A stretch of 56,833 nt of DNA from an uncultured virus (IMG/VR IMGVR_UViG_3300045125_000114) (Duplodnaviria; Heunggongvirae; Uroviricota; Caudoviricetes), in the IMG/VR virus record IMGVR_UViG_3300045125_000114; one strand, given 5' to 3'. Below, piece after piece: positions 1 through 56,833 of this stretch. Below the pieces are notes generated by a model. The model made no database searches. It saw only the letters and a program-made list of their open reading frames with translations, and was not told where the DNA came from. Positions within the stretch are counted from its first letter, which is position 1. Each line of letters starts with the position of its first letter. The translations under genes were made by a program, and so were the position numbers.

Positions 1-996
1 CCCGTACAGGTCTTCGGCTTGTTGTCGAACGGGTACCAGTCAGACCCCAACGAGCGCCCGTTGGCGGCGACACAGAGCGGGACAGTTCACGAACCTTGAC
101 CGAACGCTCGGCCTTGTAGTTCTTGCACTTGTGCGCCCTCATCGAACACTACAACAACGCCGTTGGCTTCCGGGTGAGACGTGACCAGCTTCTCACGCCA
201 AACCTTCAGGTCGGCCCAAGCCATCTTGGGCTTCTTGCCCTTGACCTTCTTGGTGGCACCACCGGCCAGTTGAACGACGTTCACCGGGGCCGGGTTCGGG
301 ACCAGCCAATCGGGGAGAATGTCGTAGTTGGTGATAACCAACTCACCCGGCCTTCGGCATACGGAAGCTCGCCACGCCCTTCGAGGACGGTCACGGTCAT
401 GTCGGAACGCCACTTGGCGGCTTCCGCACGCCAGTTGTACTTCAGACCGGCCGGAGCGACGATCAGCCCCTTGCCGTTTTCGGCAAAGAAACCAACGTCT
501 GCACGGTCTTACCCAAACCCATGTCGTCGCCCAGAGCGCGTCTTACGCTTCGAGCCAGTTGACGCCATCGACTTGGAAATCGTACAGACCGGCGGCGAGA
601 GCAGCGGTGGCCGATTCCGTCATTACAACTTCGAGCAGTTGCGGGGCAACTTCCAGCTTGAGCCGTTCGGCCACGTCCAAAAGGCGGCTGCGGTCGGCCT
701 GTTCGGTCGAAATCCGCCGGCCCTTCGAGTCGGAATCGAACTTCGGCCACGGCGAGCCGCCCGGACGCGAGGGTCTTAATGAGGCAACGCTGTCGGCTTC
801 GTAGCCCGGCAGGAGGATGAGACCGTCAGCAGTCAGGGACACGCCGGGCGGTGGTCCCGGTGGCCTTTGAGCGGGAACGCATTCCAGCACCACGTCTGCC
901 ACTTGTTGTTGACTTTCGTGATGTAACCCGCACCGACGGCCACGACTTCTGCAGGCCGGGTTGGTGCAGGTGCCGCTGTACTTATTGGGAGAACAT
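1..996 (-). CDS. SNF2-family (SF2) helicase/ATPase; runs off the window, frameshifted
   Basis: Joined frames give LYDFQVDGVNWL, Walker A LGDDMGLGKTVQTL, LIVAPAGLKYNW, LVITNYDIL and VVFDE(A)HKCKN, the SNF2_N motifs in order. Confidence 0.85.
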
Positions 997-1027
997 TGCT
1001 GCCTCTGGTGAGTTTGCCTTACCTGTA

Positions 1028-1064
1028 GACCAGACGGGTCGGGCAAACGCCGGTGCAACATCTT
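1028..1064 (-). promoter_or_regulatory. Bipartite repeat motif, copy 1 (candidate alternative-sigma promoter)
   Basis: Minus strand AAGATGTTGCACC-ggcgtttgcccgac-CCGTCTGGTC, about 30 nt upstream of the SNF2 start. Confidence 0.7.
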
Positions 1065-1080
1065 GTCGGATTTTCCAAAC

Positions 1081-1549
1081 TCAATCCCACCAAACTCGTA
1101 CAAGAACCGGAATGTTTTCCGGGTCGGGCTGTTTGCCAAAGCGTTTCGCCAACGGAGCCGGAAATCATCACCCCCGGCTCTTTCACCCAAAGCCCCCACC
1201 GATTTCGGTGTTGACTTCGTTGGCGTCCTGATAAGGCGCGCTCCCCAAACTTCGTCGTCGGCGGCTGTCATGCCTAATTCATCGACTTCGAGTTTCGGGT
1301 CTTGCGAAGCTTTTGCAGTTCCGGCCAATTCTTCTTGTCGGTGAGGATCAGCAGGGTATCGGCATTGATGCAATCTTTCAGGTCACGAAGTTCAATAAGG
1401 TTTCCGCCGTAACGACAGAAACGGCCGAACATGAACGTGTCCCACAGATTCTCGTTCTTCTCCATCAAATCGGCTACGGTGTCTCCGTCCATGCTGTTGA
1501 AACTACCGAGACGTAGGCGTTCGAGTTGAATTTTCTGGTAAGGACTCAT
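1081..1549 (-). CDS. Hypothetical protein, paralog A (frameshifted)
   Basis: MSPYQKIQLERLRLGSF...LIELRDLKDCINADTLLILTDKKNWPEL...VLVRVWWD*; similar to 1942-2342. Confidence 0.65.
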
Positions 1550-1912
1550 GACTACTCCAGTGCGGAATCGACATCAAAATCAAAACTGTTGCCAAATTTG
1601 GCTTGTTTCTTTTTTGAACCGTTACCATGCGGCGGATGGGAGCGACAGCGAGTTTAAGCTGTTGATCGGTGATGGTGCGGTGCGTGTTGTATTGCATGTT
1701 CCCGACAGTGAAAGCAGTTCAAATAACTTCTGACAGGAACGTTGCGGCGGGGACCAGTATGCCCACCCGTCAGATTGCTGGTTTACGGCCCGAACAAGGT
1801 ACAGTCAATAACCTGACGGCCTTGCGGACGTTGGGGCAGTCGTGACGGCTTCGAGCCATCATTTCGATTTCAGTGGCATTGTAAAACATAGCGATTTCCT
1901 AGTAGACAAGGA

Positions 1913-1941
1913 ACACTACCACGTTTCGGGCCGGTTGTAAA
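1913..1941 (-). promoter_or_regulatory. Sigma70-like promoter
   Basis: TTTACA-N17-TAGTGT on the minus strand, intergenic. Confidence 0.55.
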
Positions 1942-2342
1942 TCAACCCCACCAAACACGAACGAGAACGAGGTCGGGGGAACGGGCTGAAAGCCCATTGC
2001 CTCTCAACCTCTTTGCCGCTGAAATATGGCGGGGTGCCCCAAATTTTACTGTCGCCTGTAATGTAGCCGACTTCCGAAGAGTCCCACTTGTCGATTATTT
2101 CGGACAGTTTGGGCCATCGTTCTTTGTCGGTAATTACAAGTAACTCGTCTGCGTTTACACGGCCGTCGGCAAGTCACGCAACTCTATCAGTTCGCCCGCA
2201 CTGCGTAACGAGCGGCACGCCAAAATATGAAACAGTCCCAAAGCAGTTTGTTTTGCTTTTAGTCCGTCTGCGACGTTTGCAAACCGCCAAGGGCGAGTCG
2301 GTCAAGTTGGAGTCGTTGGGCTTTAGTGATGCGGGTGGGCAT
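1942..2342 (-). CDS. Hypothetical protein, paralog B (frameshifted)
   Basis: Hand translation: MPTRITKAQRLQLDRLALGG...GELIELRDLP..VNADELLVITDKERWPKL...VLVRVWWG*. Confidence 0.6.
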
Positions 2343-2545
2343 GTTCAATCTGTCATGTGTTTGAAATATTCTTCTTCTGTAATTTCCACGACTTCGTCAA
2401 CGTCCCTGAACGAATACGTCCAAAAACATCCCCTGCCTGACTGCCAGATCGACAACCATTTCAGGGATGTATTTGTTGTTGGTTTTGAAGTAGGTGTCCG
2501 CTCCGGCATAATGCCGTGGGCGGGTGCTTATTCGCCAGTAGTGCA

Positions 2546-2794
2546 TCAGATCGACCAAGCCCGGTTTTGTTTAATTTGCGACTCAATGTCGGCCTTCAGA
2601 GTCATAGATTTCCATGACCCGTTGCATGTTCTGGCCTTCGTACCGCTCGTAAACCACCTGCAGACAGTTCGTCTGGGACGAACGTAAACAGGAAATTCAT
2701 CGTACTCGAAGGTGTCGCACACCACCAGCATGTGCGTACACCCTCGGCCGATTCCTTCTTCGATCCACTCGCTGATACGTTCTTTAGTCGTCAT
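2546..2794 (-). CDS. Small hypothetical phage protein
   Basis: MTTKERISEWIEEGIGRGCTHMLVVCDTFEYDEFPVYV; sits in a tightly packed minus-strand array. Confidence 0.55.
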   Translation of the reverse strand: MTTKERISEWIEEGIGRGCTHMLVVCDTFEYDEFPVYVRPRRTVCRWFTSGTKARTCNGSWKSMTLKADIESQIKQNRAWSI

Positions 2795-3127
2795 CTTCCA
2801 CCAAGCCCTTGTTTTCTTCTCCGTAAAGCCCGCCGTCGAATTCCTCTTGGTCGTCAGCAGGTTCTAACATCTCGTACTTCTGCGCACTTCCGGGTCATCG
2901 GTAACGAACTCGGCGTAGTCGTCTTCCACGGGAACGTCGAGTCGCACACCATCGGCTTCCATTTGCCTCAGTTTTTTGCTTCAAATTCCAGTTGTTCGGC
3001 CATCTCGGAAGGGTCGTGGCCCCGTCAGCAAGCCACTTACGAAAGCGGTGAAGTGCGTAGAAAGGCATTGCTTCTCCAGTTTGGGAAGGGCAACACCAAT
3101 AGTACCACGAATTGGTCGGTTTGTAAA

Positions 3128-3463
3128 TCAACCCGGCCAAGGTGGACAGTTGTGGTCCCTTAGAGACTCGACTTTGGCCTTCAGGTCGGACAAGCAAAAC
3201 CATGCCGTGATCCTCGGCTCCGGGCGGGCCGAAACAGCAATAGCAGCGGACGTGAACTTTGTCATCTTCCGTAGGGTGCAATTCGAGCATTCCCCGGCCG
3301 GGCGTTTGCGCTGAACAGCAGTTACCGCAGGGTGCTTGTTCCATTCGGAATGACCTATGGCACGACTCATCGCACGGAAGCTGTACCATGCGTCGTCAAT
3401 GGTGTGTACGTCGTACTCTTCCTTCAGATCAGCCAATGCGTTAACGATGTCTTCAATAGTCAT
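3128..3463 (-). CDS. Hypothetical protein
   Basis: 111-aa ORF starting just after the macrodomain stop; C-terminus probably frameshifted. Confidence 0.45.
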   Translation of the reverse strand: MTIEDIVNALADLKEEYDVHTIDDAWYSFRAMSRAIGHSEWNKHPAVTAVQRKRPAGECSNCTLRKMTKFTSAAIAVSARPEPRITAWFCLSDLKAKVESLRDHNCPPWPG

Positions 3464-3470
3464 TGATGCC

Positions 3471-3937
3471 TCACGGTTCGTAAACTACAACTCGGATGTC
3501 CGACCAATGGAGGTCGTGTACTCGTTGAATTTCGGCCCTAACTTGATACCAGTTCAATCCGCCTAACCCGCATCCCAACGGTGGAATGGCGATGGAAGTG
3601 ATTCCCTTTCCTTAATTTCTTCCACCAGATTTTGCAGCCCGCAAATGATCCAGTCCATTTGCGACGGCTGCTTCCAGTGAGTCTTTGGTCGGAAAATTGA
3701 CAACGTATACCGGGCGGGCCTTGTCGTCTCTGCGAGATTCGGGGTTCTTCCATATGTGCATCTGACCGGTTTTACTTCTCTCTTCCTACAAGCGTTCTTG
3801 TAGGCGTTGAACATATGGGGGAACTTGTTCTTGAACAACAGAGCCAAGCCCTTGCCCATCTTGCCGTAGCAGTTGACGGTGTTGACAAGGGCTTGGCAGT
3901 CCGATTCCAGTATGTCGCCTTTGACGAACTCAATCAT
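3471..3937 (-). CDS. Macrodomain ADP-ribosyl hydrolase, DarG-like (frameshifted)
   Basis: MIEFVKGDILESDCQALVNTVNCYGKMGKGLALLFKNKFP...NFPTK(D)HWKQPSQMDWI..GL...SIAIPPLGCGLGGLNW, the DarG-type macro signature. Confidence 0.88.
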
Positions 3938-4239
3938 TACTCGTACCTTGAAGTGTCTTGATCCTTTTCCATCTTCAACTCTTTTTTGACAATTCTCTGA
4001 GTTGCGGCAAGGATGCGGCCGTGAAGCTCCCAATTTCGGTCTTGGCCGTTTAGCGGCGGAATGTACCACGGCTTGTGCAGAGCGGACATCACCATTTCCA
4101 CACGGGCCAGTTCTGCCGCCGACTGAATCAGTTCCTCGTGCCCATTGAAATCGGGATCGTCAGCAGCCGCCGACAAGTGACTCGTACACATTGTAGCAAA
4201 CGGCAAAATCAAAAGAAAATCTCCTTGTAAGCCATTTCA

Positions 4240-5231
4240 CTCATGAAGTCCCTGTCTTCGGCCATCAACTTGCTGATTTCAGTGAAGTCGCCTTTAGCCT
4301 CAAGAGAGCACGCTTGCGTTGATTGTCGTAAATTTTCTGGATGCGCTCACGGAAGTCTTCGACTGTGTTGGGTGCGTCCTTTCGCCAGCTTTTTGTATTT
4401 GACAGAACAATACTCGTCCCACGTCTTCACGAACCATTACCGACAACACGGGCAATTGACGGCCACAGGTTGCGGAATCAGGACGGTGACGATGAATCTC
4501 AGGGTGTTCCGAGAACATCGTTTTGAGTAAATTCAAATTTGCGGTAAGGGCCGGGTTCTCAAAGCCCCCTTCGGGACCACAATCATGGCCGGTTCGTAAT
4601 CGTCCCGGTCGGCGAATTTGTTGATGATTTTGCAGTCGTAATGTTCCTTCAGGACCGCTTCGGCCTTTTGAAGTTTCTTCTTGGCACCAGAATAAGCTTC
4701 GTAATGAACACAGACTACGCCGTGGGTGATCGGTTGGGCGTTGTAGCAGTTCTCGCCGCTTTTGCTTTCAATCTGAAGCGGCATCTTTGCCTGCTTCAAA
4801 AGTGCATGAACACGTTCCCAAGTCGGGACGTTTTCTGGCACTTCACCCTTGGGACGGTGGTAGTCGTCCTGAACCAACAACCGCCCTTCCCAAGCCGCTG
4901 CGAGGTAGTGGTTGATTCCTTTGCCTTTGATTACGGGCGGGGCGTGATACCGGTTGTGGCCGAACGGTCGCTCGACAACATCGGTGTCGAACACGTCGGC
5001 AATTAGTTTGGTAAGCGGACTCTCTTTGAACTTGGCGTTGCCGTAATCGTCGTACTTCCCGTTGAAGGGCGGGGTGCGACAGAACCAGTTGTCGTAGTGA
5101 TAAACACCACGCTGGGCCTCGTGCTGATCGCTGACGACGTAAGGGTTCTGCGTGAGAAACAGAACCTTTACGGGCACGCCATAAGTAATGTGCAAATTAC
5201 TGAGGGCGCACGTTTCGTTAAAACTACCCAT
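4240..5231 (-). CDS. Hypothetical phage protein
   Basis: 232-aa ORF MGSFNETCALSNLHITYG...; probably continues through a frameshift to about 4240. Confidence 0.55.
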
Positions 5232-5628
5232 TAGTCTGTACCATGATGTCGGTTTCGTCGGTCAGAGTTTTGTTGCTTAAAAACAGTTGTTTCAAAGACA
5301 CAACAAAATCCGCACCGTGCAACCGCTGTTGAAGAATCCAGTCGTAATCGCCACGAGCGGTGGCGGCTTTCCACTCTACGTTAAACTTGCCGTCGCTGGC
5401 TATAGCGTAGCCGTTATACTTGTTGATCCAGTGCGAGAACTCGTCCCTGTAATCAACAAACGGCGAAGACCAGTATTGGGAAATTACTTGGTCGCAGAAA
5501 TCAGAAATGTCGTCCGAAAAGGGCCAGTTGTAGAAACACACTCCGTAGCCGGAATCAAGGTTCCCGACCGGCAAACCGTAAAGAACGTCGGTTTCCTTGC
5601 CGGTAAACGGAGTGTTGCTGAAGCCCAC
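5224..5628 (-). CDS. Hypothetical protein
   Basis: 134-aa ORF overlapping the start of the next gene. Confidence 0.5.
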   Translation of the reverse strand: MGFSNTPFTGKETDVLYGLPVGNLDSGYGVCFYNWPFSDDISDFCDQVISQYWSSPFVDYRDEFSHWINKYNGYAIASDGKFNVEWKAATARGDYDWILQQRLHGADFVVSLKQLFLSNKTLTDETDIMVQTNG

Positions 5629-5815
5629 GCAGAGACGGTTCTAGTAATACTGTAGATCGGGCAATGTCGATCTTGGACGGACATTGCCGTAGTCGTCGGT
5701 CAGCGGGTTCCCGTTGCCGTCCAGATCAACGGGTTTGTAGTGACGGGTGTAATACAGAACGAAAACAGAGTGCGGGAAACCACTCGTTCTCTGGTGATTG
5801 TCTCAGTGTTTCCGA

Positions 5816-6372
5816 TCACGCCACATGATGGTTCGTACCTGCGGCTTGATCGGAACAATGATTTTCCGTGGTGAGCCTCGTGACTGCGGAAACCACCCAT
5901 GATTCATCCCTGAGTTCCTGACGGATTTTCATCCACAACATGCCGAGCATGTTTTGGCCGAACCAAGTCCCGTCGTCACGTCGGGCAGCGCCCCAAAAAG
6001 CCGCACGCTCTTTTCCGCTGCGTGCGGTCACGTCTTCGACAATCGGCTCGTCGCCGGTTGCGATTAGTTGCTCTTTGAGCGAGGGGTGTTGCTCGATCTT
6101 GAGACGAAGGACAAACTCCATGTTATCGAGGTCTTGAGCAGACATCGGCTCGACAGTCATTTCGGAAGCGTGCGCCTTCGCCTTCATTTTGGCGCTCATG
6201 GGCGAACGCTCGGCCCGTATCTCTTCCTGAACCTTCTCGTTCTCGTGGAATCGCAAGGCTTGGAACAGGTGTTCGGCCGTCTTCCAAGTCTTTCCTTGGC
6301 AGAAAATGGGGAACGGAGCCATGTTCCCAACCACCCGAATGGGGCACGCACTTTTGTGAAAGCAATTGTCAT
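5816..6372 (-). CDS. NADAR (YbiA/DUF1768) family protein
   Basis: MTIAFTKVRAPFGWL(G)NM..FPI....WKTAEHLFQALRF...SPMSAK...KIEQHPSLKEQLIATGDEPIVED...FWG...GQNMLGMLWMKIR. Confidence 0.88.
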
Positions 6373-6377
6373 GGCCG

Positions 6378-6406
6378 ATTCTACCTCGAATTCGGTGGGT
6401 TGTAAA
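6378..6406 (-). promoter_or_regulatory. Sigma70-like promoter, probably leaderless, for NADAR
   Basis: TTTACA-N17-TAGAAT, then 5 nt and ATG. Confidence 0.6.
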
Positions 6407-6418
6407 GTACATACCCAC

Positions 6419-6810
6419 ATGCTAGGTTTCAAGAAATGGTTCAGTTCGCAACCTGCCGCTCCCATTCACTATGACGGTCCAGTTCGTTACGGGGACCGTG
6501 ATATTGTCGTGGTCATGGTAAATGGCAAAAGGCAATCTTTTTACCGATCAACCGGCCAAAACAGCGGCATGGCCGGTAAATGGTTGCCGCTTCGACGGAA
6601 TCGGATTTCACCCATCACAAGGTTTATGGTTCGTCAAAGATCGCTTCGTTAATGCCCAATTCAACAGGTACGGCAACCAAGAACTCATGAACGTGGGCAA
6701 AACGCTGGACGGGCAAAAATTCCCGTCGGGCCGTCAAATGTCCGACCCGATCCAAATAAACAAATGGATCGGGTCGGACGAATCTAACACCGCCAACACT
6801 ATACTGATTT
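6419..6810 (+). CDS. Hypothetical protein in opposite orientation (possible late/virion internal protein)
   Basis: MLGFKKWFSS...SFYRSTGQNSGMAGKWLP(F)DGIG...RYGNQEL from joined frames; preceded by GTACATA. Confidence 0.6.
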
Positions 6811-6864
6811 TCCGAAAAGAACACGGGGCGCAAAGAGCAAGCACCGTATCATCATCGGCGATTT

Positions 6865-7484
6865 CTATCTGCCGGAGGCGGAGCAGAATTCGTACAGAGC
6901 GTCAGCCAGAGCGTTGCGAGCGTCTTTACAGTTGAGGCGGTGCCCGTCGCCAACGCCCACCAGCTTGCCACGGTTGCTGGCACGAATCAGCACTTCACTG
7001 TCGTGATAATCCACAACAGAGTCTTCTGGGCTGTGGATAACAATCACGTTATCCTTTTTAGCTTCTTGACGTTGCCGAAACGCCGCCAAGCCGGTGCCAA
7101 AAGCACGAGGGAGTGTCGCCGGTGTCAATATTCATGGCGGCTGCTGCGCTCGGCTAGAGCCTACAACAACATCTGGCTTGAACTCATCGTAAGCGGCTTG
7201 AGCGGTCTTTGTCGCCTCAGAGAACCACCAGTTACTCAGTTGTGGGGCGTAAGAACGTCGAAACCCAAACCCTTGATGTGCCAAGACTTGATGCTGCCGT
7301 CAGAATACCACCCGTGAAGGAACAAAACCTTTCCGTGCGGTTCCCGAAAGGGAGTCAGCCCCATAAATCCAGCGGGCAGGAACTCGAAAGTTCCGTCTTC
7401 AAGCTCGATTGGAACCCAAAGACCAGTATCAAGATCGGAATTTTGGCCGGAAGGCCAATCATTGTTGTTGACGAAGATATTCAT
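6865..7484 (-). CDS. Alpha/beta hydrolase, YqiA/YcfP-like (frameshifted)
   Basis: KVLFLHGW...PDVVVGSSR...LLAPAW...VIVIHSPEDSVV...GDGHRL; nucleophile Ser, Asp and His in the expected order. Confidence 0.75.
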
Positions 7485-7517
7485 GATCGTAGAGTAGAGG
7501 TGGGCACAGAACACACA

Positions 7518-7554
7518 GACCAGACGGGAATTCGTCTGGCCGGTGCAAGAACTT
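7518..7554 (-). promoter_or_regulatory. Bipartite repeat motif, copy 2
   Basis: TCTTGCACC-ggccagacgaattc-CCGTCTGGTC upstream of the hydrolase. Confidence 0.65.
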
Positions 7555-7591
7555 CGAGAAATTGTACCACGATTTTTCGACTTTGTAAACT

Positions 7592-8308
7592 TCAATCTAG
7601 ACGGCGAATGCCAACGATGTCGAACTGTTTCGCCAAATCCCTGTCGTTCTTGTACTTGCCGTCCAAGAAGCCTTCCCGCTCAAAATAGACCTTCAGTACC
7701 GCACTGGCGTCACGTCCGGTGCCGGTCTGAATCAAGAACTTGTCGAACTTGTCACCGTTGCAAGTAATGTCACTTATGGCGTGTACAGAGTTGGTGGCAA
7801 TGTCCGGGCGCATGTTCTGATCCAACAGCTTGAATTGCACGGTGCCATCGTGAAGTTTTTCAACTTGTGCTTTGGCCCTTGCGTAAAGAGTCTCGGTGAT
7901 GTAGTACGGGCCGTGTCGCTCGACTATAGCGTTATTCGCTTTGGCCCAAGCCAAAGTGGTTGGAATATCCAAATTGATACCGGGTTCCGATAGGCCACGG
8001 GTTTTGTTCATGGACTTCGGCATCCAGCTAATTGTGACCGCTTCTTCGGCCTTGTCACTCCTGACTTTGGCGAAGACGGCAAAGTTGTGATTGTAACCGA
8101 TTATTCTGGTTGACTGTGCCGAGAAGAAAATTACGATGTGATCTTGCTTGCCAATTTGCGGCTGCGAAGTGGCGTCACCTTCCACTTTTCGTTCGTACAA
8201 AAACTTACAGTCTTCGTTCGCCTGACGAACAGGAATCTGTGTTTTTCTTTCCGAGCATCCAGCAATAAGGATCAGGCTCAACAAAAATATAACTATTGCA
8301 AACTTCAT
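7592..8308 (-). CDS. Putative lipoprotein
   Basis: MKFAIVIFLLSLILIAGC lipobox followed by an intact ORF. Confidence 0.65.
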   Translation of the reverse strand: MKFAIVIFLLSLILIAGCSERKTQIPVRQANEDCKFLYERKVEGDATSQPQIGKQDHIVIFFSAQSTRIIGYNHNFAVFAKVRSDKAEEAVTISWMPKSMNKTRGLSEPGINLDIPTTLAWAKANNAIVERHGPYYITETLYARAKAQVEKLHDGTVQFKLLDQNMRPDIATNSVHAISDITCNGDKFDKFLIQTGTGRDASAVLKVYFEREGFLDGKYKNDRDLAKQFDIVGIRRLD

Positions 8309-8339
8309 TTCACTCCCTTTGTTTGCAATATGTATACTT

Positions 8340-9044
8340 TCAACATTGTATCTTGTGATAGAAAATGTCCTTGACCATCTCAAGAAAATCATCCTCCCCG
8401 AAATTCTTTTTCATATAGTTGATTCTTGTTGTGTCCATTGGAGATTTGAATTTTCATGCGTACCACCGTTGGCAATAGCCACTCTATGATCCAGAGAAGC
8501 ATCTACTCCCAATATCAGTAGACGATTGGTGTAAACGCATCGTGAGTTTTGCTTGTCAAATAAATCGCCAATTTCTTGCCAGCGACGGGCATTTCCCAAA
8601 GTATCTCCAGCAATTTTTTCAATACGCAATTACGACATCTCTTCAAATCCGCATCGTTTTTCAAACCTCCACAAACCACACAATTACCTTTTTTATTCTA
8701 TTTTCTCTTAGTTGCTTTTGATATAAAGCATATTTTTCCCTACAAGCTTCACAGTAGGAATAACCTTGATCTACAGGCACATAACATCGCTTGCACTTGC
8801 CATCAGATTTTGATCGAGAATATCTTTGATTGGATTCTTTTTGAGCCAGTCTACATTTTCCGCATAATTTGAACGGCTGACCGTTGGGCTTCTTATCGGT
8901 ATGTTCGCACCCACACCGACACACCATAAATCCTTGTTTTGGTGTGGCCTTCCTAGAATCTCTACAACCTGGGCACCAAAGATACAAACCGCCCGACGGC
9001 TTAGGCCAATCACCTTCTGCTTTTCTACATTTGCTGCATATCAT
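8340..9044 (-). CDS. HNH homing endonuclease with multiple CxxC motifs (frameshifted)
   Basis: MICSKC...WCPGC...CRCGC...CGKC...; C-terminal CVYT...ASLDHRVAIANGGTHENSNLQW; more AT-rich than flanks; GGAGG SD. Confidence 0.8.
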
Positions 9045-9078
9045 ATAAAATACCTCCTTTATATGATATGCAGCAAAT
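9029..9078. repeat. Perfect 21-bp inverted repeat covering the HNH start codon
   Basis: atttgctgcatatcatataaa / tttatatgatatgcagcaaat; the 8-nt loop is GGAGGTAT on the minus strand. Confidence 0.9.
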
Positions 9079-9082
9079 ATCA

Positions 9083-9110
9083 AAAAGGAGGCCCAATTGG
9101 GCCTCCTTTT
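9083..9110. terminator. Intrinsic terminator, bidirectional type
   Basis: AAAAGGAGGCCC-AATT-GGGCCTCCTTTT immediately after the vWA gene. Confidence 0.8.
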
Positions 9111-9126
9111 CTTTGTCAGGTCACGA

Positions 9127-10162
9127 TTACGAGTTCCGTGGGACCGACATACTGACTGCTGTGGCTGAAAACGCCTGCGGGCCGTGATTGTTTTGCAAGT
9201 CGGCCCGTGCCTCTTCGGTCCAGCGAACACCTTGAGCCTTGCCGAAGACACTGTCACAGCGGACGTTGTCGGAATAGTTCGTCCACTTGGGCAACTTGCT
9301 CTGAACGACCGACATATCGACTGCCATAACAGGCAGAACGGGTTCGACCAAAGGAGCGTTCTCGTCACCGGCGGCGTCTGCTTCGGTGAAGTCGGCGAGT
9401 TTGGCCGGGGCGTCACTGGAGTAGCACGCCGTAGCCATTTGTCCGCTGGCCCGTGCCTTGAAGTATTTGTTCATCCGCTTCTTCTGATTCTCAAAACCGG
9501 CGGAAGTTGCTTCGGCACTGACGTTCGACCACACAGCGGCATTGGCTACAGAAACACCGGTTGAACGGCAGACAGCTTCGAGGTACTGTTTGGCTGCAAC
9601 CCATGTAAGTGATCGTCCAACGACCGGTGGCCTGAACGCCGGTCAGCAAGTCCTTCAAAACGTCTTCGGTTTGACCAGTTGCTTCATTAAACCGTGGAAC
9701 GTAATGAGAGTCGGCGTTGGTCTGGCCGTCGGAAATAACGTATACGAGGTACGCCGTATTCCCGTCGTCGGTATCGAGCAACTTTTGAACAGTATATCCC
9801 ATTGCATCACGCATGGCGGTGCTGCCGTTGGGGTTGAAATCTTCAACTTTTGCTTCCTTCAAATCACCGGCGGGGCGTCCCACTGATGCTCGAAGACTTC
9901 GCCGTTGAAAGTTACCAGCGAGCAGAGGATGTTTTGGCTGTGCGCCTCATTCCTTTGCTTGTTGAATCTGTTCGTTCAAACCGTCGATGGCCTGCTTCTT
10001 GGTGCCAGCCATACTCCCACTACGATCCAGAATAATCGCCATGCGGGTCTTGGGGCGGGCCGTAGGAACTGTAGGCACAACCGTGTTAAATGCTTTCGGT
10101 TGATCGGAAACAACCATCGAATCGTCAATGCTGCGGCGCTTTTCTTTCTTAGCCTTTGCCAT
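9127..10162 (-). CDS. von Willebrand factor A domain protein (frameshifted)
   Basis: MIDAS AIILDRSGSM, PNGSTAMRDAMG, VYVISDGQTN, WTITYMG. Confidence 0.85.
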
Positions 10163-10194
10163 TTTCGTTACCCCGTTGGATGTTATGTTTGTCG

Positions 10195-10233
10195 GAAAAA
10201 ATGCCGGAAGAAGCCACACGACCTCTTCCGGCA
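10195..10233 (-). terminator. Hairpin, possible terminator
   Basis: TGCCGGAAGA...TCTTCCGGCA stem followed by TTTTTT on the minus strand. Confidence 0.5.
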
Positions 10234-10240
10234 AATGCCT

Positions 10241-11260
10241 TTAGCTTCCGCTATAAGGCTTTACGTTGCTGGTGAAGGTTCCGCTGTTGCGGTGATTGGC
10301 CGGGCGGTTGACGTAGGTGTTGGGAAGGGCCGGGTCTTGCACCCAAACCACCTTCTTGGCACCGTCAAAAGGGCCACTGCCTTCGCTGCCCCCCAATGCG
10401 ATCTTCAAACGGGGCAAGTTGCCGGTCTTTTGGAGTTCGCCGAACTTGACGTGGGGCGTCCGGTAACGTGCGGCCAACTTCTTGAACGGATCGTTGCCCA
10501 TCACCATGTCGAGAACGTTGTGAGCCGTTTCGATGGTCACAACCAACTCGGTGTCCGCTGCCAGTCGGACAAGCTGGCGAACGTTCATGGGGACGCCTTC
10601 CCAACTACGGCCGGTCTGGTCACAGGTGCCGTCTGGACGAAGCGGCCGACCACGGTACAGCGGGTTTTCGTCGGCGAAATTCTCAGGCAATTCACCGATG
10701 CGGTAAACCTTAGTCGGGAAGCCGTTCACGTCAACGTCTTCACGGCCGGGATAGCCCTGTTTGATTTCCAACAGCAACTTGTGAGTCGCTTCCACGTCCA
10801 GCGTGCGACCGGAAACGTACACGATGAAAGGTTGCCCCTTCGAGATTTCCGACAAGCGAACCCCGACGGCGTTGGTGTAATCCTCGGCGTCGAAATTCTC
10901 AACCAACTCACGAACCGTCATCTTCTCAGCTTTCTTGCCGCTGATCGGACGCTTTTCGTCGGTCTTGGTCGGGTCTTCGGTGGCCTTGCTGCGGAAAACA
11001 GCAGCGACCGCTTTCGCCAAAATGCGAGGCTTGACCAGCTTGCCCCCGACGTTTACATCAGGGAGGACTTCAATGATGTCTTCGTGGGAGAGTTGGGCAA
11101 GACGTTCCTCGGACGTGCCACCAACCGCTTTGATTGCGGCGATGAAATCGTCGGGATTGACGTAGCCTTGAGTAGTCGGGTCGGGATTGGTTACGCCGAG
11201 AGCGGTGTTGTGTTCGGCGACGACTGCGAGCGCAGCCTGGATACGGGTTTCGTAGGACAT
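10241..11260 (-). CDS. Hypothetical protein, about 339 aa
   Basis: Long intact ORF MSYETRIQAALAVV... downstream of a sigma70-like promoter. Confidence 0.75.
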   Translation of the reverse strand: MSYETRIQAALAVVAEHNTALGVTNPDPTTQGYVNPDDFIAAIKAVGGTSEERLAQLSHEDIIEVLPDVNVGGKLVKPRILAKAVAAVFRSKATEDPTKTDEKRPISGKKAEKMTVRELVENFDAEDYTNAVGVRLSEISKGQPFIVYVSGRTLDVEATHKLLLEIKQGYPGREDVDVNGFPTKVYRIGELPENFADENPLYRGRPLRPDGTCDQTGRSWEGVPMNVRQLVRLAADTELVVTIETAHNVLDMVMGNDPFKKLAARYRTPHVKFGELQKTGNLPRLKIALGGSEGSGPFDGAKKVVWVQDPALPNTYVNRPANHRNSGTFTSNVKPYSGS

Positions 11261-11338
11261 TTTACACTTCCTTCTTGTTACTTCTAAACTTCGGTGGTTT
11301 TGGTCACGTTGACCGGGCACCGCCATGCCACTGAAACT

Positions 11339-11367
11339 ATAGTACGCCGCACTCGGCACTTTGTAAA
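11339..11367 (-). promoter_or_regulatory. Sigma70-like promoter
   Basis: TTTACA-N17-TACTAT with A-rich upstream sequence. Confidence 0.65.
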
Positions 11368-11385
11368 GCTTTTTCCAATTTTTTC

Positions 11386-11619
11386 TCAGTCGTCAATACT
11401 TCGCCATTTCTTTGCAGTTTTCGGCTGACTGAAATCAATTGGATACATTTGGCCCGGTGGCTCCCAATCCTCGCAGTCCACAAACCAACCGTCGGCGTGC
11501 CAGCCGCATATTGGAATCCACGTCACCGGGTCGGTCGGTTTCGCCCGTTGGGGTGCGATAAATATTGCCTCTTTATCTTCCCCCCAATTCTGTTTACAAA
11601 GGGGACAGATCGGTTTCAA
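11386..11619 (-). CDS. Small Cys-containing protein ending KKWRSIDD
   Basis: CPLC...CGWH; C-terminal RSIDD tag. Confidence 0.55.
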   Translation of the reverse strand: MKPICPLCKQNWGEDKEAIFIAPQRAKPTDPVTWIPICGWHADGWFVDCEDWEPPGQMYPIDFSQPKTAKKWRSIDD

Positions 11620-12340
11620 GTTCTGCCCTCAATGCGAATTTTCTGACCAGATTTCTTGAGTAAACTACGGCACAAGGAATACAAATTATCCTCGATTCTC
11701 GTGCCTTGCTCGTTTCAATGGTCTGTGGGCTACACATGACCGGGTGATTACAATTCCAGCAGTTCATTTCGACACTGCCCTCGGCACCGTTCCAATACGG
11801 GTCGCCGACACGGGCACAGATCAGAGAGACGGTTTGCGGCGAAGGCCAAGCTTTCAAACGGCTCTCGGCGTACCATTGGTAGTGTTGCTCGGCCGTTCCC
11901 CCGTCCCAACCGATAGCATCACCAATTTCCTTCCAAGTTTTGGATTGGGTGAGCATTTTTTCGATTGTGGGAATGTGGCCTTGGGCAATAAGGCCGAACA
12001 CCACCGGAGCGTTGTCCAAGGCGTCTTCGAGAGCAATCATATCGGGATGCTTCAAGATTTCGGAAAGGTCCGATATAGAGTTAATGGGAGGCATCACGTC
12101 CCATTCCTCTTTGTGCCCCTCGAACGGCAGCGGTACGACTGTGTAGTAGTGTTCGTTCACCATTGCCACGGCGTATTTACTGCCGCAAAACTCGTACTCT
12201 CGCACCCAAGGATAAATGCCCTGAACAACGAAGATGCCCTCTATCTTGTCCTTGATGTGGTGCATGAATTGCAGATAAACCTGTTCAGCCAGACTGCCGT
12301 CCATTATCCGTTCCGTGATCCCGCTCTGTTTCGGAGTCAT
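11594..12340 (-). CDS. Hypothetical protein with C-terminal CxxC pairs
   Basis: 248-aa ORF containing CWNC...CIPC. Confidence 0.6.
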   Translation of the reverse strand: MTPKQSGITERIMDGSLAEQVYLQFMHHIKDKIEGIFVVQGIYPWVREYEFCGSKYAVAMVNEHYYTVVPLPFEGHKEEWDVMPPINSISDLSEILKHPDMIALEDALDNAPVVFGLIAQGHIPTIEKMLTQSKTWKEIGDAIGWDGGTAEQHYQWYAESRLKAWPSPQTVSLICARVGDPYWNGAEGSVEMNCWNCNHPVMCSPQTIETSKARESRIICIPCAVVYSRNLVRKFALRAELETDLSPL

Positions 12341-12606
12341 TTTCTTTGCACCTCACACCGCCCCTTTTCCACTGGTCGTATGCCGCATACGCAGCGAACA
12401 AGGGTGCTGCAATTAAAGAAATCAAAATCAAATAGATGCCCATGAACACCATGCCAATGGCGTCCAGCAAAATCTCGTCCCAAGTCTCTCTGAACTCGAC
12501 GGCCCACTCTTCACGGTCAAGGAACTTTTTCTGGTAATTGATTCGGTACATTTTGTTTTCCTCCTGAGTTCTCAACCGCAGGAAGCTACTGGCCTTTAAC
12601 CGAGAT

Positions 12607-12822
12607 TCATTTTTTGTCCCAATCTGGGCCGTAAGTGCCGTCCATTGTCTGGGTGTCCTTGACCAAACAACAGAACATGACCAAGTGGATGCCGCTGTTG
12701 ATTCGGGGTTCTTGTTTCCTCAACTCCTTGACGAAGGGCAAAAGAAATCCCCTGTTATCCTGGGGAATTTGCCACTCCATTTCCTTGATGTATTCGTCAA
12801 GAATTTCTTCGTCGGTTTTCAT
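12607..12822 (-). CDS. Small hypothetical protein
   Basis: 71-aa ORF whose start overlaps the upstream stop codon. Confidence 0.5.
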   Translation of the reverse strand: MKTDEEILDEYIKEMEWQIPQDNRGFLLPFVKELRKQEPRINSGIHLVMFCCLVKDTQTMDGTYGPDWDKK

Positions 12823-13211
12823 TCAATAGACTCCGTAACTTCTGCGGTCGAGTTGTCTACACTCCGAAACTTACCGTCCAGCGTGTAAATCACCTTGATC
12901 CGACCGTGAAAGCGAAGGTTTTTCGTGTGAGGCTTGGTGCAGTCCACATTGAGATAAACCCAATAGGTTTCGTTTATCCGCCTGCAAGCGTTCACTTCGA
13001 TGTTATTGTCGTCGGTGGCCTTGATTAGCCACGTCTTGCAGCACTTCTCTGACTTGATGGGTTTGTCGTAAATGTCAGTCTTGATCTGATCCAACGGCTT
13101 GGGAAGTGGCTGGTGCCACATATCGTATTCCCGCTGCCGCATCTTCTCGTAGGAATCGGTTTCGCCACAGCCGAACATACAGACCACGACAAACGGCAAC
13201 AGCTTTTTCAT
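12819..13211 (-). CDS. Putative lipoprotein
   Basis: MKKLLPFVVVCMFGC lipobox-like start. Confidence 0.55.
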   Translation of the reverse strand: MKKLLPFVVVCMFGCGETDSYEKMRQREYDMWHQPLPKPLDQIKTDIYDKPIKSEKCCKTWLIKATDDNNIEVNACRRINETYWVYLNVDCTKPHTKNLRFHGRIKVIYTLDGKFRSVDNSTAEVTESIE

Positions 13212-13897
13212 TTTTTCACCACTTTCTTTTTCTTTGCTCGGTCCCGAATGTCCTGATAAAGCAAGTCTACAACAATGTGGTCGAACGGGACAAAAACCTT
13301 GGGATATTTCCATCCGTTCGGACCCAATTCCTTGCCCCCCGACAGGGTAATTTTGGATTCGGCTTGCGAAAGCTTTTTGTTTAGCTTTTCGGTTGCCATC
13401 TCCATTTGCCGCAACATACCTTCGGTTTGCTCTGCGACAAGTTCTGTACTGCTGTCTTTACCAAAATCTTCAGGTGCCAGTTCGAGTTCGTAACCGTACA
13501 GTCGCCCACGGCTGCGTTCTGGCCGTTTGACGGTGATGGTGATGTCGGCCGGGTCGTGGGGGTAAGACATCCAGTCTTTGGACGGCACGACGTTCCAGTG
13601 ATTAAAGTGACGCCAAACGATCCAATTTGCCACTGAGAGAACACCCGTTTGCAACGGGATCATGGCGTCCCATGAATCTACCAAGTCTTCAAATTTCTGA
13701 CGGCGATTTTTTGACAACACGCCATAGAACCAAGGGCCGGTCGGGATATCGTTACCCTTCTGTTTCTTAGACGCCGTGAAAAGATCGAACGGTAATTTCA
13801 TGAGCATTTCGAGGGCATCGGACATATGCCCGTCGTGCCATGTGTAAAGATCGACCGATTCTTTGCCGTCAGTCACCAGCATTTGGCCGTGTGTCAT
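13208..13897 (-). CDS. Hypothetical protein
   Basis: Intact 229-aa ORF with LYTWHDGH near the N-terminus. Confidence 0.6.
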   Translation of the reverse strand: MTHGQMLVTDGKESVDLYTWHDGHMSDALEMLMKLPFDLFTASKKQKGNDIPTGPWFYGVLSKNRRQKFEDLVDSWDAMIPLQTGVLSVANWIVWRHFNHWNVVPSKDWMSYPHDPADITITVKRPERSRGRLYGYELELAPEDFGKDSSTELVAEQTEGMLRQMEMATEKLNKKLSQAESKITLSGGKELGPNGWKYPKVFVPFDHIVVDLLYQDIRDRAKKKKVVKK

Positions 13898-14108
13898 CGC
13901 TCTTGCTCGTAGTTGGCTTCGATGCGTTCGAGTATTTCTTCTTTACTCTGCAAGTCCAGTTTCGGGTTGTCGTCGCCAGCAACATAGTCCCACCAGCCGA
14001 GAGAGTATGCAGTCTGCTCTCGGCCGAGAAGGAGAATTGTTGCGGTTGTTAACGCCGTCTGGACAGTCGTTGAAACCGGCCATGTAGACTTGCAACAATC
14101 GCTCGTTG

Positions 14109-14702
14109 TTATTCATCGACAGATTCCCACCAGCACTGGCACCCGTAGACAATTTTGTTGCCAGAATGCGGTGCCGGATTGTCCAAAACAATCTTCGGAT
14201 TGTTACCCACTTCCATCAGCTTGCCGCCGAGTTCGGCAAGTTGTTCGTCGCTGGGACGGACTTCGGCGTTTTCCAACGAACGAAGGGAGCCGTCGGGCAT
14301 TGCGACGAAAAACACGGGCACGTCACCGACGTAGGTTCCTTCGCCCCAATCCTCGCTCTGGTCCCCGCTCATGACCTTGACACGGTAGGGCGGTTTGGGA
14401 TCGGGCTTGAAGGACTTCGAGATGCCTTCGGCAATGGCGTCGGCCGACACCACGTCCAGAGGAATCTTCAACTCTTTGGCCTTCTCGTTGATGCGGTTCT
14501 GATACGGACGAATCAGACGAATCAGGTCGTCCCTGAAATCTTCCTTGCCGCCCTTCTCGTGCAACAAGTTGCTGATTTCCTTCACCGCTTCCGCCGGAAT
14601 CAGTTCGGCCAGCGATACGGCTTTTGTGGGCACGATGAGTTCCGGTTCCTCCCCGTCAGGGGTCTTGCGTAGATCGAACACCATGAAGCCTTGACTGTTC
14701 AA
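14109..14702 (-). CDS. Hypothetical protein; start uncertain, may be fused to the upstream ORF
   Basis: 197-aa ORF ending IVYGCQCWWESVDE. Confidence 0.55.
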   Translation of the reverse strand: MNSQGFMVFDLRKTPDGEEPELIVPTKAVSLAELIPAEAVKEISNLLHEKGGKEDFRDDLIRLIRPYQNRINEKAKELKIPLDVVSADAIAEGISKSFKPDPKPPYRVKVMSGDQSEDWGEGTYVGDVPVFFVAMPDGSLRSLENAEVRPSDEQLAELGGKLMEVGNNPKIVLDNPAPHSGNKIVYGCQCWWESVDE

Positions 14703-15409
14703 AACACGAAGGATGGCCCGGCTGACGTGGTACTGGCGGCGTTCCGGGGCACATCCATACCGTCACCCAATTCTTTGAGAAGTTCGCCGATCTTTTCCTG
14801 ATCCAAGAACTGCTTTTGCGCTATGATTTCACGAAGGGCTTCGGGGATGAACCCCTTGCATTTCGTGTTGTCAATGGCATCGGGATCGAACCCCTCGACC
14901 GCCGGGTGCTTGTCGAGCCACTTGAATTCCGGCCCGCCCTTACCGTGGTAGGAGTAGGGGAGCAGGAACATTTTGAAATTGCCATCACGGTCGATGCGCT
15001 GGCAGAGCAAAACGTCAACGATGTCGCCTCGCTCGCAGGCACCTTCCTCGTCGCACATCTTCTGCATCGAGCCGGGCGGGTATTGCTTGCGGAATTCAGC
15101 TTCCGCCTCTTCCATCGTTGCGCCTTCTTTGGCCTTCACCGACGCCGTGTGAGCGTCCATGATGATAGAAAGGGCGTCGGCATCGAATCCCATGCGGGCC
15201 AATGCAGCGGCATGAAGCCCGGCGTGCTTGTCCACTTGCGGGGCCACGATTGTTGCTACAACCTGACCGTCCTTTTCAACGAACACGGTGGGCGGAACGT
15301 CGCCCCGGTCGCTCGTTTCCACCCACATCTTCTTGTGGCGCTTGGCGACTCGCTTGAAATCATCGAAATTGAAAGGGATCACATCGGACTTCATGTTATT
15401 CCTCGTCAA
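14699..15409 (-). CDS. Hypothetical protein
   Basis: 236-aa ORF; GAGGA SD precedes the internal MKSDVIPF start. Confidence 0.6.
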   Translation of the reverse strand: MTRNNMKSDVIPFNFDDFKRVAKRHKKMWVETSDRGDVPPTVFVEKDGQVVATIVAPQVDKHAGLHAAALARMGFDADALSIIMDAHTASVKAKEGATMEEAEAEFRKQYPPGSMQKMCDEEGACERGDIVDVLLCQRIDRDGNFKMFLLPYSYHGKGGPEFKWLDKHPAVEGFDPDAIDNTKCKGFIPEALREIIAQKQFLDQEKIGELLKELGDGMDVPRNAASTTSAGPSFVF

Positions 15410-15674
15410 TGGAACGGAACTTTTTGGTTTTGGGTTTGGTTTCTTCGGGCGATTTCTGGCACTCAGGGCAAGTCAGTTTGCATTTGCACGCCGAACATTG
15501 AACTGAGACACACTTGAAGTAATCAAATTCACGCTGACTTCGTGTGTAATTGTCTTCGTAATCTTTCGCAACAAGCTTCAGTCGTTGGTTTTCAGTCATC
15601 AACAACCAAACAAAGAAAAACGCAACAAGATTTACAATCACGCAAATCAACAAAATGGCTTGTGTGGTGTTCAT
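15396..15674 (-). CDS. Small membrane-anchored CxxC protein ending KKFRSIDEE
   Basis: N-terminal hydrophobic helix, CSAC..CPEC, RSIDEE tail. Confidence 0.6.
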   Translation of the reverse strand: MNTTQAILLICVIVNLVAFFFVWLLMTENQRLKLVAKDYEDNYTRSQREFDYFKCVSVQCSACKCKLTCPECQKSPEETKPKTKKFRSIDEE

Positions 15675-16008
15675 TAGTCATCAATGGAGCGGAATTTTTT
15701 GGGCTTGGGTTCTCTGTTTTTATCCAACTCTTTGACGACTTCGGCGCGCACTTGGGACAAAGGCAGACTTCCCAACCTCGCAGTTCTGCTTTGCAAACTC
15801 CACAAGCTGCGTGCGGGTCAATGCTTTGCAAGACCTGTAGCTTTTTTGTTTCAACAATCATTTTCTCGGTTTCTGCGGTGAGCATATCCGCTTGTGCCCG
15901 CAGAAGCTTTCGTGCCTGATACAACTTATAAGTCATGAACAACGACATGGCGACGATGGGCCAAGTCATGATCTGCATGAAAAAGGTTATCTGCCTGAAC
16001 GTTTCCAT
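15674..16008 (-). CDS. Small membrane-anchored CxxC protein ending KKFRSIDD (frameshifted)
   Basis: TM helix, CGVC...CPKC; the corrected frame ends EPKPKKFRSIDD*. Same architecture as its neighbour. Confidence 0.6.
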
Positions 16009-16433
16009 TAAAGAACCTCAGCAGGCATTAGGATGTCCGGCTCCATATCATTTTCCAAACAGGCAACAACCGCAGCGTGACCGGCTCTCGCAGCTTCCAG
16101 CGTACTGTATCGCCACTGGTAATCGCCGTATTTGCCGCCAAACACCATCGTCTCGAAAATCAATGGTCGTACTTTGTGATCCGCACGATAATTGTGATTT
16201 AGACCCAGACAGACGGTAGAAACGGTCTGTTCGCCGTCAATGTCGGTTTCCGCCACTCTGCGGTTGTCGTTATTTTCAAACCAAGCCGCCCACTCTTGCC
16301 AGCCGCATGGGATCACTTCCTCGCCGACAAGAATGTAATGTCGTCCGTCGTGTTCACGAGCGGGCGGGACGCCGAGTACCTTGTCCAGTTCACTCTGGAT
16401 GGCCTTGTTGACATCATCGAACATTCCCGCCAT
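16008..16433 (-). CDS. Hypothetical phage protein
   Basis: VSTVCLGLNH...PLIFETMVFGG...RYSTLEAARAGH. Confidence 0.6.
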   Translation of the reverse strand: MAGMFDDVNKAIQSELDKVLGVPPAREHDGRHYILVGEEVIPCGWQEWAAWFENNDNRRVAETDIDGEQTVSTVCLGLNHNYRADHKVRPLIFETMVFGGKYGDYQWRYSTLEAARAGHAAVVACLENDMEPDILMPAEVL

Positions 16434-16934
16434 TTTCTTTCTCCATAATGCGGTCGTAAACTGGCTGGGGGACATAATCGTAAATAATGTCCTTCCATCC
16501 TTCCGGGCCGATCAAACCCTTGACCAAACTCGAACTTACTTCGGCAATCTCCCTCGGAGGCATCAGGAAGATGGTCGTGATGGTCTTGTCCATGTCGCCG
16601 TTCACGTTCCTCATCACCCGCTCGTAATCAAAATCGGCTTCGCTTCTGAGTCCCCGGAGCAGATAATTCGCACCGACCGAGCGGGCGTAATCGACAAGAT
16701 ACCTGTTGGTGTAGGATTCGACTGTGACACGACTTTCGGGAATCAGAAAGACCTCAAGGTGTCCTTGAGGGATTGCTCCCGTTCCTCTACGGTGAAGTAA
16801 GAAGTTTTCTTTGCCGGATTGACGCCGATGGCAACGTGCAAGTGGTCGAACAGCAAGACGCCTTGCTTAATCATCCACCAGTGACCGTTGGTGAGGATGT
16901 CGAACGCACCGGCGTAGATTCCTTTGCGAAGCAT
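16414..16934 (-). CDS. coaD: Phosphopantetheine adenylyltransferase (frameshifted)
   Basis: GIYAGAFDILTNGH (HxGH), VAIGVNPAKK..FTVEER, LLRGLRSEADFDYE, TIFL...EVSSSLVK. Confidence 0.9.
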
Positions 16935-17404
16935 TTATCTCTCCTCAAATCAATTCGTTTTATAGCCTCGGCAAGTATGAGTTTTTCTTCGTAATCGTAC
17001 AATGCGTTGAAAGTAAAATTGCATCTCTTACAACAAGGAACGCAATTGTCAAATGAATAACCCTTGCCGCTATCTTTGCGATCCAAACCAGAGCCAACTT
17101 TCTCAATGTCCTTGCCGCAATAATGGCAAAGTCCGCATTGAATTATTTGTTGATATTCCAACAAACTAAGATCGTGTTCAATGTTACCTCTTTTGGCTCT
17201 GCGTAAACTTTCTGCATAACGGTACTTTGGCTGCTCGCACCGTTTTCGTTTCTCGATTTTGTGAGCATCATAATATAATTGTCGTTTTATTCTTAGCTTT
17301 TCGTCATCTTTGATTCTCTGCCAACGGAGCCGAGACTTTTCCTTGATTCGCTCACGGTTCTTCAGGTAATACTCACGAAGTTTCTCTTTGCGGTCGTTTG
17401 GCAT
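16871..17404 (-). CDS. HNH endonuclease
   Basis: CHYCG...GSGLDRKDSGKGYSFDNCVPCCKRCN with a basic N-terminus. Confidence 0.8.
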   Translation of the reverse strand: MPNDRKEKLREYYLKNRERIKEKSRLRWQRIKDDEKLRIKRQLYYDAHKIEKRKRCEQPKYRYAESLRRAKRGNIEHDLSLLEYQQIIQCGLCHYCGKDIEKVGSGLDRKDSGKGYSFDNCVPCCKRCNFTFNALYDYEEKLILAEAIKRIDLRRDKCFAKESTPVRSTSSPTVTGG

Positions 17405-17478
17405 GGGTAAATTCCTCCATGCCATTGTACGCCCATCTTACCTCAGAAACCGACAGACGTAAACCTAAATACCGCACC

Positions 17479-17912
17479 ATGCAAAACTTCTGGACGTGGC
17501 TCGAAAGCGCCGAACCCCACCCGACTGCTGCCGTGATCGTACTCAAAGACGGAAAGGCTTTGATTTTACGGCGAGGAATGACCGCACCTTGGATGCCCGG
17601 CAAATGGAACCTGCCGGGGGCGGAATCGAAGAGGGCGAATCACCACAACTTGCGGCCGTTCGTGAGTGCGAAGAAGAGGCCGGACTTACACCGACCGGCG
17701 TGACTTTTTACAAGAAAGTCTACGATCCGGGATTTACTTTGTATTTGTTCAAAGGCAAAACGACCCAAGAGCCGCACATCGACTTTGAAAGTGATGGCTA
17801 CGCTTGGGTCGCACTTCAAGATTTGAAACATTACCAATTCGTGCCTCACGTTGGCGAAGCACTGGCGTCTGTGTTATCGCAGACAGATGTAGGTTACAAG
17901 GCCGACAACTAA
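17479..17912 (+). CDS. NUDIX hydrolase in opposite orientation (frameshifted)
   Basis: WNLPGGGIEEGESPQLAAVRECEEEAG Nudix box; N-terminus MQNFWTWLES; preceded by CTAAATA. Confidence 0.85.
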
Positions 17913-18362
17913 CAGTCCGAGTACGACGATTGTGCCGCACCCCAATTTGAACATGGTGTCGATGCCCTGACCGATGCCGTCGCCGAAGTTACCCATTTTG
18001 ACTTCGCCCCCATCGTCTTGCTGCAAAACTTCGGTGGCGCTGATCTTGATGGTGCCGGGTTGCGGAAGGACTTCGCTTTCGAGCAAGTCCATGACGGCAC
18101 TGATTGCGGCGATCTGGGCTTCCCGCTTCATGCCGATCACATCCTTGAAAATGCCCTTGGCCTCGGAAAAGTCTTGGTCGCTCATGCCCTTGGGCCGGGT
18201 CAGCTTCATTTTCGGCAGAAGGAAACAACCGTTTTCGTCGGCACAAGATTTGGCCGACTCCATTACTTCGGGGCTGACTTTTTGGCCCTTGACTTGGCCT
18301 TCCTGAACCAGCAACTCCCAACGGAGTTGTTCGAGCATCTTGTAAGTGCAAGACATGCACAT
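17874..18362 (-). CDS. Hypothetical protein(s) with C-terminal TM segment
   Basis: MCMSCTYKMLEQ... downstream of a TTTACA-N17-TATTGT promoter; may be two genes. Confidence 0.5.
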   Translation of the reverse strand: MCMSCTYKMLEQLRWELLVQEGQVKGQKVSPEVMESAKSCADENGCFLLPKMKLTRPKGMSDQDFSEAKGIFKDVIGMKREAQIAAISAVMDLLESEVLPQPGTIKISATEVLQQDDGGEVKMGNFGDGIGQGIDTMFKLGCGTIVVLGLLVVGLVTYICLR

Positions 18363-18386
18363 TTTGTTTCCCTTTGGTCTGCAAAT

Positions 18387-18415
18387 ACAATACCACCGCA
18401 AACCGCCGATGTAAA
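18387..18415 (-). promoter_or_regulatory. Sigma70-like promoter
   Basis: TTTACA-N17-TATTGT. Confidence 0.6.
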
Positions 18416-18691
18416 CCGAAAATCAATCCTTCGGCCGGACCCACCCCGGACTCACGTCCACGGACACCAGTTTGTAAAGGTTTCGCTGGCCCGCCTCGTC
18501 GGGCACGGGCACCCAACCGGTAACACTCATGTAGGAATCGTGCATGAGAACTTCGGGCGTTGATGTCAAAACGGTGTTGTCAATCAACGTGCCGTTCTCG
18601 TCACGGCTGATGAAATGGACTTCGAGGTTCCCACGGTGAGTGTTGGCGTGGCCCTTCAACCATTTCCCGTCTTCAATTCGGTAGTAGCATT

Positions 18692-19275
18692 TCATTGTGG
18701 TTTACCTACAAGGCCGTAAGCCTGAACCAGAGCCTTCGTGAAAAACGAAGGGTCGTCGCTCATCGCCTTCAACCAGATCGGCAGATATTCGTCGTACTTG
18801 GGGTCAATGGGCTGACCCTTCAAACCGTTGGCAATTTCCAAAATCAGCCGCAACTTGTCTAGTTGACATCCGCCCCAAGCACTTGCGAAGCCGCTGGGGT
18901 CAAATTCTTCGACATTTTGCACCGGAGCGGGTTTTTGCCACTGTGCGGCAGTAAGACCAAACACCTGCTCGGCATTAAACACATTGGCGGTTTGCGCGCA
19001 GTCGGGTGACGGGCCACAACAATGTTCGCCGCCCACTGGCCTTCTGTCACAGTTTCGGGACGCTTTTTCACCTTCAGTCGCAAGTGACCCCATTGTTGGT
19101 AAGTTGCCCAATAGGGACTTTTGAAGCCGTGTCGGAGAGCGTGAGCATTCAACAGCATGGCGTTGATGCCGTTGTAATTCGCATTAGACCATGCGTTGAC
19201 AGGAACCATCCCCGCTCGCCACGGGGGTTGGCCTGCACGCATGGCTTCGGCGATATAGTCAACTTGCTTGTTCAT
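18692..19275 (-). CDS. ArdC-like N-terminal ssDNA-binding (DUF1738) protein (frameshifted)
   Basis: GQPPW...PVNAWSNANYNGINAMLL......FKSPYWATYQQW...KVKK...VFNAEQVFG. Confidence 0.78.
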
Positions 19276-20359
19276 TTTGAATGCGTTGAATACGAGAAGC
19301 CACAAATGCCACGCACACGCCCAAACTGTCAGCGTGTCCGTTCATGTACATTTGCAGGGCATTCGATAAACCGGCCAAAAGACCGGCATAGAAATCTGCC
19401 GATTCGTTACCGGCAAACAACGCCGCCAATTCCTTCTCGGTTTCAGGGCTGATGTGTTCCATTTGTGCAGCGAATTGCTGCACAATTTCACGCTTGTACC
19501 GATGATCGAGTTTCATTTTTTGGCCTTTTAGTGAAACAGGTGTTTCTTGATGGCCCAATACGAGTAACCCATCAAGGTTCGCTCCTGTTGGGCGAATTCC
19601 TTGTACTCGGCTTCCGAGAACAGGTCGGCACAGAACTTGAACACGCCACGGTCGCCGAGCATTGCGACCGTCTCGCCCGGCTGAGAGCTGTGCCGTCAAT
19701 TCGGCAAAGCCGCTGCCGGTACTGACGAGTTTTCGCCCGCCCGCATCACGAATCGCTTGCTCGTTTGCGGGGTTGAAATAGCGGCCCATTCTTTTCCCTT
19801 TCCAATTGAGATACTGAACAACTTCGGGACCGGACGGCGGCTCAGGTTCGCCGCCGTTTCTGTAAAGCTGAACGACTTTTTGTGCGTCTTCGAGAGAACA
19901 TACTGGTATTAGTCCCAAGGCCACGGCCACGCTTGTCAAGCTGGAACCAACAAAATGGAAAATACCAGAGTCTCACTTGGGCTTCGTAGCCACAATAATT
20001 GTCTTTGATTATCCGGTATTTATTCTTGAACATCGCTTGTACCCTTCGCAAGCACAGGTTTGGGAGTTGCACTGCAGCTTGAGACTGGCTTCGCTGTTGA
20101 TCGAAAGCCACGCCTCAATCTTATCAACTAAACCTGCCGGACCAAGCTTCAATTCGTGTTCTTCGATGATGTGCCGGGCCGAATCCGAGCCGCATGACGC
20201 ACTTGGAAATCGCCCCACGCTTCATAATGGGCATGACCCACACGCCGACCCAAACCCCGTCAACGGTCAACAGCGTCGATTCCGAGCGTGTAATCGTCTT
20301 GCCCCGACGTTCCAGTTCGCCGATCACGTCCTTGAGAACAAGCAAACGAGCGGCTTCGG

Positions 20360-21166
20360 TCATTTCAGCCTCCGGTATTCGACAACGTAACGCTCGCCCA
20401 ACGACACCTTGTAATCACGAACCAGTTGCTTGGCAATTGATTCGCTGGTCGCCTTGTCGATTTGCTCGAAATTCTTGTTCATGTCGAAACGGGCAACGAT
20501 TTCGTAATCGTTTACAACAGGAGTTTCCTCCCACCGCCCGGTTTCCGGGTTCTTCACCCAACCCTCTGGGATTTTCTTCAAACGACGTTCGATTTCGTCT
20601 TCCAACTGCGGGTCCGGGGCACCGGCGTCTGAAGGAACGTCGTCAACCACTTTGGCAACGGGGATGCCGTGGGTCGCCTTCTTCGGCGTCATCAAGGACG
20701 GGAAATACTTGACGCATTCCGGCCCGATGCCCCGCTCCACGCTTTCGGGAGTGGTCAAAAGACGATGGCACCGGCCGCACCGACCCTCGTGGTGCAGCTT
20801 GAAACCGTGCTTCTCAATTTCGTCGGCTGTCCCGTCCCATACCCGCTTGAGGGTGCGCCGGAGAAGCTGAACCTCTACGGAGTTTTCGCCCCGCTTGGAG
20901 TTGCCGGTGAGACGAACTTCACCCGTTGCCGGGTTGAGCAGGCCGATATAGCTGTAGTTTGCGGTGTTGTCGGGGCCGGTGAGTAATTGAACGAAATACG
21001 CCTCATCGAACTCGGCGGAAGCCGCCTTGAACTTTACACGGAAAGTGTAGTGGGGCTTCGGTTCTTCGTTGTTCTTCTTCTTCCAGTCGGCCCGGAAGTT
21101 GTCCGGGTTCTCGATGGTGAAAATCGCCTTGCCCGCAGTGATGAATTCTTTCGTGACGGTCGGCAT
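20360..21166 (-). CDS. DUF6011 domain protein
   Basis: HEGRCGRCHRLLTTPESVERGIGPEC; YFVQLLTGPDNTANYSYIG. Confidence 0.8.
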   Translation of the reverse strand: MPTVTKEFITAGKAIFTIENPDNFRADWKKKNNEEPKPHYTFRVKFKAASAEFDEAYFVQLLTGPDNTANYSYIGLLNPATGEVRLTGNSKRGENSVEVQLLRRTLKRVWDGTADEIEKHGFKLHHEGRCGRCHRLLTTPESVERGIGPECVKYFPSLMTPKKATHGIPVAKVVDDVPSDAGAPDPQLEDEIERRLKKIPEGWVKNPETGRWEETPVVNDYEIVARFDMNKNFEQIDKATSESIAKQLVRDYKVSLGERYVVEYRRLK

Positions 21167-21197
21167 GTTGCACCCCGTATTTGTTGTGTTCGCAGAA

Positions 21198-21234
21198 GAC
21201 CAGACGGGACAGTTCCCGTCTGGTGCAACAACTT
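21198..21234 (-). promoter_or_regulatory. Bipartite repeat motif, copy 3 (also a hairpin)
   Basis: TGTTGCACC-agacgggaactgtc-CCGTCTGGTC. Confidence 0.7.
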
Positions 21235-22817
21235 TTACAGAATCCCGGCCTGCGCCTCGCCAGCTTCACCAGCAGGTTCAGGATGTAATCCTGAAAGTCA
21301 CGAGCGAAGTCTGCGGCCCCGGTGACGTGGTAAGCGCCACCTCTTCAATCATCGTCACGAGCAACTGTTGGGTGAGTACGTTGTACCCGCCCGTCAGACT
21401 GCCGTATCCGGCAATATCGGAGTTGATGTAGGCCGTGCCGTCACGGTAAAAGCCGAGCGTCTGACTGCCGCCTTCCATGATCTTGCGGAAGCACTTGATG
21501 TTCGGCCGCTGCTTCCCGTTGGTCATGCCGTTCTTTTCGACAACGTCCCACACGAAATCCAACGCCGTCAGAGCATCGGGTGTGGCGTCAATGACCTCAC
21601 GCCCCTCACGGTCGTCTTGCGTCAGAACCTTTTCCGGCGTGCGAATGCCGTAAGTTTCAGCCGCCTTGACGAACGCTTCCGGTGCGGCAACCACCTTGTA
21701 GCCCTTGCGGACGGCAGTTCGGTGTTGCCCGGCGTGGCAATTACGCCATTTTCGCCACCGACCGCCTTGAACGCTTTCTGCCACACGACGGAACGGGCGG
21801 CGATCACATCGTTGCTGTCGTAAGTGGCACCAAGCCCGTAGTGGTCGAAATCATGCTCCCAATACTTCTGACCGTTGAAGGAATTCAGAAGGATTGCGAC
21901 GGTTTCGGCGTCGGCGTCCCGAACCGCCCGACCAGCGGCGTAGCGAACACGCCAATCGTCCACCTTGCGTGCCTCGTCCAGTTCCAAACTGTCGAGGTTG
22001 TAGTCGAACAGACTCGGCACTTCGCTGGACTCGAATTCACGGACACGAACGCCCTTGCGGTAAATCACCGCCGCCGTGCGGTTGCCGATGTTGCGGTTCT
22101 TCTTCGGGAGAATCGCCTTGTCGAGACTTTCCGGCTCACTGAAGTGAAGGAACCACTTGCCGATGTTGTTGTAAAATTCCAACACTTCGCTGTTGAGCGG
22201 CACGAAGAGCGGGTGCAGCCCGCCTTGGCACGAACCTGATTCTCTTCGACAACGCTGATCGACACGTTCTGGTAGTCACGGGCAGTCTTGCGGTATTCCT
22301 TCAGAGCAACCCGTGCCCGTTCCTTCCACTCGTAGGGGAATGTCGGCCTGCGGCTCGTGCTTGTAGTCGTTTTCGATGAACCACTTGCGAAGGAACTCTT
22401 CCTCGCCTTCCTGAATGGCACGGTCGATGGCGTTGGAAACGAACTCACGGAGAGCCAGTTCCACAGTGGCCCAATCGGTCGCCCCGTACTCAAGAACGAA
22501 GCCCAAATCCTCGGTGGCACTGCGAGACGTGTCGCCTTCCTTGCCACTGTACTTCACGGAAGACACGGGCGAATTCGTGGTCCCGGTGCCCGTCGTCCAC
22601 CTTTTGCGGACGGGTGCCGAAAGACATGCGAAGCGTCCCGGCGAAAATAACCGGGTCCAACTTGTTACGCAAGCATACGGCAACGCCGTGCTTCGATCCT
22701 GAGCCAAAAGTACCGATTGTACGACTATCTCGTGCACCGCTTCGTAGAAGCTCCCATCAAGGTAAAACTTTCCTTTGGGGCAACACCGGGGTTTTCAATT
22801 CGGAGGAATGCAGCCAT
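21235..22817 (-). CDS. GHKL/HATPase-like ATPase with permuted motif order (frameshifted)
   Basis: LRIENPG...LMGASTK...IGTFGSGSK (G boxes) precede ELALREFVSNAID (N box); C-terminal MIEEVA. Confidence 0.65.
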
Positions 22818-22844
22818 GTTCTATCTCCAGTAGTGGTTCGCAAA

Positions 22845-22881
22845 GAACAGACGGACCACAAATGGGTTGGTGCAACATCTT
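22845..22881 (-). promoter_or_regulatory. Bipartite repeat motif, copy 4
   Basis: AAGATGTTGCACC-aacccatttgtggt-CCGTCTGTTC upstream of the GHKL gene. Confidence 0.7.
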
Positions 22882-23460
22882 TTTGTGTGGGCAAACACCG
22901 TAGGCACGTTTTCCGAACTGACAATTCATACACAAGACTTGATAACCGCTAGGAAAACCTTCGTTTCTGAGCCAGATATAAAAACCCGAACCTGACTTGT
23001 TTATCGCTTTGCGATGGATAGTCCCGCCGCCGTCAATGTGGTCGATTGAAAGGAAAGAGATTTCAGTCTCTCCACAACATTCACAAAACAGCCGCCATAA
23101 GCCTCAAGCACCTCTCGTTTATTCTTCCATCGCTTGGCATAGTGCATGTCTACGCATTTCTGGCACCTTTTACCACTTGTTGCCGGACGGCACTTACAAT
23201 TCGCACACAAACCTTCCGAAACTGCCTTCCGACTCTTGTGCAGACACTCCAAACGACACTTGCTGCATTGTTTGTAATTTTCTTCGGCTGTTCTCTAGAC
23301 CGCACCTTGAGCAGAATCCTTCGGCTTTGGGTCTTTTCGGAACTTTCCTACCACGACATTTCTCGCATGAGCGAAGCTTTTTGCCGTCTTCTTCAACCAC
23401 GGGAAATCGGCCGCAGCGACCACAAAGACCTTGTTCGAGCCTTTTTTCATTCCAAGTCAT
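22870..23460 (-). CDS. HNH endonuclease with CxxC repeats (frameshifted)
   Basis: CGRC, CEKC, CSRC, CANC...EVLEAYGG.C.CCGE....LSIDHIDGGG...GYQVLCMNC. Confidence 0.8.
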
Positions 23461-23469
23461 GTGAACCTG

Positions 23470-23519
23470 CGTATTTGGAGTTGGCAACAATCAATATAGT
23501 GTTGCCAACTCCAAATACG
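23470..23519. repeat. Perfect 20-bp inverted repeat just upstream of the HNH start
   Basis: cgtatttggagttggcaaca / tgttgccaactccaaatacg with a 10-nt loop (CTATATTGAT on the minus strand). Confidence 0.9.
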
Positions 23520-23890
23520 AAGATTTATTCGGCCTTGAAAGCGAAGTGGTAGAAGTCGAACATGCCCGCCCTTTTCCCGGTGGTCGGCTTGTAGTCGGGA
23601 TCGTCCCAAATCAGGTTCACCCACCAGCAATTGCCGATGAACTTCAATTCAACGAAAGTACCGGTTTTGCCGCCGTGGATGCTTTTGTCGCCACTTTCTT
23701 TGGCTTCTTCAGTAAAGAGAAATCGGTCGCCCGGTTTCCAGTTCTCTCGAATGAAACTGCGTGACGTAGTTGTACGCAGCCATCCTCTGGCACGCCACTC
23801 TGCCGGTTCGGTAATCACCGGGGGGACGGGGGCGAATCGCCGGAGTGTTTGGATGAGCGTAATAGGGCACGCCAGTGTTGTTGAACCCAC

Positions 23891-24286
23891 TCAAGAGTCA
23901 CCTCCTAGCGAGGGGACGAATTGACCTCTACTATAAGAAGGGTCGGGAACAGGGTCGAGTGGTAACAGAATTTCAATTTTTTCTGCCAAATCCATGACTT
24001 CTACTTCCAAGTTTTGGTTTGTGGCACGGTCCCGGCGCTCGGCAACTGTCCGTAGCTTGACACGAACCGCTTTGCCGCCAACGATGTAGACCTTGCCGAT
24101 TTCCAAATTGCCCATTTGCTTGAGAAGGCCCATCTGATTCAGAAGTTCCTTCTCGGCCTTGTCTTTTTCTTCGGCAGCACGGCGGGCCTGCTCACGCAGG
24201 TTCGCAATGTTCCGAAGTAAATCCTTGACAGGCCCGCCGTTAAGTGTGTCGTCAAGAAGACCCAAACGAGGCATTTCTTCGTTCAT
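23891..24286 (-). CDS. Hypothetical coiled-coil protein
   Basis: 131-aa ORF following an intergenic hairpin at about 24303-24335. Confidence 0.55.
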   Translation of the reverse strand: MNEEMPRLGLLDDTLNGGPVKDLLRNIANLREQARRAAEEKDKAEKELLNQMGLLKQMGNLEIGKVYIVGGKAVRVKLRTVAERRDRATNQNLEVEVMDLAEKIEILLPLDPVPDPSYSRGQFVPSLGGDS

Positions 24287-24339
24287 TTTGCACCAATACA
24301 GAAGAACAGAACCGGCAAATGGCCGGTTCTGTTGTTCAC

Positions 24340-25140
24340 TCAGTCGTTACCGGCAAGTTTTTGCCGCAGACGGAGCATTTCGATGTACAACCAAACCAGC
24401 GTTACCATCAGGCCCGAAAGCCCCGTACCACTCGTACCACTTCGGAGCCTTGTCTTCGGCCGCTTGGACAATTTCATCGAAATCGAACACGAGGGAAATC
24501 GCCCCGACCACCACGATGCCCATTTGCAGCAAATGCCCCAAGTGCCGTTGCTGTGAACGACCGGAACATACGATCCGAACAGCCGCATCACGCTGTCGGT
24601 CATGTAGAGACAAAGAATCCCCAACATCGCCACCAACAGAATCACGGCCAATTTTTGGGTCGGCGTGATTAAACCGGTAGAGTAAAGCACCAGCATCGAC
24701 AGCGCCGTGCCAAACACGCCGACCGTGGCCTCAATTACGATGCCCGGATATTTTGCTTCAAAACCTGCCGAAATCGCCCCAAGCGCCAAACCCTCACATG
24801 CGGCATAAAGCCGGGGCAGGAAAGGTGCCGAACGTTTCCAGAAAATTACCACCATCGCCACGACAGAAGCCGACCAAAATCCCGCCCGTTGCCAGACCGA
24901 TCACGTTGTTCGGAATGCTGATTGAATCAGGCGGCTTATTCCCCGCTGCCTCGGCAGCGACTTTTGCTTGAGCAAACTGTTCGGAATAGCCCTGCGTCGA
25001 AAGGTGCCAGGTGAAGCCGAACGTCACGGCTAAAATGGCAAACAACACAATCGACTTGAAAGCGGTTCCGACCACGGTCGCACGATTGGAAGTGTCGTGA
25101 TCCAGTGGTCCGTCGTACTCGTTCAACGCTGGATTACTCA
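24340..25140 (-). CDS. Bax inhibitor-1/YccA family membrane protein (frameshifted)
   Basis: YAACEGLALGAIS..FEAKYPGIV..A...LYSTGLI...LVFDFDEI....KAPKWYEWYGAFGLMVTLVWLYIEMLRL. Confidence 0.85.
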
Positions 25141-25184
25141 GCCAGCTTTTTCCTTCGTCTCTTCGTCGGCCATGATGAACCCTC

Positions 25185-25555
25185 GTAATTAGAAACTACC
25201 TGTGCTTCGCCGGGTTTCAGTTTTTCTTTTCGACTTTGTAACCCAATTCTTCTGCGAGCATCTTCAGAAAGCCGAATGCGGTCAGCTTCTTCGTGGTGCC
25301 GCCCAGCGCCATAAACAGAACCCAATACGCTGGCGAAATTGCACATCCCGACGGCCACCACAGTGGTTTCGTCGGCGTGATGGGCTTCGATTACGGATGC
25401 GGCGTTGACGTGGCACCCGGCCCGAACATCAACCCGGCCCGGCATCATATGAATCGAACGAATGGCGTCAGCCAAACGCTTGCCGAAATCGGGGTCACTT
25501 TCGATTTCGGCAAGAACCATCGTTCAGAACGATCACAGTTGTATTGTAACCCATT
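25185..25555 (-). CDS. Hypothetical phage protein
   Basis: MGYNTTVIVLND..AEIESDPDFGKRLADAI...VIEAHHADETTVVAVG. Confidence 0.55.
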
Positions 25556-25978
25556 ATCCCCTCACTGTAACGTGAGACTTGCATTCCGGGCAGACGATAT
25601 AGCACCAAGTATCCATTTCGCCCATCGAACACTCCGGAACCGGTCTTAACGTCTTTTTTGTAGAAAGCTAGTTTAGCCCCACAGTCGGTGCAAGTGGCGT
25701 GTTTCTGTTGGCCGGTATCCTGACCGATCTTGCGGACGCCCTTGGGCTTTTCAGACATCGTTTCTCGAATGATGCGGCGAAACAGTTCGGCCTGAATCTT
25801 GTCAGACTCGGCCATTATTTCATCAAAGCGACCGACCGTAAACCTTTGCTTTTTCGTCGTATTCGGCGACAAGTTCCTCAAGGCGAGGCCATGAGGATGC
25901 TTTCCAGGGCCAACATCTGAGGGGTGAACCACACCGCCATCCGATCAGTGATGGCGGCGGTCAATTCTTTGGCGTCCA

Positions 25979-27017
25979 TTACGCTACCTTTCGCTGGGCA
26001 CACACGAACCTTCTCGTGTGCGTTCTTGAGGGCGATTGCCGTCCACATGCGAGTGTACGGTTCTCCGGTGTTGGGGTTGAGCGTGTTTCGGGCCACGTCA
26101 GCCTGCCACCCGTAGTAAGGGTTGAGCGAAGTTTCCAGCACCTTCCGCTCGAAATCGGTCAGGTCGGCGCAGCTCGATGGCGTCACGCGAACGCTGACGA
26201 TTGTGGCGGTGCGATCCGCCCGCTCGACATTGCGTAGAGCGGTGTAGTCGTTGGGCACGTCAGTCGCTCGAAGCACCGACGCCAGCCCCAAAGGTTGTTG
26301 TGGCCGGTGATCTGCGATTCGGTGTAGACCTTCGCCATGATGGTAGACAACGACTTGTACTGTTCGTCGCTCAACCCCATCCGCTCACAAACTTGGTCGA
26401 AAGTCACTCGGTCGTTGAACGACTTGCGAGTATCCTCGAATTTCGCCAACAGCATCGAAAGGTCGGGATTCGTCAGAGGGCACGGCGGGTTGTTGCCGTT
26501 CGTTGACGTAAATCATCCGATTGTTGCAGGGTCGCCCAAGCGAACGATGTGAACTTGACGCCGAAACTGTCGTTGCCCGTAGATTGCGTCCAACAAGGGC
26601 GATGTACGCCTCGTTGTTGTAATCTCCCAGCGACATGCCGCTGCCCGGTTCGTTCTGGCAGAACCAGCGGCGAGCGTGTTTGCGGGCGAGACGGCCGAGA
26701 ACCCACAGAGCATTGCGTACTCGACGGTTCGGTTGTCCAGTTCGGTCAGTTCGTCCATGTGGATCGAAATGATGAACTTGCGGCTTCTTGGCGGAAATCT
26801 TGCAGCTTTTCGGCGGGGACAGAAGCTTCAAGATCGGACGCGTACCTTGCGGTCACGAACGCCCTTGAACAGTTTGCTTGCGGAACTCTCGTGCCTTGCA
26901 GATCACCGAGGATAAGCAGGCCCACTTCGCCAACAGGCCGTTCGCCTTCACGATTTTTTCGAGGCGGGCTTCTTCTTGCTTCTTCGTCAGCTTGACGTAG
27001 GGGACCATGTCCGTCAT
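25979..27017 (-). CDS. Sigma-70 family RNA polymerase sigma factor (multiply frameshifted)
   Basis: Joined frames: LTKKQEEARL (region 1.2-like), LARKHARRW...MSLGDYNNEAYIALLDAIYG.DSFGVKFTSFAW (region 2), TFDQVCERMGLS (region 3), LTDFERKVL...QADVAR (region 4); GGAG SD. Confidence 0.75.
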
Positions 27018-27111
27018 TTTTTCACTCCGACTGTGGATTAAGAACGTCGCAGATACCCGACACTCAGTTCGGGGGTGAGGTTCGCTGTCGCATGCGAACC
27101 TCACACAAAAA

Positions 27112-27147
27112 GCGGAACGGGGCCGAACCCCGTCCGGTGCAACATCT
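27112..27147 (-). promoter_or_regulatory. Bipartite repeat motif, copy 5 (variant, hairpin) upstream of the sigma gene
   Basis: AGATGTTGCACC-ggacggggttcggcc-CCGTTCCGC followed by TTTTT. Confidence 0.55.
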
Positions 27148-28279
27148 CACGCCGATTGTTGACGGCGTGCCTCTCGGTCGGCAATTTCTGCCGACCGAAT
27201 TTCAGCCACTTCCGCTCGCCCCTCACGCTCGTCCAGGGCGATCCGAAGAGGCTTCCGCCGGATCGTCAGAAATACCCATCACTTCGGCCAGCGGCTGGAG
27301 GCCGTTCACGGTTGTCTAGAGGCGTCTTATCGAATAACGCCACAACGTCCTTCAGACTCTTTACCCGCCGACGCCGCCGCTCTGGTTGTACAGTCACAAT
27401 AGCAGGGTCTTGGCTGGTAGCCAAATCAATTTGGGCGGTTTCCGGTTTTTCTTCTGTCCCGACTGCTACCAGCGCTAGGCACTGGGCTGCTCCTGAGTTT
27501 CGGCAGTGTTTTTGGCCTGAGTAGCCAAGCCGCACCCGCCTTTTTGCAGAAGCGGGTCAGATCACGCCGCCCGGCCTTGTGGTTGGCGTCAACTTGCTTT
27601 GTCCCCGTCGGTCAGATATACCAGTGCGGCCCGACTGCGGACCCAATGGTAATCCTTGCGGAGCTTGGCGGCAATTTCCTTGAGGGTATACGGACGCCCC
27701 TTCGGATTTTTTCCTCGAGTTATAAAAGCGGGTTCGGTTCGCCGCCGGGCAGAGTCGGCTTCACAGTTGCCCAGGTTGATCCGGGTTGTGAGCATTTCGT
27801 TGAACGTGGCTGCAAGGTCGAGCGGGTGCATATCGTCCCGCTCGATATTCTCGACAACGGCCAGTTCAAAAAGCCTCGTCAAGAGTCATCTTCAGGGCAA
27901 CGACGGCCCGAACTTTTTGGGCGACACCGGTTTCGGCTTCAATAAGACCCCACGCCAAAGTGCGGCACTCGCCCTGCACAATACCGCGTAGCGATCTTCG
28001 CCACCGGACTCGAACCGACGAACCAGAATGGCCTGAATCTGCCCGCTGGCCTTGACTACTTTCGGCCCGCTGGCGGATGTGCGGGAAAATTGGCGTCTAT
28101 GTGGGCAACGAGAAGCCGCCCGCTTCTCGGCGTCATTGTGTGCGGCCCTTGGCCCCATGGAACTTTTCCAGAAGGCCACGGTGCAGTGGCGGGGATTTTT
28201 GCGAAGTGGTAATCAGGCTCAGAAGAATGGGTTCTTCCTTCTTCTCGCCACGAGCGTAGTTGACCGTGTTGTTCGACAT
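27147..28279 (-). CDS. ParB/Spo0J-like protein (frameshifted)
   Basis: GQIQAILVR...RYAVIAG; ELAVVENIERDDMHPLDLAATF; HTH YTLKEIAAKLRKDYHWV. Confidence 0.72.
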
Positions 28280-28735
28280 TGCGGTTCCGAGGGTATAAGG
28301 GGTGGTACGCAGAAACCGGGCGGCGGAAATTGCCGTGCGGTGCAGCTTATCTTTACGCCGTCTTTTTGGCATTTCCCAAAAGCAACCGGGCGAACGATTC
28401 GACCTGCGCCGTGCGTGGGCGGATCGAGTTGAATCGTCACACTTTCGCCTAATTTCAACTTTGTGTGCAGTTCCTTGAAGGGAACTTTTTCCTCGACCAG
28501 TTGTGCGTGCGAACCGATTCGACCCTTGCTGACAAATTCGCCGACCTCGCCGACATAAATGGCGTCGTCCCAGATGTAATTTTCCGGGCAGTAATTCGGG
28601 TCTTTCGTGTGCAGCGGTAACTTCGACAGTCGCCGCCACCCGGCATGGCATAAATGATGGTGCCGAAAAGTTCTGCGTGACGGTCGGAATACCAGCGTGA
28701 AGCATTTTCCCCTCAGTTAATTGGACTTCGCAAAA

Positions 28736-28775
28736 TACCAGACGGCGAAATTGCCGTCTGGTGAATGTTCACTCT
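28736..28775 (-). promoter_or_regulatory. Bipartite repeat motif, copy 6 (variant, hairpin)
   Basis: CATTCACC-agacggcaatttcg-CCGTCTGGTA. Confidence 0.6.
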
Positions 28776-29029
28776 TCGGAATCTCCAAAAGCCTGCTCCC
28801 AACCTTTTGGAGACATTCCGCTCAAAGGAACTCTCGGTCGTCCTTGCTCAAAGAAGGCATGGCATCCTGAATCAAGCGCCCCCGGCTCGGTAGGCGAACA
28901 GTTCTTCCGCTTTTACCGTGACGCTGTACTCTTCGTCAGTTACCACACACCGCCCGGTAAAGGTGTAGGTGTGCGGGTCGTAAGACTCACGGACGGTGCA
29001 ACAGCTATCTGCATAACGCATGAGCGACC

Positions 29030-29314
29030 TCAGATTTTGACGATTGTGAATAATGGGGCGATGTTGTACGGCGACGGCTTGTCCCACTTGCCGTGGGAGT
29101 TGTAATTCACCAAAACCTCATCGCCCTCTTGTGGCTCGAAGGCGAAACAGCCGTTGGCGAAACCGACTTCGTCGCCGACCTTGTAAGGACTTCGGCCCTC
29201 CCCGGCCAGATATTCCTTGACCAGAACGGCCCACCCCATCTGATGGTTGGGCGGGTCGGGGCAATTGTAAGTTCGCTTGGTAACGACGGCTCGGAAGGTC
29301 GATGTTTCGGACAT
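29030..29314 (-). CDS. Hypothetical protein
   Basis: 94-aa intact ORF directly downstream of motif copy 7, with AAGGA SD. Confidence 0.6.
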   Translation of the reverse strand: MSETSTFRAVVTKRTYNCPDPPNHQMGWAVLVKEYLAGEGRSPYKVGDEVGFANGCFAFEPQEGDEVLVNYNSHGKWDKPSPYNIAPLFTIVKI

Positions 29315-29341
29315 TTCTGGTTCCTTGTGGGTTCACGCAAT

Positions 29342-29378
29342 GACCAGACGGCGAAAGTTCCGTCTGGTGCAACATCTT
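29342..29378 (-). promoter_or_regulatory. Bipartite repeat motif, copy 7 (hairpin)
   Basis: AAGATGTTGCACC-agacggaactttcg-CCGTCTGGTC. Confidence 0.72.
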
Positions 29379-29382
29379 CGGA

Positions 29383-29691
29383 TTAGAAATGCGGGTCTTG
29401 GTGCATACTGCGGTGCCCCACAATGAAGCACGTCCACTTGGCGGGCTGACCCACTTCGTACCAGCGGCCATCTTTACGAAGACTGATGGTGTACTCGGAA
29501 CCGTTGGGATTCGGCTCGTACTGGTATTCTTGTTGTTCGGAAAGACCGTTGCTGTCAGTTCGGGTCGCTTTGTCCATTTGGACAACGATCCGCTTGGGAC
29601 TCAGAATCTTTACCACAGTAAACGGGTAGCGGTCGCTCCCGACGTACTTGGTGGCACCCATACCGACTTCGACTTGGACTTGATCTGCCAT
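29383..29691 (-). CDS. Hypothetical phage protein
   Basis: VGMGAT...SDRYPFTVV...QEYQYEPNPNG...LRKDGRW...DPHF; flanked on both sides by motif copies. Confidence 0.7.
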   Translation of the reverse strand: MADQVQVEVGMGATKYVGSDRYPFTVVKILSPKRIVVQMDKATRTDSNGLSEQQEYQYEPNPNGSEYTISLRKDGRWYEVGQPAKWTCFIVGHRSMHQDPHF

Positions 29692-29713
29692 TTTCGGACC
29701 CTCGTGTGGTAAG

Positions 29714-29750
29714 AACCAGACGGAGGGCGAACTGCTCGGTGCAACATCTT
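29714..29750 (-). promoter_or_regulatory. Bipartite repeat motif, copy 8
   Basis: AAGATGTTGCACC-gagcagttcgccct-CCGTCTGGTT. Confidence 0.72.
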
Positions 29751-29788
29751 CCTCGGATTTTCAAAACGCCGGGGAACGGCACATGGGG

Positions 29789-29817
29789 ATACTACTACGT
29801 CAATCGACGGTAGTAAA
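29789..29817 (-). promoter_or_regulatory. Sigma70-like promoter
   Basis: TTTACT-N17-TAGTAT at the head of a minus-strand array. Confidence 0.5.
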
Positions 29818-30119
29818 GTCTAAAAGGTCTGACTCGTCTTGTGTATCTTTGTTCAGTATGATTCGTCTAGTTTTTGGGCAGATGTGGATTTGGAGGCCGG
29901 AGCGAGCGAGTTTGCGTTTGGCGACAAGAACGGAAGCAGAAGAAATCGGAAATCTCTTCCGGCGTATTGGAAGAAAGGTCGAAGCGAAGGGTTTTGTCGG
30001 CGTGTTGGGTCATTCAGCCTCACTATTAGGGGAAATTTGACGGCACAAGGTCTATTATTTAGCATGAAGGGCCACTTTTCCCCGCACGAAAACTACATAC
30101 TTGTTGAAAGCGAGGCCCA

Positions 30120-30516
30120 ATGGGAAGACACCAAAAAATAGTCGCCTTCGACTTCGATCAAACGCTCTGTATGGACGGCGGCGTACCCAATGAAGAAATG
30201 TTGCAAATAGTCCACCGGCACGCTGCTGAGGGCTATAAGTGCTACATAGTTACGGCCCGAAACCGTGACCACGAGAACCCAAAATGGATCCAAAGAAAAC
30301 GAGCCGGAAAGGGTGCGAGTGAAGGACTTTATCAAGGAACACGGTCTTCCGATCAAACAGTGCCACTTCACGGACCACGAACTGAAGGGGCCGACGCTTT
30401 ACCGTATCGGGGCTTGTCGATTTTATGACGACAGACCCGAACACATTCGCTCGGCAAAAGAACACGGAATCGAGGCGATATTAGTCAAGGCGAAGGAGCA
30501 AAATGGCGACAGTTAA
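30120..30516 (+). CDS. HAD-superfamily phosphatase (frameshifted)
   Basis: IVAFDFDQTL (motif I), YIVTAR (II), K (III), FYDD (IV). Confidence 0.8.
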
Positions 30517-31198
30517 AGAAATCATAACCAAAATTATCGTTCACACCAAAGCTTCCCCGCCCACGATCCGTTGGAACAAGGTTATGGCTACTCCCAAGCC
30601 GTACACTGCCGACGCCATTTACAGTGTGGACCCAGAAACCAATGCAATCGGTTGGTACAGCAAAGTGAAATTGGACCCGGCAAAAATCATAGATGAAACT
30701 TTTGTCGGCAAAATATATGTCGCAGGCCAACACGTCAACACTTTGACCGACACCGGAGCGGCCGACGTGGTTACTACGTCTGACGATTTCGACCTGAGCA
30801 TTATTGACACCACCGCACCCTACAAAGTTACATACGCCAAACTCGACAAGGTGAACGGCGATTTGGAAATTAAATGGAGCAGTTTCAGGACCGAACACAA
30901 ATTACATGCCGTTTACGATTACACCAAGGCCGATTCAGAATTGGGCGACACTGGCGTGATCTATTACACGGGCGACACACCGTTCGAGGCGAAAGAAGAA
31001 TTCGATTGGGGGATTAGTGTCGCCTGGACGAAAAAGAGCGATTCGAGCAATATGAAAAACAAAAAAATGATACTTTACTCGAACCGTGACCCTTATTTCA
31101 CTTTGGAGCCGGACAGCGGCACAAATGACTCAAAGAACTTGACGAACTTTTCAAAGCGATACAATTGTGGTATCTTGAATCGTTCAAATATTTCTTGA
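30503..31198 (+). CDS. Hypothetical protein, possibly virion-associated
   Basis: Intact 231-aa ORF with AAGGAG SD in a plus-strand island. Confidence 0.65.
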   Translation: MATVKEIITKIIVHTKASPPTIRWNKVMATPKPYTADAIYSVDPETNAIGWYSKVKLDPAKIIDETFVGKIYVAGQHVNTLTDTGAADVVTTSDDFDLSIIDTTAPYKVTYAKLDKVNGDLEIKWSSFRTEHKLHAVYDYTKADSELGDTGVIYYTGDTPFEAKEEFDWGISVAWTKKSDSSNMKNKKMILYSNRDPYFTLEPDSGTNDSKNLTNFSKRYNCGILNRSNIS

Positions 31199-31416
31199 AC
31201 GGGCTGACTGAACCAGATACAACGCTAACGGGCGACGAAATCTTATCTTAAATGAGGGACTTATGGACTTCTGCTCAATCTTATTTGTGGCTGCGATTGT
31301 TGTTCTTTTGCTCGGCAGTCTCGGAGAGGAATAACTATGGAATGGTATCTTATTTTTGCAGCTTTTTTGGCGTTCGCATTTTTCATTATCATGTTGGCCG
31401 GAAGAGGACTGAAGTT

Positions 31417-32109
31417 ATGGAACGAGTCAGCATCACAAGTGGTAAGCAACCGATCCTTATTGTTTCTCCACACGGGTATAAGAACGACGACGAAAATACC
31501 GCAACAGTCGCCGAAGCAATTGCGAGCGTTTTGAATTGCTACGCCGTAATCAATCGAGGATGGGAACGGGCCGATGACGTTGACATTTTCAACGACAAAG
31601 CCGACTTGCAACAACGTCTCGCACTGCCACGAAGATGTTGTAAAGGACGAGTTCCTTGATCCCATCCTTCGATTCCGGGCAAGAATACTGAAGCGGTACA
31701 CCAAAGTTCATATGTACCTCATTCACGGGATGTCGGACAAGCACCGCATCAAAGCCAACGATCCGAGCCTCGATATTGTTGTAGGCTACGGTGCTGGCAG
31801 TCCAGATTCCTACTCTTGCGACCCGTGGCGAAAAGACGCATTCATCAATCTGCTAAAAGATAACGGGCTGTGCGCCTACGAAGGCAAAAAGGGCGGGCAG
31901 ATGAGCGGTTGGGCGAAAAACAACATGAACCAACTGTTCAGAAAATGGTACACCGACCCGGCAGTTCAGTCCATGCAAATCGAAATTGTTCACGAACTTC
32001 GAGCCGACAACGACACTGCCCAGCTTACCGCTGAATATCTGGCCGTAGCCATGAGCGATATGCTGGGCAAACCGGTTATAACGGAAACAACCGCAACAAA
32101 CAGTATTAA
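31417..32109 (+). CDS. N-formylglutamate amidohydrolase-like protein (frameshifted)
   Basis: PILIVSPHG, YLIHGM, DIVVGYG, SMQIEI pattern. Confidence 0.55.
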
Positions 32110-32113
32110 CTGC

Positions 32114-32597
32114 TTATTCTTCGCCCTTCTTGAGATACTTGTTCAAGAAATCTTTGTCGTCCTGAGTGAGTTCGAGGTTATTGAGGCAAACGGTCAATCG
32201 TCCAGTCGGCGTTAAAGTAAATGAAATTATTCTGCCCGTTTCTGATCTGAAGGAAGTTTTCCTGTTGAACGGTCGCCAACAGTGTAATCCTGTCGCCGTT
32301 CCACTTGATTCGCCGATCAATGTCCGCAAATTGTTGTTTGTTTTCAGCCTTCATACGCTCAAAATCCGCACGCAACGCTTTGACCTGAAGATCGTCAGCT
32401 TTTTGCAAAGGATTATCGGGCGGGGAAAGTGGCTGATTCGGCACCGAAGCCGTGGGCTTGCCTTTGAACCAGTTGGTCACACCGCCCGTCTTGACTTCGT
32501 AAGCAAGAAGGACTGCTCCCAACAAAAACGCAATGATAATGGCGTATGACATGAAAGGCGGCTTTCTGGCCGACTCAACGCCCTGAATTTGATTCAT
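32114..32597 (-). CDS. Membrane-anchored coiled-coil protein
   Basis: TM YAIIIAFLLGAVLLAY followed by a coiled coil; AGGAC-type SD. Confidence 0.55.
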
Positions 32598-32813
32598 TAA
32601 ACTGTCCTCCCATTCTTCCCTACGCTCTCTACGCTTCACTGCCGGACGGCTAGGGTGCTGTACCTTCCAATTGCCGCCGCAGATCAATTTCCCACCTTTC
32701 CAAGTGCCACGGCTCCCCCTTTGTTCCAGATACTTTAGCGTCTGGACACGCATCGAAACCCGTGGCTATTTATGCTTGTCAAATGGAGAAAATATCTACT
32801 GCCTTCATTATAG

Positions 32814-33290
32814 CTATTCGGCTTTCAATCTCTTGGCCCAAATTTTCACCCTTTCGGCCAAATCCTTCAAGGAGTAGGAAATCTCAGGATTCCAAGGACG
32901 ACCCAAGCCCAACTGAACCTCCAAATCAATTTTTCGCTTGTAATCCGGGTGACACCCAACGAACAAAGGATCGGCCCGCTCGCAAAACTTCCCCAACTCG
33001 AACAAGGTAATGGGGCAGAGAGTTTCGTGAGGGAACCAAAACAACCGTGCCGCCGAGAGTCGGAGATACTTATATTCCCACTTGATTTGTTGTTCGGTCA
33101 TAGTGGGGTCAGTGATGTCGAAATTATCCCGGCGAGGGTTGATTAAAACTAAATCAGTGTCCTTGAGCAGTTCTACCATCTCAGGCTGCCATTGAGGACA
33201 GCTAGAAATGCCGCCGCCCAAGAACAGCATGTCATCTCGGATGTTGCCGTTCTTGAAGTCGTATTCGTCGGGACAGCGAATCTCTTTCAT
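32814..33290 (-). CDS. Nucleoside 2-deoxyribosyltransferase-like protein
   Basis: LFLGGGISSCPQWQ...INPRR.....QQIKWE..L.....FWFP.ETLCPITLFELG. Confidence 0.8.
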   Translation of the reverse strand: MKEIRCPDEYDFKNGNIRDDMLFLGGGISSCPQWQPEMVELLKDTDLVLINPRRDNFDITDPTMTEQQIKWEYKYLRLSAARLFWFPHETLCPITLFELGKFCERADPLFVGCHPDYKRKIDLEVQLGLGRPWNPEISYSLKDLAERVKIWAKRLKAE

Positions 33291-34607
33291 ACCTGCTCCA
33301 GTCGGAACATGCCAAGCGTCCACATGCAGCGTTGCAAGATGGTGTTGGCGTGATTGATGGCGTATTGGAACCCGTAACGACCGTCGTTGATCTTTTCTTT
33401 ATGATAAGCTTTGCCCAAACGACGGGCAAGGTCGTGGGCGAAGTTAGCCATTTGAGTGGAGTCCATAGTTTCGACACAACGTTTGTGGTAAAACGTAAAG
33501 TAATTGGCGAAACCAATCAGGTCTGCATCGTCTTGGGTCAGATCGTAGTAAGGGTCCGGGTGTTTCTTGCTTTCCCACGGAGACGTTTCCTCGTCTCCGA
33601 AACCCAACTTCATCGCCTTCATCGTGTGAGGCGGGAAGTGATACCAGCTTTTCCCCGCGCCGCCTTTTTGACACGGGCGAAAGTGTAGGTGATGTAAAGC
33701 CCCGGAGCGTCGGCCTTTGTCCAGTCGGCCGGATTGTACTTTACATTTTGTGTACGAGCGACGGTCAAGAAGTTCCACGCCAGTACGTTCCACGCCAACT
33801 TTCGCTTGTCGGGGCACGAATCTTCCAGATTCTCCATCACTTCTTCCATGATGGCTTCTGCTTTCGGCGAATCAGCGGGCACACCTTCTTTGCTGGCACG
33901 GGACTTCAACTTTTTACCATCAGAACCCAACACCAACCCCATTGGCAGGTGCTTGTCGCCCAGACCCAAAGAGGCAAAGTGTTCTTTCTGTTCCGCTCCG
34001 GTAATGTAATGTGTAGGTCCGACAAGCTTTGCGAAGGCCAAATCGTGGAAAGCGTACAACGGCGATCCGTCGTATCGCTTGACTTTTTACCGGGCCGTTC
34101 GGACCTTCCCAAACCCACGGCAGTTCGTGTTCTTCTAACAGCAACGTGTTGGTGTCGTCTTTGTAACCTTGGCGACGGCACTCCACCAAGTCACGAGGCA
34201 TCAACACGTCGTAATACAGTTCCGGCTTGAAGTCGAGAAACTCGAACCACTTTTCTAGGGCGTCTGGTTGAAGTCTTGTAGACGCCCTGACTGGCTCCGA
34301 GCAACGAAACGAAACTGATCTTTTCGCCGCTGTCCCCGCCGTATTTCAACAGGCACTTCAACGAATTTGCTACTGCCAGTTGGGCGCAAGTGCCCGGCAT
34401 GAAGCTCTTTGTTGAGGTTGGGAGAAAACCCGTCAATGACGTAATTGTTTTCTACTTGAAACCATTCGGGCCAGTCTTGACACTCTGGCGTGACGTAGTA
34501 ATTCCAAATGCGACCAACGTTCACCTCACGGTAACGTTTGGCGTAGTCGGGCAACTGCTCGTTGGAGAAAATCCAACGCCGTGTGGACCGGTGATGGGAC
34601 GGATCAT
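33287..34607 (-). CDS. argS: Arginyl-tRNA synthetase-like protein, shortened (frameshifted)
   Basis: IDGFSPNLNKELHAGHLR (HIGH), KRYDGSPLYAFHDLA, YITGAEQKEHF, GLVLGSDGKKLKSR (KMSKS-like), APGLYITYTFARV, DALR-like C-terminus ANFAHDLARRLGKAY...LGMFRLEQV. Confidence 0.82.
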
Positions 34608-35110
34608 GGGAGTCTCAGAGATAACGCCATTTCTGGAAGAATAACATTTCTACATTCGATGCGGTATCGGGGCCAGTTGTCCCAACACCATTTTTCGGCA
34701 TTGTCAGGGTCGTCAACGAACTTCTGACGGGCTTCTTGTTTGAACACGTCGAAATCGGCCAATCTCTGGTGTCTTCTTGGGTCAAACGGTGTGTACCAAC
34801 CGTTCCCGTGGTTGACTTCCCAATAGTAATCGTAGGTGCAAGCGGTAAGGACATATTCTTCGGGAAAAAGCGTTCTCCTGCCGCCTAGCCAAGTAGCAAC
34901 ACATCGGTGGTGGCCGTCGTGAATGTACCTGCGGCCGTCCTCGAACTCACGGATTTGAATGAGTGGCGATGGTTTCTTTAGTTTTTCTTTCTTGCAGTAA
35001 ACCTGTAGAGTACTCGATTGTCCACCGACCGCCACTATGAACGTGTTCGATCATTTCGGGCAGCGTGTCCCAATGACGCAGGGTACATTGGGTTACGAAA
35101 CCGTTTTCAA
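34604..35110 (-). CDS. ParB/sulfiredoxin N-terminal-like protein
   Basis: PLIQI..FEDGRRYIHDGHHRCVA; start uncertain. Confidence 0.5.
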
Positions 35111-35369
35111 CTCAAGCACGGAGCTACCCATCTTTCTGTCGCAACAAAGATTGTGGTATGCTCACTCACTTCCGTGTCAGACAACTTACAGACCACTTTG
35201 TTTTTGAAAGACAACAGCGGCTCCAAATGTACGCCCTTGCGAATACAGGCAACGTATTTTGGGCCGGATCGACCGAATCGTATATCGACTTACCGATAAG
35301 CTCGGAACCCGCCCGCCAAATGCCGATGTCGTATACCGTTTGAACCGAATCTGCGGGCAGCTTCTTTTC

Positions 35370-36035
35370 CTCTTCGCAGGTTCGGCCCAAGGTCGGGCGA
35401 GTTTCAGCTTCAATTCCTCGATCAGAATGTGCAACTTTTTCTTGGTCAAAAGGTCTTTGTTTTCCTTGTAAGTCTTCCGCAGTTCTCGAATTCCCTCAAT
35501 CGTCAAATTGGCGTGACCCTTCAAGTTGTTGCATATCAGGCACATCGTCTGATAGTTCGAGTGACGGTCTTCCCCGCCACAGGACTTAGGTGTATGTGAT
35601 CTTTCGTCATCAACACCAACTTGCCGTCTTCTTCGCCGTACAAGTTGAAGTGAGGCGACTTGTCGGCCGGATGGTGTTCCAACAACATCCTAGTTCCGGG
35701 CAAGTCGCAAGATACACAGTGCATTACACTCACGAAAGAGGAAATACCTTTGGGAGTTCATTTTGACGGCATGAGTTTGACCGTCATAAGTGTAGTCCTC
35801 TTGACATCCTCTTTCGTGATAAGAGTGTACTACCTCGTCGGGCCTGAATTCTCCTAGTCTTACTTTTTGGACTTTCTCCTTCAAACGGTCGATGCGGACG
35901 CCTGTGCGGAGCCGCCTGTAATTCCCTGTGAAACAGCCTCGATCTGTCTCCTGAAGCGACTTCTAATGCCTCATCCGGGGGCAGGTCCGAGTCGAAGTCC
36001 CAAGTTACTGTACTGGTGGCTCTGAACTTAGCCAT
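35370..36035 (-). CDS. HNH endonuclease (frameshifted)
   Basis: CVSC...HFNLYG.....LMTKDHIHPKSCGGED..SNYQTMCLICNNLKG. Confidence 0.75.
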
Positions 36036-36066
36036 ATGGTACTTCGCAAGATTCGGGTTGTAAAGT

Positions 36067-36517
36067 TCATTTGTCTTTGTCCCGGTCTTGCAACTCCTTT
36101 ACAATTTTTTTGAGTTCGGCCACTTCTTCGGCCGGCATTTTATTCTGCTCGACGATCTCATGCTCCCACGCTGAGGTCGGTTTCCACCAACTCCTTAATC
36201 TCTCGAAAAAAGGCTACGATAAATCAAATCCTGCTTAATTTCGCACCGGCGTTTGCGACATCATAATGAACGGTGCCTGAAACGCCGCCTGCAAGGGAAA
36301 GGAACAAATTGAGCAGAGACATAAGGATAAGAATCCCATCGTATTGGGTGTGGATTAAATTGAGCGACATCCAAGCCTCGACGAACCACGAGGCCCGATA
36401 TGATAAACTTCCATGAACTGCCGAATTTTGCTACGGCATCACTGACTTGCTCCACATGAACGTGCGTCCCGTCGTTTTCCATCGGGCCTCCGTGTTTTTG
36501 GTGTGGGTTGCTACCAT
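36067..36517 (-). CDS. DUF1003 membrane protein (frameshifted)
   Basis: SDAVAKFGSSWKFII...WDSYPY.LLNL.LSLQAAFQAPFIMMSQ. Confidence 0.75.
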
Positions 36518-36556
36518 GCCACTATCTAGCAACCGCACACCCACGAAAGACTTTAA

Positions 36557-36826
36557 TCAAGCCGAATTTCTTCCATCATCCTGTTGACCTCGGCCTGAGC
36601 TCTCCAGAAGCCGGTACACCATCATATTGGCGCTCCACATAGACCCCAACTCGTCGTCGGTGCGTTTGGCGAAGTGCTTGATCCAAGTTGATATAGTTGG
36701 ATTTTCGTTTTCGAGACAGGCCAAATGTTCGTCCAGATATTGCTCGTCGTCGCACTTATCGACTTCTTGTGCGAGCGAATATCCCACATCAGGGTGTACC
36801 AGCGGCAAATATGTTGCGTTTCCCAT
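36557..36826 (-). CDS. Hypothetical protein
   Basis: MGNATYLPLVHPDV...MVYRLLES; GAGGAG SD. Confidence 0.55.
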   Translation of the reverse strand: MGNATYLPLVHPDVGYSLAQEVDKCDDEQYLDEHLACLENENPTISTWIKHFAKRTDDELGSMWSANMMVYRLLESSGRGQQDDGRNSA

Positions 36827-38826
36827 TTGGAAGCTCCTCGGATATATCGGATCGTAATATATCCGAAATCGTCGCCACAATATCAAAAGTCCAGAATCAA
36901 AAAGAAACCTTGACACCGGAAGCACGGCTTTTACAATCGTGTGGACACCCCGGAGAGAAAAATGGAAGAAATGAAAATTGGAAAAAACGGCAGATCAAAA
37001 ACTGGCCGAGCGGATCGTACAGGGCGGCATTCCAGAAGCCCTGAAGGTCGTTTCCGGAACTACAATCGGCCATTGGCGATCAACAAAAAATTGCAGAAAC
37101 CGGCTACGCACAGGCGTACCAAGTCATTGCCGAACTGAGACAACGTTTGGAAAATCAAAAAGCCGAATATGAAAAGCAATTGGAATCAGGCTGCGAAGAA
37201 GCCTACCAAATGCTGCTGAACGAGAAGGAAGAAGAATGAGAAACTGGAAGCCACCCTCTACGAAGAGTATGAAATCAAGCTGCGGGAGATGAAGAATCAC
37301 ATTGTCGATAAAGTCGATCAGTTCCTCAATTTGCAGGGCCAAAAATTTGCACAACACCCGCAGGGCGAGGAAGCAGGATATAAAGAATTTCGTTCGACTC
37401 ATACGGCAGAACGGGTCGTTGTCGATGCTTTGAACGAGCGATTCTCGCACCTGCCTCGGACGACGAAATGCCGCCCGTGCGTGAAAAAGAACTGATTCGT
37501 ATTCTTGAAGCCAAACTCATGCGGCTACAAGTTGAGAACCGCAAACTTAATGAGCGGGTAGCAAAACTAGAAGCAGCCGCCCCGAAACCCATCATGGACG
37601 ATGTGTTCAAGGGCGGCTTGCTCGGCGGCATCGGTCACTACACCAAAGAACAACTTGAAGAAGGTGCCAAATATTACGGCACCATTCGTCTAGGGGGCGA
37701 AAATGACACCCCCGACGAACGTGACACCACTCACGACCTGTAATCAGGACAGCAAATCCAATAGGTTGTCGATTTCTTCAAGGCTCGAGTGCCAACGGTT
37801 GCACTTCCTCGGCCGTTGGCACCGGAGTACGAGCCTGCTTCGCCGCCACACGAATCGCCCGTCCGAGCGATTCGTTGACCAAGACGTAAGTGTACTCGAT
37901 CCCGTCCTTGTAATATCCCTTGGTCGGGTGCCAATTCACCGTCTTCGTCACCTTGTTCGAGAACACGGTGCAGATCGACGGTTCGTTCCACGGCAACGGT
38001 TCCCCGTAGCCGATCACCTGACCCTCGGCGTTTCGGATGCGAGGCTTTTTTGCACACGGTTGTGGGGAGCCTTGCGATCCCACCGCTCCCACGACTTGGC
38101 ACGCCGAGCTGCCTTGTCGTAAGCGGCGTTGAGTTTGCGAAGCTTGCGGCTCGTCTCAAGAGAGACGGGGTGAAAGCCCCACTTGCTCTGGAAAGTTTCA
38201 ATAGTCGTAGCCATTTTAGTTGCCCTCTTCGTCTTTGAAATTATCGCCATCTCTGAAGGACGGAACAGCGGCGATAAACCGTTCACGGTCCTGTTCGGAT
38301 TGAAAGAAATACTCGATGTAGAAGCAGTCAGTAACCACTCTTGGTCAGACACATCCCGGCCCAATTGCCTTCGTGGGAGTGTTCCCCCGGATCGTTGGTA
38401 CTCCGGGGCTTTGCCTTTTACCACCCGGCCGTCCTTGGTCGTGTACTGGTAATCCCTTAACGTCTTCGTCGCCAGCACCACCGGACAAGCCGGATATTCG
38501 CTGTAATAGTCGTGACACTTGCCGTCACACGGACTCACGTTTGCCCACAACCAGCGTGAAGCAAAATCGTCGATACGGTTCGTACCCTCCAACACCGCCG
38601 AATATGGAAATCTTTCCATCAAACTCCGTCTTGTCGATTCTTTCTTTTCAACAACCGACAACATCAGCGCTATTGACTCAGGGTTCCGCTTCTCTACAGA
38701 TTCCCGGTGTTCACGTTCGTGTTCGATCCATTCCTCGTAAGATGCGAGACGGATCGTATCTTCATTTGTCATGACGTAGCTTCCCCTATGGCACAAGTGC
38801 CCACAGTTACAGGTTGATTGTTGGAA

Positions 38827-39169
38827 TTAGGCAACCGGAGACAGTTGAAGCGACGGAACAGGTGCCGACGGTCCCCGAAAATCGGTTCCGTGGCAAAAGC
38901 CCGTTAGTTGGTTGTCTCGGTCGGGTTCGATGAAAGGAACACACTCCACGCCCAAACCCCGGATTTTCTCCAGAGTACGGTGAAGTTTTTGTTCGTGGTC
39001 GATACCGACGACCACAAGATGAGGGTGATCGAGGTGTTGTGGAATTAGACCCTTACGGGCCAGTTCGATGCCAGCGTGTGCGGTTTGAACGACGATCTGT
39101 TCGACGGGCAAATCTTTTGCGAACAAAGATGTAAACGTGGTTGACAGTGTCAGAAATCTAGTGAGTCAT
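38827..39169 (-). CDS. Peptidyl-tRNA hydrolase II-like protein with an in-frame amber (TAG) at codon 4
   Basis: ATG ACT CAC TAG ATT TCT GAC ACT GTC AAC CAC GTT TAC ATC TTT GTT CGC AAA = MTH*ISDTVNHVYIFVRK; after a 1-nt A-run slip it continues DLPVEQIVVQTAHA...HLVVV...FIEPDRDNQLT, a Pth2-like pattern. Confidence 0.75.
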
Positions 39170-39888
39170 GTTAGTCTCAGTTAGAGCTAGGGTTGAGGTT
39201 GAATCCGCCCGTATGTTTAGTCTGGCCGTCCGGTGCGTTGTCCGGCCACACTTCGCCCTTGTATTGTAGTAGCAGGCAGACCACTTCGTCAACGGCACGA
39301 GGCGATTTTAGTCGCAAAACCAGATCGCCAAGCCCCTTGACTTGCAAACTGGGGGCCACCGCTGTGGGCTTCCCGGTTCCGTCCGTTGAAGGGCACCACG
39401 CTCCGACCGTGTAGCCTTCGAGTTGCGGACCCATTAGAGGACTTCCCATCGCATTCCCTCTTTCGTTACCGCCTACTCTACTACGGTTTTCCGCCGGTTG
39501 TCTATCAGATTTTTCTGAAGCGTGCACGGAGCCAGTTCCTGGGGTCGATTTTCTTCCGCAAAGCTGCCGACGGCCACGGACTTTGTCCTTTTCCTTCATG
39601 AAGAAGTCCGATTGCTCACACTCAAATATCTTGTACTCGAAAAACGGACAGGTTTCGTAGACATAGGTGAATTTGCCGGTTTTGGCAATATTCAGTTTGC
39701 GGCCGGTCTGTGTATAACTCAGCATTTCCAAATAGCCCTCGGCGTCTTCGAGGGTCGGATAGACAACAGAATCCGAAACCACGGTCGTTTACCAGTTCCC
39801 ACGGCGGGTCCATTTCGGCATCCATCCAGCCGGGGCGAGGGCGATAGGCAACGACATAAAACTTGAAGTTTTTCATATGGTTCCCTCG

Positions 39889-39920
39889 AAAAAAAGAACC
39901 GGGGCAATTGCCCCGGTTCT
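39889..39920 (-). terminator. Intrinsic terminator
   Basis: AGAACCGGGGCAATTGCCCCGGTTCT followed by a T run on the minus strand. Confidence 0.8.
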
Positions 39921-40175
39921 GGAAGCTAGGTTTCACATTGCCAGTGCCCTCCGGGGTTAGAGCCATCGACTTTCAACATACATATGGTGGGTTACGCCCG
40001 GCAGCGGTCAGACTACCGATGAGCCACATCGGGCTGCAATACAGGGCTTGGCCCTCTTAAAAAATATGGTTGAAATTTTTCAGGTTGTCGGCGGTCCACG
40101 AGGCATGACGATATCCTTTCTGCCGTGGGTTAGATTTTGCCGCTCCGGTTTATTCAAGCCGGTTCGTCGGCAGCT

Positions 40176-40493
40176 TCAGTCCCACTGCTTTTGGGTTTCG
40201 ACAGCAGCTCCCACCAGCCGATCTTTCGGTTGGCTTCCGACCATCGTTTCAGTTGCAACCCCGCCGTTGAACACGATTAACGTGGGCAGGGCGCTGATAT
40301 TGTAATCCGTGCAAAGATCACGGTTTTCTGTAGCGTCTACCTTCACCACTTTGAAGCCCTCGGCAGCGAGTTCCTTCAAAGTTGGGACCATGCCCCTACA
40401 TGGGCCGCACCAGTCGGCGTAGAAGTCCACCAGCACGGGCACCGTAGATTCCAGCACTTCGCTCTTGAAAGAGTCTTTATTCACGTTGGTCAT
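40176..40493 (-). CDS. trxA: Thioredoxin
   Basis: PVLVDFYADWCGPC...ISALPTLIVF. Confidence 0.92.
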   Translation of the reverse strand: MTNVNKDSFKSEVLESTVPVLVDFYADWCGPCRGMVPTLKELAAEGFKVVKVDATENRDLCTDYNISALPTLIVFNGGVATETMVGSQPKDRLVGAAVETQKQWD

Positions 40494-41014
40494 TTTTTCT
40501 CCGTATTTGTGAGCCACTTTCCCCATTCCTGCTTGTCAGCCTCTTCTGCCACATCGGACAGAAGATCGGGTCGGTCGAGCATGTTGTCAACAGGCTCGCC
40601 CCAGCCCTTGCCCTTTTGGGCGTCCCAAATCTCGTGCAAGCCCTTCTCGTTCGGGAAGCCCCAAGGGAATACACTTGCCAAATGGCTGGTATTTACCAAC
40701 TTTTGGTCGGTTTATTACATCCGGGCCAAAGTAAAGGCGTACATCACGATGTTGCCCGGCGAACCGTTCGACAGAACGCAAGCAAGAATCGCCGTCCCGA
40801 CACTGACCTTGCCGCCGTAAAGCTGGAGCCGCTGATAGAGAATCCGACCCACCAGCCCACATTCGGCAGCGTGGGTTTCGTTAAACTCTTCCGGCTCTTT
40901 GGCCTGCTCCAGCATGGCCGCTTGCAAGAAAGATCTCAGACGTTTTTAAGCTCATCGGCTCTCGATGGCTGGTGTCCATCAGAGACGGTATGTAGTGCAA
41001 CTTGTTCATGGCAG

Positions 41015-41043
41015 ATGTTACCACTTTTCGCTTGAATTGTAAA
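41015..41043 (-). promoter_or_regulatory. Sigma70-like promoter, probably leaderless
   Basis: TTTACA-N17-TAACAT, then 5 nt and ATG at 41009. Confidence 0.55.
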
Positions 41044-41655
41044 CTACTTTTTGCCGCACAAGAGCGAAATCATCTCGTACCACGGTTTTGGGGTAAAGAC
41101 CAGTTTTTTCGGCGTCTTTCAAAGCTGCTCGAACAACTCGTTGATTGTTTCGGGCGTAACCACAGCTTGCTCGTCTTTGCGTTCTTTCTCAACGCACTGT
41201 AAATCACACGCTTCGGTTCCGTCCGACATTTGACGCTGCCCGGAAGGACTGATCCAAATATCGGACTGGCACTTGTGGCATTTGAAAACGGCACTGCCTT
41301 CGACGCCGCCGTTTTCAATGTTGGCGGCGTCTTCGACCCTGATGCAAATCAATACGTTTACGTCGTCCACGGGAGCCTCTTATTGGGGGCCAGTTGAATG
41401 CCTTTTTCTTTCATTTCTTCTTGGGCCATCCGTGTGATTTCTGGATTATCGCAATTAACTGCGAAAGCCCCTTGTGTTTTCCGCCGACGTAGCCCATGTA
41501 GCCGACGTATTCGAGGCTGAAACCTTCACTGGCCTGAACGAGCCAGCACTTGCCCCTTCAGTCGAAGGACGTATTGGAATGCGTGAGGGATCGGAACCGA
41601 ACGCTGGTGAATGCTCCAGTATCCGGCCTCGCCGCCGATAACGAGTCGCCGTGCC

Positions 41656-42375
41656 TCACGTTCGCTGACTTCTTTCATTTTTCATCTCGAAAGCGTGTTC
41701 GACGTTGTCGGGCAGACCCGGCAGTTTGCAGGCGAAGCCCTTGTCGTAGTTGTAGGAACACAGATAATACGACCGCTTGGACTTCAGCACCACCGCCTCC
41801 GGGATCGTGTAGGCGCCGGATCGGATTCGATTCACCTTGTCCCGCTTGTAGTGTTGCGTGAACCCGCCAGTTGTGTTCTTGGGCGGCGTCCACTGCTTGT
41901 CTACCAGCTTCTCTTCCAGACCGCCGGTGAACCACGGGTTGGATGCGTCCACCTTCTGGTCGGCCCACCCGTCGGTGCGGCGGCAGTGGGCTTCCTCGTA
42001 AAACAGTCCGGTCTTCGTGTCGAGGTACACGAACTCGGAAAACCGTGGCTGAAAGTGAATCACGTCTTCAAGTTTGATTTTGGCGAATTCGATCTTGTTC
42101 TTTTCCAAATGGCAAGTAGACAGTGACGGTCCCTTGCAATATTCGCTCGTTATGCTCTGGTGGTGTGAGGTGCTGACGCTGTACTTGTCGGCGTTTCTGA
42201 TGAAGAACGGTTGCCCGTCACGTTCGCCGAGATAAATGGCGAGCGGAAAGTGCGAGCCGTAGCTGAACAGGACGTTGTCCCGACAGTAAACGTTGTGTCC
42301 CGTCCACTCCACGTTACCGGTGCGGGCGTTCTTTTGTCGTAATGCGAAACGTCTGACGACTTCTTTGTGGTTCAT
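41656..42375 (-). CDS. Hypothetical phage protein
   Basis: Intact 239-aa ORF with LFSYGSHFPLA...YSVSTSHHQ. Confidence 0.7.
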   Translation of the reverse strand: MNHKEVVRRFALRQKNARTGNVEWTGHNVYCRDNVLFSYGSHFPLAIYLGERDGQPFFIRNADKYSVSTSHHQSITSEYCKGPSLSTCHLEKNKIEFAKIKLEDVIHFQPRFSEFVYLDTKTGLFYEEAHCRRTDGWADQKVDASNPWFTGGLEEKLVDKQWTPPKNTTGGFTQHYKRDKVNRIRSGAYTIPEAVVLKSKRSYYLCSYNYDKGFACKLPGLPDNVEHAFEMKNERSQRT

Positions 42376-42559
42376 TGGAAGTTAATTTCTTGGGCACCGA
42401 AATCCTTGATTGCTTCGTCCAGTCCGGGGGTGCCTGTAGCCCGGACCACAAGTAGAACTGTCGAATCCTTTCGCACAACGTCGAGGCCGTCGATCAGTCC
42501 CTTGACGAGACAGTATTCACAGAACGACGACCACGAATCGTTGCTGAATTTCAACACCT

Positions 42560-43349
42560 TCACTTCGGTTCTTCCTCAGTTAGAGATTGAATCGGAATGT
42601 GAACTTCGACTTCCCTGATGAAACTACCCTTGCTCCCGTGCCAGCCGAGAGCCATTGATCGCCACTCAGTCACCCAAGAACCGGGGAACCGTTGCTCCAA
42701 CTGTTGGCTGAGGTATTCTCGACTCCGTGGGGTGTCCAACACCTTGGGATCGCCGCTGCCACTATCGACAATATCGACGTGTGTTCCGAGTTCCTCGATG
42801 GTTTGCATTTTACGAGCGGTGGCCGACACCGGAGTGTCCTCTTCGCTCGTCCATGCGTGACGGTCCAACATGCCGCTGAGGGTTGCGTGGAAGGTCGGTT
42901 GCGAGTACCGGGCCAAGAACTTGCCGTCAACCAGACTGAAACCGAGCGATTTCCACCACCGTTCCACCAACTTGTTCATTACCGATAGCTTGTTGGTAAC
43001 GGCTTCCGGGGTTACTCCCTTAGCCATTTCCTCACGGAGCCGCTGGTTTTCCCGTTGGGCAAGGTGAAGGTTCTCACGCATCAGGTCTTCGGCGTCCTTG
43101 TTCCTTTCCTCCCCCAGAAGCGTAAAAATACGCTTCAGTTCCGATTGGGCGATGTAGAGACAGTTGTATCGGTTCTGAACTTGAAGTTCGTTTTTGCCCG
43201 CCAATTCACAAACGAACTGGAGAGCGCGCCGATTACTTCGCCGATGGCTTTTGCGGAAGCCGCCTGTTGGTCTGCATTCAGAACAACAGGCGACTCGTCA
43301 AAACTTTTCGGGTCACGACTCAGAATCGGCTGAATGGGCAGGCTCATCA
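42560..43349 (-). CDS. Hypothetical protein (frameshifted)
   Basis: MMSLPIQPILSRD... joined to a 214-aa frame; GAGGA SD. Confidence 0.55.
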
Positions 43350-43354
43350 TTTCC

Positions 43355-44094
43355 TCAGTTGTTGGACGGGTCGAACCCGAACTTTCGTTGGGACTTGGTC
43401 TTTTGCAAAGGGGCGATGCTTGCAATTTTATCCAAGTCGAAAATCAGACCGGGTTCTGCGTCACGGACTTCCCATGCGCCATTTTCGATTTCGCTCTCAA
43501 GCTGACCCGGTGCCCACCCCGACATGCCGGTGAAAAGCCGGTACTTATTGTCGGCAGACAGTCCGGCGGCAAAAATCCGAACAAGAACCTGCGGCCCGCC
43601 AAAGTAAATGCCCGGCACAATTTCCGGGTTTTCCCTAAGCGCTTCGGCGAGCGTACCAAACTCTTCGTCATTCTCTTCCTTCTCGAAACCCATGCCGATT
43701 TCGTAGGAATTATCTTCGCCTTCTTCCTCTTCTTCCTCTTCTTCCTACGACCCGGAACGAAGGGGTAATGTCCATGTTCTCGTCGTCCTTTGGAGAACTG
43801 TTCGTAGCCGTGAACCATGAACAGAGAACCTTGCATACCGAGCGGCCCGCCAAGGCGCATGGCAATTGACGTGATGTCCCCGCTTTCTACACGTTCGGTG
43901 ACATCGCCAATGCTTTCGGGCAATTGATCCTTTTTGTCAACGGCACCGAAGGCCACTTGCCCGACTTCGGGACCGTTCAGGATGAACCCGGAAATTCCCT
44001 TGTCGTCGTGCTTGCTGATGAACACGACCGAACCGGCGAAAATCGGGTCGGTGATCGAGGGCTTCGCCACCAACAGCTTGCCTGTGTAATTCAC
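43355..44094 (-). CDS. YqgE/AlgH (DUF179) family protein with an acidic insertion (frameshifted)
   Basis: GKLLVAKPSITDPIFAGSVVFI.KHD.KG..GFILN...LGGPL...RLFTGMSGWAPGQLESEIENGAW. Confidence 0.85.
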
Positions 44095-46195
44095 GATTAT
44101 TCCTCTTTGAGCCGATGAATTTAGTTGTTTGGACAAACCTGTTACTTGTCCTTAATTCGGTATCCGTAAACGTAGTAGTTGTAGCCGTTGCTCACGTTCA
44201 CGCCGCCCATAACGTGACGGAGTTCGACATCCTTGCCGTAGTACAGACTCAGATACAACTGAATCCATTCGGGCGTAAAACCCTTCACCTTTTCATCTGC
44301 CGCCTTGCGAGCAGCCTCGGCCTTCTTGTAGTCCCACTCTTGTAGGCGATCACTGTAGTCGTAACTCAGACCCTTTTCTTCGGCGCCCCAGACTGTGCGT
44401 GCCTCGTTCCAATACGAATTGCTGTAGTGGATGTATGGGAACAGTGGCCTTCATGTTGTGGTTGACGAAAGCGGGGCAGTTGTCCAGTCCTTCAAGTTCG
44501 TAGCCGCCGAAGTCGTTGAAATGAACACGGGTCTTAGCCACTTTATTCGTCCCTTCCGATAACTTTGTTGTAATTCTCTACGGCTTTAAGGTGCGGCTTT
44601 TAGGGTCTGTGGGTTGGGATCGGCGAGGAAAGCCTTATATGCCTCGACCTTGAGATTCAAAGCGTGCAGAATCTTCTTGTCTTCTTCGGTCGGTTTTTCG
44701 TCGGGTCCGAACCAGAACATGACATTTCCTCGCAAAGATACTACCTCACAAAATGTGGGTTGTATACCGATCAAATCGGAATGCTTCTGTCTATTTTCAT
44801 CTCAAGTTCTTCGTACTTAGACAACAAACTAGGCAAGCGAGTGATTGGAGCATCAATCCGCTTCTCGGTTGATGGAATACCCATCAAATCTGCGATTGAG
44901 TACCCGTGTCCGTCCCAATTTTTCAAGAGAACGTTTTTCCTCTTTAAGATCGGACCATTCCTTTGCACCGCCGTGAGAGCCGTGGATGCCGTGAATCGGG
45001 AATAAAACGTAATGAGGCATCGACCAATACAAATCAAGAACTGTTCCCAACAAAGTGTTGGGCTTCTTGAAAATTACGCCCGTCCCAATCGTGATCCGTA
45101 CAAACAGACACTATCTCCACACTCGGTAGGACTGTAAAACATCGTGTCCGACAGAGCACGTGAGTGGCTTGTTGTGGAAAAACAGTCTCAGTGACATCAT
45201 CGGCTGCCCGTAGTACAAAAAGCCGCCGGGCTTCCTGTAATACTACCACAAAAGTATAGTACGGATACCATACTGTGGCGATATATGGGCGTAACGTGGT
45301 ACTGTCCTTGAGACAATAAATGGAACGGCGTTCAGGCTCGCTACTATTGATGGAAAGACAACGACCTTTATCGTAGGTGTTGTCAAGATCGAGATTTGTG
45401 ATATCGCAGATTCATTGCGACCTCAAAAACGCCTCAGTTTGGAGGGACAGTCGTCGTAATTCAGAACCACACTCTCGTCAGGCTTGGCACGAGCAACTTT
45501 CTTCTGTCCCCACGCCACGATAGCAGCTTTCCATCGGCGAAAATACAAAATCGCCTCTTGAGCCGACTCATACCGACATTGACTGTAGAAATGATCGGTT
45601 TTTAGACGAGTTCATCGGCTGATACTGCCACCACAGCCCGTTCTTGTTCGGGCAAAAGTTGTGACGGAGAATGGCCCAGCGGTCGGGGCCACCGTCGGGA
45701 TTGCCCATGTTCTTGACCGTAACCATCGTCGGCTTGTCGTCAAACGGCTTTCAGGCGGATCAAGAAAGCCTACCGGAAACGATAGGCTCTGGTCCCACGT
45801 TGAATTCGCACGCCATTTCTAACAGTTCGGCGTCTGTAACTTTTTCCATGTCAATCACCAGCGAGTTTGGACTTCAACCACTCGTCGTTTTTCTTCTTTC
45901 GCTCTGGCGTCCACCACGAGCGAAAGTCTGTTCACACTTGTGACGACTCTTTCCACAACTCTCTTCTGCTGAAATGTCTACGAGTAGATTTTGCCACTGC
46001 GCCTCTTCTTGATGTCGGTCGCCTGTCCGAGACAGGGACAGAATCTTGTCGAAGCCATCCGTGTAGGAAACGTCTTTTTCAAGCACCGTTCCGTCTTTGG
46101 TAAGATCATAAAGAACGGTGTAGGTTTCGTCCCTTCTTGCCGACGGTCGAAAGGCGATAAAGTAGCCATTTTTCTCTCTGTTAAAAAAGAAACAG

Positions 46196-46266
46196 CGTCC
46201 CGTGCAGGAGTTGAACCCGCTTCTTCCGGGTTAGAGCCGGAGGCACAGCCGATATACCAACGGGAC
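46196..46266 (-). tRNA. Amber suppressor-type tRNA, anticodon CUA (Glu-like acceptor stem)
   Basis: GTCCCGT-TG-GTAT-ATCGGCT-GTGC-C-TCCGG-CTCTAAC-CCGGA-AGAA-GCGGG-TTCAACT-CCTGC-ACGGGAC-G; complete cloverleaf, CCA not encoded. Confidence 0.85.
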
Positions 46267-46270
46267 AAAA

Positions 46271-46347
46271 TGCCCTCACCGGGATTTGAACCCGGACTGA
46301 CGAGAGTTTTAGAGACCCGCGCACTACCGTTGTGCTGCTAAGAGGAT
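46271..46347 (-). tRNA. Second tRNA with CUA anticodon (Trp-like anticodon arm; imperfect)
   Basis: D arm GCAC-AACGGTA-GTGC, anticodon arm CGGGT-CTCTAAA-ACTC, T arm CCGGG-TTCAAAT-CCCGG. Acceptor pairs 5 of 7; small duplications may be read errors. Confidence 0.65.
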
Positions 46348-46351
46348 CGAA

Positions 46352-46420
46352 ACAGCGTCGGGGATCGAACCCGATTTTTCACTACTCCCGTAGTTACTAC
46401 CGCCCATCCGCAGCGTGCCG
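46352..46420 (-). pseudogene. Degenerate tRNA-like element (T arm only)
   Basis: TCGGG-TTCGATC-CCCGA T arm and the same trailer CGCTGTTTC as tRNA 1; no acceptor or anticodon arm recognisable. Confidence 0.4.
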
Positions 46421-46426
46421 AAAACC

Positions 46427-46460
46427 GACCCAGAGCAAAAAAGACGCCGGTGCAACATTT
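46427..46460 (-). promoter_or_regulatory. Partial bipartite motif, copy 9, upstream of the tRNA cluster
   Basis: AAATGTTGCACC-ggcgtcttttttgc-TCTGGGTC; downstream half degenerate. Confidence 0.45.
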
Positions 46461-46713
46461 TAGGCCATTTTTCTTCGAGTCGGCGGATCAACTCTTCTAC
46501 ACTATCGAAGGAAAGACGGAGAGTGTCGTCGTCGTTGAAAATGTCGCCCATCAAGGCGTCTGCGTACTGCTTGCCGGGCTCCCGGAAAATGCAGCAGCAG
46601 TTCGCCGCAAAATCCGTCGCCAAGATGTAGCTGCATCTCAACGGTTCGTTTGCCGTTTTTCTTCTGATTCCTCGGCCCACTTGTTGAGAGCGTCGAACAC
46701 AAACTGGAACGTT

Positions 46714-47013
46714 TTAAGCTTGTCCATTGAAAAAGTCCTCAACGGTCAAGCCCTGATAGATGTCGAACAGTTCGTCACTTTCTGCAAAGTGGTCCGTCGT
46801 ATACGGCATCCAGCCGTAATCGTTCTTTGGAACATCTGCAAGGGTCTTGACCCATGTAATTTCGCCGTCCGTGACCGTCAGATTGAATTCCTTCCAAGGC
46901 ATTGAACCCGGATCTTGGTGCGAAAAGGCACTGCGGATCGCACGCTCGTTGTCCGTTTCACTGTAAAGGTACAGGTCTAGGTCGGGGTCGCCACGACTCA
47001 GCCTGAACAGCAT
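46714..47013 (-). CDS. Hypothetical protein
   Basis: MLFRLSRGDPDLD...; about 99 aa within the array. Confidence 0.5.
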   Translation of the reverse strand: MLFRLSRGDPDLDLYLYSETDNERAIRSAFSHQDPGSMPWKEFNLTVTDGEITWVKTLADVPKNDYGWMPYTTDHFAESDELFDIYQGLTVEDFFNGQA

Positions 47014-47327
47014 TACGTTGTCTCGCACTTGTCTTCCTCAATTGCGGCCAAGAAAGAGGCTTGCGTCTTCGTGCAAAACGCACACCCAAGAATGTGATTG
47101 CTTTCCTCGGCTGTCCACTCTTCGCTGAACTTTGCGACCCGGCAAAACCGGGCTGTGCTCGGACAGTCGTCAGTTTGCTTTGGAGTGCCGCTTGGGGCGT
47201 GAGCGGCGTCAACAGCCGCCATCGCACGCAAAACAGTCGCAACCTTTTCTTGGTCTATCATGACACACCAAATAAAAGCCGGGCACTTCCCGGGCTAACT
47301 TCTACTACAGAGAGGTCAAGTTGTAAA

Positions 47328-47815
47328 TCAGATTCCCAGACCCGGCTCGAACGTGCCTCGTGCGTTTCGGTAAGACTCGATCAAATTGATCGGCATCCAA
47401 GAGGCACACTCTCAGACCCTTCGACCAACTTTTTCAACTCGTCAAACGTCACCCACTGCCAGCCCTCACACTTGTCCGGTTCGGCATTGACCGGCTCGCC
47501 GCTGACCCAATTGGCCGCAAGGAAAATGGTGATATAATGCTTCCTGTACTGAGGCATTATGTCGTTTGTGACAAACCATTCCAACCGATTCTTGTTGAAA
47601 AATTGGAAAGAAACCTTGAAGTCAGGGCCGCACTCTTCTTCGAGTTCACGGTGCCCACAGTCCAACAGAGTTTCCCCAAAATCAAGGTGCCCGCCGGGGG
47701 AAAGAAAACAGGCCGGAAGCGCGTGCCGCTCGCGACGACCGACAAGCACTTTGCCGTCCTTGACTACGATGATGCCGGTTCCGACACGGACTTGAGGTGC
47801 GAAAGCAATTTCCAT
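47328..47815 (-). CDS. NUDIX hydrolase, NUDT15/MutT-like (frameshifted)
   Basis: VRVGTGIIVVKDGKVLVGRR...PGGHLDFGETLLDCGHRELEEECG...HYITIF...EPDKCEGWQW. Confidence 0.88.
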
Positions 47816-47821
47816 TTTTGT

Positions 47822-48476
47822 TCCATCACAGGGGTTTGAATTCGATCCCATCGAGATGAGGGACCATGTCTTTGATCTTGTAACCGAAACAGAACAGCGG
47901 GATGAAATCAACCGCACCTTTCATCGAATCCTTCCAAAGTTCAAAACGGGCAGAATCGTGGCTCTGCGTAGAAAACACTCTGCCAATAACCCGAAACCTA
48001 CTGCGTCTGCCAGTTGCGGGAGTGTCTTGTAAGAAGGCTCAACAGAGTTGCCCATGCAGACGTTCAGGTACTCGCCTTCGTAATTTCCAAGAGGCAGAGC
48101 GTGGAGTGTAGCTTTTGGATCGTTCGGGCAATCAAGGCTGAAAACCGATCTGCGTGTTGAAATAAACGAATCTGGTCGTGTGTTTTTCGTGTACTATCCC
48201 GTATCGCACGATGAAAGTTGTATACGGAAATTCGAGACGAACGAAAGCCGGAGACTCGGTGCCTCGAACCTTAACCTGTATAGTTCTAGTTTGAGGCTTT
48301 TGAGTCAAAACCAGATAGTTGATAGAACTCATGCAGCCACGATCTTCCATGCCGTACCGCTGGTAATTGCAGCGTACACCCTTGGCTATATCCGCTCGCA
48401 TCGCTTTCGGTCTGCGAATCAGCCGGACGAAAAAACGTGTGAGCGGATTATACCTGAGCCAGTGTAAAATACTCAT
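47822..48476 (-). CDS. Hypothetical protein, weak resemblance to prokaryotic E2 family D
   Basis: RLEFPYTTFIV...LHALPLGNY...NVCMG pattern; frameshifted. Confidence 0.35.
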
Positions 48477-48537
48477 GATATTATCACCTTAAAAATAAAA
48501 TGTGACCGCCAAGTTTGGCAGTCACATTTCAATAAGA

Positions 48538-50612
48538 TTACTGCTCGTCAGAGGGTGCGGCTTCCTTCTTCTTTCCGTTGACAGCTTCCTTGTCTTTTTC
48601 CGACCACGAAGCCGTCAATTCCTCAAGGGCTTCGCCGACCTTGTCGGTCGCCTCTTGCACTTCACGCTGGAGGGCGGGCAGCTTGTCACGCTGAATCGAC
48701 CGGAGCAGAGACTTCGTTCTCGCCCAACTCCCGCCGCCACTGGTCGGCCTGCGTCTGGTGCCCTTGCGGGATCAACTTCAACAGTCGCTCCTGTTCTTCC
48801 TTGGTGTTGGTGACGGCGGTGTTGTACTCGTTGATCTTCTGACGGAGTTCTTGAACCCGTTGCTGCAAGCCCAGAACGTTTTGGATCGGACCCCGCTTCG
48901 ACAGCGGATTCTTCGTGGCGACGATGTTCTGTTCGATCCACCAAGCTGCCACTGTTGGAATCCAGCGAGTACCCGTTCTGTTGCAGGCTGTCTTCCTTCA
49001 CGGTGACGTTCAACTCGCCCTTCTTGGCGAGAGTGGAGTTGATGCGTCACCCGCTGGCCGTCTCAACATACGTCACGCCCTCGGACACTTCCAGAGTGGA
49101 ATTCCTCAAGGTGCGAGGGTGTTCGATTTCCATCGAAAACTCTTCGTCCTTGTTGTTCACCACCGTGTAAGTGGTCACGGACGTACTGGCCTGTTCACAG
49201 TAGGCGACACCGCCCTTGATTTTGATGGAAACTCGGCGGCTCTCCACCGGCTTCACGTCACGATGCACCTTCACGCCGGTTTCCTTGGCGTGGACGATGA
49301 AGGATTCCTCCCCGGTCGGGTGGCTTCCAAAATGGCCTTGCCTTGGAAGTCGCCGTCGAACGAAACTTCGCACACGCCCTTGTTGAGCGAGTAGGTCGTC
49401 TCGTTCTTCAGCTTCACCGCCCGGAACGGACGCTTGGGGTCACTTTGGAATTTGTAAACCAAGATCGGCTTGGCTTCCGACAACTCGGCCCGGAACATCG
49501 GAACGATGGCCGACTTCTTGCTCCCGACGTTCATCTTGTTGGGAGAAGTGAACACGGAGAAGTCGCCACTGTCCCGCACATCCGCCTGCTGCTGTTGAGC
49601 CTGCGGCCCGTCGGCAGAAACAGAAAAGGCTTCAAGCCGCCGCCGTCATCACAGTATTCAACGTCGAGGCTGGCAGTACCGGAAGCACACTGTTGGAGCG
49701 AATAGGCGTCGTCGCCCGAATAACCCTTCGGCATTGCACCGCCACGGGCCGCTGCTCGTGCCATGCCCATAGGGGCGGCGAATCGCTGACGGTTAATTGC
49801 GTCCTCGACGCCGACAGCGCTTTGGGCCTTATCGTTGACGACGTTGATCTTCGTGCGGGCCGGGCGGCGGATTTCGGCCAAGTCCGTCGAAAAGTTGATG
49901 GGTTCTCCGGTAATCACGGAGATGATCGTGTCCTTCCAGTCGTCGTCGGTGTCGTTGTCTACGACGGCCTGTCCGACGAGTTCGGCCTTGCCCTTGTTGA
50001 TGCGAAGGTGGTAGCGACTCTTCCAAGCCGCAACCGGCACGGAGTAGGTGACGAGCGTGTTGCGTTCGGCCCCGACCGGAACGATGGTCAGGTCAACAAA
50101 ACTTGCGTCGGGCTTGATGGTCTGGTAGACCTTGTTCAGCGGCGCTCTTCATACTCGGCTTGGTCCCGCTCATCGAGGAACGAAATGGAAGAGATTTCCT
50201 TTTCGTCAATCGACTTGATGCCTTCGTTCGTCAAAACGACGACCTTCAGCCGTTCGGAAGTCATACCGTTGGCGTTGGTTTCCTCGTGAGAGTGAACACC
50301 GGCCAACTTGCCTTCCACAACGCTGGAATAACGCACCTTGACCCGGCTACCGGCCAACTTTACGAGCGTGTCCTTGAACGCCTTGGCGGGGTCGATCTGC
50401 AACTTCGTGTCAACGGCGGTGACCGGAGTGGGTAGCCCGGCGGTACGGGAAGGTTGACATCTCTGCGCAGTACACGCTGATGGACGAAACAACGTCGTCC
50501 AAGTCGGTCTTCTTTGACCGGAATCGTAACTTTCAATTCACTGCCTTCTGATCTGGTATTCCCGTTCGATAGCGGCAGTACCATTGCTGCAAAGCTTCAC
50601 GGAGTTCGACAT
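48538..50612 (-). CDS. DUF4139/DUF4140-like protein, about 690 aa (frameshifted)
   Basis: VKL.SNG.A, DLDDVV.S, TYSVPVAAWKSRYHL, GQAVVDNDTDDDWKD..ISVITGEP..F, KKSAIVP, PFRAVKLKN. Confidence 0.78.
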
Positions 50613-51989
50613 CACTGACCTCGAAACTGGTTAAAGAAGTCCCACCGCCGCCTTCGCCAGCTTCACGCTTGCTCATGCCGAGCGGGTTCGAGAGAGCCGC
50701 CGCAGTGAACGACTTGCCGCGTTGCAATGGTGCCGGTAGCGATGACAGCCTCTCGCAAAAGCAGTCGAGTTGTGCGGGTCGCGGAAGTCGACGCCCCATC
50801 TTATCGAAAACTTGACTCCCTTCGACTGCAGAAGGTGATCCGCTTCGCCCGTAGGGAATTACGAACCCCTGATCGCCTTCAGCGATTTCCTCTTCGCACC
50901 AAGAACACGGGTGCCCGGCCGGTGTCGCTGGGTGCATTCGTGATTGTCACGAATGTTCGGGGACCACTGGCTTTCCAAGTATTTCATGTTAGTCGTCTGT
51001 GGTTCGACGGTGTTTGATTCTCATGAACTTGCTCGCCGGGGGCGGTTCGGCACCGGCGGGGGCGATCCACTCAAAATCCTTGTACTCGAAAAATGCCCTG
51101 TTTGGCCCAATGCTCGATGGCTTCGAGAATCACGTTTTCACGGGCATCGGGACTCAGCGCCTTGAGCCACGCAAACAATTCTTTGTTGTCTGCGTCCGTA
51201 CAAACCAACATGATGACATTAGGCTTCCGACAACCAGTCCCTAGAGAGCAAGAGAGAGAAAAACGGAAAACGGAGTCCCGCAACAAAGGAACCATCGTCT
51301 TGGACTTGTAGGTTTTCGTTGCGGAACAGTTTGCGGTTCACGCCAGCAGTTTCCGGCGTTGAGAACCACAGCTTGTGTCTGGTTCAAGTCCAATTCCTGC
51401 ATCGTAAGGTCGTGCATTTCTGGCTGATTGATTCCGGCCTTCTTCAAGGCTTCAATCAGAAGCGATCTTAGCGGCGTGGTGCGAATCTCTGGCGCGATTG
51501 TCACCGAAGACACGCCGACCGGCCACAAACCACGAAAGTCGGTACAGGTGAAAACTCGGTTCAACGTATTGCCTTTGCGACAATGCTTCGGGAACAGTTC
51601 CAGCTTGTCGTAGACCGGACGCCCGACGACGTAAAACAACCAGAAATACCGCTTGATTTTGTCTCTTGACGACCACTTGTTCCGAATTCTTTTCGGCCAA
51701 CAAGATATTGACTTTTGTTGTGTCTTCCCCGTCACGCAAAGTCAGGACGGCGGGCACACGTTTTTTTGAACAGGGTGATTGTACCCCTGAATCGGCCAAG
51801 AATCAAAAGACAATTCAGCCCCGGACCCGAACGCCGTCGATGTAATCTTCGGGCCTGGTCGTTCGGGTCCGGGGCGGCGTACTCGTCCACAATTCAGGTG
51901 ATGCCCCGAGGCACACCGACGCATCAATCGTCTTGTGCTTGCCGACGTTCAGCCAGCATTTCTCGAATTTGTGCCGCTCGATCATGGCA

Positions 51990-52810
51990 GAATTCTACCA
52001 CGGCGGGGCGGCTTTGTAAATCACGAACTGGAACTGTCCGCTTCGGTCTTTTCTTCGGACACCGGCTTATCAGAAACCTTCGATTTGCTGCTGAAAGCCC
52101 GAAGCTTACTGCGGTTCTCGGTCATGTTCGCACTACCGGTATCGTACAGGCTCTTGCTGGCGTAATTTTCGTAGGTTTCCGAACCGGCAGTAGCGTAGGC
52201 GACTGCACCGAGAACGTCGCCAGATTCTTTGAGAGTTTTCGAGGATCAGCAGCGGCGTCTCGGACAGACCGGACACTTCTTCCCAGAACTTATTGACCAA
52301 CGTTCGATGCTCGCTAAAAGGCACTGCATCGGAAACACGTTCACGTTCGCCGCCTTCAACGCCTTGACCTCTTCCTTCCAGTTGAGGTGGTCAGTGTTGC
52401 CGGGGTAATTGACACCCGTGAGGTTCGTCATCGCCGATCAGCACGGGGAGCCGCCCTCTTTCGGCCACGACATCGAACGGGCACGGTTCAGCGCAACTCG
52501 TAACACTCCGGGGCATCACCCCGCCGGTGTTCGGAGTCGTGTTGATGGTCAGCGATCTTTTCAAGGTCGTCGGTCAAGTCCAAAACCTTGATGGCATTGT
52601 CGCCGTCACAGTAATCGCCGTGAGCGATCAGACCGATCTTCACGTCCACCTTGTCTTGGCGTAACATTTCAACCACGTCACGAAGCTGCTGGCGAACCTG
52701 TTGGATACAAGGGTTCGTGCTTTCCTGTAGTATCAAAACTGAAAACAATAGCAGCCGATTGGCTGATGTTTGCCGCCTATGTCTTTTGCGGTATCTTTCT
52801 TTTCGCTCAC
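51990..52810 (-). CDS. vWA domain protein (frameshifted)
   Basis: AIVFSFDTTGS (MIDAS), IGLIAHGDYCD, GGDAPECYELAL, LIGDDEPHG...LNWKEEV. Confidence 0.82.
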
Positions 52811-53511
52811 GAGAGTTCTCTAGTAGGAATCGACAAACACTAAATCAAATCTCCGACCTTCATCGAAATCGGATAGTCTTCGCCCTGCTTCACAAAATAA
52901 CCTACCAGCTTCTTGTCGTCAAGCATGTGCTTGATGTAAAGCTAGCTAGTCTTGCGAGAAAATTGGTATTTTGCGTGCCTGACACCGAGGACGAACAGGC
53001 CGGTGAGCATGTCGGCGTAGCCGTAAGACGCTACGGCCAGTTGCATGTTGCAGGTCGGTATCGTGCGACTCGATCAATGCTTTCCCGGTCCAGCCGTCTT
53101 GATTGGCCTTCCCGAACAAGTGACGGGCGAGACGGTTTGCCCGTCCGTCATGATCGGCTTTTCTTTGAACAAGAACGTGTCTTCGGGTCGCAAGTCGAAC
53201 GGAATGATCTTTTGGTTCACGGCCGAACCGAGCGTTGCGACTTGGCTAATTTGCATGGGACCACTCTTAGAGAGCGCTACGGCCCGTCACGACACACGAG
53301 TTGTCGTCGGCCTTTATTCGGTCGATTGACCACCGATACACGCCACGACCCACGAAGTTGTTCGCCATGAACTCTAACGAAAACGACAGGTCTGTGAGGA
53401 TCGTGTCGGGCGGGCACGCAATCACACAGGAGTCACGGGTCGAAAGTTACAGTAGGCACGGTTTATCTCTCCGGGGTTAAAAGACTATACCCGGAAATTT
53501 CAGTTTGTGGA

Positions 53512-54156
53512 CTACTCTCCGTACTGTTCCCAACCCGATCCCGAAAACTTCCTTCAGCTTCTCAAGGTACTTCAAGGTTTGGGCCTTCCTGTACCAAAGG
53601 TCGTGCCCCCTCGCCACCTTTTGCAATCACGCCCTCAACCAGATCGTGCTTTCCGTTGCGAACATCCTGAATGAAAGCTTCCCGTAAACGGGCCTTCGTA
53701 AATTACCGCCGGTGTTCCCAGACTGGAAAAAGGTCGACGAACTGGCGTGGCGGAATAAACCCCACGCTTGTGTACGTTTACATCAAAAAGGACAAGCTGC
53801 TTCGGATCGTTGCTCTCGACCCGGAGGAACGTAGCGTCGTGCTTGCCTGCGAAGCTGTGAGGACCGAAAAACTCGGCGTAGGCGATCATGTTTTCGACCT
53901 TGCGGAGAGTGTCCCGCACGGCCTTCTCAACCCCGTCTGCATACTTGTTGAGGAACAAGTCGATGGCGCAGCGCCGTATTCGGGGTCGGTGTGATCAGAA
54001 CAAACGACGGCGGGTTGCCGAACTTAGCACCACCCGGAACGAGGGTTCCACGCGAAACGTAGATTTGAGCCGTCCAACTTGTCGAAAGCGATGCAATGTT
54101 CCGCTGCAACATGCTTCGATCTTAGACGGGCCAAGAATCTTCGGATGCTCTTTCAT
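53512..54156 (-). CDS. RNA ligase, Rnl2-like nucleotidyltransferase (frameshifted)
   Basis: AFDKLDGSNLR (motif I), AYAEFFGP, LVLFDV, IYEGPF, EGVI.K; appears to end WEQYGE-TAG. Confidence 0.72.
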
Positions 54157-54393
54157 GTTATCCCATCGACATGATGTACGCTTTGAAAATAACAAAAAGG
54201 AGAAAACGGCGTTCAAAACTGCACAGAGTTTTCTTTTCTCATCCGTACCAGTCCGCAGAATATTTGGCTACACAATACCACATTGTACTACGGTCGCTGG
54301 CGAAAACCCAAAGAATCTCCCGCAGCCTGAAATTCGATGTTCGATCTGTCAAAATCCCGGTGCGACAATCGAACATTTGCCTATCGGCTTCCA

Positions 54394-54747
54394 CTAATTC
54401 AGCAGACTCGGCGTGTGGAGGGTGATGCTGTTGCTCTTATTCGCAGCGATGGAAAACCAGTGCAGAACTTCGGCCGGATGTGGAAACATGACATCAATCG
54501 GGCCGAGCGACGAATCGACCAAGACCAGACTTGCATTCTTGGGAATTTCGCCAGAAGCCCTTAGAACTACCACATCGCCAAAACTGCCCTGCTGGTTGTC
54601 GATGGCCGAAATAACAGCTTGATGGCCGTTCTCGGCGTCTTCTCGACGTGTTATTCTGATCCCCTGTCCTTCAAACCTTGCTTTCAAGATGAAGGAACCG
54701 GATCGTCTGAAAGCCTGATTCTGTCGGGACTTCTGCTGAGGCCCATG
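54394..54747 (-). CDS. Hypothetical protein
   Basis: ORF with AGGAG SD downstream of smpB. Confidence 0.45.
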   Translation of the reverse strand, partial: HGPQQKSRQNQAFRRSGSFILKARFEGQGIRITRREDAENGHQAVISAIDNQQGSFGDVVVLRASGEIPKNASLVLVDSSLGPIDVMFPHPAEVLHWFSIAANKSNSITLHTPSLLN

Positions 54748-54770
54748 AATTATCTCCTAACTAGGGTGTC

Positions 54771-55208
54771 TCACCCTAATAGGAGTATCGTATTGCGGAT
54801 TTCCCGCTCCTGATCTTCTTCTTTCAAACTTTCCCTTGTCGTGCAGTTGCTTGCCTTTACAAACTGCCAATTCCGCTGCGTCGCCCTTCAGAAAAATACA
54901 TTTTCAGAGGGATTAGCGTGAAACCCTTCATTTCGGCCTGATCTGCAAATTTTTGGATTTCTTGCTTTCCGGGAGAAGCTTTCGGTCCCGCTTTGGTTTG
55001 TGATTGAGCCGATTGCCGAACGTGTACTCTTCGATGTTCGAGCCAACAAGCCAGACTTCGCCGTTACGCACGACCGCATAACTGCCGTCAAGCTGGACGT
55101 GCCCTTCTCGACACGATTTAACCTCTGTGCCTTGTAGAACGATACCGGCCTCGACTGTATCGAGGAACATGGTACTCGTATCGGGCTTACGGTTGTGCAA
55201 ATTTCCAC
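54771..55208 (-). CDS. smpB: SsrA-binding protein SmpB (frameshifted)
   Basis: NRK...Y...DTVEAGIVLQGTEVKSCREG.VQL..SYA...GEVWL....I.EY..GN..NH.PKRDRKLL...GFTLIPLKMYF...KGKQLHDKRE. Confidence 0.9.
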
Positions 55209-55222
55209 TATCTTCTCAAGGA

Positions 55223-55256
55223 CGACCAGAAGGGCAAATTTTGCCCTTCTGGTCGT
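55223..55256. terminator. Intergenic hairpin upstream of smpB
   Basis: ACGACCAGAAGGGCAA...TTGCCCTTCTGGTCGT inverted repeat. Confidence 0.6.
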
Positions 55257-55287
55257 GTTCAAGATTACGGGCACGGCGGCGGTTCGA

Positions 55288-56685
55288 TCACATCCAATAC
55301 TGCCAATTCAACTCTACGACCTCGCCAGTAGCAACGTTGGTCGCCCCGCCACACACACAGTAAGTACCCACCCCAAGCGATCCAATCGTTAGAGGGTCCG
55401 TAGCAGCTTCCACTCGTTTTGAACCGTAGTGAAATTCACATGCCCTTGCACGTTCGTCCAAACACCATTCACGTCTTTCTGCACCCAGACCATGAAGTAT
55501 TGGTTGTTCGGAACATTGCGAGTATCGAAGATCATGTTGACCGAAGTATTGTCTTTCATTCAAAATCAAGGCAGAACCAGTTGTTCAATTGAACAATCTT
55601 GTTCAAAGGCGGGACCGGTTGCGTAGGAACCGGTCGGTTCAAACTGGTTGTGCCCCGGCCATAGCGAACATCCCGACAAAACAAAAGAGTCGCAGAAAAA
55701 ACCTTCGTCCAGAACATCGTGAAACCTCTTGAAAAGGAAACAAACTCAACACGCCGCCTGTAAGCTTGGCGGTCGGCGGAATACCAGCCCAGCTTTTTCG
55801 GATCAAATACCCAGCGGTTCTTCCTCAATCGGAGGTTGCTGACGGGCTTGCCGACCCACAAGTTCTTAACAACGCCACCGGCTTCATCCGTACCGTGGGC
55901 GTTCAGCAGGTTTACTTAAGTATATCCGAAGTCACCGTTCACATTGCCTTGAGCCGTAAGAAAGTCTTAAGTGGCTTCGGCCGGGAAGGATGTTGCCAAT
56001 CGTCGTCACGTTGACCGTCGAGTTAATCAACCACGCCTTCCCGTCGGTAAAGAAAGTCGAGATTGCTCCAGTGTCCTTGACCTTGATGTTGAAGTTCGAG
56101 TTCAGAAAGCCCAATCGTCGTTGCCAGAAAGACTGCTCAATTCGCTGGTAAAGTTCCAAGTGGAATAGATGGAGCTAGCAATGGCCGCTTCATCTGAACG
56201 CCTTGTGCGATGCTGAACGTGTCGGCATAAGACTTGAACTTTCCAGCCAGTCATCCTCAATCGCTGCATTTGACCAGAGTAAACGTACCGCTGCACGAGT
56301 CAAAATCGGCAGTTGTAGCTTGAGCGTCAAAGATTCTTTGCGGTCAAGAAGTACAATTGTCGCCGACGATGACAAATCCCGCTGTTGGAAACGGCCTGAT
56401 ATGCCGAAAGTTCCATAGAGGAATTGTTGTTAATCTTCTTGACTTCGAGCGTACCAGAGTTGATAAGCGCTGGGCATTCTTGATGAAGCCGGAACCGCTT
56501 TCAGTCTTGACGGTGCCGTAGTTCCTAAACACTTCGACCTGTCGCCGTGCTGAATTGAATGCCACCCGATGCGTTGGCCAGTCATCCTGATGGTGCCGTT
56601 GTTCGTAATCGGGATCCGTAATCAGATGCGGTCCCGCCGACGGTCCAAGTGCCGTCATTAACGATGGACGCCGTAGAATTTTCAT
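55288..56685 (-). CDS. Large hypothetical protein, broken by frameshifts
   Basis: Chain of overlapping minus-strand ORFs starting MKILRRPSLMTALG; no family recognised. Confidence 0.4.
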
Positions 56686-56833
56686 TTCAGATCCCGAAAT
56701 ACGAACTCAACGTGCCCAAATTCACCGTGGCGTTAGTGCTGACCGTAAAAGTCGAACCAAGGTGGAAGGTTACGCCGTTGGCGGTCAATTGCCGTTAATC
56801 GTCAACGCTTGATCGGCGTTAATGTGTGGAACC

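Follow-up and report, generated by a model that had tools for sequence, protein, structure and literature searches.

The window analysed here is a stretch of 56,833 nucleotides from an uncultured virus (IMG/VR IMGVR_UViG_3300045125_000114); the large phage contig from which it originates counts 180,833 bases in the record of its own protein. Its minus strand carries an ArgRS-like gene, a gene of the Pth2 family, two tandem tRNA genes with CUA anticodons and a fragment of smpB (Table 1). The Pth2-family gene opens with ATG-ACT-CAC-TAG-ATT-TCT-GAC and thus meets an in-frame TAG at its fourth codon, as had been noticed in a preliminary description of this DNA. As far as it can be traced, the coding region runs through three pieces, MTH-TAG-ISDTVNHVYIFVRK, DLPVEQ...DNQLT and AFATEPIFGDRRHLFRRFNCLRLPNS.

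Table 1. Features of the window, with the evidence on which each of them is placed
Feature	Position	Strand	Evidence or remark
ArgRS-like gene without N-terminal domain, starting MIRPITGPHGVGF...	33290..34607	-	HAGHLR; relatives; at least five frame pieces
Pth2-family putative hydrolase gene	38821..39169	-	ORFs and relatives; family from profile, model and Foldseek
Second one-base frame break, in a G run, position approximate	38897..38899	-	frames and relatives
First frame break, extra base in a 4-base run (AAAA on the minus strand)	39115..39118	-	frames and relatives
In-frame TAG, codon 4 (the gate), followed by ATT	39158..39160	-	sequence; same MTH-TAG-IS in locus L002
Leader ATG	39167..39169	-	7 nt past the TGA (39177-39179) of the upstream ORF
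tRNA 1, anticodon CUA, loop CUCUAAC, G1:C72, discriminator G	46196..46266	-	ARAGORN 46195-46266; Rfam RF00005, 45.7 bits
tRNA 2, anticodon CUA, loop CUCUAAA	46271..46345	-	ARAGORN 46270-46346; Rfam RF00005, 32.9 bits
smpB fragment	54967..55215	-	PF01668, E 2.9e-24

The window is an insertion-rich assembly. Against Illumina contigs (four metagenome runs, four studies), which mostly agree with it at 95-99%, it differs by about 250 substitutions and by indels at about 118 places over 14 kb, and the tRNA region (45275-47000) alone has 35 gaps relative to one Illumina contig. At 33657/33660, 34084, 34265 and 34382, where the frame of the ArgRS-like gene breaks, the Illumina contigs lack a single base, which identifies the frameshifts of the window as assembly errors. 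The preliminary description was unaware of these errors: at least four of them had been silently bridged in the ArgRS, and two, in homopolymers, in the Pth2-like gene. In the latter, MTH-TAG-ISDTVNHVYIFVRK and DLPVEQIVVQTAHAG occupy different frames and are joined by taking one base fewer in the first of these runs. This break separates ...FVRK from DLPVEQ, which are found in one frame in two relatives (VFVRKDLP in P0005, FVRKDLP in P0003); judged from these sequences, the extra base is an assembly artefact. The other break separates ...DNQLT from AFATEPIF, and P0002 and P0003 are continuous at this place (...QLTAFATEPIF...). Consequently, the 3′ end of the window gene is uncertain. Its 99-residue ORF piece alone had no Pfam match at E ≤ 1. 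The closest intact relative, P0005, is 72% identical to this piece and is open from an upstream Met, without any stop; it has a D at the position of the TAG (alignment by eye on the shared T-H), indicating that the stop can be lost.

Both tandem tRNA genes had been proposed from the sequence, and both were recovered by ARAGORN and by the Rfam tRNA model (RF00005, gathering score 29). The second scores below the first and displays a C1:C72 mismatch together with an insertion in the variable region; its sequence may have been altered by assembly errors. In the window the two genes sit 7 kb from the Pth2-family gene.

A tblastn search with P0005 returned 89 loci in addition to the window, which were reduced to 74 distinct and classifiable gene regions. 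In 43 of these 74, an ATG is followed by 0-7 codons, a TAG and then the conserved strand YVYVLVRKDL; the stop is a TGA in three loci and a TAA in two, so that an early in-frame stop of any kind, hereafter the gate, is present in 48/74. Among the 26 loci ungated at the N-terminus, seven have only an internal in-frame TAG. Such internal TAGs, at about residues 35-60, occur in ten loci in all, three of which are also gated N-terminally. Proteins of only about 30% identity share the site of the stop, and the residues after it are conserved; across the loci, in-frame stops vary in position, which points to repeated, independent gain. Initiation downstream of the TAG had been named beforehand as an observation that would speak against a gate: most homologs have no ATG, GTG or TTG between the stop and the first strand. 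Six of nine cultured jumbo phages examined carry the gate, namely Acinetobacter phage ME3, Yersinia phage fHe-Yen9-03, Serratia phage BF, Cronobacter phage GAP32, Ralstonia phage RsoM2USA and Salmonella phage Arash. In their existing annotations the gene is missed or truncated.

The base 3′ of the gate TAG is a purine in 50/50 cases; at ordinary ORF ends, a purine follows 43/66 TAG, 105/217 TAA and 76/144 TGA stops. In E. coli a purine after UAG favours amber suppression. We found no programmed frameshift at the in-frame stop in clean genomes, where the body of the protein stays in the frame of the ATG. Autoregulatory recoding of the prfB type was rejected on this ground, the frame break of the window being an assembly error. 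A translational hop over the stop was rejected as well, the flanking codons being identical in 0/48 gates and synonymous in 1/48.

Suppressor tRNA genes accompany the family. They are present in 42 of the 74 distinct loci, and in 28/45 when only loci of at least 3 kb are considered. Among 44 such tRNAs, 43 are on the strand of the gene, 37 lie within 1 kb of it and the median gap is 436 nt; the co-occurrence of early TAG and CUA tRNA, proposed as a check in the preliminary description, is supported by a tRNA that is mostly close and on the same strand. In phage ME3 a CTA tRNA is annotated about 450 nt upstream of the gene, and BF has a single tRNA(CUA) 3.3 kb downstream, which recurs in 14 further records at 82-100% identity. 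The association also extends to 11 of the 19 homologs without any in-frame stop. No suppressor tRNA was found in 32/74 loci, many of them short contigs, and the closest relative of the window with long flanks is gated but lacks any tRNA within 6 kb. For the five gates that use TGA or TAA, no matching tRNA was seen in the respective loci, mostly short ones, which leaves room for a mechanism independent of a cognate suppressor.

To get a view of the encoded protein, P0005 was modelled as a stand-in, since the window protein is frame-broken. The AlphaFold model reaches a pLDDT of 90.6, with low confidence for residues 1-13 and a first strand at residues 14-21. The gate falls in the segment ahead of this strand, which is unstructured in the model, so any inserted residue should do. 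The best 13 Foldseek matches of the model are all Pth2 or Pth2-like chains (TM 0.6-0.73, probability 1.00), the family profile retrieves Pth2 chains of the PDB at 5e-8 to 7e-4, and 53 of 60 family members have a PF01981 match at E ≤ 1 (best E 4.6e-12), with P0005 at 19.4 bits against a cut-off of 23. The predicted fold of the family is the alpha/beta fold of Pth2. Its invariant residues are R21, H35, L66, F83, E85, P86, D87 and T93.

The phage family and archaeal or eukaryotic Pth2 (PF01981; PDB 2zv3, 1wn2, 3erj, 1xty, 1q7s) share this fold, a similar profile and the motifs R-x-D-L...Q..HA and D...T. Identity to the Pth2 structures, however, is only 15-23%; the phage proteins have EPDxxN..TA where Pth2 has DAG.T, and the Gly-Lys that precedes A-Q..HA in the canonical motif is replaced, so that their substrate may differ from that of Pth2. 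Unlike Pth2, they are in some phages fused to, or precede, a second protein. In PHROGs, the 46-residue piece at the front of a neighbouring gene that is split by an amber codon forms a separate family.

Other genes of the window had been drawn into the initial picture. The ArgRS-like sequence carries HAGHLR as its HIGH motif with about 70 residues ahead of it, and its very short N-terminus was correctly noticed. Its relative P0006 (405 aa, 79% identical) matches PF00750 at 24.5 bits against a cut-off of 23.3, and matches to DALR are weak (E 0.0077 for P0006, 0.0037 for the window piece). The N-terminal tRNA-binding domain PF03485 is absent from P0006 (E ≤ 0.01) and from all homologs among the matches listed; most of these carry PF00750 and many also PF05746, and they are mostly 354-463 aa long, with three shorter and one fusion of 1660 aa. 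The suggestion that this enzyme charges the suppressor, and that the gate co-occurs with its clade, found no support. None of the 89 other loci of the Pth2-family gene has an ArgRS homolog. Moreover, C35 and A20 are the main identity elements for ArgRS in E. coli; a CUA anticodon has no C35 and, as read from the alignment, position 20 is not an A in either tRNA of the window. The ArgRS-like gene is a neighbour with at most a putative relation to the Pth2-family gene, and no link to the tRNAs was found. The smpB gene was rightly recognized: the fragment scores 86.1 bits against a cut-off of 27 over profile positions 3-77 of 143, the rest presumably lying in another frame. It too is a neighbour, with at most a putative relation to the tRNA and hydrolase genes. 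Elsewhere, several homologs have a tmRNA or smpB gene in their vicinity. As for the RNA ligase announced further along, a stretch ending WEQYGE-TAG does exist at about 53514-53532 on the minus strand, but it matched no Pfam or PHROG family.

The gene anatomy, its conservation in diverged phages, the tRNA linkage and the fold lead us to propose a conserved module of two parts, one or two tRNA(CUA) genes and the gene of a small Pth2-fold hydrolase. On sequence evidence, the latter probably bears a gene-specific amber gate that is read by the phage tRNA(CUA), the standard code being used otherwise. Translation of the hydrolase would begin at the ATG and would reach the UAG once a leader of 1-8 codons, the ATG counted, had been read (Met-Thr-His in the window). 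With release factor 1 alone, a tiny peptide would result, no start being possible downstream; a charged phage tRNA(CUA) would outcompete release factor 1 and allow the full protein of about 110 residues. As the full protein would be made only with suppression, the amount of hydrolase would follow suppressor activity. The protein would hydrolyse peptidyl- or aminoacyl-tRNA, and its purpose could be to adjust tRNA clean-up, or regulation of the suppressor, to the level of suppression. A gene-specific amber switch was the central idea of the preliminary description, and the comparison, with its gates in 48/74 loci and in six of nine cultured phages, strongly supports such a reading of the sequences.

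It is hardly credible that the TAG and the frame breaks of the window are assembly errors or the marks of a decaying pseudogene. The density of indels and substitutions relative to Illumina contigs and the two breaks within the gene go in this direction, but MTH-TAG-IS is also found in L002, equivalent gates exist in 47 other distinct loci and six isolate genomes, and the residues that follow the stop are conserved. We also regard as very unlikely that TAG is a sense codon throughout these phages (code 15) and the early TAG an ordinary one, even though suppressor tRNAs are, in the cited part of an earlier study, a hallmark of TAG-recoded phages (bioRxiv 10.1101/2021.08.26.457843). In BF, ORFs of at least 100 codons end with TAA in 339 cases, TGA in 98 and TAG in 17, long ORFs split by TAG are not in excess, and greedy coding density rises only from 0.899 under code 11 to 0.909 with TAG as sense. 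Genome-wide reassignment was accordingly rejected despite the phage tRNA(CUA), as the preliminary description had anticipated, and the standard code holds in at least one complete genome. In a scan of BF for early gates, the Pth2-family gene was the only one in which the whole stretch past the stop is devoid of start codons. Most flanks of the metagenome loci have a density of 0.8-0.95 under code 11, with no TAG-specific gain. Three AT-rich loci do gain 0.12-0.14 with TAG as sense, but gain as much or more in at least one TGA or TAA control; in the noisy window the gains are 0.036 (TAG), 0.049 (TGA) and 0.034 (TAA). Code 15 also fits poorly with a stop kept at one place in such diverged proteins.

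Other readings leave the gate real and dispense with suppression as its signal. The leader from ATG to stop could be a mini-ORF for translational coupling, with restart at or near the next codon and other uses for the tRNA(CUA). This would suit the TGA and TAA gates without visible matching tRNA, and also the post-stop codon, which in 15/50 cases is ATT, a rare bacterial start codon. We find it improbable: most of the other post-stop codons (among GTT, GTA, GGC, GAC, AAC, GGT, GTC, AAT, ATC and ATA) are not known starts, the internal TAGs of ten loci could not be passed without losing half the fold, and 43/48 gates are TAG, matching the adjoining tRNA. Alternatively, the gate could sense termination and not the suppressor, with read-through increasing when release factor 1 is scarce or when ribosomes pause on short peptides, and tRNA(CUA) providing a baseline; the hydrolase would then be made when termination or tRNA recycling fails. 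An early in-frame stop in a gene of a tRNA-recycling family is in line with this, as is the proximity of tmRNA or smpB to several homologs. Mini-ORFs of 2-4 codons, such as the lambda bar minigenes, are known to promote peptidyl-tRNA drop-off, which would fit as well. Yet this explanation, to which we give little weight, leaves the tight linkage to a cognate tRNA unexplained, and no frameshift signal is seen, clean homologs being in one frame.

The amber gate read by tRNA(CUA) recalls prfB, the gene of release factor 2, which is autoregulated through an early in-frame UGA, requires a +1 frameshift and responds to its own product. Both have an early in-frame stop in a gene of the termination or recycling machinery, whose output is set by how the stop is decoded. 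Unlike prfB, the phage gene keeps its frame, a separate tRNA encoded at the same locus would decode its stop, and a feedback on that tRNA is hypothetical. Such a feedback can be imagined, since the enzyme would be made only via read-through of its own early UAG: it might strip the amino acid or peptide from tRNA(CUA) itself, so that enzyme and tRNA would form a negative-feedback homeostat. We consider this rather unlikely. If true, it would stabilize amber suppression at a fixed level within a standard-code host, as a tRNA counterpart to release factor 2 autoregulation. It would also constitute a self-contained, portable device dosing read-through of host or phage UAG codons, and would account for the presence of orphan suppressor tRNAs in jumbo phages.

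The code-15 phages (crAss-like, Lak and others) read TAG as Gln with their own suppressor tRNAs, according to the cited parts of two studies (Borges et al., bioRxiv 10.1101/2021.08.26.457843; Peters et al., PMC9523058). From these, they share with the phages described here a phage tRNA(CUA) for UAG and a tRNA-dependent gene as possible switch. They carry TAG throughout many, mostly late, genes, whereas BF uses the standard code and the gate is confined to one gene or two neighbours, mostly at codons 2-9, and is linked to the tRNA. Closer are XacN1 (PMC5852040) and Atu_ph07 (PMC6102473), described in the cited passages as standard-code jumbo phages with orphan suppressor tRNAs, and thus the same kinds of phage and tRNA as here. 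In the passage concerned, the XacN1 authors extended ORFs beyond terminal TAGs and could not identify target genes (PMC5852040). The XacN1 homolog of the Pth2-family gene is a fusion without stop, and the gate, in contrast to the terminal TAGs considered in that passage, lies at the beginning of a gene left unannotated or truncated. A literature search in openly available full texts found no description of the pairing of gate and suppressor tRNA.

The role of a stop-reading tRNA in many standard-code large phages had been puzzling, and the Pth2-fold gene is a likely and conserved target for it. For genome annotation, the consequence is that gene callers start this gene past the stop or skip it altogether. 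The suggested switch is a simple translational one, in which the output of one gene would report the activity of one tRNA, and it is directly testable, as the same arrangement is present in cultured phages that have ordinary laboratory hosts.

The Pth2-like gene of the window opens with a leader that is closed almost at once. On the minus strand from 39169 it reads ATG ACT CAC TAG ATT TCT GAC, and its ATG lies 7 nt past the TGA of the upstream ORF. The two CUA tRNAs and the TAG at codon 4 put forward in the preliminary description were recovered, ARAGORN, Rfam and the minus-strand sequence being in agreement. ARAGORN detects no other tRNA gene in the 56.8-kb window, and a search for a third one upstream of 46346 gave no match at E <= 1. 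Megablast identified no close phage relatives of the window. A piece of a window ORF retrieved one IMG/VR relative, locus L001, which displays, free of frameshifts, a Shine-Dalgarno sequence, ATG, TCA GAA CCA TAG and then IHRHFYVLVRTDLPSEQ; its tRNA(CTA) is 5.5 kb distant.

Used as query, an alignment of six relatives led to 80 loci in metagenome contigs and 8 in viral contigs, and tblastn with P0005, the Pth2-like protein of a relative, matches all 89 loci and the window. Identical gene regions were dropped (12 further copies, in six groups), as were two loci that lack the anchor residue, two truncated at a contig end and three unclassed ones (L015, L030, L039), after which 74 distinct gene regions were classed. 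The preliminary description had suggested testing whether an early in-frame TAG and CUA tRNAs co-occur among homologs. In the collected loci, 43 of the 74 exhibit an ATG, 0-7 codons, a TAG and the conserved first strand, and a suppressor tRNA lies beside 28 of these 43. Three otherwise similar loci carry a TGA gate (L006, L020, L025) and two a TAA gate (L003, L075); no such in-frame stops were found in their neighbour genes. The other 26 have a plain start codon, though seven of these are interrupted further in by an in-frame TAG, near residue 35 or 60; three gated loci contain such a TAG as a second stop. A purine follows the gate TAG directly in all 50 cases (43 loci, six isolates and the window), which are not phylogenetically independent; in these loci, the stop of ordinary ORFs is followed by a purine in 43/66 (TAG), 105/217 (TAA) and 76/144 (TGA).

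Taken over all loci, ARAGORN places a suppressor tRNA in 42 of 74, and in 28 of the 45 that are at least 3 kb long. It is present in three of the seven loci with an internal TAG only, in 11 of the 19 without in-frame stop and in none of the five with a TGA or TAA gate, these being mostly short; in L080, a tRNA(UUA) stands next to a plain-start homolog. Nearly all suppressor tRNAs (43/44) are on the same strand as the Pth2-like gene, with a median gap of 436 nt and within 1 kb for 37 of 44. The 46 distinct sequences are diverse, with an anticodon loop that is mostly CUCUAAA, and their nearest phage tRNAs, in a small and biased reference set, show best identities of 65-77% and are tRNA-Arg for 17 of 46. 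An initiator-like tRNA(CUA) starting directly at UAG was considered and rejected: a script found the standard 1:72 pair in 44 of 46, inspection by eye found no three G:C pairs in the anticodon stems, and each of the 48 gated loci has its closest in-frame ATG 1-8 codons upstream of the stop. A hop over the stop codon was tested across the gated loci and likewise rejected.

The same gene is found in cultured phages. Among 50,697 phage records, tblastn with P0005 matched 36, all from jumbo or large phages, and nine were examined closely. The gate reads MT-TAG-IHENKKHTYVFVRRDIP in Acinetobacter ME3, with an annotated CTA tRNA about 450 nt upstream; MSH-TAG-IDKTW in Yersinia fHe-Yen9-03, MTH-TAG-NDKTW in Serratia BF and ML-TAG-ISDKTY in Ralstonia RsoM2USA, where the Pth2-like gene is unannotated; MAQ-TAG-NEKTW in Cronobacter GAP32, where the CDS is truncated; and ML-TAG-NKHW in Salmonella Arash, where a CDS of 50 residues is named peptidyl-tRNA hydrolase and a tRNA lies about 1 kb downstream (Table). 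XacN1 and RAS14 have no stop, their Pth2-like domain being fused behind another protein, and K64-1 has a plain ATG. Matching a tRNA(CUA) pattern to five phage records gave mostly noise, and the complete BF genome together with a tRNA similarity search was used instead. BF encodes 29 tRNAs; only one of them is a tRNA(CTA), which follows the Pth2-like gene at a distance of 3.3 kb. This type of tRNA occurs in 15 records, two of them BF's own; carriers include six Erwinia phages, Yersinia fHe-Yen9-03 and -04 and Pectobacterium CBB, all of which possess the Pth2-like gene.

Less probably than dependence on a suppressor, the gate could reflect a mini-ORF behind which translation restarts, a prfB-like response to termination, recoding of the whole genome or simply an error. 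In a scan of early gates in BF, the Pth2-like gene alone lacks any start codon over the 108 codons that follow the stop. Read-through of some stop is required in 55 of the 74 loci, and these stops take several different positions. As for recoding, BF ORFs of at least 100 codons end in TAA 339, in TGA 98 and in TAG 17 times, and no excess of TAG-split long ORFs was seen in this genome. Its coding density, computed greedily, is 0.899 with code 11, compared with 0.909, 0.900 and 0.885 when TAG, TGA or TAA is taken as sense. Most flanks of the metagenome loci have code-11 densities of 0.8-0.95 and show no TAG-specific gain.

Error was considered for the window, whose ORFs are broken up under table 11 and under each single stop reassignment. 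An alternative code was rejected here: reading TAG, TGA or TAA as sense restores no long ORFs, and the fragmentation is therefore attributed to indels and not to the code. A self-trained frame tracker gives about 83% coding on the minus strand with 182 direct frame switches, and in a six-frame Pfam scan an AlgH-like domain is divided between two frames. Positions 33000-47000 are covered by Logan contigs from four Illumina metagenome runs of four studies, mostly at 95-99% likeness, with indels at about 118 places in 14 kb. Since these contigs lack the extra bases at the placed frame breaks of the ArgRS gene (Table), the frameshifts of the window are assembly artefacts. The Pth2-like peptide had been given as MTH-stop-ISDTVNHVYIFVRKDLPVEQ in a single frame; the MTH-TAG is present, while the single frame is not, two frames having been silently joined at a base run. 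Across this and a second break, P0002, P0003 and P0005, which are 72-89% identical, run in one frame. In addition, contigs from Illumina runs X1 and X2 have 734 other bases instead of 25 window bases upstream of the gene; either the relatives may carry an inserted element here or the window may have suffered a deletion.

Coordinates of features in the window, in homologous loci and in cultured phages
Feature	Location	Strand	Remarks
tRNA, anticodon CTA	window 46195-46266	-	ARAGORN; Rfam tRNA 45.7 bits (gathering score 29)
Second tRNA, anticodon CTA	window 46270-46346	-	ARAGORN; Rfam tRNA 32.9 bits (gathering score 29)
Pth2-like gene	window 38821..39169	-	gate TAG at 39158-39160
Frame breaks of the Pth2-like gene	window 39115-39118; near 38897-38899	-	first one at a base run
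Replaced bases	window 39515-39541		inside ORF 39177-39782(-)
ArgRS piece used as query	window 33664-34083		
ArgRS frame breaks	window 33657/33660, 34084, 34265, 34382		Logan contigs one base shorter
Frame-tracked pieces with family matches	window 3776-3952, 5864-6352, 16755-16916, 17553-17906(+), 19003-19302, 24416-24819, 32817-33290, 40179-40511, 43358-44085, 47420-47824		Macro, NADAR, cytidylyltransferase-like, NUDIX (twice), ArdC N-terminal domain, Bax-inhibitor-like, nucleoside deoxyribosyltransferase-like, thioredoxin, AlgH-like
Helicase-like ORF	L001:4251-6917		888 residues; apparent intein (...HKCVAGDTL ... VNHNSQG...), by eye from translation
Second amber-split gene, BF	286418-286984 (L091:2824-3390)		directly downstream of the Pth2-like gene; also in L094, L093
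Partner-Pth2-like fusion, XacN1 ORF364	L090:1985-2824		
tRNA of Arash	L097:3798-3872		annotated tRNA-Phe; anticodon CTA by ARAGORN
tmRNA genes	L047:4353-4748, L060:2685-3035, L084:2019-2343, L087:2628-3079		no more than a few kb from the Pth2-like gene

The AlphaFold model of P0005, built from a 60-member alignment, has a mean pLDDT of 90.6. Confidence is low for residues 1-13, ahead of strand 1 (residues 14-21), so that the gate is predicted to sit in an unstructured leader. The best 13 PDB matches by Foldseek are all Pth2 or Pth2-like (2zv3, 1wn2, 3erj, 1q7s, 1rlk, 1xty and 2gax among them; TM 0.6-0.73), the family profile retrieves Pth2 chains at 5e-8 to 7e-4, and PF01981 matches 53 of the 60 members. 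In the alignments listed, the Gly-Lys of the Pth2 motif is missing from the phage family, which displays EPD..N..TA where Pth2 has DAG.T; judging from these differences, its substrate may not be that of Pth2.

In BF, the gene directly downstream is also split by an amber codon (Table). Its frame of 188 codons begins with the 46 aa of BF_0405, meets a TAG at codon 47 (ELDTG-TAG-GDPILLEVY) and continues through an unannotated stretch into BF_0406. The same split is seen in GAP32 and fHe-Yen9-03, and the homologs of ME3 (ME3_194) and Arash (gp83c) have sense codons at this position. This partner belongs to phrog_14850, with a weak HD-domain hint (E 0.016), and its 46-aa front piece forms a separate PHROG, phrog_26054. 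In XacN1, RAS14 (L098) and L021 it precedes the Pth2-like domain within one fused protein, whereas in L007, L016 and L019 it directly follows the Pth2-like gene; the two proteins probably work together. No HD-like partner gene was found in the window.

The ArgRS-like sequence of the window spans at least five frame pieces. One of them retrieved 193 proteins at E <= 1e-5, mostly of 354-463 residues, which mostly match PF00750, often with PF05746, and in none of which the N-terminal domain is found. The enzyme was thus rightly called reduced; its relative P0006 (405 aa, 79% identical, PF00750 24.5 bits) starts with MIRPLL, about 70 residues before HIGH. The suggestion that it charges the suppressor found no support: an ArgRS homolog occurs in none of the other 89 loci, and the tRNAs lack the established ArgRS identity marks. 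No link between the two is apparent. A family match confirmed smpB in the window, and tmRNA genes occur near the Pth2-like gene in four loci (Table). The stretch ending WEQYGE-TAG, described as an RNA ligase, exists and gave no family match.

We propose that the ribosome would initiate at the gate ATG and meet UAG a few codons on. A tiny peptide would be released where no suppressor is available, and a charged phage tRNA(CUA) would allow elongation past UAG, so that the hydrolase is made. Amber codons gained repeatedly at different gene positions, the purine after the stop, a gate placed where the leader is unstructured and would tolerate any residue, and linkage to diverse suppressor tRNAs point to selection for dependence of the Pth2-like gene on the suppressor. 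In full-text literature searches we found no account of a Pth2-like gene that has an amber gate and lies next to a suppressor tRNA of a phage; according to the XacN1 authors, no targets of their CUA tRNAs could be identified (PMC5852040). The Pth2-fold enzyme may clear peptidyl-tRNA arising as a by-product of suppression. Alternatively, it may act on the suppressor itself and thereby limit it.

Follow-up and report, generated by a model that had tools for sequence, protein, structure and literature searches.

ArgRS is the synthetase defined by an extra N-terminal domain that reads the D-loop of the tRNA, and a gene that resembles ArgRS but appears to have lost this domain raises two questions, namely whether its product is still an ArgRS and, if so, which tRNAs it serves. 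Such a gene is found in the uncultured virus record IMGVR_UViG_3300045125_000114, the full 56,833-nt stretch of which (not the gene alone) is called the window here. The initial annotation of this DNA had described a reduced ArgRS with an altered C-terminus and had proposed nearby tRNAs with a CUA anticodon as its candidate substrates, i.e. a natural orthogonal pair, with a synthetase paralog of non-translational role as the other option. The architecture described there is correct, but we find no support for a link to the suppressor tRNAs. The parts of the gene, all on the minus strand, are as follows.

33287..34607, minus strand: compact ArgRS-like gene of some 439 codons, its frame broken five times in the window
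34443..34607, minus strand: N-terminal module, about 55 residues long and containing four short beta strands, in the place of Add1; boundary approximate
34390..34401, minus strand: HIGH motif, read HAGH, directly after DGFSPNLNK, in which the counterparts of E. coli D118 and of the upstream lysine are found
33898..33915, minus strand: KMSKS-like motif KKLKSR
33290..33650, minus strand: C-terminal helical anticodon-binding part (DALR-like, Add2), ending LEQV

Running from an ATG at 34607-34605 to a TGA at 33289-33287, the gene spans 1321 nt and has a product of about 438-439 aa when the breaks are corrected, in keeping with the 440 or so codons first estimated. Read through the breaks, 69 residues precede HAGH, vs. 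the earlier count of about 60. The distance from HIGH to KKLKSR is about 150 residues vs. about 250 in E. coli ArgRS, some 100 residues shorter, with the insertions Ins1 and Ins2 trimmed, which bears out the short connective region of the initial annotation. The protein ends MFRLEQV, with the LEQV and the missing Met that had been described; the relatives end in V (29 of 37) or I (8 of 37) and never in M, unlike E. coli ArgRS, reported to end in M577 (PMC3956977). Used alone, a 146-aa piece of the gene matched 200 proteins at E <= 0.001 (best 1e-65), and the gene is therefore not a chance ORF; it is a real but unusually small ArgRS-like gene.

The sequence profiles of the family point to ArgRS and to no other synthetase. 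Against the PDB, profile A1 matched solely ArgRS (12 of 12 distinct sequences, E 3e-19 to 4e-7), and the NCBIfam matches were to ArgRS models only. PF00750 exceeded its gathering score of 23.3 bits in all five intact relatives (24.5-45.4 bits), and the HIGH-bearing fragment of the window alone reached 19.2 bits. For the anticodon-binding part, PF05746 was found at E <= 0.01 in four of five relatives and over its 22.3-bit cut-off in two of five. The argS equivalog TIGR00456 gave 49.3-81.4 bits in five relatives, under its cut-off of 261.65 (E. coli ArgS as the control scored 728.2), and the family is 14-18% identical to ArgRS of known structure; in an hhalign comparison with E. coli ArgS, only family residues 169-388 aligned, at a probability of 97.3%. 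The AF2 model of one relative, P0003 (pLDDT 93, pTM 0.91), aligns through to the end of ArgRS chains. With this model, the best 16 Foldseek entries were all ArgRS, and VIA-align gave Z of 22.4-28.4 for ArgRS (338-393 residues aligned, rmsd 2.9-3.4), up to 21.2 for CysRS and up to 19.3 for MetRS. The predicted fold of the family is that of an ArgRS.

In ArgRS, a lysine upstream of HIGH compensates for KMSKS, and the window reads NLNKELHAGH around the HIGH motif. This lysine (K67) is among the residues invariant in 37 of 37 relatives, together with D59, N64, H70, G72, H73, Y176, D180, Q198, K224 and S227; within the KMSKS-like motif, K226 is kept in 33 and R228 in 35 of the 37. The window's own gene pieces bear the conserved active-site residues. 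D59, Y176 and D180 align with D118, Y313 and D317 of E. coli ArgRS (HMM alignment to 4OBY, the chain of which is numbered +1), and the mutations D118A and D317A in the E. coli enzyme are listed as abolishing arginine binding (PMC3956977, Table 1).

The N-terminus is another matter. The Arg_tRNA_synt_N/Add1 domain (PF03485) had zero matches at E <= 0.1 in five of five intact relatives, and the residues ahead of HIGH number 60-88 in the relatives (median 71). Folded alone (pLDDT 86.6), the N-terminal 61 residues gave a best Z of 2.3 in a comparison with 48,161 chains, with no ArgRS among the matches. Within the module, Y37 and T40 are invariant in the 37 relatives, and G10, G12, F13, Y26, G32, N36, W46 and P47 are nearly so. 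These results agree with the loss of the N-terminal domain proposed in the initial annotation, and the contig-corrected gene has no normal N-terminal domain, the presence of which the initial annotation had named as a refutation. On the strength of the models, Add1 is absent and a beta module of unrecognised fold takes its place, which may yet turn out to be a remote Add1 remnant or a known fold. With every catalytic residue kept, this Add1-less family would represent a natural experiment in the minimal protein for picking tRNA-Arg. The pocket for A20 is described as residing in Add1 of canonical ArgRS (PMC3956977, PMC8975779).

Like E. coli ArgS (577 aa; PDB 4OBY, 5B63, 5YYM), the compact enzyme has 1) a Rossmann core of class I in which the HIGH motif, the upstream lysine and a KMSKS-like motif are present; 2) equivalents of the arginine-pocket residues D118, Y313 and D317; and 3) a helical Add2/DALR anticodon-binding domain; canonical bacterial ArgRS is also its best structural match (Z 28.4, 385 residues aligned). 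Unlike E. coli ArgS, it is about 140-190 residues shorter, has V or I for M577 and carries the beta module of about 55 residues where the E. coli enzyme has Add1, given as residues 1-112. CysRS (1LI5, 3TQO), a compact class Ia enzyme without an N-terminal tRNA-binding domain, is similar in size and layout and ranks second among the fold matches, with Z as high as 21.2 over the model from residue 48 on, but the sequence profiles match ArgRS only and the arginine-pocket residues are of the ArgRS type. Mitochondrial-type and diatom ArgRS are reported to be indifferent to nucleotide 20 while still anticodon-dependent (Igloi 2022, PMC8975779), a precedent for an ArgRS that functions without A20 readout; as described there, the N-terminal domain of those enzymes is full-length and its pocket altered, whereas in the compact ArgRS the domain is gone and the phage tRNA-Arg keep A20.

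The relatives came from an alignment-based scan of viral contigs; when such contigs were scanned with one protein only, zero relatives emerged. Intact relatives are 385-460 aa long and sit in tailed-phage contigs of 340-533 kb, and the family, when clustered at 50% identity, spans 60 clusters or more and is nearly missing from 185,579 cellular genomes. At E <= 1e-30 it counts about 114 representatives. Judged by the score gaps that separate it, the compact ArgRS is a distinct family, almost confined to giant phages. A DNA search with 33000-35000 had no match in 50,697 phage records, and a protein search of the same records gave two distant matches only, in 635-kb uncultured GenBank phages (residues 17-301, 27-29% identity); in PHROGs there was only a weak match to an unnamed 592-position family. 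Each of five records, selected through this gene, has one ArgRS-like gene and zero canonical ones. Our full-text literature search found no description of an Add1-less phage ArgRS, which is not proof of absence.

The record closest to the window, G001 (532,729 bp, holding locus L001), is syntenic with 25-41 kb of the window and has its compact ArgRS gene at L001 9995-11290, besides synthetase genes of the GluRS/GlnRS, class IIb and Trp/TyrRS types; a phage terminase is present in G001 and in another large relative, G003. Whole-record tRNA matches number 59, 55, 33 and 62 in the four large relatives G001-G004. The enzyme thus occurs alongside large sets of tRNAs and further synthetases, which fits a role in translation. 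Huge phages of several hundred kb have been described as carrying tens of tRNAs and several synthetases, with the proposal that they charge their own tRNA variants, and the genomic setting of the compact ArgRS matches the one described in that study (Al-Shayeb et al. 2020, PMC7162821). In the supplement to that study there are arginine--tRNA ligase hits as well as a tree for arginine, and at least two of its TIGR00456 rows, at 310 bits (a phage genome) and 223 bits (genome R2_PLASMID_CIR_59_76), far exceed the 49-81 bits of the compact family.

We surmise that the gene probably encodes a working, stripped-down ArgRS of a very large tailed phage, which forms part of the phage's own translation kit and charges tRNA-Arg. 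In close relatives such a kit comprises tRNA genes by the dozen along with several further synthetases. The enzyme would retain the catalytic core of class I, the pocket for arginine and the helical domain that binds the anticodon, and would have lost Add1 and much of the two core insertions, with the conserved beta module replacing Add1 and probably contributing to tRNA binding. Arginine would be activated and then attached to tRNA-Arg, the substrates being the phage's own tRNA-Arg isoacceptors and probably those of the host as well; ArgRS ordinarily requires tRNA for the activation of arginine. Of this account, the data show the fold, the conserved motifs, the family's distribution, the tRNA-Arg genes of the relatives and the artefactual nature of the frameshifts, and we infer which amino acid and which tRNA are used and what the N-terminal module does. 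Counting against this explanation are, at the sequence level, the equivalog scores of 49-81 bits, the 14-18% identity and the replaced C-terminal Met, and also the missing A20-pocket domain Add1 and the lack of a tRNA-Arg gene in the window. If it charges tRNA-Arg, the compact enzyme would be the most compact ArgRS known to us, and it would reveal the way in which megaphages assemble a translation supply of their own.

No tRNA-Arg gene was found within the 56,833 nt of the window, but tRNA-Arg genes are present in four of four large relatives: ARAGORN identified 6, 3, 4 and 1 of them in the scanned parts of G001-G004, and the syntenic G001 has all six anticodons. An A follows the D-loop GG (A20) in 13 of 13 parsed tRNA-Arg genes. 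U8, which is near-universal in tRNAs, is missing from all six G001 tRNA-Arg genes in the ARAGORN cloverleaf parses (G in five, A in one), and over the four genomes the same parses lack it in 7 of 12 tRNA-Arg vs. 9 of 113 other tRNAs. This oddity bears on an alternative that we consider unlikely: that the enzyme co-evolved with the phage's atypical tRNA-Arg and serves them selectively, providing an arginine-decoding channel insulated from the host. Besides the missing U8, the loss of Add1 with a conserved module of unrecognised fold in its place and the near confinement of the family to phage contigs are consistent with such selectivity; in contrast, the same enzyme occurs in G003 and G004 despite the ordinary U8 of their tRNA-Arg genes, and the phage tRNA-Arg keep A20, so that the host ArgRS could still read them. 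What the phage might gain, with the same doubt attached, is insulation from, for example, host ArgRS limitation or nucleases attacking host tRNA-Arg. It is likewise unlikely that, in a host-insulated arginine pair of this kind, the beta module stands in for Add1 as a novel means of tRNA recognition and senses the altered core of the tRNA; the enzyme would then be the smallest known ArgRS. Were the enzyme selective for the phage's odd tRNA-Arg, it might be part of a small orthogonal pair of use in engineering, with arginine codons rather than UAG as its target.

A role outside translation, with Arg-tRNA or Arg-AMP serving as a donor for modification of DNA, nucleotides or protein, or with the protein acting as a regulator, seems improbable to us. 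The flanking genes are the following.

34604..35035, minus strand: upstream 143-aa ORF lacking a family match; orthologue at L001 8172-8750
32814..33290, minus strand: downstream nucleoside 2-deoxyribosyltransferase-like gene (PF15891), with its ATG at 33290-33288

The TGA of the upstream ORF overlaps the ATG of the ArgRS gene (ATGA), and the ATG of the deoxyribosyltransferase-like gene overlaps the ArgRS TGA; these ATGA overlaps on both sides are compatible with a donor role, as is the score under the argS equivalog cut-off, and a precedent is reported in the phage enzyme Mom, which modifies DNA using Gly-tRNA (PMC13219725). However, the flanking genes are common to L001, where extra genes lie between, and partly to L006, and not to L002-L005 or L007; we have therefore dropped the neighbors as a functional clue. 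Moreover, no transferase partner was identified, and the whole tRNA-binding architecture is kept, including the anticodon-binding domain.

Very unlikely, in our estimate, is the pairing put forward in the initial annotation, in which an enzyme without its readers of A20 and C35 arginylates CUA suppressor tRNAs as an orthogonal pair for UAG. The tRNAs in question are these.

46195..46346, minus strand: a pair of adjacent tRNA genes, both with a CUA anticodon, at 11.6 kb from the ArgRS gene; context only

Both Add1 and the C-terminal Met are indeed absent, the pair of CUA tRNAs is kept at the syntenic place in G001, and at least one CUA tRNA occurs in three of the four large relatives (parts of each record scanned). 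Nevertheless, these tRNAs do not resemble tRNA-Arg: they have U35 and a C or U after the D-loop GG, with A there in 0 of 5 parsed genes and also not in a sixth, unparsed one read by eye, and their nearest tRNAs are of Lys, Asn, Val, Thr or Leu type. G003 has the enzyme and no CUA tRNA in its scanned parts, where ARAGORN reported 36 tRNAs vs. 33 matches in the whole record. The anticodon-binding domain is retained and conserved, and the complete tRNA-Arg sets are an obvious substrate. As for UAG itself, window stop-codon statistics cannot separate recoding from noise because of indels. In 120 kb of G001, the coding share under code 11 is 94% and rises by 0.5 points if TAG is taken as a sense codon, with TAG terminating 23 of 145 ORFs and ORFs reaching 2048 aa; parts of G001-G004 gave a similar outcome, with TAG as a stop. 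By these counts, the nearest, syntenic relative G001 uses the standard code. Nor is the changed specificity of the initial annotation upheld, given the invariant arginine- and ATP-binding residues, the tRNA-Arg genes of the relatives and TAG as a stop in G001. From these comparisons, the compact ArgRS most likely charges ordinary arginine tRNAs and not the nearby suppressor tRNAs, the nearness of which is no evidence of a functional pair.

There remain the breaks in the reading frame. With intact relatives as tblastn queries, the window gene is split over frames -3, -2, -3, -1, -2 and -1, with zero correct-frame stops in every piece. For comparison we used nine pieces of independent short-read Logan contigs, drawn from four further runs, seven of them at least 99% alike and two 95-99%. 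The labels of these runs are activated sludge, wastewater and freshwater, with word shares of 0.24 or less, too low for a conclusion on habitat. The breaks, which carry no strand, are listed with what the contigs have there.

34567: frame break 1; X1 and X3 contigs with one more base, in a coding-strand T run
34382 (near 34383): frame break 2; X2 and X3 contigs one base shorter
34265: frame break 3; X1 contig one base shorter
34083..34088: frame break 4; beside a run of five A, outside contig coverage
33658..33660 (near 33650-33660): frame break 5; X2 contig without two bases, 33658 and 33660

Relative to the window, the contigs thus have one base more after 34567 and one base less at each of 34382, 34265, 33660 and 33658, and these indels coincide with four of the five breaks; contig coverage is absent at 33914-34117, which includes break 4. 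When the five contig-based changes were scripted in, the open frame from the ATG rose to 228 codons vs. 28 before, and a second open run of 265 codons extends to the stop. Since independent contigs with single-base indels reopen the frame at four of five breaks, we regard the frameshifts in the window's ArgRS gene as assembly artefacts, with the break at 34083-34088 lying outside contig coverage, and frameshifts in this error-laden assembly should not be taken as biology. That the five frameshifts are genuine and the gene a decaying pseudogene, dead in this phage, is scarcely credible, for while all five breaks stand in the window's sequence as given and the one at 34083-34088 has no independent contig over it, the other four are at odds with contigs of separate runs whose likeness is 95-99% or more, every invariant residue is present, and other window genes are split by frame breaks likewise, the longest stop-free run being 466 codons in the window vs. 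2048 aa in G001.

The ArgRS-like gene of the window can be followed as a single gene:

34607-33287, minus strand: ArgRS-like gene, ATG at 34607-34605 and TGA at 33289-33287

Under table 11 this region falls into separate pieces of 99, 81, 146 and 176 aa in differing frames, which remained unjoined when TAG was read as sense. Tblastn with intact relatives showed that the true path of the gene runs through frames -3, -2, -3, -1, -2 and -1, i.e. five breaks, with no stop codon within the correct frame of the pieces and with 64-79% identity to the relative P0001 in the well-aligned ones; homopolymers adjoin two of the breaks (a run of T at 34567, five A at ~34085). Logan contigs from four other public runs, aligned to 33200-34700, yielded nine pieces (seven ≥99% and two 95-99% alike), and where they differ from the window, the positions match all but one of the five breaks:

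34567: one extra base after this position (contigs of two runs)
34382: one base fewer (contigs of two runs)
34265: one base fewer (contig of one run)
33660 and 33658: one base fewer at each (contig of one run)

The fifth break lies within 33914-34117, which the contigs leave uncovered. With the contig differences applied by script, the open frame from the ATG grew from 28 to 228 codons and a 265-codon open run then led to the stop; the real gene is therefore about 438-439 residues, bearing out the initial annotation of an ArgRS of about 440 codons ending in LEQV. The frame breaks are assembly errors, not biology. The window as a whole is an indel-laden assembly, with a longest stop-free run of 466 codons in 56.8 kb and stops evenly distributed over all six frames, and frameshifts or "pseudogenes" in it deserve distrust. 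Other window genes, intact in L001, a locus of the large viral record G001, are also broken across at least two frames (e.g. 34616-35111, 31417-32071, 38829-39111 and 26004-27017).

Among five intact relatives, the Pfam ArgRS catalytic domain scored above threshold in all and DALR, the C-terminal anticodon-binding domain, was found in four (two above threshold), with no Pfam match to the N-terminal Add1 domain. Against solved structures, the family profile matched nothing but ArgRS (all 12 distinct sequences). An AlphaFold model of the relative P0003, based on the alignment of 37 intact compact relatives (pLDDT 93, pTM 0.91), retrieved ArgRS as all of the top 16 Foldseek entries, and VIA-align scored it higher against ArgRS (Z 22.4-28.4, 338-393 residues aligned) than against CysRS (≤21.2) or MetRS (≤19.3). 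NCBIfam returned argS models only, at 49-81 bits vs. a cut-off of 261.65 and 728 for E. coli ArgS. The protein is therefore homologous to ArgRS but lies far beyond the curated equivalog. In an HMM alignment with the E. coli enzyme, family residues D59, Y176 and D180 fall on D118, Y313 and D317; in Table 1 of PMC3956977, arginine binding was abolished by D118A and D317A and weakened by Y313A. D59, N64, K67, H70, G72, H73, Y176, D180, E197, Q198, K224 and S227 are invariant in the 37 relatives and are also found in the window's own pieces (IDGFSPNLNKELHAGHLR, LYAFHDLAF, TGAEQKEHF and GKKLKSR), good evidence, as judged by residue conservation, that the compact protein would bind arginine and ATP.

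E. coli ArgRS, as described in PMC3956977 and PMC8975779, comprises Add1 (1-112), which holds the A20 pocket, the core insertions Ins1 (164-221) and Ins2 (258-311), and Add2 (383-577). The compact family has 60-88 residues before HIGH (median 71), a HIGH-KMSKS spacing about 100 residues below that of E. coli ArgRS, and a final residue that is never M but V (29 of the 37 relatives) or I (the other 8); together with the missing Add1 match, these features agree with the reduced architecture previously proposed. The short N-terminus in that proposal also stands, but its "about 60" residues before HIGH does not, the exact count to HAGH in the window's protein being 69. In the P0003 model, nothing more than four short strands lies ahead of the Rossmann fold. 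Conservation of this module is strong, with Y37 and T40 invariant and G10, G12, F13, Y26, G32, N36, W46 and P47 nearly so; in isolation it folded fairly confidently (pLDDT 86.6), with no structural match above Z 2.3 among 48,161 chains. Our literature search turned up no account of a phage ArgRS lacking Add1. The huge-phage supplement of Al-Shayeb et al. 2020 (PMC7162821) includes at least two arginine--tRNA ligase matches to TIGR00456, one of 310 bits from a phage genome and one of 223 bits from a genome whose name designates a plasmid; members of the compact family score far below these and would fall far under such thresholds. The family is a new compact variant of ArgRS.

Outside very large phages, this family is almost absent. 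With the 146-aa middle piece as query, 200 proteins were found at E ≤ 0.001, and 119 of the best 120 are 268-463 aa even though proteins up to 2000 aa were eligible; 37 of these, the relatives used above, align end to end with 50% mean column identity, starting MIRPIP..GVGF and ending LGMFxLExV/I. When 1.84 billion representatives were searched exhaustively with the profile, 114 proteins reached E ≤ 1e-30. Full-length members (380-470 aa) exceed 300 bits, proteins of a second group (390-420 aa) match only profile positions 2-300, and canonical-length ArgRS (550-590 aa) first appear at ~1e-27, with one exception at 7e-35. The IMG/VR contigs bearing the family are 65-533 kb, and one genome each of 185,579 prokaryote species contributed one close match, on a 10-kb MAG contig, and seven distant ones. 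This second compact ArgRS-like group (L008, L009, L034-L040; P0185-P0230) has PF00750 and sometimes DALR, and is carried by viral contigs, by two 635-kb uncultured phages and by MAG contigs, the largest of 522 kb; one of its loci, L009, has 19 tRNAs within 21 kb. In P0146 (1077 aa), P0071 (1660 aa) and P0153 (573 aa), the compact module is one part of a longer protein, P0071 being a dinoflagellate assembly entry with an ADP-ribosylglycohydrolase domain besides; these may be fusions or gene-model artefacts.

The window is syntenic at 25-41 kb with L001, part of the 532,729-bp record G001 (rated 100% complete). A Terminase_6N gene is present in G001 and in the large record G003; no member of the nucleocytovirus capsid family was found, but the control for that search likewise matched nothing anywhere. 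Recognizable window genes include:

3563-4069, 5816-6418, 17496-17912 and 47381-47917, minus strand: Macro, NADAR and two NUDIX genes

This set suggests ADP-ribose/NAD handling. Along with the others, namely ArdC-N, DUF6011, Bax-inhibitor-like, AlgH-like and nucleoside deoxyribosyltransferase-like genes, it is compatible with a large phage. Each relative record has one ArgRS-like gene only, and G001 additionally encodes synthetases of the GluRS/GlnRS type, four of the class IIb type and one of the Trp/TyrRS type. Matches to tRNAs numbered 59, 55, 33 and 62 in G001-G004, with none in the 94-kb fragment G005, and ARAGORN called 6, 3, 4 and 1 tRNA-Arg genes in the scanned parts of G001-G004, the G001 set covering all six anticodons. 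As the most economical explanation, the window gene would be a genuine, minimized ArgRS serving tRNA-Arg inside a megaphage translation kit.

The tRNA cores of the G001 arginine set are unusual in a way rarely seen elsewhere. In the ARAGORN cloverleafs, all six G001 tRNA-Arg (L010 11811-12916; L011 4557-7570) have G or A in place of U8, and in several the D-loop begins with G; across four genomes, U8 is missing from 7 of 12 tRNA-Arg vs. 9 of 113 other tRNAs. This invites the idea that compact enzyme and phage tRNA-Arg form a co-evolved, host-insulated pair, although the tRNA-Arg of G003 and G004 have an ordinary U8. The compact ArgRS family is of moderate interest, and of more if such a dedicated pair is real. 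Besides this minimized enzyme for translation, a non-translational use of Arg-tRNA is a less likely reading, a non-translational role having also been raised by the initial annotation: phage Mu Mom modifies DNA with Gly-tRNA (PMC13219725), and ATGA start/stop overlaps (34604-34607 and 33287-33290) tie the ArgRS gene to a 143-aa unknown ORF and the deoxyribosyltransferase-like gene. Against this use, the neighborhood is kept in L001 but not beyond, and even there two additional ORFs are interposed among the three orthologues.

An unlikely reading is that the reduced enzyme would charge the nearby CUA tRNAs as a natural orthogonal pair:

46195-46346, minus strand: two CUA tRNAs, the window's only tRNAs
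L014 4394-4541: CUA tRNA pair of G001, syntenic with the window's adjacent pair

This link found no support and has several points against it: 1) every CUA tRNA has U35; 2) A follows the D-loop GG, taken as position 20, in 13 of 13 tRNA-Arg genes parsable from ARAGORN brackets but in none of five parsed CUA tRNAs, which have C or U instead (a sixth, unparsed, has GGT there by eye); 3) their closest matches among 200 phage tRNAs are Lys/Asn-, Val/Thr/Glu- or Leu-type, not Arg; 4) CUA tRNAs number 3, 1, 0 and 1 in the scanned parts of G001-G004, all of which have the enzyme; 5) G001 fits the standard code, as 120 kb including the terminase reached 94% coverage under code 11 with ORFs up to 2048 aa, 23 of 145 ORFs ended in TAG, and TAG as sense added 0.5 points of coverage. 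The tRNA-rich parts of G001-G004 gave the same picture, and code usage in these parts showed no sign of a need for a UAG-decoding synthetase.

The third G001 CUA tRNA (L015 15737-15827) has a long, Leu-like arm. Just upstream of the window's CUA pair, a T-arm-like stretch (46347-46400, minus strand; GGGTTCGATCCCCGA), uncalled by ARAGORN and Rfam, could represent a third tRNA gene disrupted by an indel of the assembly. A 95-nt tRNA-like gene at L010 13184-13278, for which ARAGORN gives either "???" and the four-base anticodon cttg or Lys|Gln, may hold an intron.

Follow-up and report, generated by a model that had tools for sequence, protein, structure and literature searches.

Autoregulatory recoding is known from prfB, which has an in-frame UGA combined with a +1 frameshift, and from infC, which has an AUU start codon. 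In the code-15 phages, a suppressor tRNA of the phage itself decodes TAG as an amino acid (PMC9523058, PMC11210395). Lambda bar and other toxic minigenes, in which an SD and an ATG are followed by one to three codons and a stop, are described as favouring peptidyl-tRNA drop-off. Many large phages with a standard code also carry amber-suppressor tRNAs whose purpose is obscure. The description of phage XacN1 reports two tRNA-CUA genes in each terminal repeat, and that its authors read through all 18 amber stops with no target genes identified (PMC5852040).

The locus described here offers a specific candidate target for such tRNAs. It lies in a window of 56,833 nt, this being the whole stretch of DNA analysed, and has a Pth2-like gene which is likely to give its full protein only if a TAG close to its start is decoded by the phage's own suppressor tRNA. 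The features of the locus are listed in Table 1.

Table 1. Features of the amber-led Pth2-like locus and its tRNA genes, in window coordinates
Feature	Position	Strand	Basis or remark
Upstream 201-aa ORF	39177..39782	minus	ORF list; TGA stop 39179-39177
Leader ATG ACT CAC TAG (start, two sense codons, amber)	39158..39169	minus	ATG 39169-39167, ACT, CAC, TAG 39160-39158
First post-TAG coding segment ISDTVNHVYIFVRK, leader frame	39116..39157	minus	aligned with L004 SHVYIFVRK
AAAA run, one base above relatives (first frame break)	39115..39118	minus	alignment
Second coding segment DLPVEQIVVQTAHAG...FIEPDRDNQLT	38902..39114	minus	one base off leader frame as given
GGG run (CCC on plus strand), one base above relatives (second frame break)	38900..38902	minus	
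Third coding segment AFATEPIFGDRRHLFRRFNCLRLPN...	38769..38899	minus	matches C-terminus of homologs
tRNA, anticodon CUA (amber suppressor)	46195..46266	minus	ARAGORN; Rfam tRNA 45.7 bits
Second tRNA, anticodon CUA, in tandem with the first	46270..46346	minus	ARAGORN; Rfam tRNA 32.9 bits

A first-pass annotation, made from the sequence alone, had described an upstream ORF ending in TGA followed by ATG-ACT-CAC-TAG at 39169-39158, and this arrangement was confirmed on the minus strand. The gap between the TGA and the leader ATG is 7 nt, with a weak SD-like GAGA 6-9 nt 5′ of the ATG and no stronger SD there. The same annotation was also correct in stating that the leader frame contains no ATG, GTG or TTG between the TAG and the conserved strand, as it reads MTH, the amber codon and then ISDTVNHVYIFVRK, a segment which contains the first strand of the fold. 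The motif YIFVRKDL, which it had placed in this frame, was found to span two frames that meet in the AAAA run at 39118-39115, and it requires the removal of one A. As given, the leader frame runs on into VRKRFARRTDRR / RFARRTDRR... and reaches a stop after 38 codons. The domain body DLPVEQIVVQTAHAG is in the frame of TTG 39126, +1 base relative to the leader frame, and the C-terminus AFATEPIFGDRRHLFRRFNCLRL is one further base off the frame of the domain body, ending at TGA 38771-38769, which shares bases with the start codon of the next ORF (ATGA). In the window sequence as given, the domain is out of frame with the minigene. No match was obtained by blastn of window positions 38000-40000 against phages. 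Pfam searches returned no family for the upstream 201-aa ORF, none for the window's 99-aa ORF (E ≤ 1) and nothing useful for the neighbouring ORFs.

Comparison with the closest relative (locus L004 on contig G001, 82% mean column identity) shows exactly two extra single bases in the window, one A in AAAA 39118-39115 and one G in GGG 38902-38900. These breaks are situated 14 and ~86 codons past the TAG, both in homopolymers, and VRKDLPVEQ is restored when CGCA is read as one step. The relatives are without the breaks and have the leader in frame with the domain. The earlier claim that the minigene is in frame with the domain thus holds for the relatives and fails for the window as given, where a second break had also been overlooked. 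Substitutions relative to L004 leave all three segments of the gene coding. The extra G of the second break is absent from all three public contigs that cover its site (runs X2, X3 and X4), and no public contig extends over positions 39036-39179, which include the first break and the leader. Frame changes are seen in most of the window's genes. The BaxI_1 and AlgH-like Pfam domains are each spread across two window frames, and most ORFs of the syntenic stretch of G001 map onto two or three. It is because of these window-wide breaks that the longest ORF in the 57 kb does not exceed 466 codons; the reading of TAG, TGA or TAA as sense was considered as a cause of the short ORFs and rejected in favour of the frame breaks. 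Since the second break is missing from three of three contigs and most window genes switch frame, both breaks are most probably artefacts of an indel-rich assembly, each a single-base error in a homopolymer, and not biology, the one in AAAA being probably of this nature. TTG 39126, proposed earlier as a rival start, would belong to an alternative frame that is merely a product of the extra base. A programmed frameshift of the prfB type at the TAG was likewise rejected, as the relatives need none and the window breaks lie in homopolymers past the TAG.

Relatives of the window ORF were identified by tblastn in 27 phage records. In the first three phage homologs examined, the frame of the domain extends 5′ to a TAG which is preceded by an SD and an ATG, such that ATG, one or two codons and TAG are in frame with the WIYxFVRxDLP strand. 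The leader is ATG GCA CAA TAG in GAP32, ATG CTG TAG in Arash, ATG ACT TAG in ME3 and ATG TTG TAG in RsoM2USA, and that of the uncultured LR756511, ATG ACT CAC TAG, is identical to the window leader, as are those of loci L120, L122, L123, L127 and L131. In XacN1, Xoo-sp13 and RAS14, ATG AAG (AAG) TAG stands ahead of a fused N-terminal domain; the XacN1 member is ORF364, which ATG AAG TAG precedes in frame, and in RAS14 the first 15 codons past the leader are without ATG. The amber leader has caused the gene to be missed or misannotated in public records. GAP32_397 has an annotated start 31 codons too late, that of ME3_195 is inside the first strand, the Arash annotation splits the gene in two, and the matching sites in fHe-Yen9-04, Serratia BF, several Erwinia phages and RsoM2USA are unannotated.

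A TAG leader was present in 17 of 37 loci from IMG/VR and in 78 of 79 evaluable metagenome loci (from the best 80 of 137 relatives), the latter having 0-12 sense codons and in some cases a GTG start. Pooling gave 131 loci, of which 130 were evaluable, representing 99 distinct N-terminal contexts once duplicates were removed. The TAG-type arrangement (start codon, 0-12 sense codons and TAG, 3-11 codons ahead of the conserved strand) is found in 75 of the 99, a share that is biased upward, as sequences of the TAG clade served as search seeds and the metagenome hits were limited to the best 80 of 137, and one whose counts are not independent events, many loci being akin. By class, 73 contexts have the TAG with no intervening ATG, two have a leader and a later ATG, and 24 are other, including three with a leader before a fused N-terminal domain. 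Conservation of the TAG, for which the first-pass annotation had proposed an alignment of homologs as a check, is thereby borne out, and an in-frame TAG soon after the start is far above chance. The leader stop is TAG in all 75 TAG-type contexts, with TAA or TGA in none. The sense codons are variable around this fixed TAG, and the last of them may be CAC, CTG, ACA, ACG, CAA or others. One to three sense codons follow the start in 60 of 73 leaders, and an SD-like tetramer lies 5′ of the leader start in 67 of 73, compared with approximately one in four expected from a rough reckoning that had no shuffled control. A purine lies directly 3′ of the TAG in 73 of 75 contexts, whereas purines make up 51% of first positions in the codons that follow; a 3′ purine context favours amber suppression. 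The codon following the TAG is itself variable (AAT, AAC, ACT, GTA, GTT, GAC, ATT, CTA). In a domain tree of poor resolution, the TAG trait needs only 5 state changes, and it is spread over deep branches of more than 1 change per site in length.

The window has only two tRNA genes, both of which have the anticodon CUA and lie on the strand of the Pth2-like gene ~7 kb upstream of it, and G001 has an equivalent tandem CUA pair 9.7 kb upstream of its gene. The first-pass annotation had omitted the window tRNAs, and its suggestion that amber suppression determines the output of the locus agrees with the close linkage to tRNA-CUA that they exemplify. A tRNA-CUA is found within the fetched stretch at 26 of 35 TAG-type loci of at least 8 kb, at 11 of 20 loci of 3-8 kb and at 5 of 20 shorter ones; for the nine long loci with none in the fetched stretch, it may be located elsewhere in the genome. 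All 47 tRNA-CUA at TAG-type loci share the strand of the gene, and their offsets cluster at -135 to -161, +690 to +900 and +1.3 to +4.3 kb. The tRNA ends as close as 32 nt 5′ of the leader ATG in L129, L130 and L141 and 29 nt 5′ of it in L146. The CUA anticodon accounts for 56 of 382 tRNAs at these loci, versus 1 of 26 in the whole of GAP32 and 1 of 25 in the Arash cluster. A tRNA-CUA is also present in all eight named phages bearing the leader (GAP32, Arash, ME3, LR756511, RsoM2USA, RAS14, Xoo-sp13 and XacN1), being elsewhere in the record in RsoM2USA, RAS14, Xoo-sp13 and LR756511, and the records of GAP32 ('Sup-tRNA') and ME3 ('anticodon CTA') annotate the suppressor.

RaK2 and Hallingskeid are nested in TAG-type clades and have ordinary ATG starts, with no tRNA-CUA among their tRNAs (0/8 and 0/7, respectively). 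The complete contig G003 possesses the leader with no CUA among its 30 tRNAs, and the tRNA at its syntenic site has the anticodon CCG. Of the ordinary-start members, 9/24 adjoin a tRNA-CUA, one locus pair adjoins tRNA-UCA and one locus tRNA-UUA; as such members are often beside suppressors, the association with suppressor tRNAs is one of the family in general, and the amber gate is a layer added to it. With regard to the identity of these tRNAs, that of GAP32 is nearest to the phage's own tRNA-Lys (72%) and that of Arash is near nothing in particular. Pyrrolysine was rejected, since the 'tRNA-Pyl' label given by ARAGORN reflects the anticodon only and the general tRNA model accommodates both tRNAs of the window. 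The idea that an initiator-like tRNA-CUA lets the TAG itself serve as the start was also rejected, given that the SD-ATG distance is fixed and the distance from ATG to TAG varies from 0 to 12 codons; the tRNAs inspected have an ordinary paired 1:72 end (judged by eye against the usual initiator rules).

It could be argued that the TAG is a true stop and the short ORF a coupling leader, with the protein starting downstream by reinitiation or at an ATT-like codon. Such a codon is available, as ATT lies directly 3′ of the TAG in the window, ME3 and RsoM2USA, and an ATG or GTG occurs soon past it in L126, L132, L131 and L167; in L126, L132, XacN1 and Xoo-sp13 there is an ATG a few codons past the TAG which could, from its position, serve as a suppressor-independent start. 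This explanation is nonetheless considered unlikely. The codon after the TAG is not conserved, any stop would serve a coupling leader and yet TAG is used in 75 of 75, and the linkage to tRNA-CUA would be left without explanation.

A further explanation is that TAG is a sense codon throughout these phages, as in code 15, and that the one found here is an ordinary codon. The two tRNA-CUA genes of the window would agree with this, as would an internal in-frame TAG at codon 60 of one distant member and the rarity of TAG as a terminal stop in GAP32, where it ends 9 of 301 ORFs of at least 150 codons. However, the split ORF pairs on the plus strand of GAP32 show no excess of TAG (TAA 45, TGA 9, TAG 2), ORFs in the window barely lengthen when TAG is taken as sense, and readthrough of the 18 amber stops of XacN1 gave its authors nothing (PMC5852040). 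A fixed position after the start, kept across deep divergence, is also unexpected for an ordinary codon, making genome-wide recoding quite unlikely. Among GAP32 ORFs of at least 80 codons, the Pth2-like one alone has an ATG-N-TAG leader while lacking an ATG of its own. Other amber-led candidates in this phage (301714, 311457 and the TAG-split pair at 285625) were rejected on annotation, as the first is an off-frame ORF within the adhesin gene, the second has its own ATG and the third consists of separate genes.

The protein is ~110 aa in length. The Pth-like fold proposed by the first-pass annotation was upheld, as a Pth2 fold, by AF2 modelling and Foldseek. The model of L004, the closest intact relative, has a pLDDT of 90.1 and a pTM of 0.85, and its best 13 matches in the PDB are all Pth2 (TM 0.63-0.72, E-value 8e-6 to 4e-4). 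Pth2 chains also rank first when a profile of 20 members is compared with the PDB (E-value 1e-4 to 4e-4). Matches to Pfam PTH2 (PF01981) at E ≤ 1 are given by 15 of 21 members, the best at 9.3e-10; XacN1 ORF364 (25.3 bits) and Hallingskeid (23.5 bits) exceed the cut-off of 23, and L004, at 17.3 bits, is below it. On the basis of the model, the family shares the Pth2 fold. The alignment of 20 sequences (A4) has 10 invariant residues, among them R13, D15, Q20, Q24, H27, E77, P78, D79 and T85. The catalytic residues of Pth2 are the Lys of the GK loop and the Asp and Thr of DAGxT. In the comparison of the profile with 2zv3/24bt, the counterpart of the GK loop is two residues shorter and without the Lys, and DAGxT is replaced by an invariant EPD in a loop four residues shorter. 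Owing to these two differences, it is uncertain from the sequences whether the family has hydrolase activity. The family is nearly restricted to phages, with 4 loci found across one genome each of 185,579 species. A conserved ORF of ~130 aa ("domain X") adjoins some members, for which no Pfam family and no PDB fold match at E ≤ 0.001 was found.

The first-pass annotation had itself suggested a bar-like minigene, in which the tripeptidyl-tRNA lost by drop-off would be the substrate of the hydrolase encoded downstream, with the locus yielding either substrate or enzyme. The length of the leaders, mostly one to three sense codons, is like that of toxic minigenes, and the recycling by Pth of peptidyl-tRNA from early drop-off is established (PMC2490762, PMC10192219). 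We find this reading very unlikely all the same, as the last sense codon varies so widely that no single tRNA would be sequestered, leaders reach 12 codons, the catalytic loop is unlike that of Pth2 and the constant choice of TAG as stop is left without explanation. A dead gene, carrying a premature stop together with two frameshifts, would fit the stop at codon 4 and the two breaks of the window copy as given, and the retention of the TAG by G003 without a tRNA-CUA, but is highly improbable in view of a leader and protein conserved in 75 distinct contexts, the 10 invariant residues in A4, the substitutions relative to L004 that keep three segments coding, the absence of the extra base at the second break from 3/3 public contigs and the switching of frame in most window genes.

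According to the preferred explanation, that of a Pth2-like gene dependent on the phage's own suppressor, translation would begin at ATG 39169 and reach the amber codon at codon 4, from where, in an intact copy, the frame passes straight into the domain. Decoding of the TAG would be supplied by the two tRNA-CUA genes (46195-46346), with the suppressor competing with RF1 at the TAG and the amount of enzyme tracking suppressor activity. When there is no suppression, RF1 would terminate translation and, owing to the early position of the TAG, the abortive product would be a harmless tripeptide. The amber codon may therefore be regarded as a gate or gauge which ties the output of a tRNA-ester hydrolase-like enzyme to suppressor activity. 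As for the purpose of the coupling, we infer homeostatic control of the suppressor or of the peptidyl-tRNA load in preference to a timing checkpoint. For homeostasis, the enzyme could act on the suppressor's own ester, resulting in negative feedback, or could clear peptidyl-tRNA arising from readthrough. As a checkpoint, the enzyme would appear only once the tRNAs of the phage function. A more speculative proposal, which we put forward only tentatively, is that the tRNA-CUA and the amber-led gene make up a self-measuring two-gene circuit that acts as a governor of nonsense suppression. Here the amber codon would gauge the phage suppressor against RF1, and the enzyme would attack the aminoacyl or peptidyl ester of the suppressor, or the peptidyl-tRNA load from readthrough, and would thereby set how much amber suppression takes place in the infected cell.

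With Pth2 proteins (PF01981; PDB 2zv3, 1wn2, 1q7s, 1xty, 3erj), the family has in common the alpha/beta fold and the RxDL and Q..HA motifs, and differs in lacking the GK-loop Lys and in having EPD instead of DAGxT. Its leaders resemble bar minigenes in their SD-like motif (67/73) and their one to three sense codons (60/73). However, their frame continues into a conserved protein and their stop is always TAG, whereas a bar minigene has no domain following in its frame and is not bound to a particular stop codon. As with prfB and infC, a translation-related gene has a signal near its start whose decoding would report the state of translation; unlike prfB, there is no frameshift in the relatives, and the signal would be read by a dedicated phage tRNA. 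The governor, if it exists, would parallel RF2 autoregulation as a natural system built on a tRNA, and would provide the long-sought function, and perhaps the sole target, of the orphan suppressor tRNAs of GAP32 and XacN1. The orphan suppressor tRNAs of XacN1, GAP32 and ME3 are the same tRNAs as those linked here, and the amber-led Pth2-like gene is a conserved candidate target for them. Full-text searches of the literature returned no account of the TAG leader or of a pairing of tRNA-CUA with a Pth2-like gene. The role of such tRNAs is directly testable with the cultured phages GAP32, Arash and ME3. Should the coupling amount to a feedback loop, it would represent a new natural form of translational control, and would offer a part ready for use in the tuning of amber suppression.

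The code-15 phages are similar in combining a phage tRNA-CUA with an in-frame TAG in a phage gene. In contrast to these, the code is otherwise standard here, and the TAG is carried by one gene, at a fixed place right after the start; this gene lies in physical linkage with the tRNA, and its product is a tRNA-ester hydrolase-like protein. What would be new relative to code-15 recoding is the suppressor-dependent expression of a single gene, which is specific in position and tied to the tRNA itself.

The Pth2-like gene is poorly served by public records, in which its start is placed too late, the gene is cut in two or its annotation is missing, because gene callers halt at the amber codon. The records affected are JN882285 (GAP32_397), KU935715 (ME3_195), OQ632216 (Arash gp84c/gp85c), MG752970, LT960551 and KY630187. 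An in-frame TAG can also occur inside the gene, as in L022, a distant member with an ordinary ATG start, where it stands at codon 60, the conserved FYEPDRNNEMTAFA resumes beyond it and an amber-suppressor tRNA (tRNA-CUA) lies 4.1 kb downstream.

In some metagenome contigs (L175/L176, L168, L185) two to three tandem tRNA-CUA copies follow the amber-led gene. At L064, on contig G003, a tRNA with anticodon CCG occupies the position held by tRNA-CUA in a sister contig (L065), the Pth2-like proteins of the two being identical. This CCG tRNA has diverged in sequence as well as in anticodon, and none of the 30 tRNAs examined on G003 is a tRNA-CUA. The ochre-type tRNA-UUA is also found near some members (L198, L074 and phage RAS14), though no TAA-led member was seen. 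In the L191 and L195 contigs, a candidate sigma-70-like element (TTGACT-N17-TATATT), located by eye between tRNA-CUA and the leader's SD, suggests a separate promoter for the amber-led gene.

Two types of N-terminal fusion were identified. In Xanthomonas and Stenotrophomonas jumbo phages (L098, L101, L103), the amber leader precedes an additional domain of approximately 170 aa with the pattern WHDIGKP...FPNHA...AHDM, which by eye looks like an HD domain; Pfam gave no match for it. The second, domain X, is a conserved ORF of approximately 130 aa (FKxKAxxKTLTxxDM...FTPG...), fused to the Pth2-like protein in L032/L033 and L026/L027, with tRNA-UCA (opal-type) loci among those bearing the fusion. 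As a separate ORF it sits between a suppressor tRNA and a Pth2-like gene of the ordinary-start type. Domain X was found neither in TAG-type loci nor in the window; Pfam assigns it to no family, and a PDB fold search gave no match at E<=0.001.

Features of the window and of loci of Pth2-like relatives (signed values are offsets)
Feature	Location	Coordinates	Remark
Pth2-like gene	L022	1489-1788	same contig as L079
N-terminal fusion	L098	5446-6306	XacN1 ORF364
Domain X	L081	6449-6880	separate ORF
Domain X	L087	4690-5100	separate ORF
Domain X	L088	9576-9992	separate ORF
Domain X	L091	9589-9987	separate ORF
Candidate promoter locus	L191	1532-1607	
Candidate promoter locus	L195	829-905	
tRNA-CUA copies	L175/L176	+2463, +2562, +2640	
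tRNA (CCG)	L064	13902-13977	
tRNA-UUA	L198	-1398	
tRNA-UUA	L074	+5128	
tRNA-UUA	RAS14	302428-302502	
BaxI_1	window	24343-24900 + 24350-24730	one domain, two frames
AlgH-like domain	window	43447-44151 + 43358-43744	one domain, two frames
Macro	window	3566-4159	
NADAR	window	5819-6421	
NUDIX	window	17469-17909	
NUDIX	window	47384-47920	
Nucleoside 2-deoxyribosyltransferase-like	window	32817-33398	
ArdC-N	window	18862-19341	
WCGPC ORF	window	40176-40526	

The window itself looks like a fragment of a large phage in which the majority of genes are broken by single-base frame breaks. Most ORFs in the syntenic stretch of G001, the related contig carrying the closest intact relative of the window gene, map to two or three window frames, and the BaxI_1 and AlgH-like domains are each divided between two. 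The ORF with the WCGPC motif resembles a thioredoxin by inspection, and, taken together with the Macro, NADAR, NUDIX, deoxyribosyltransferase-like and ArdC-N genes, this putative thioredoxin completes a set suggestive of ADP-ribose and nucleotide metabolism.
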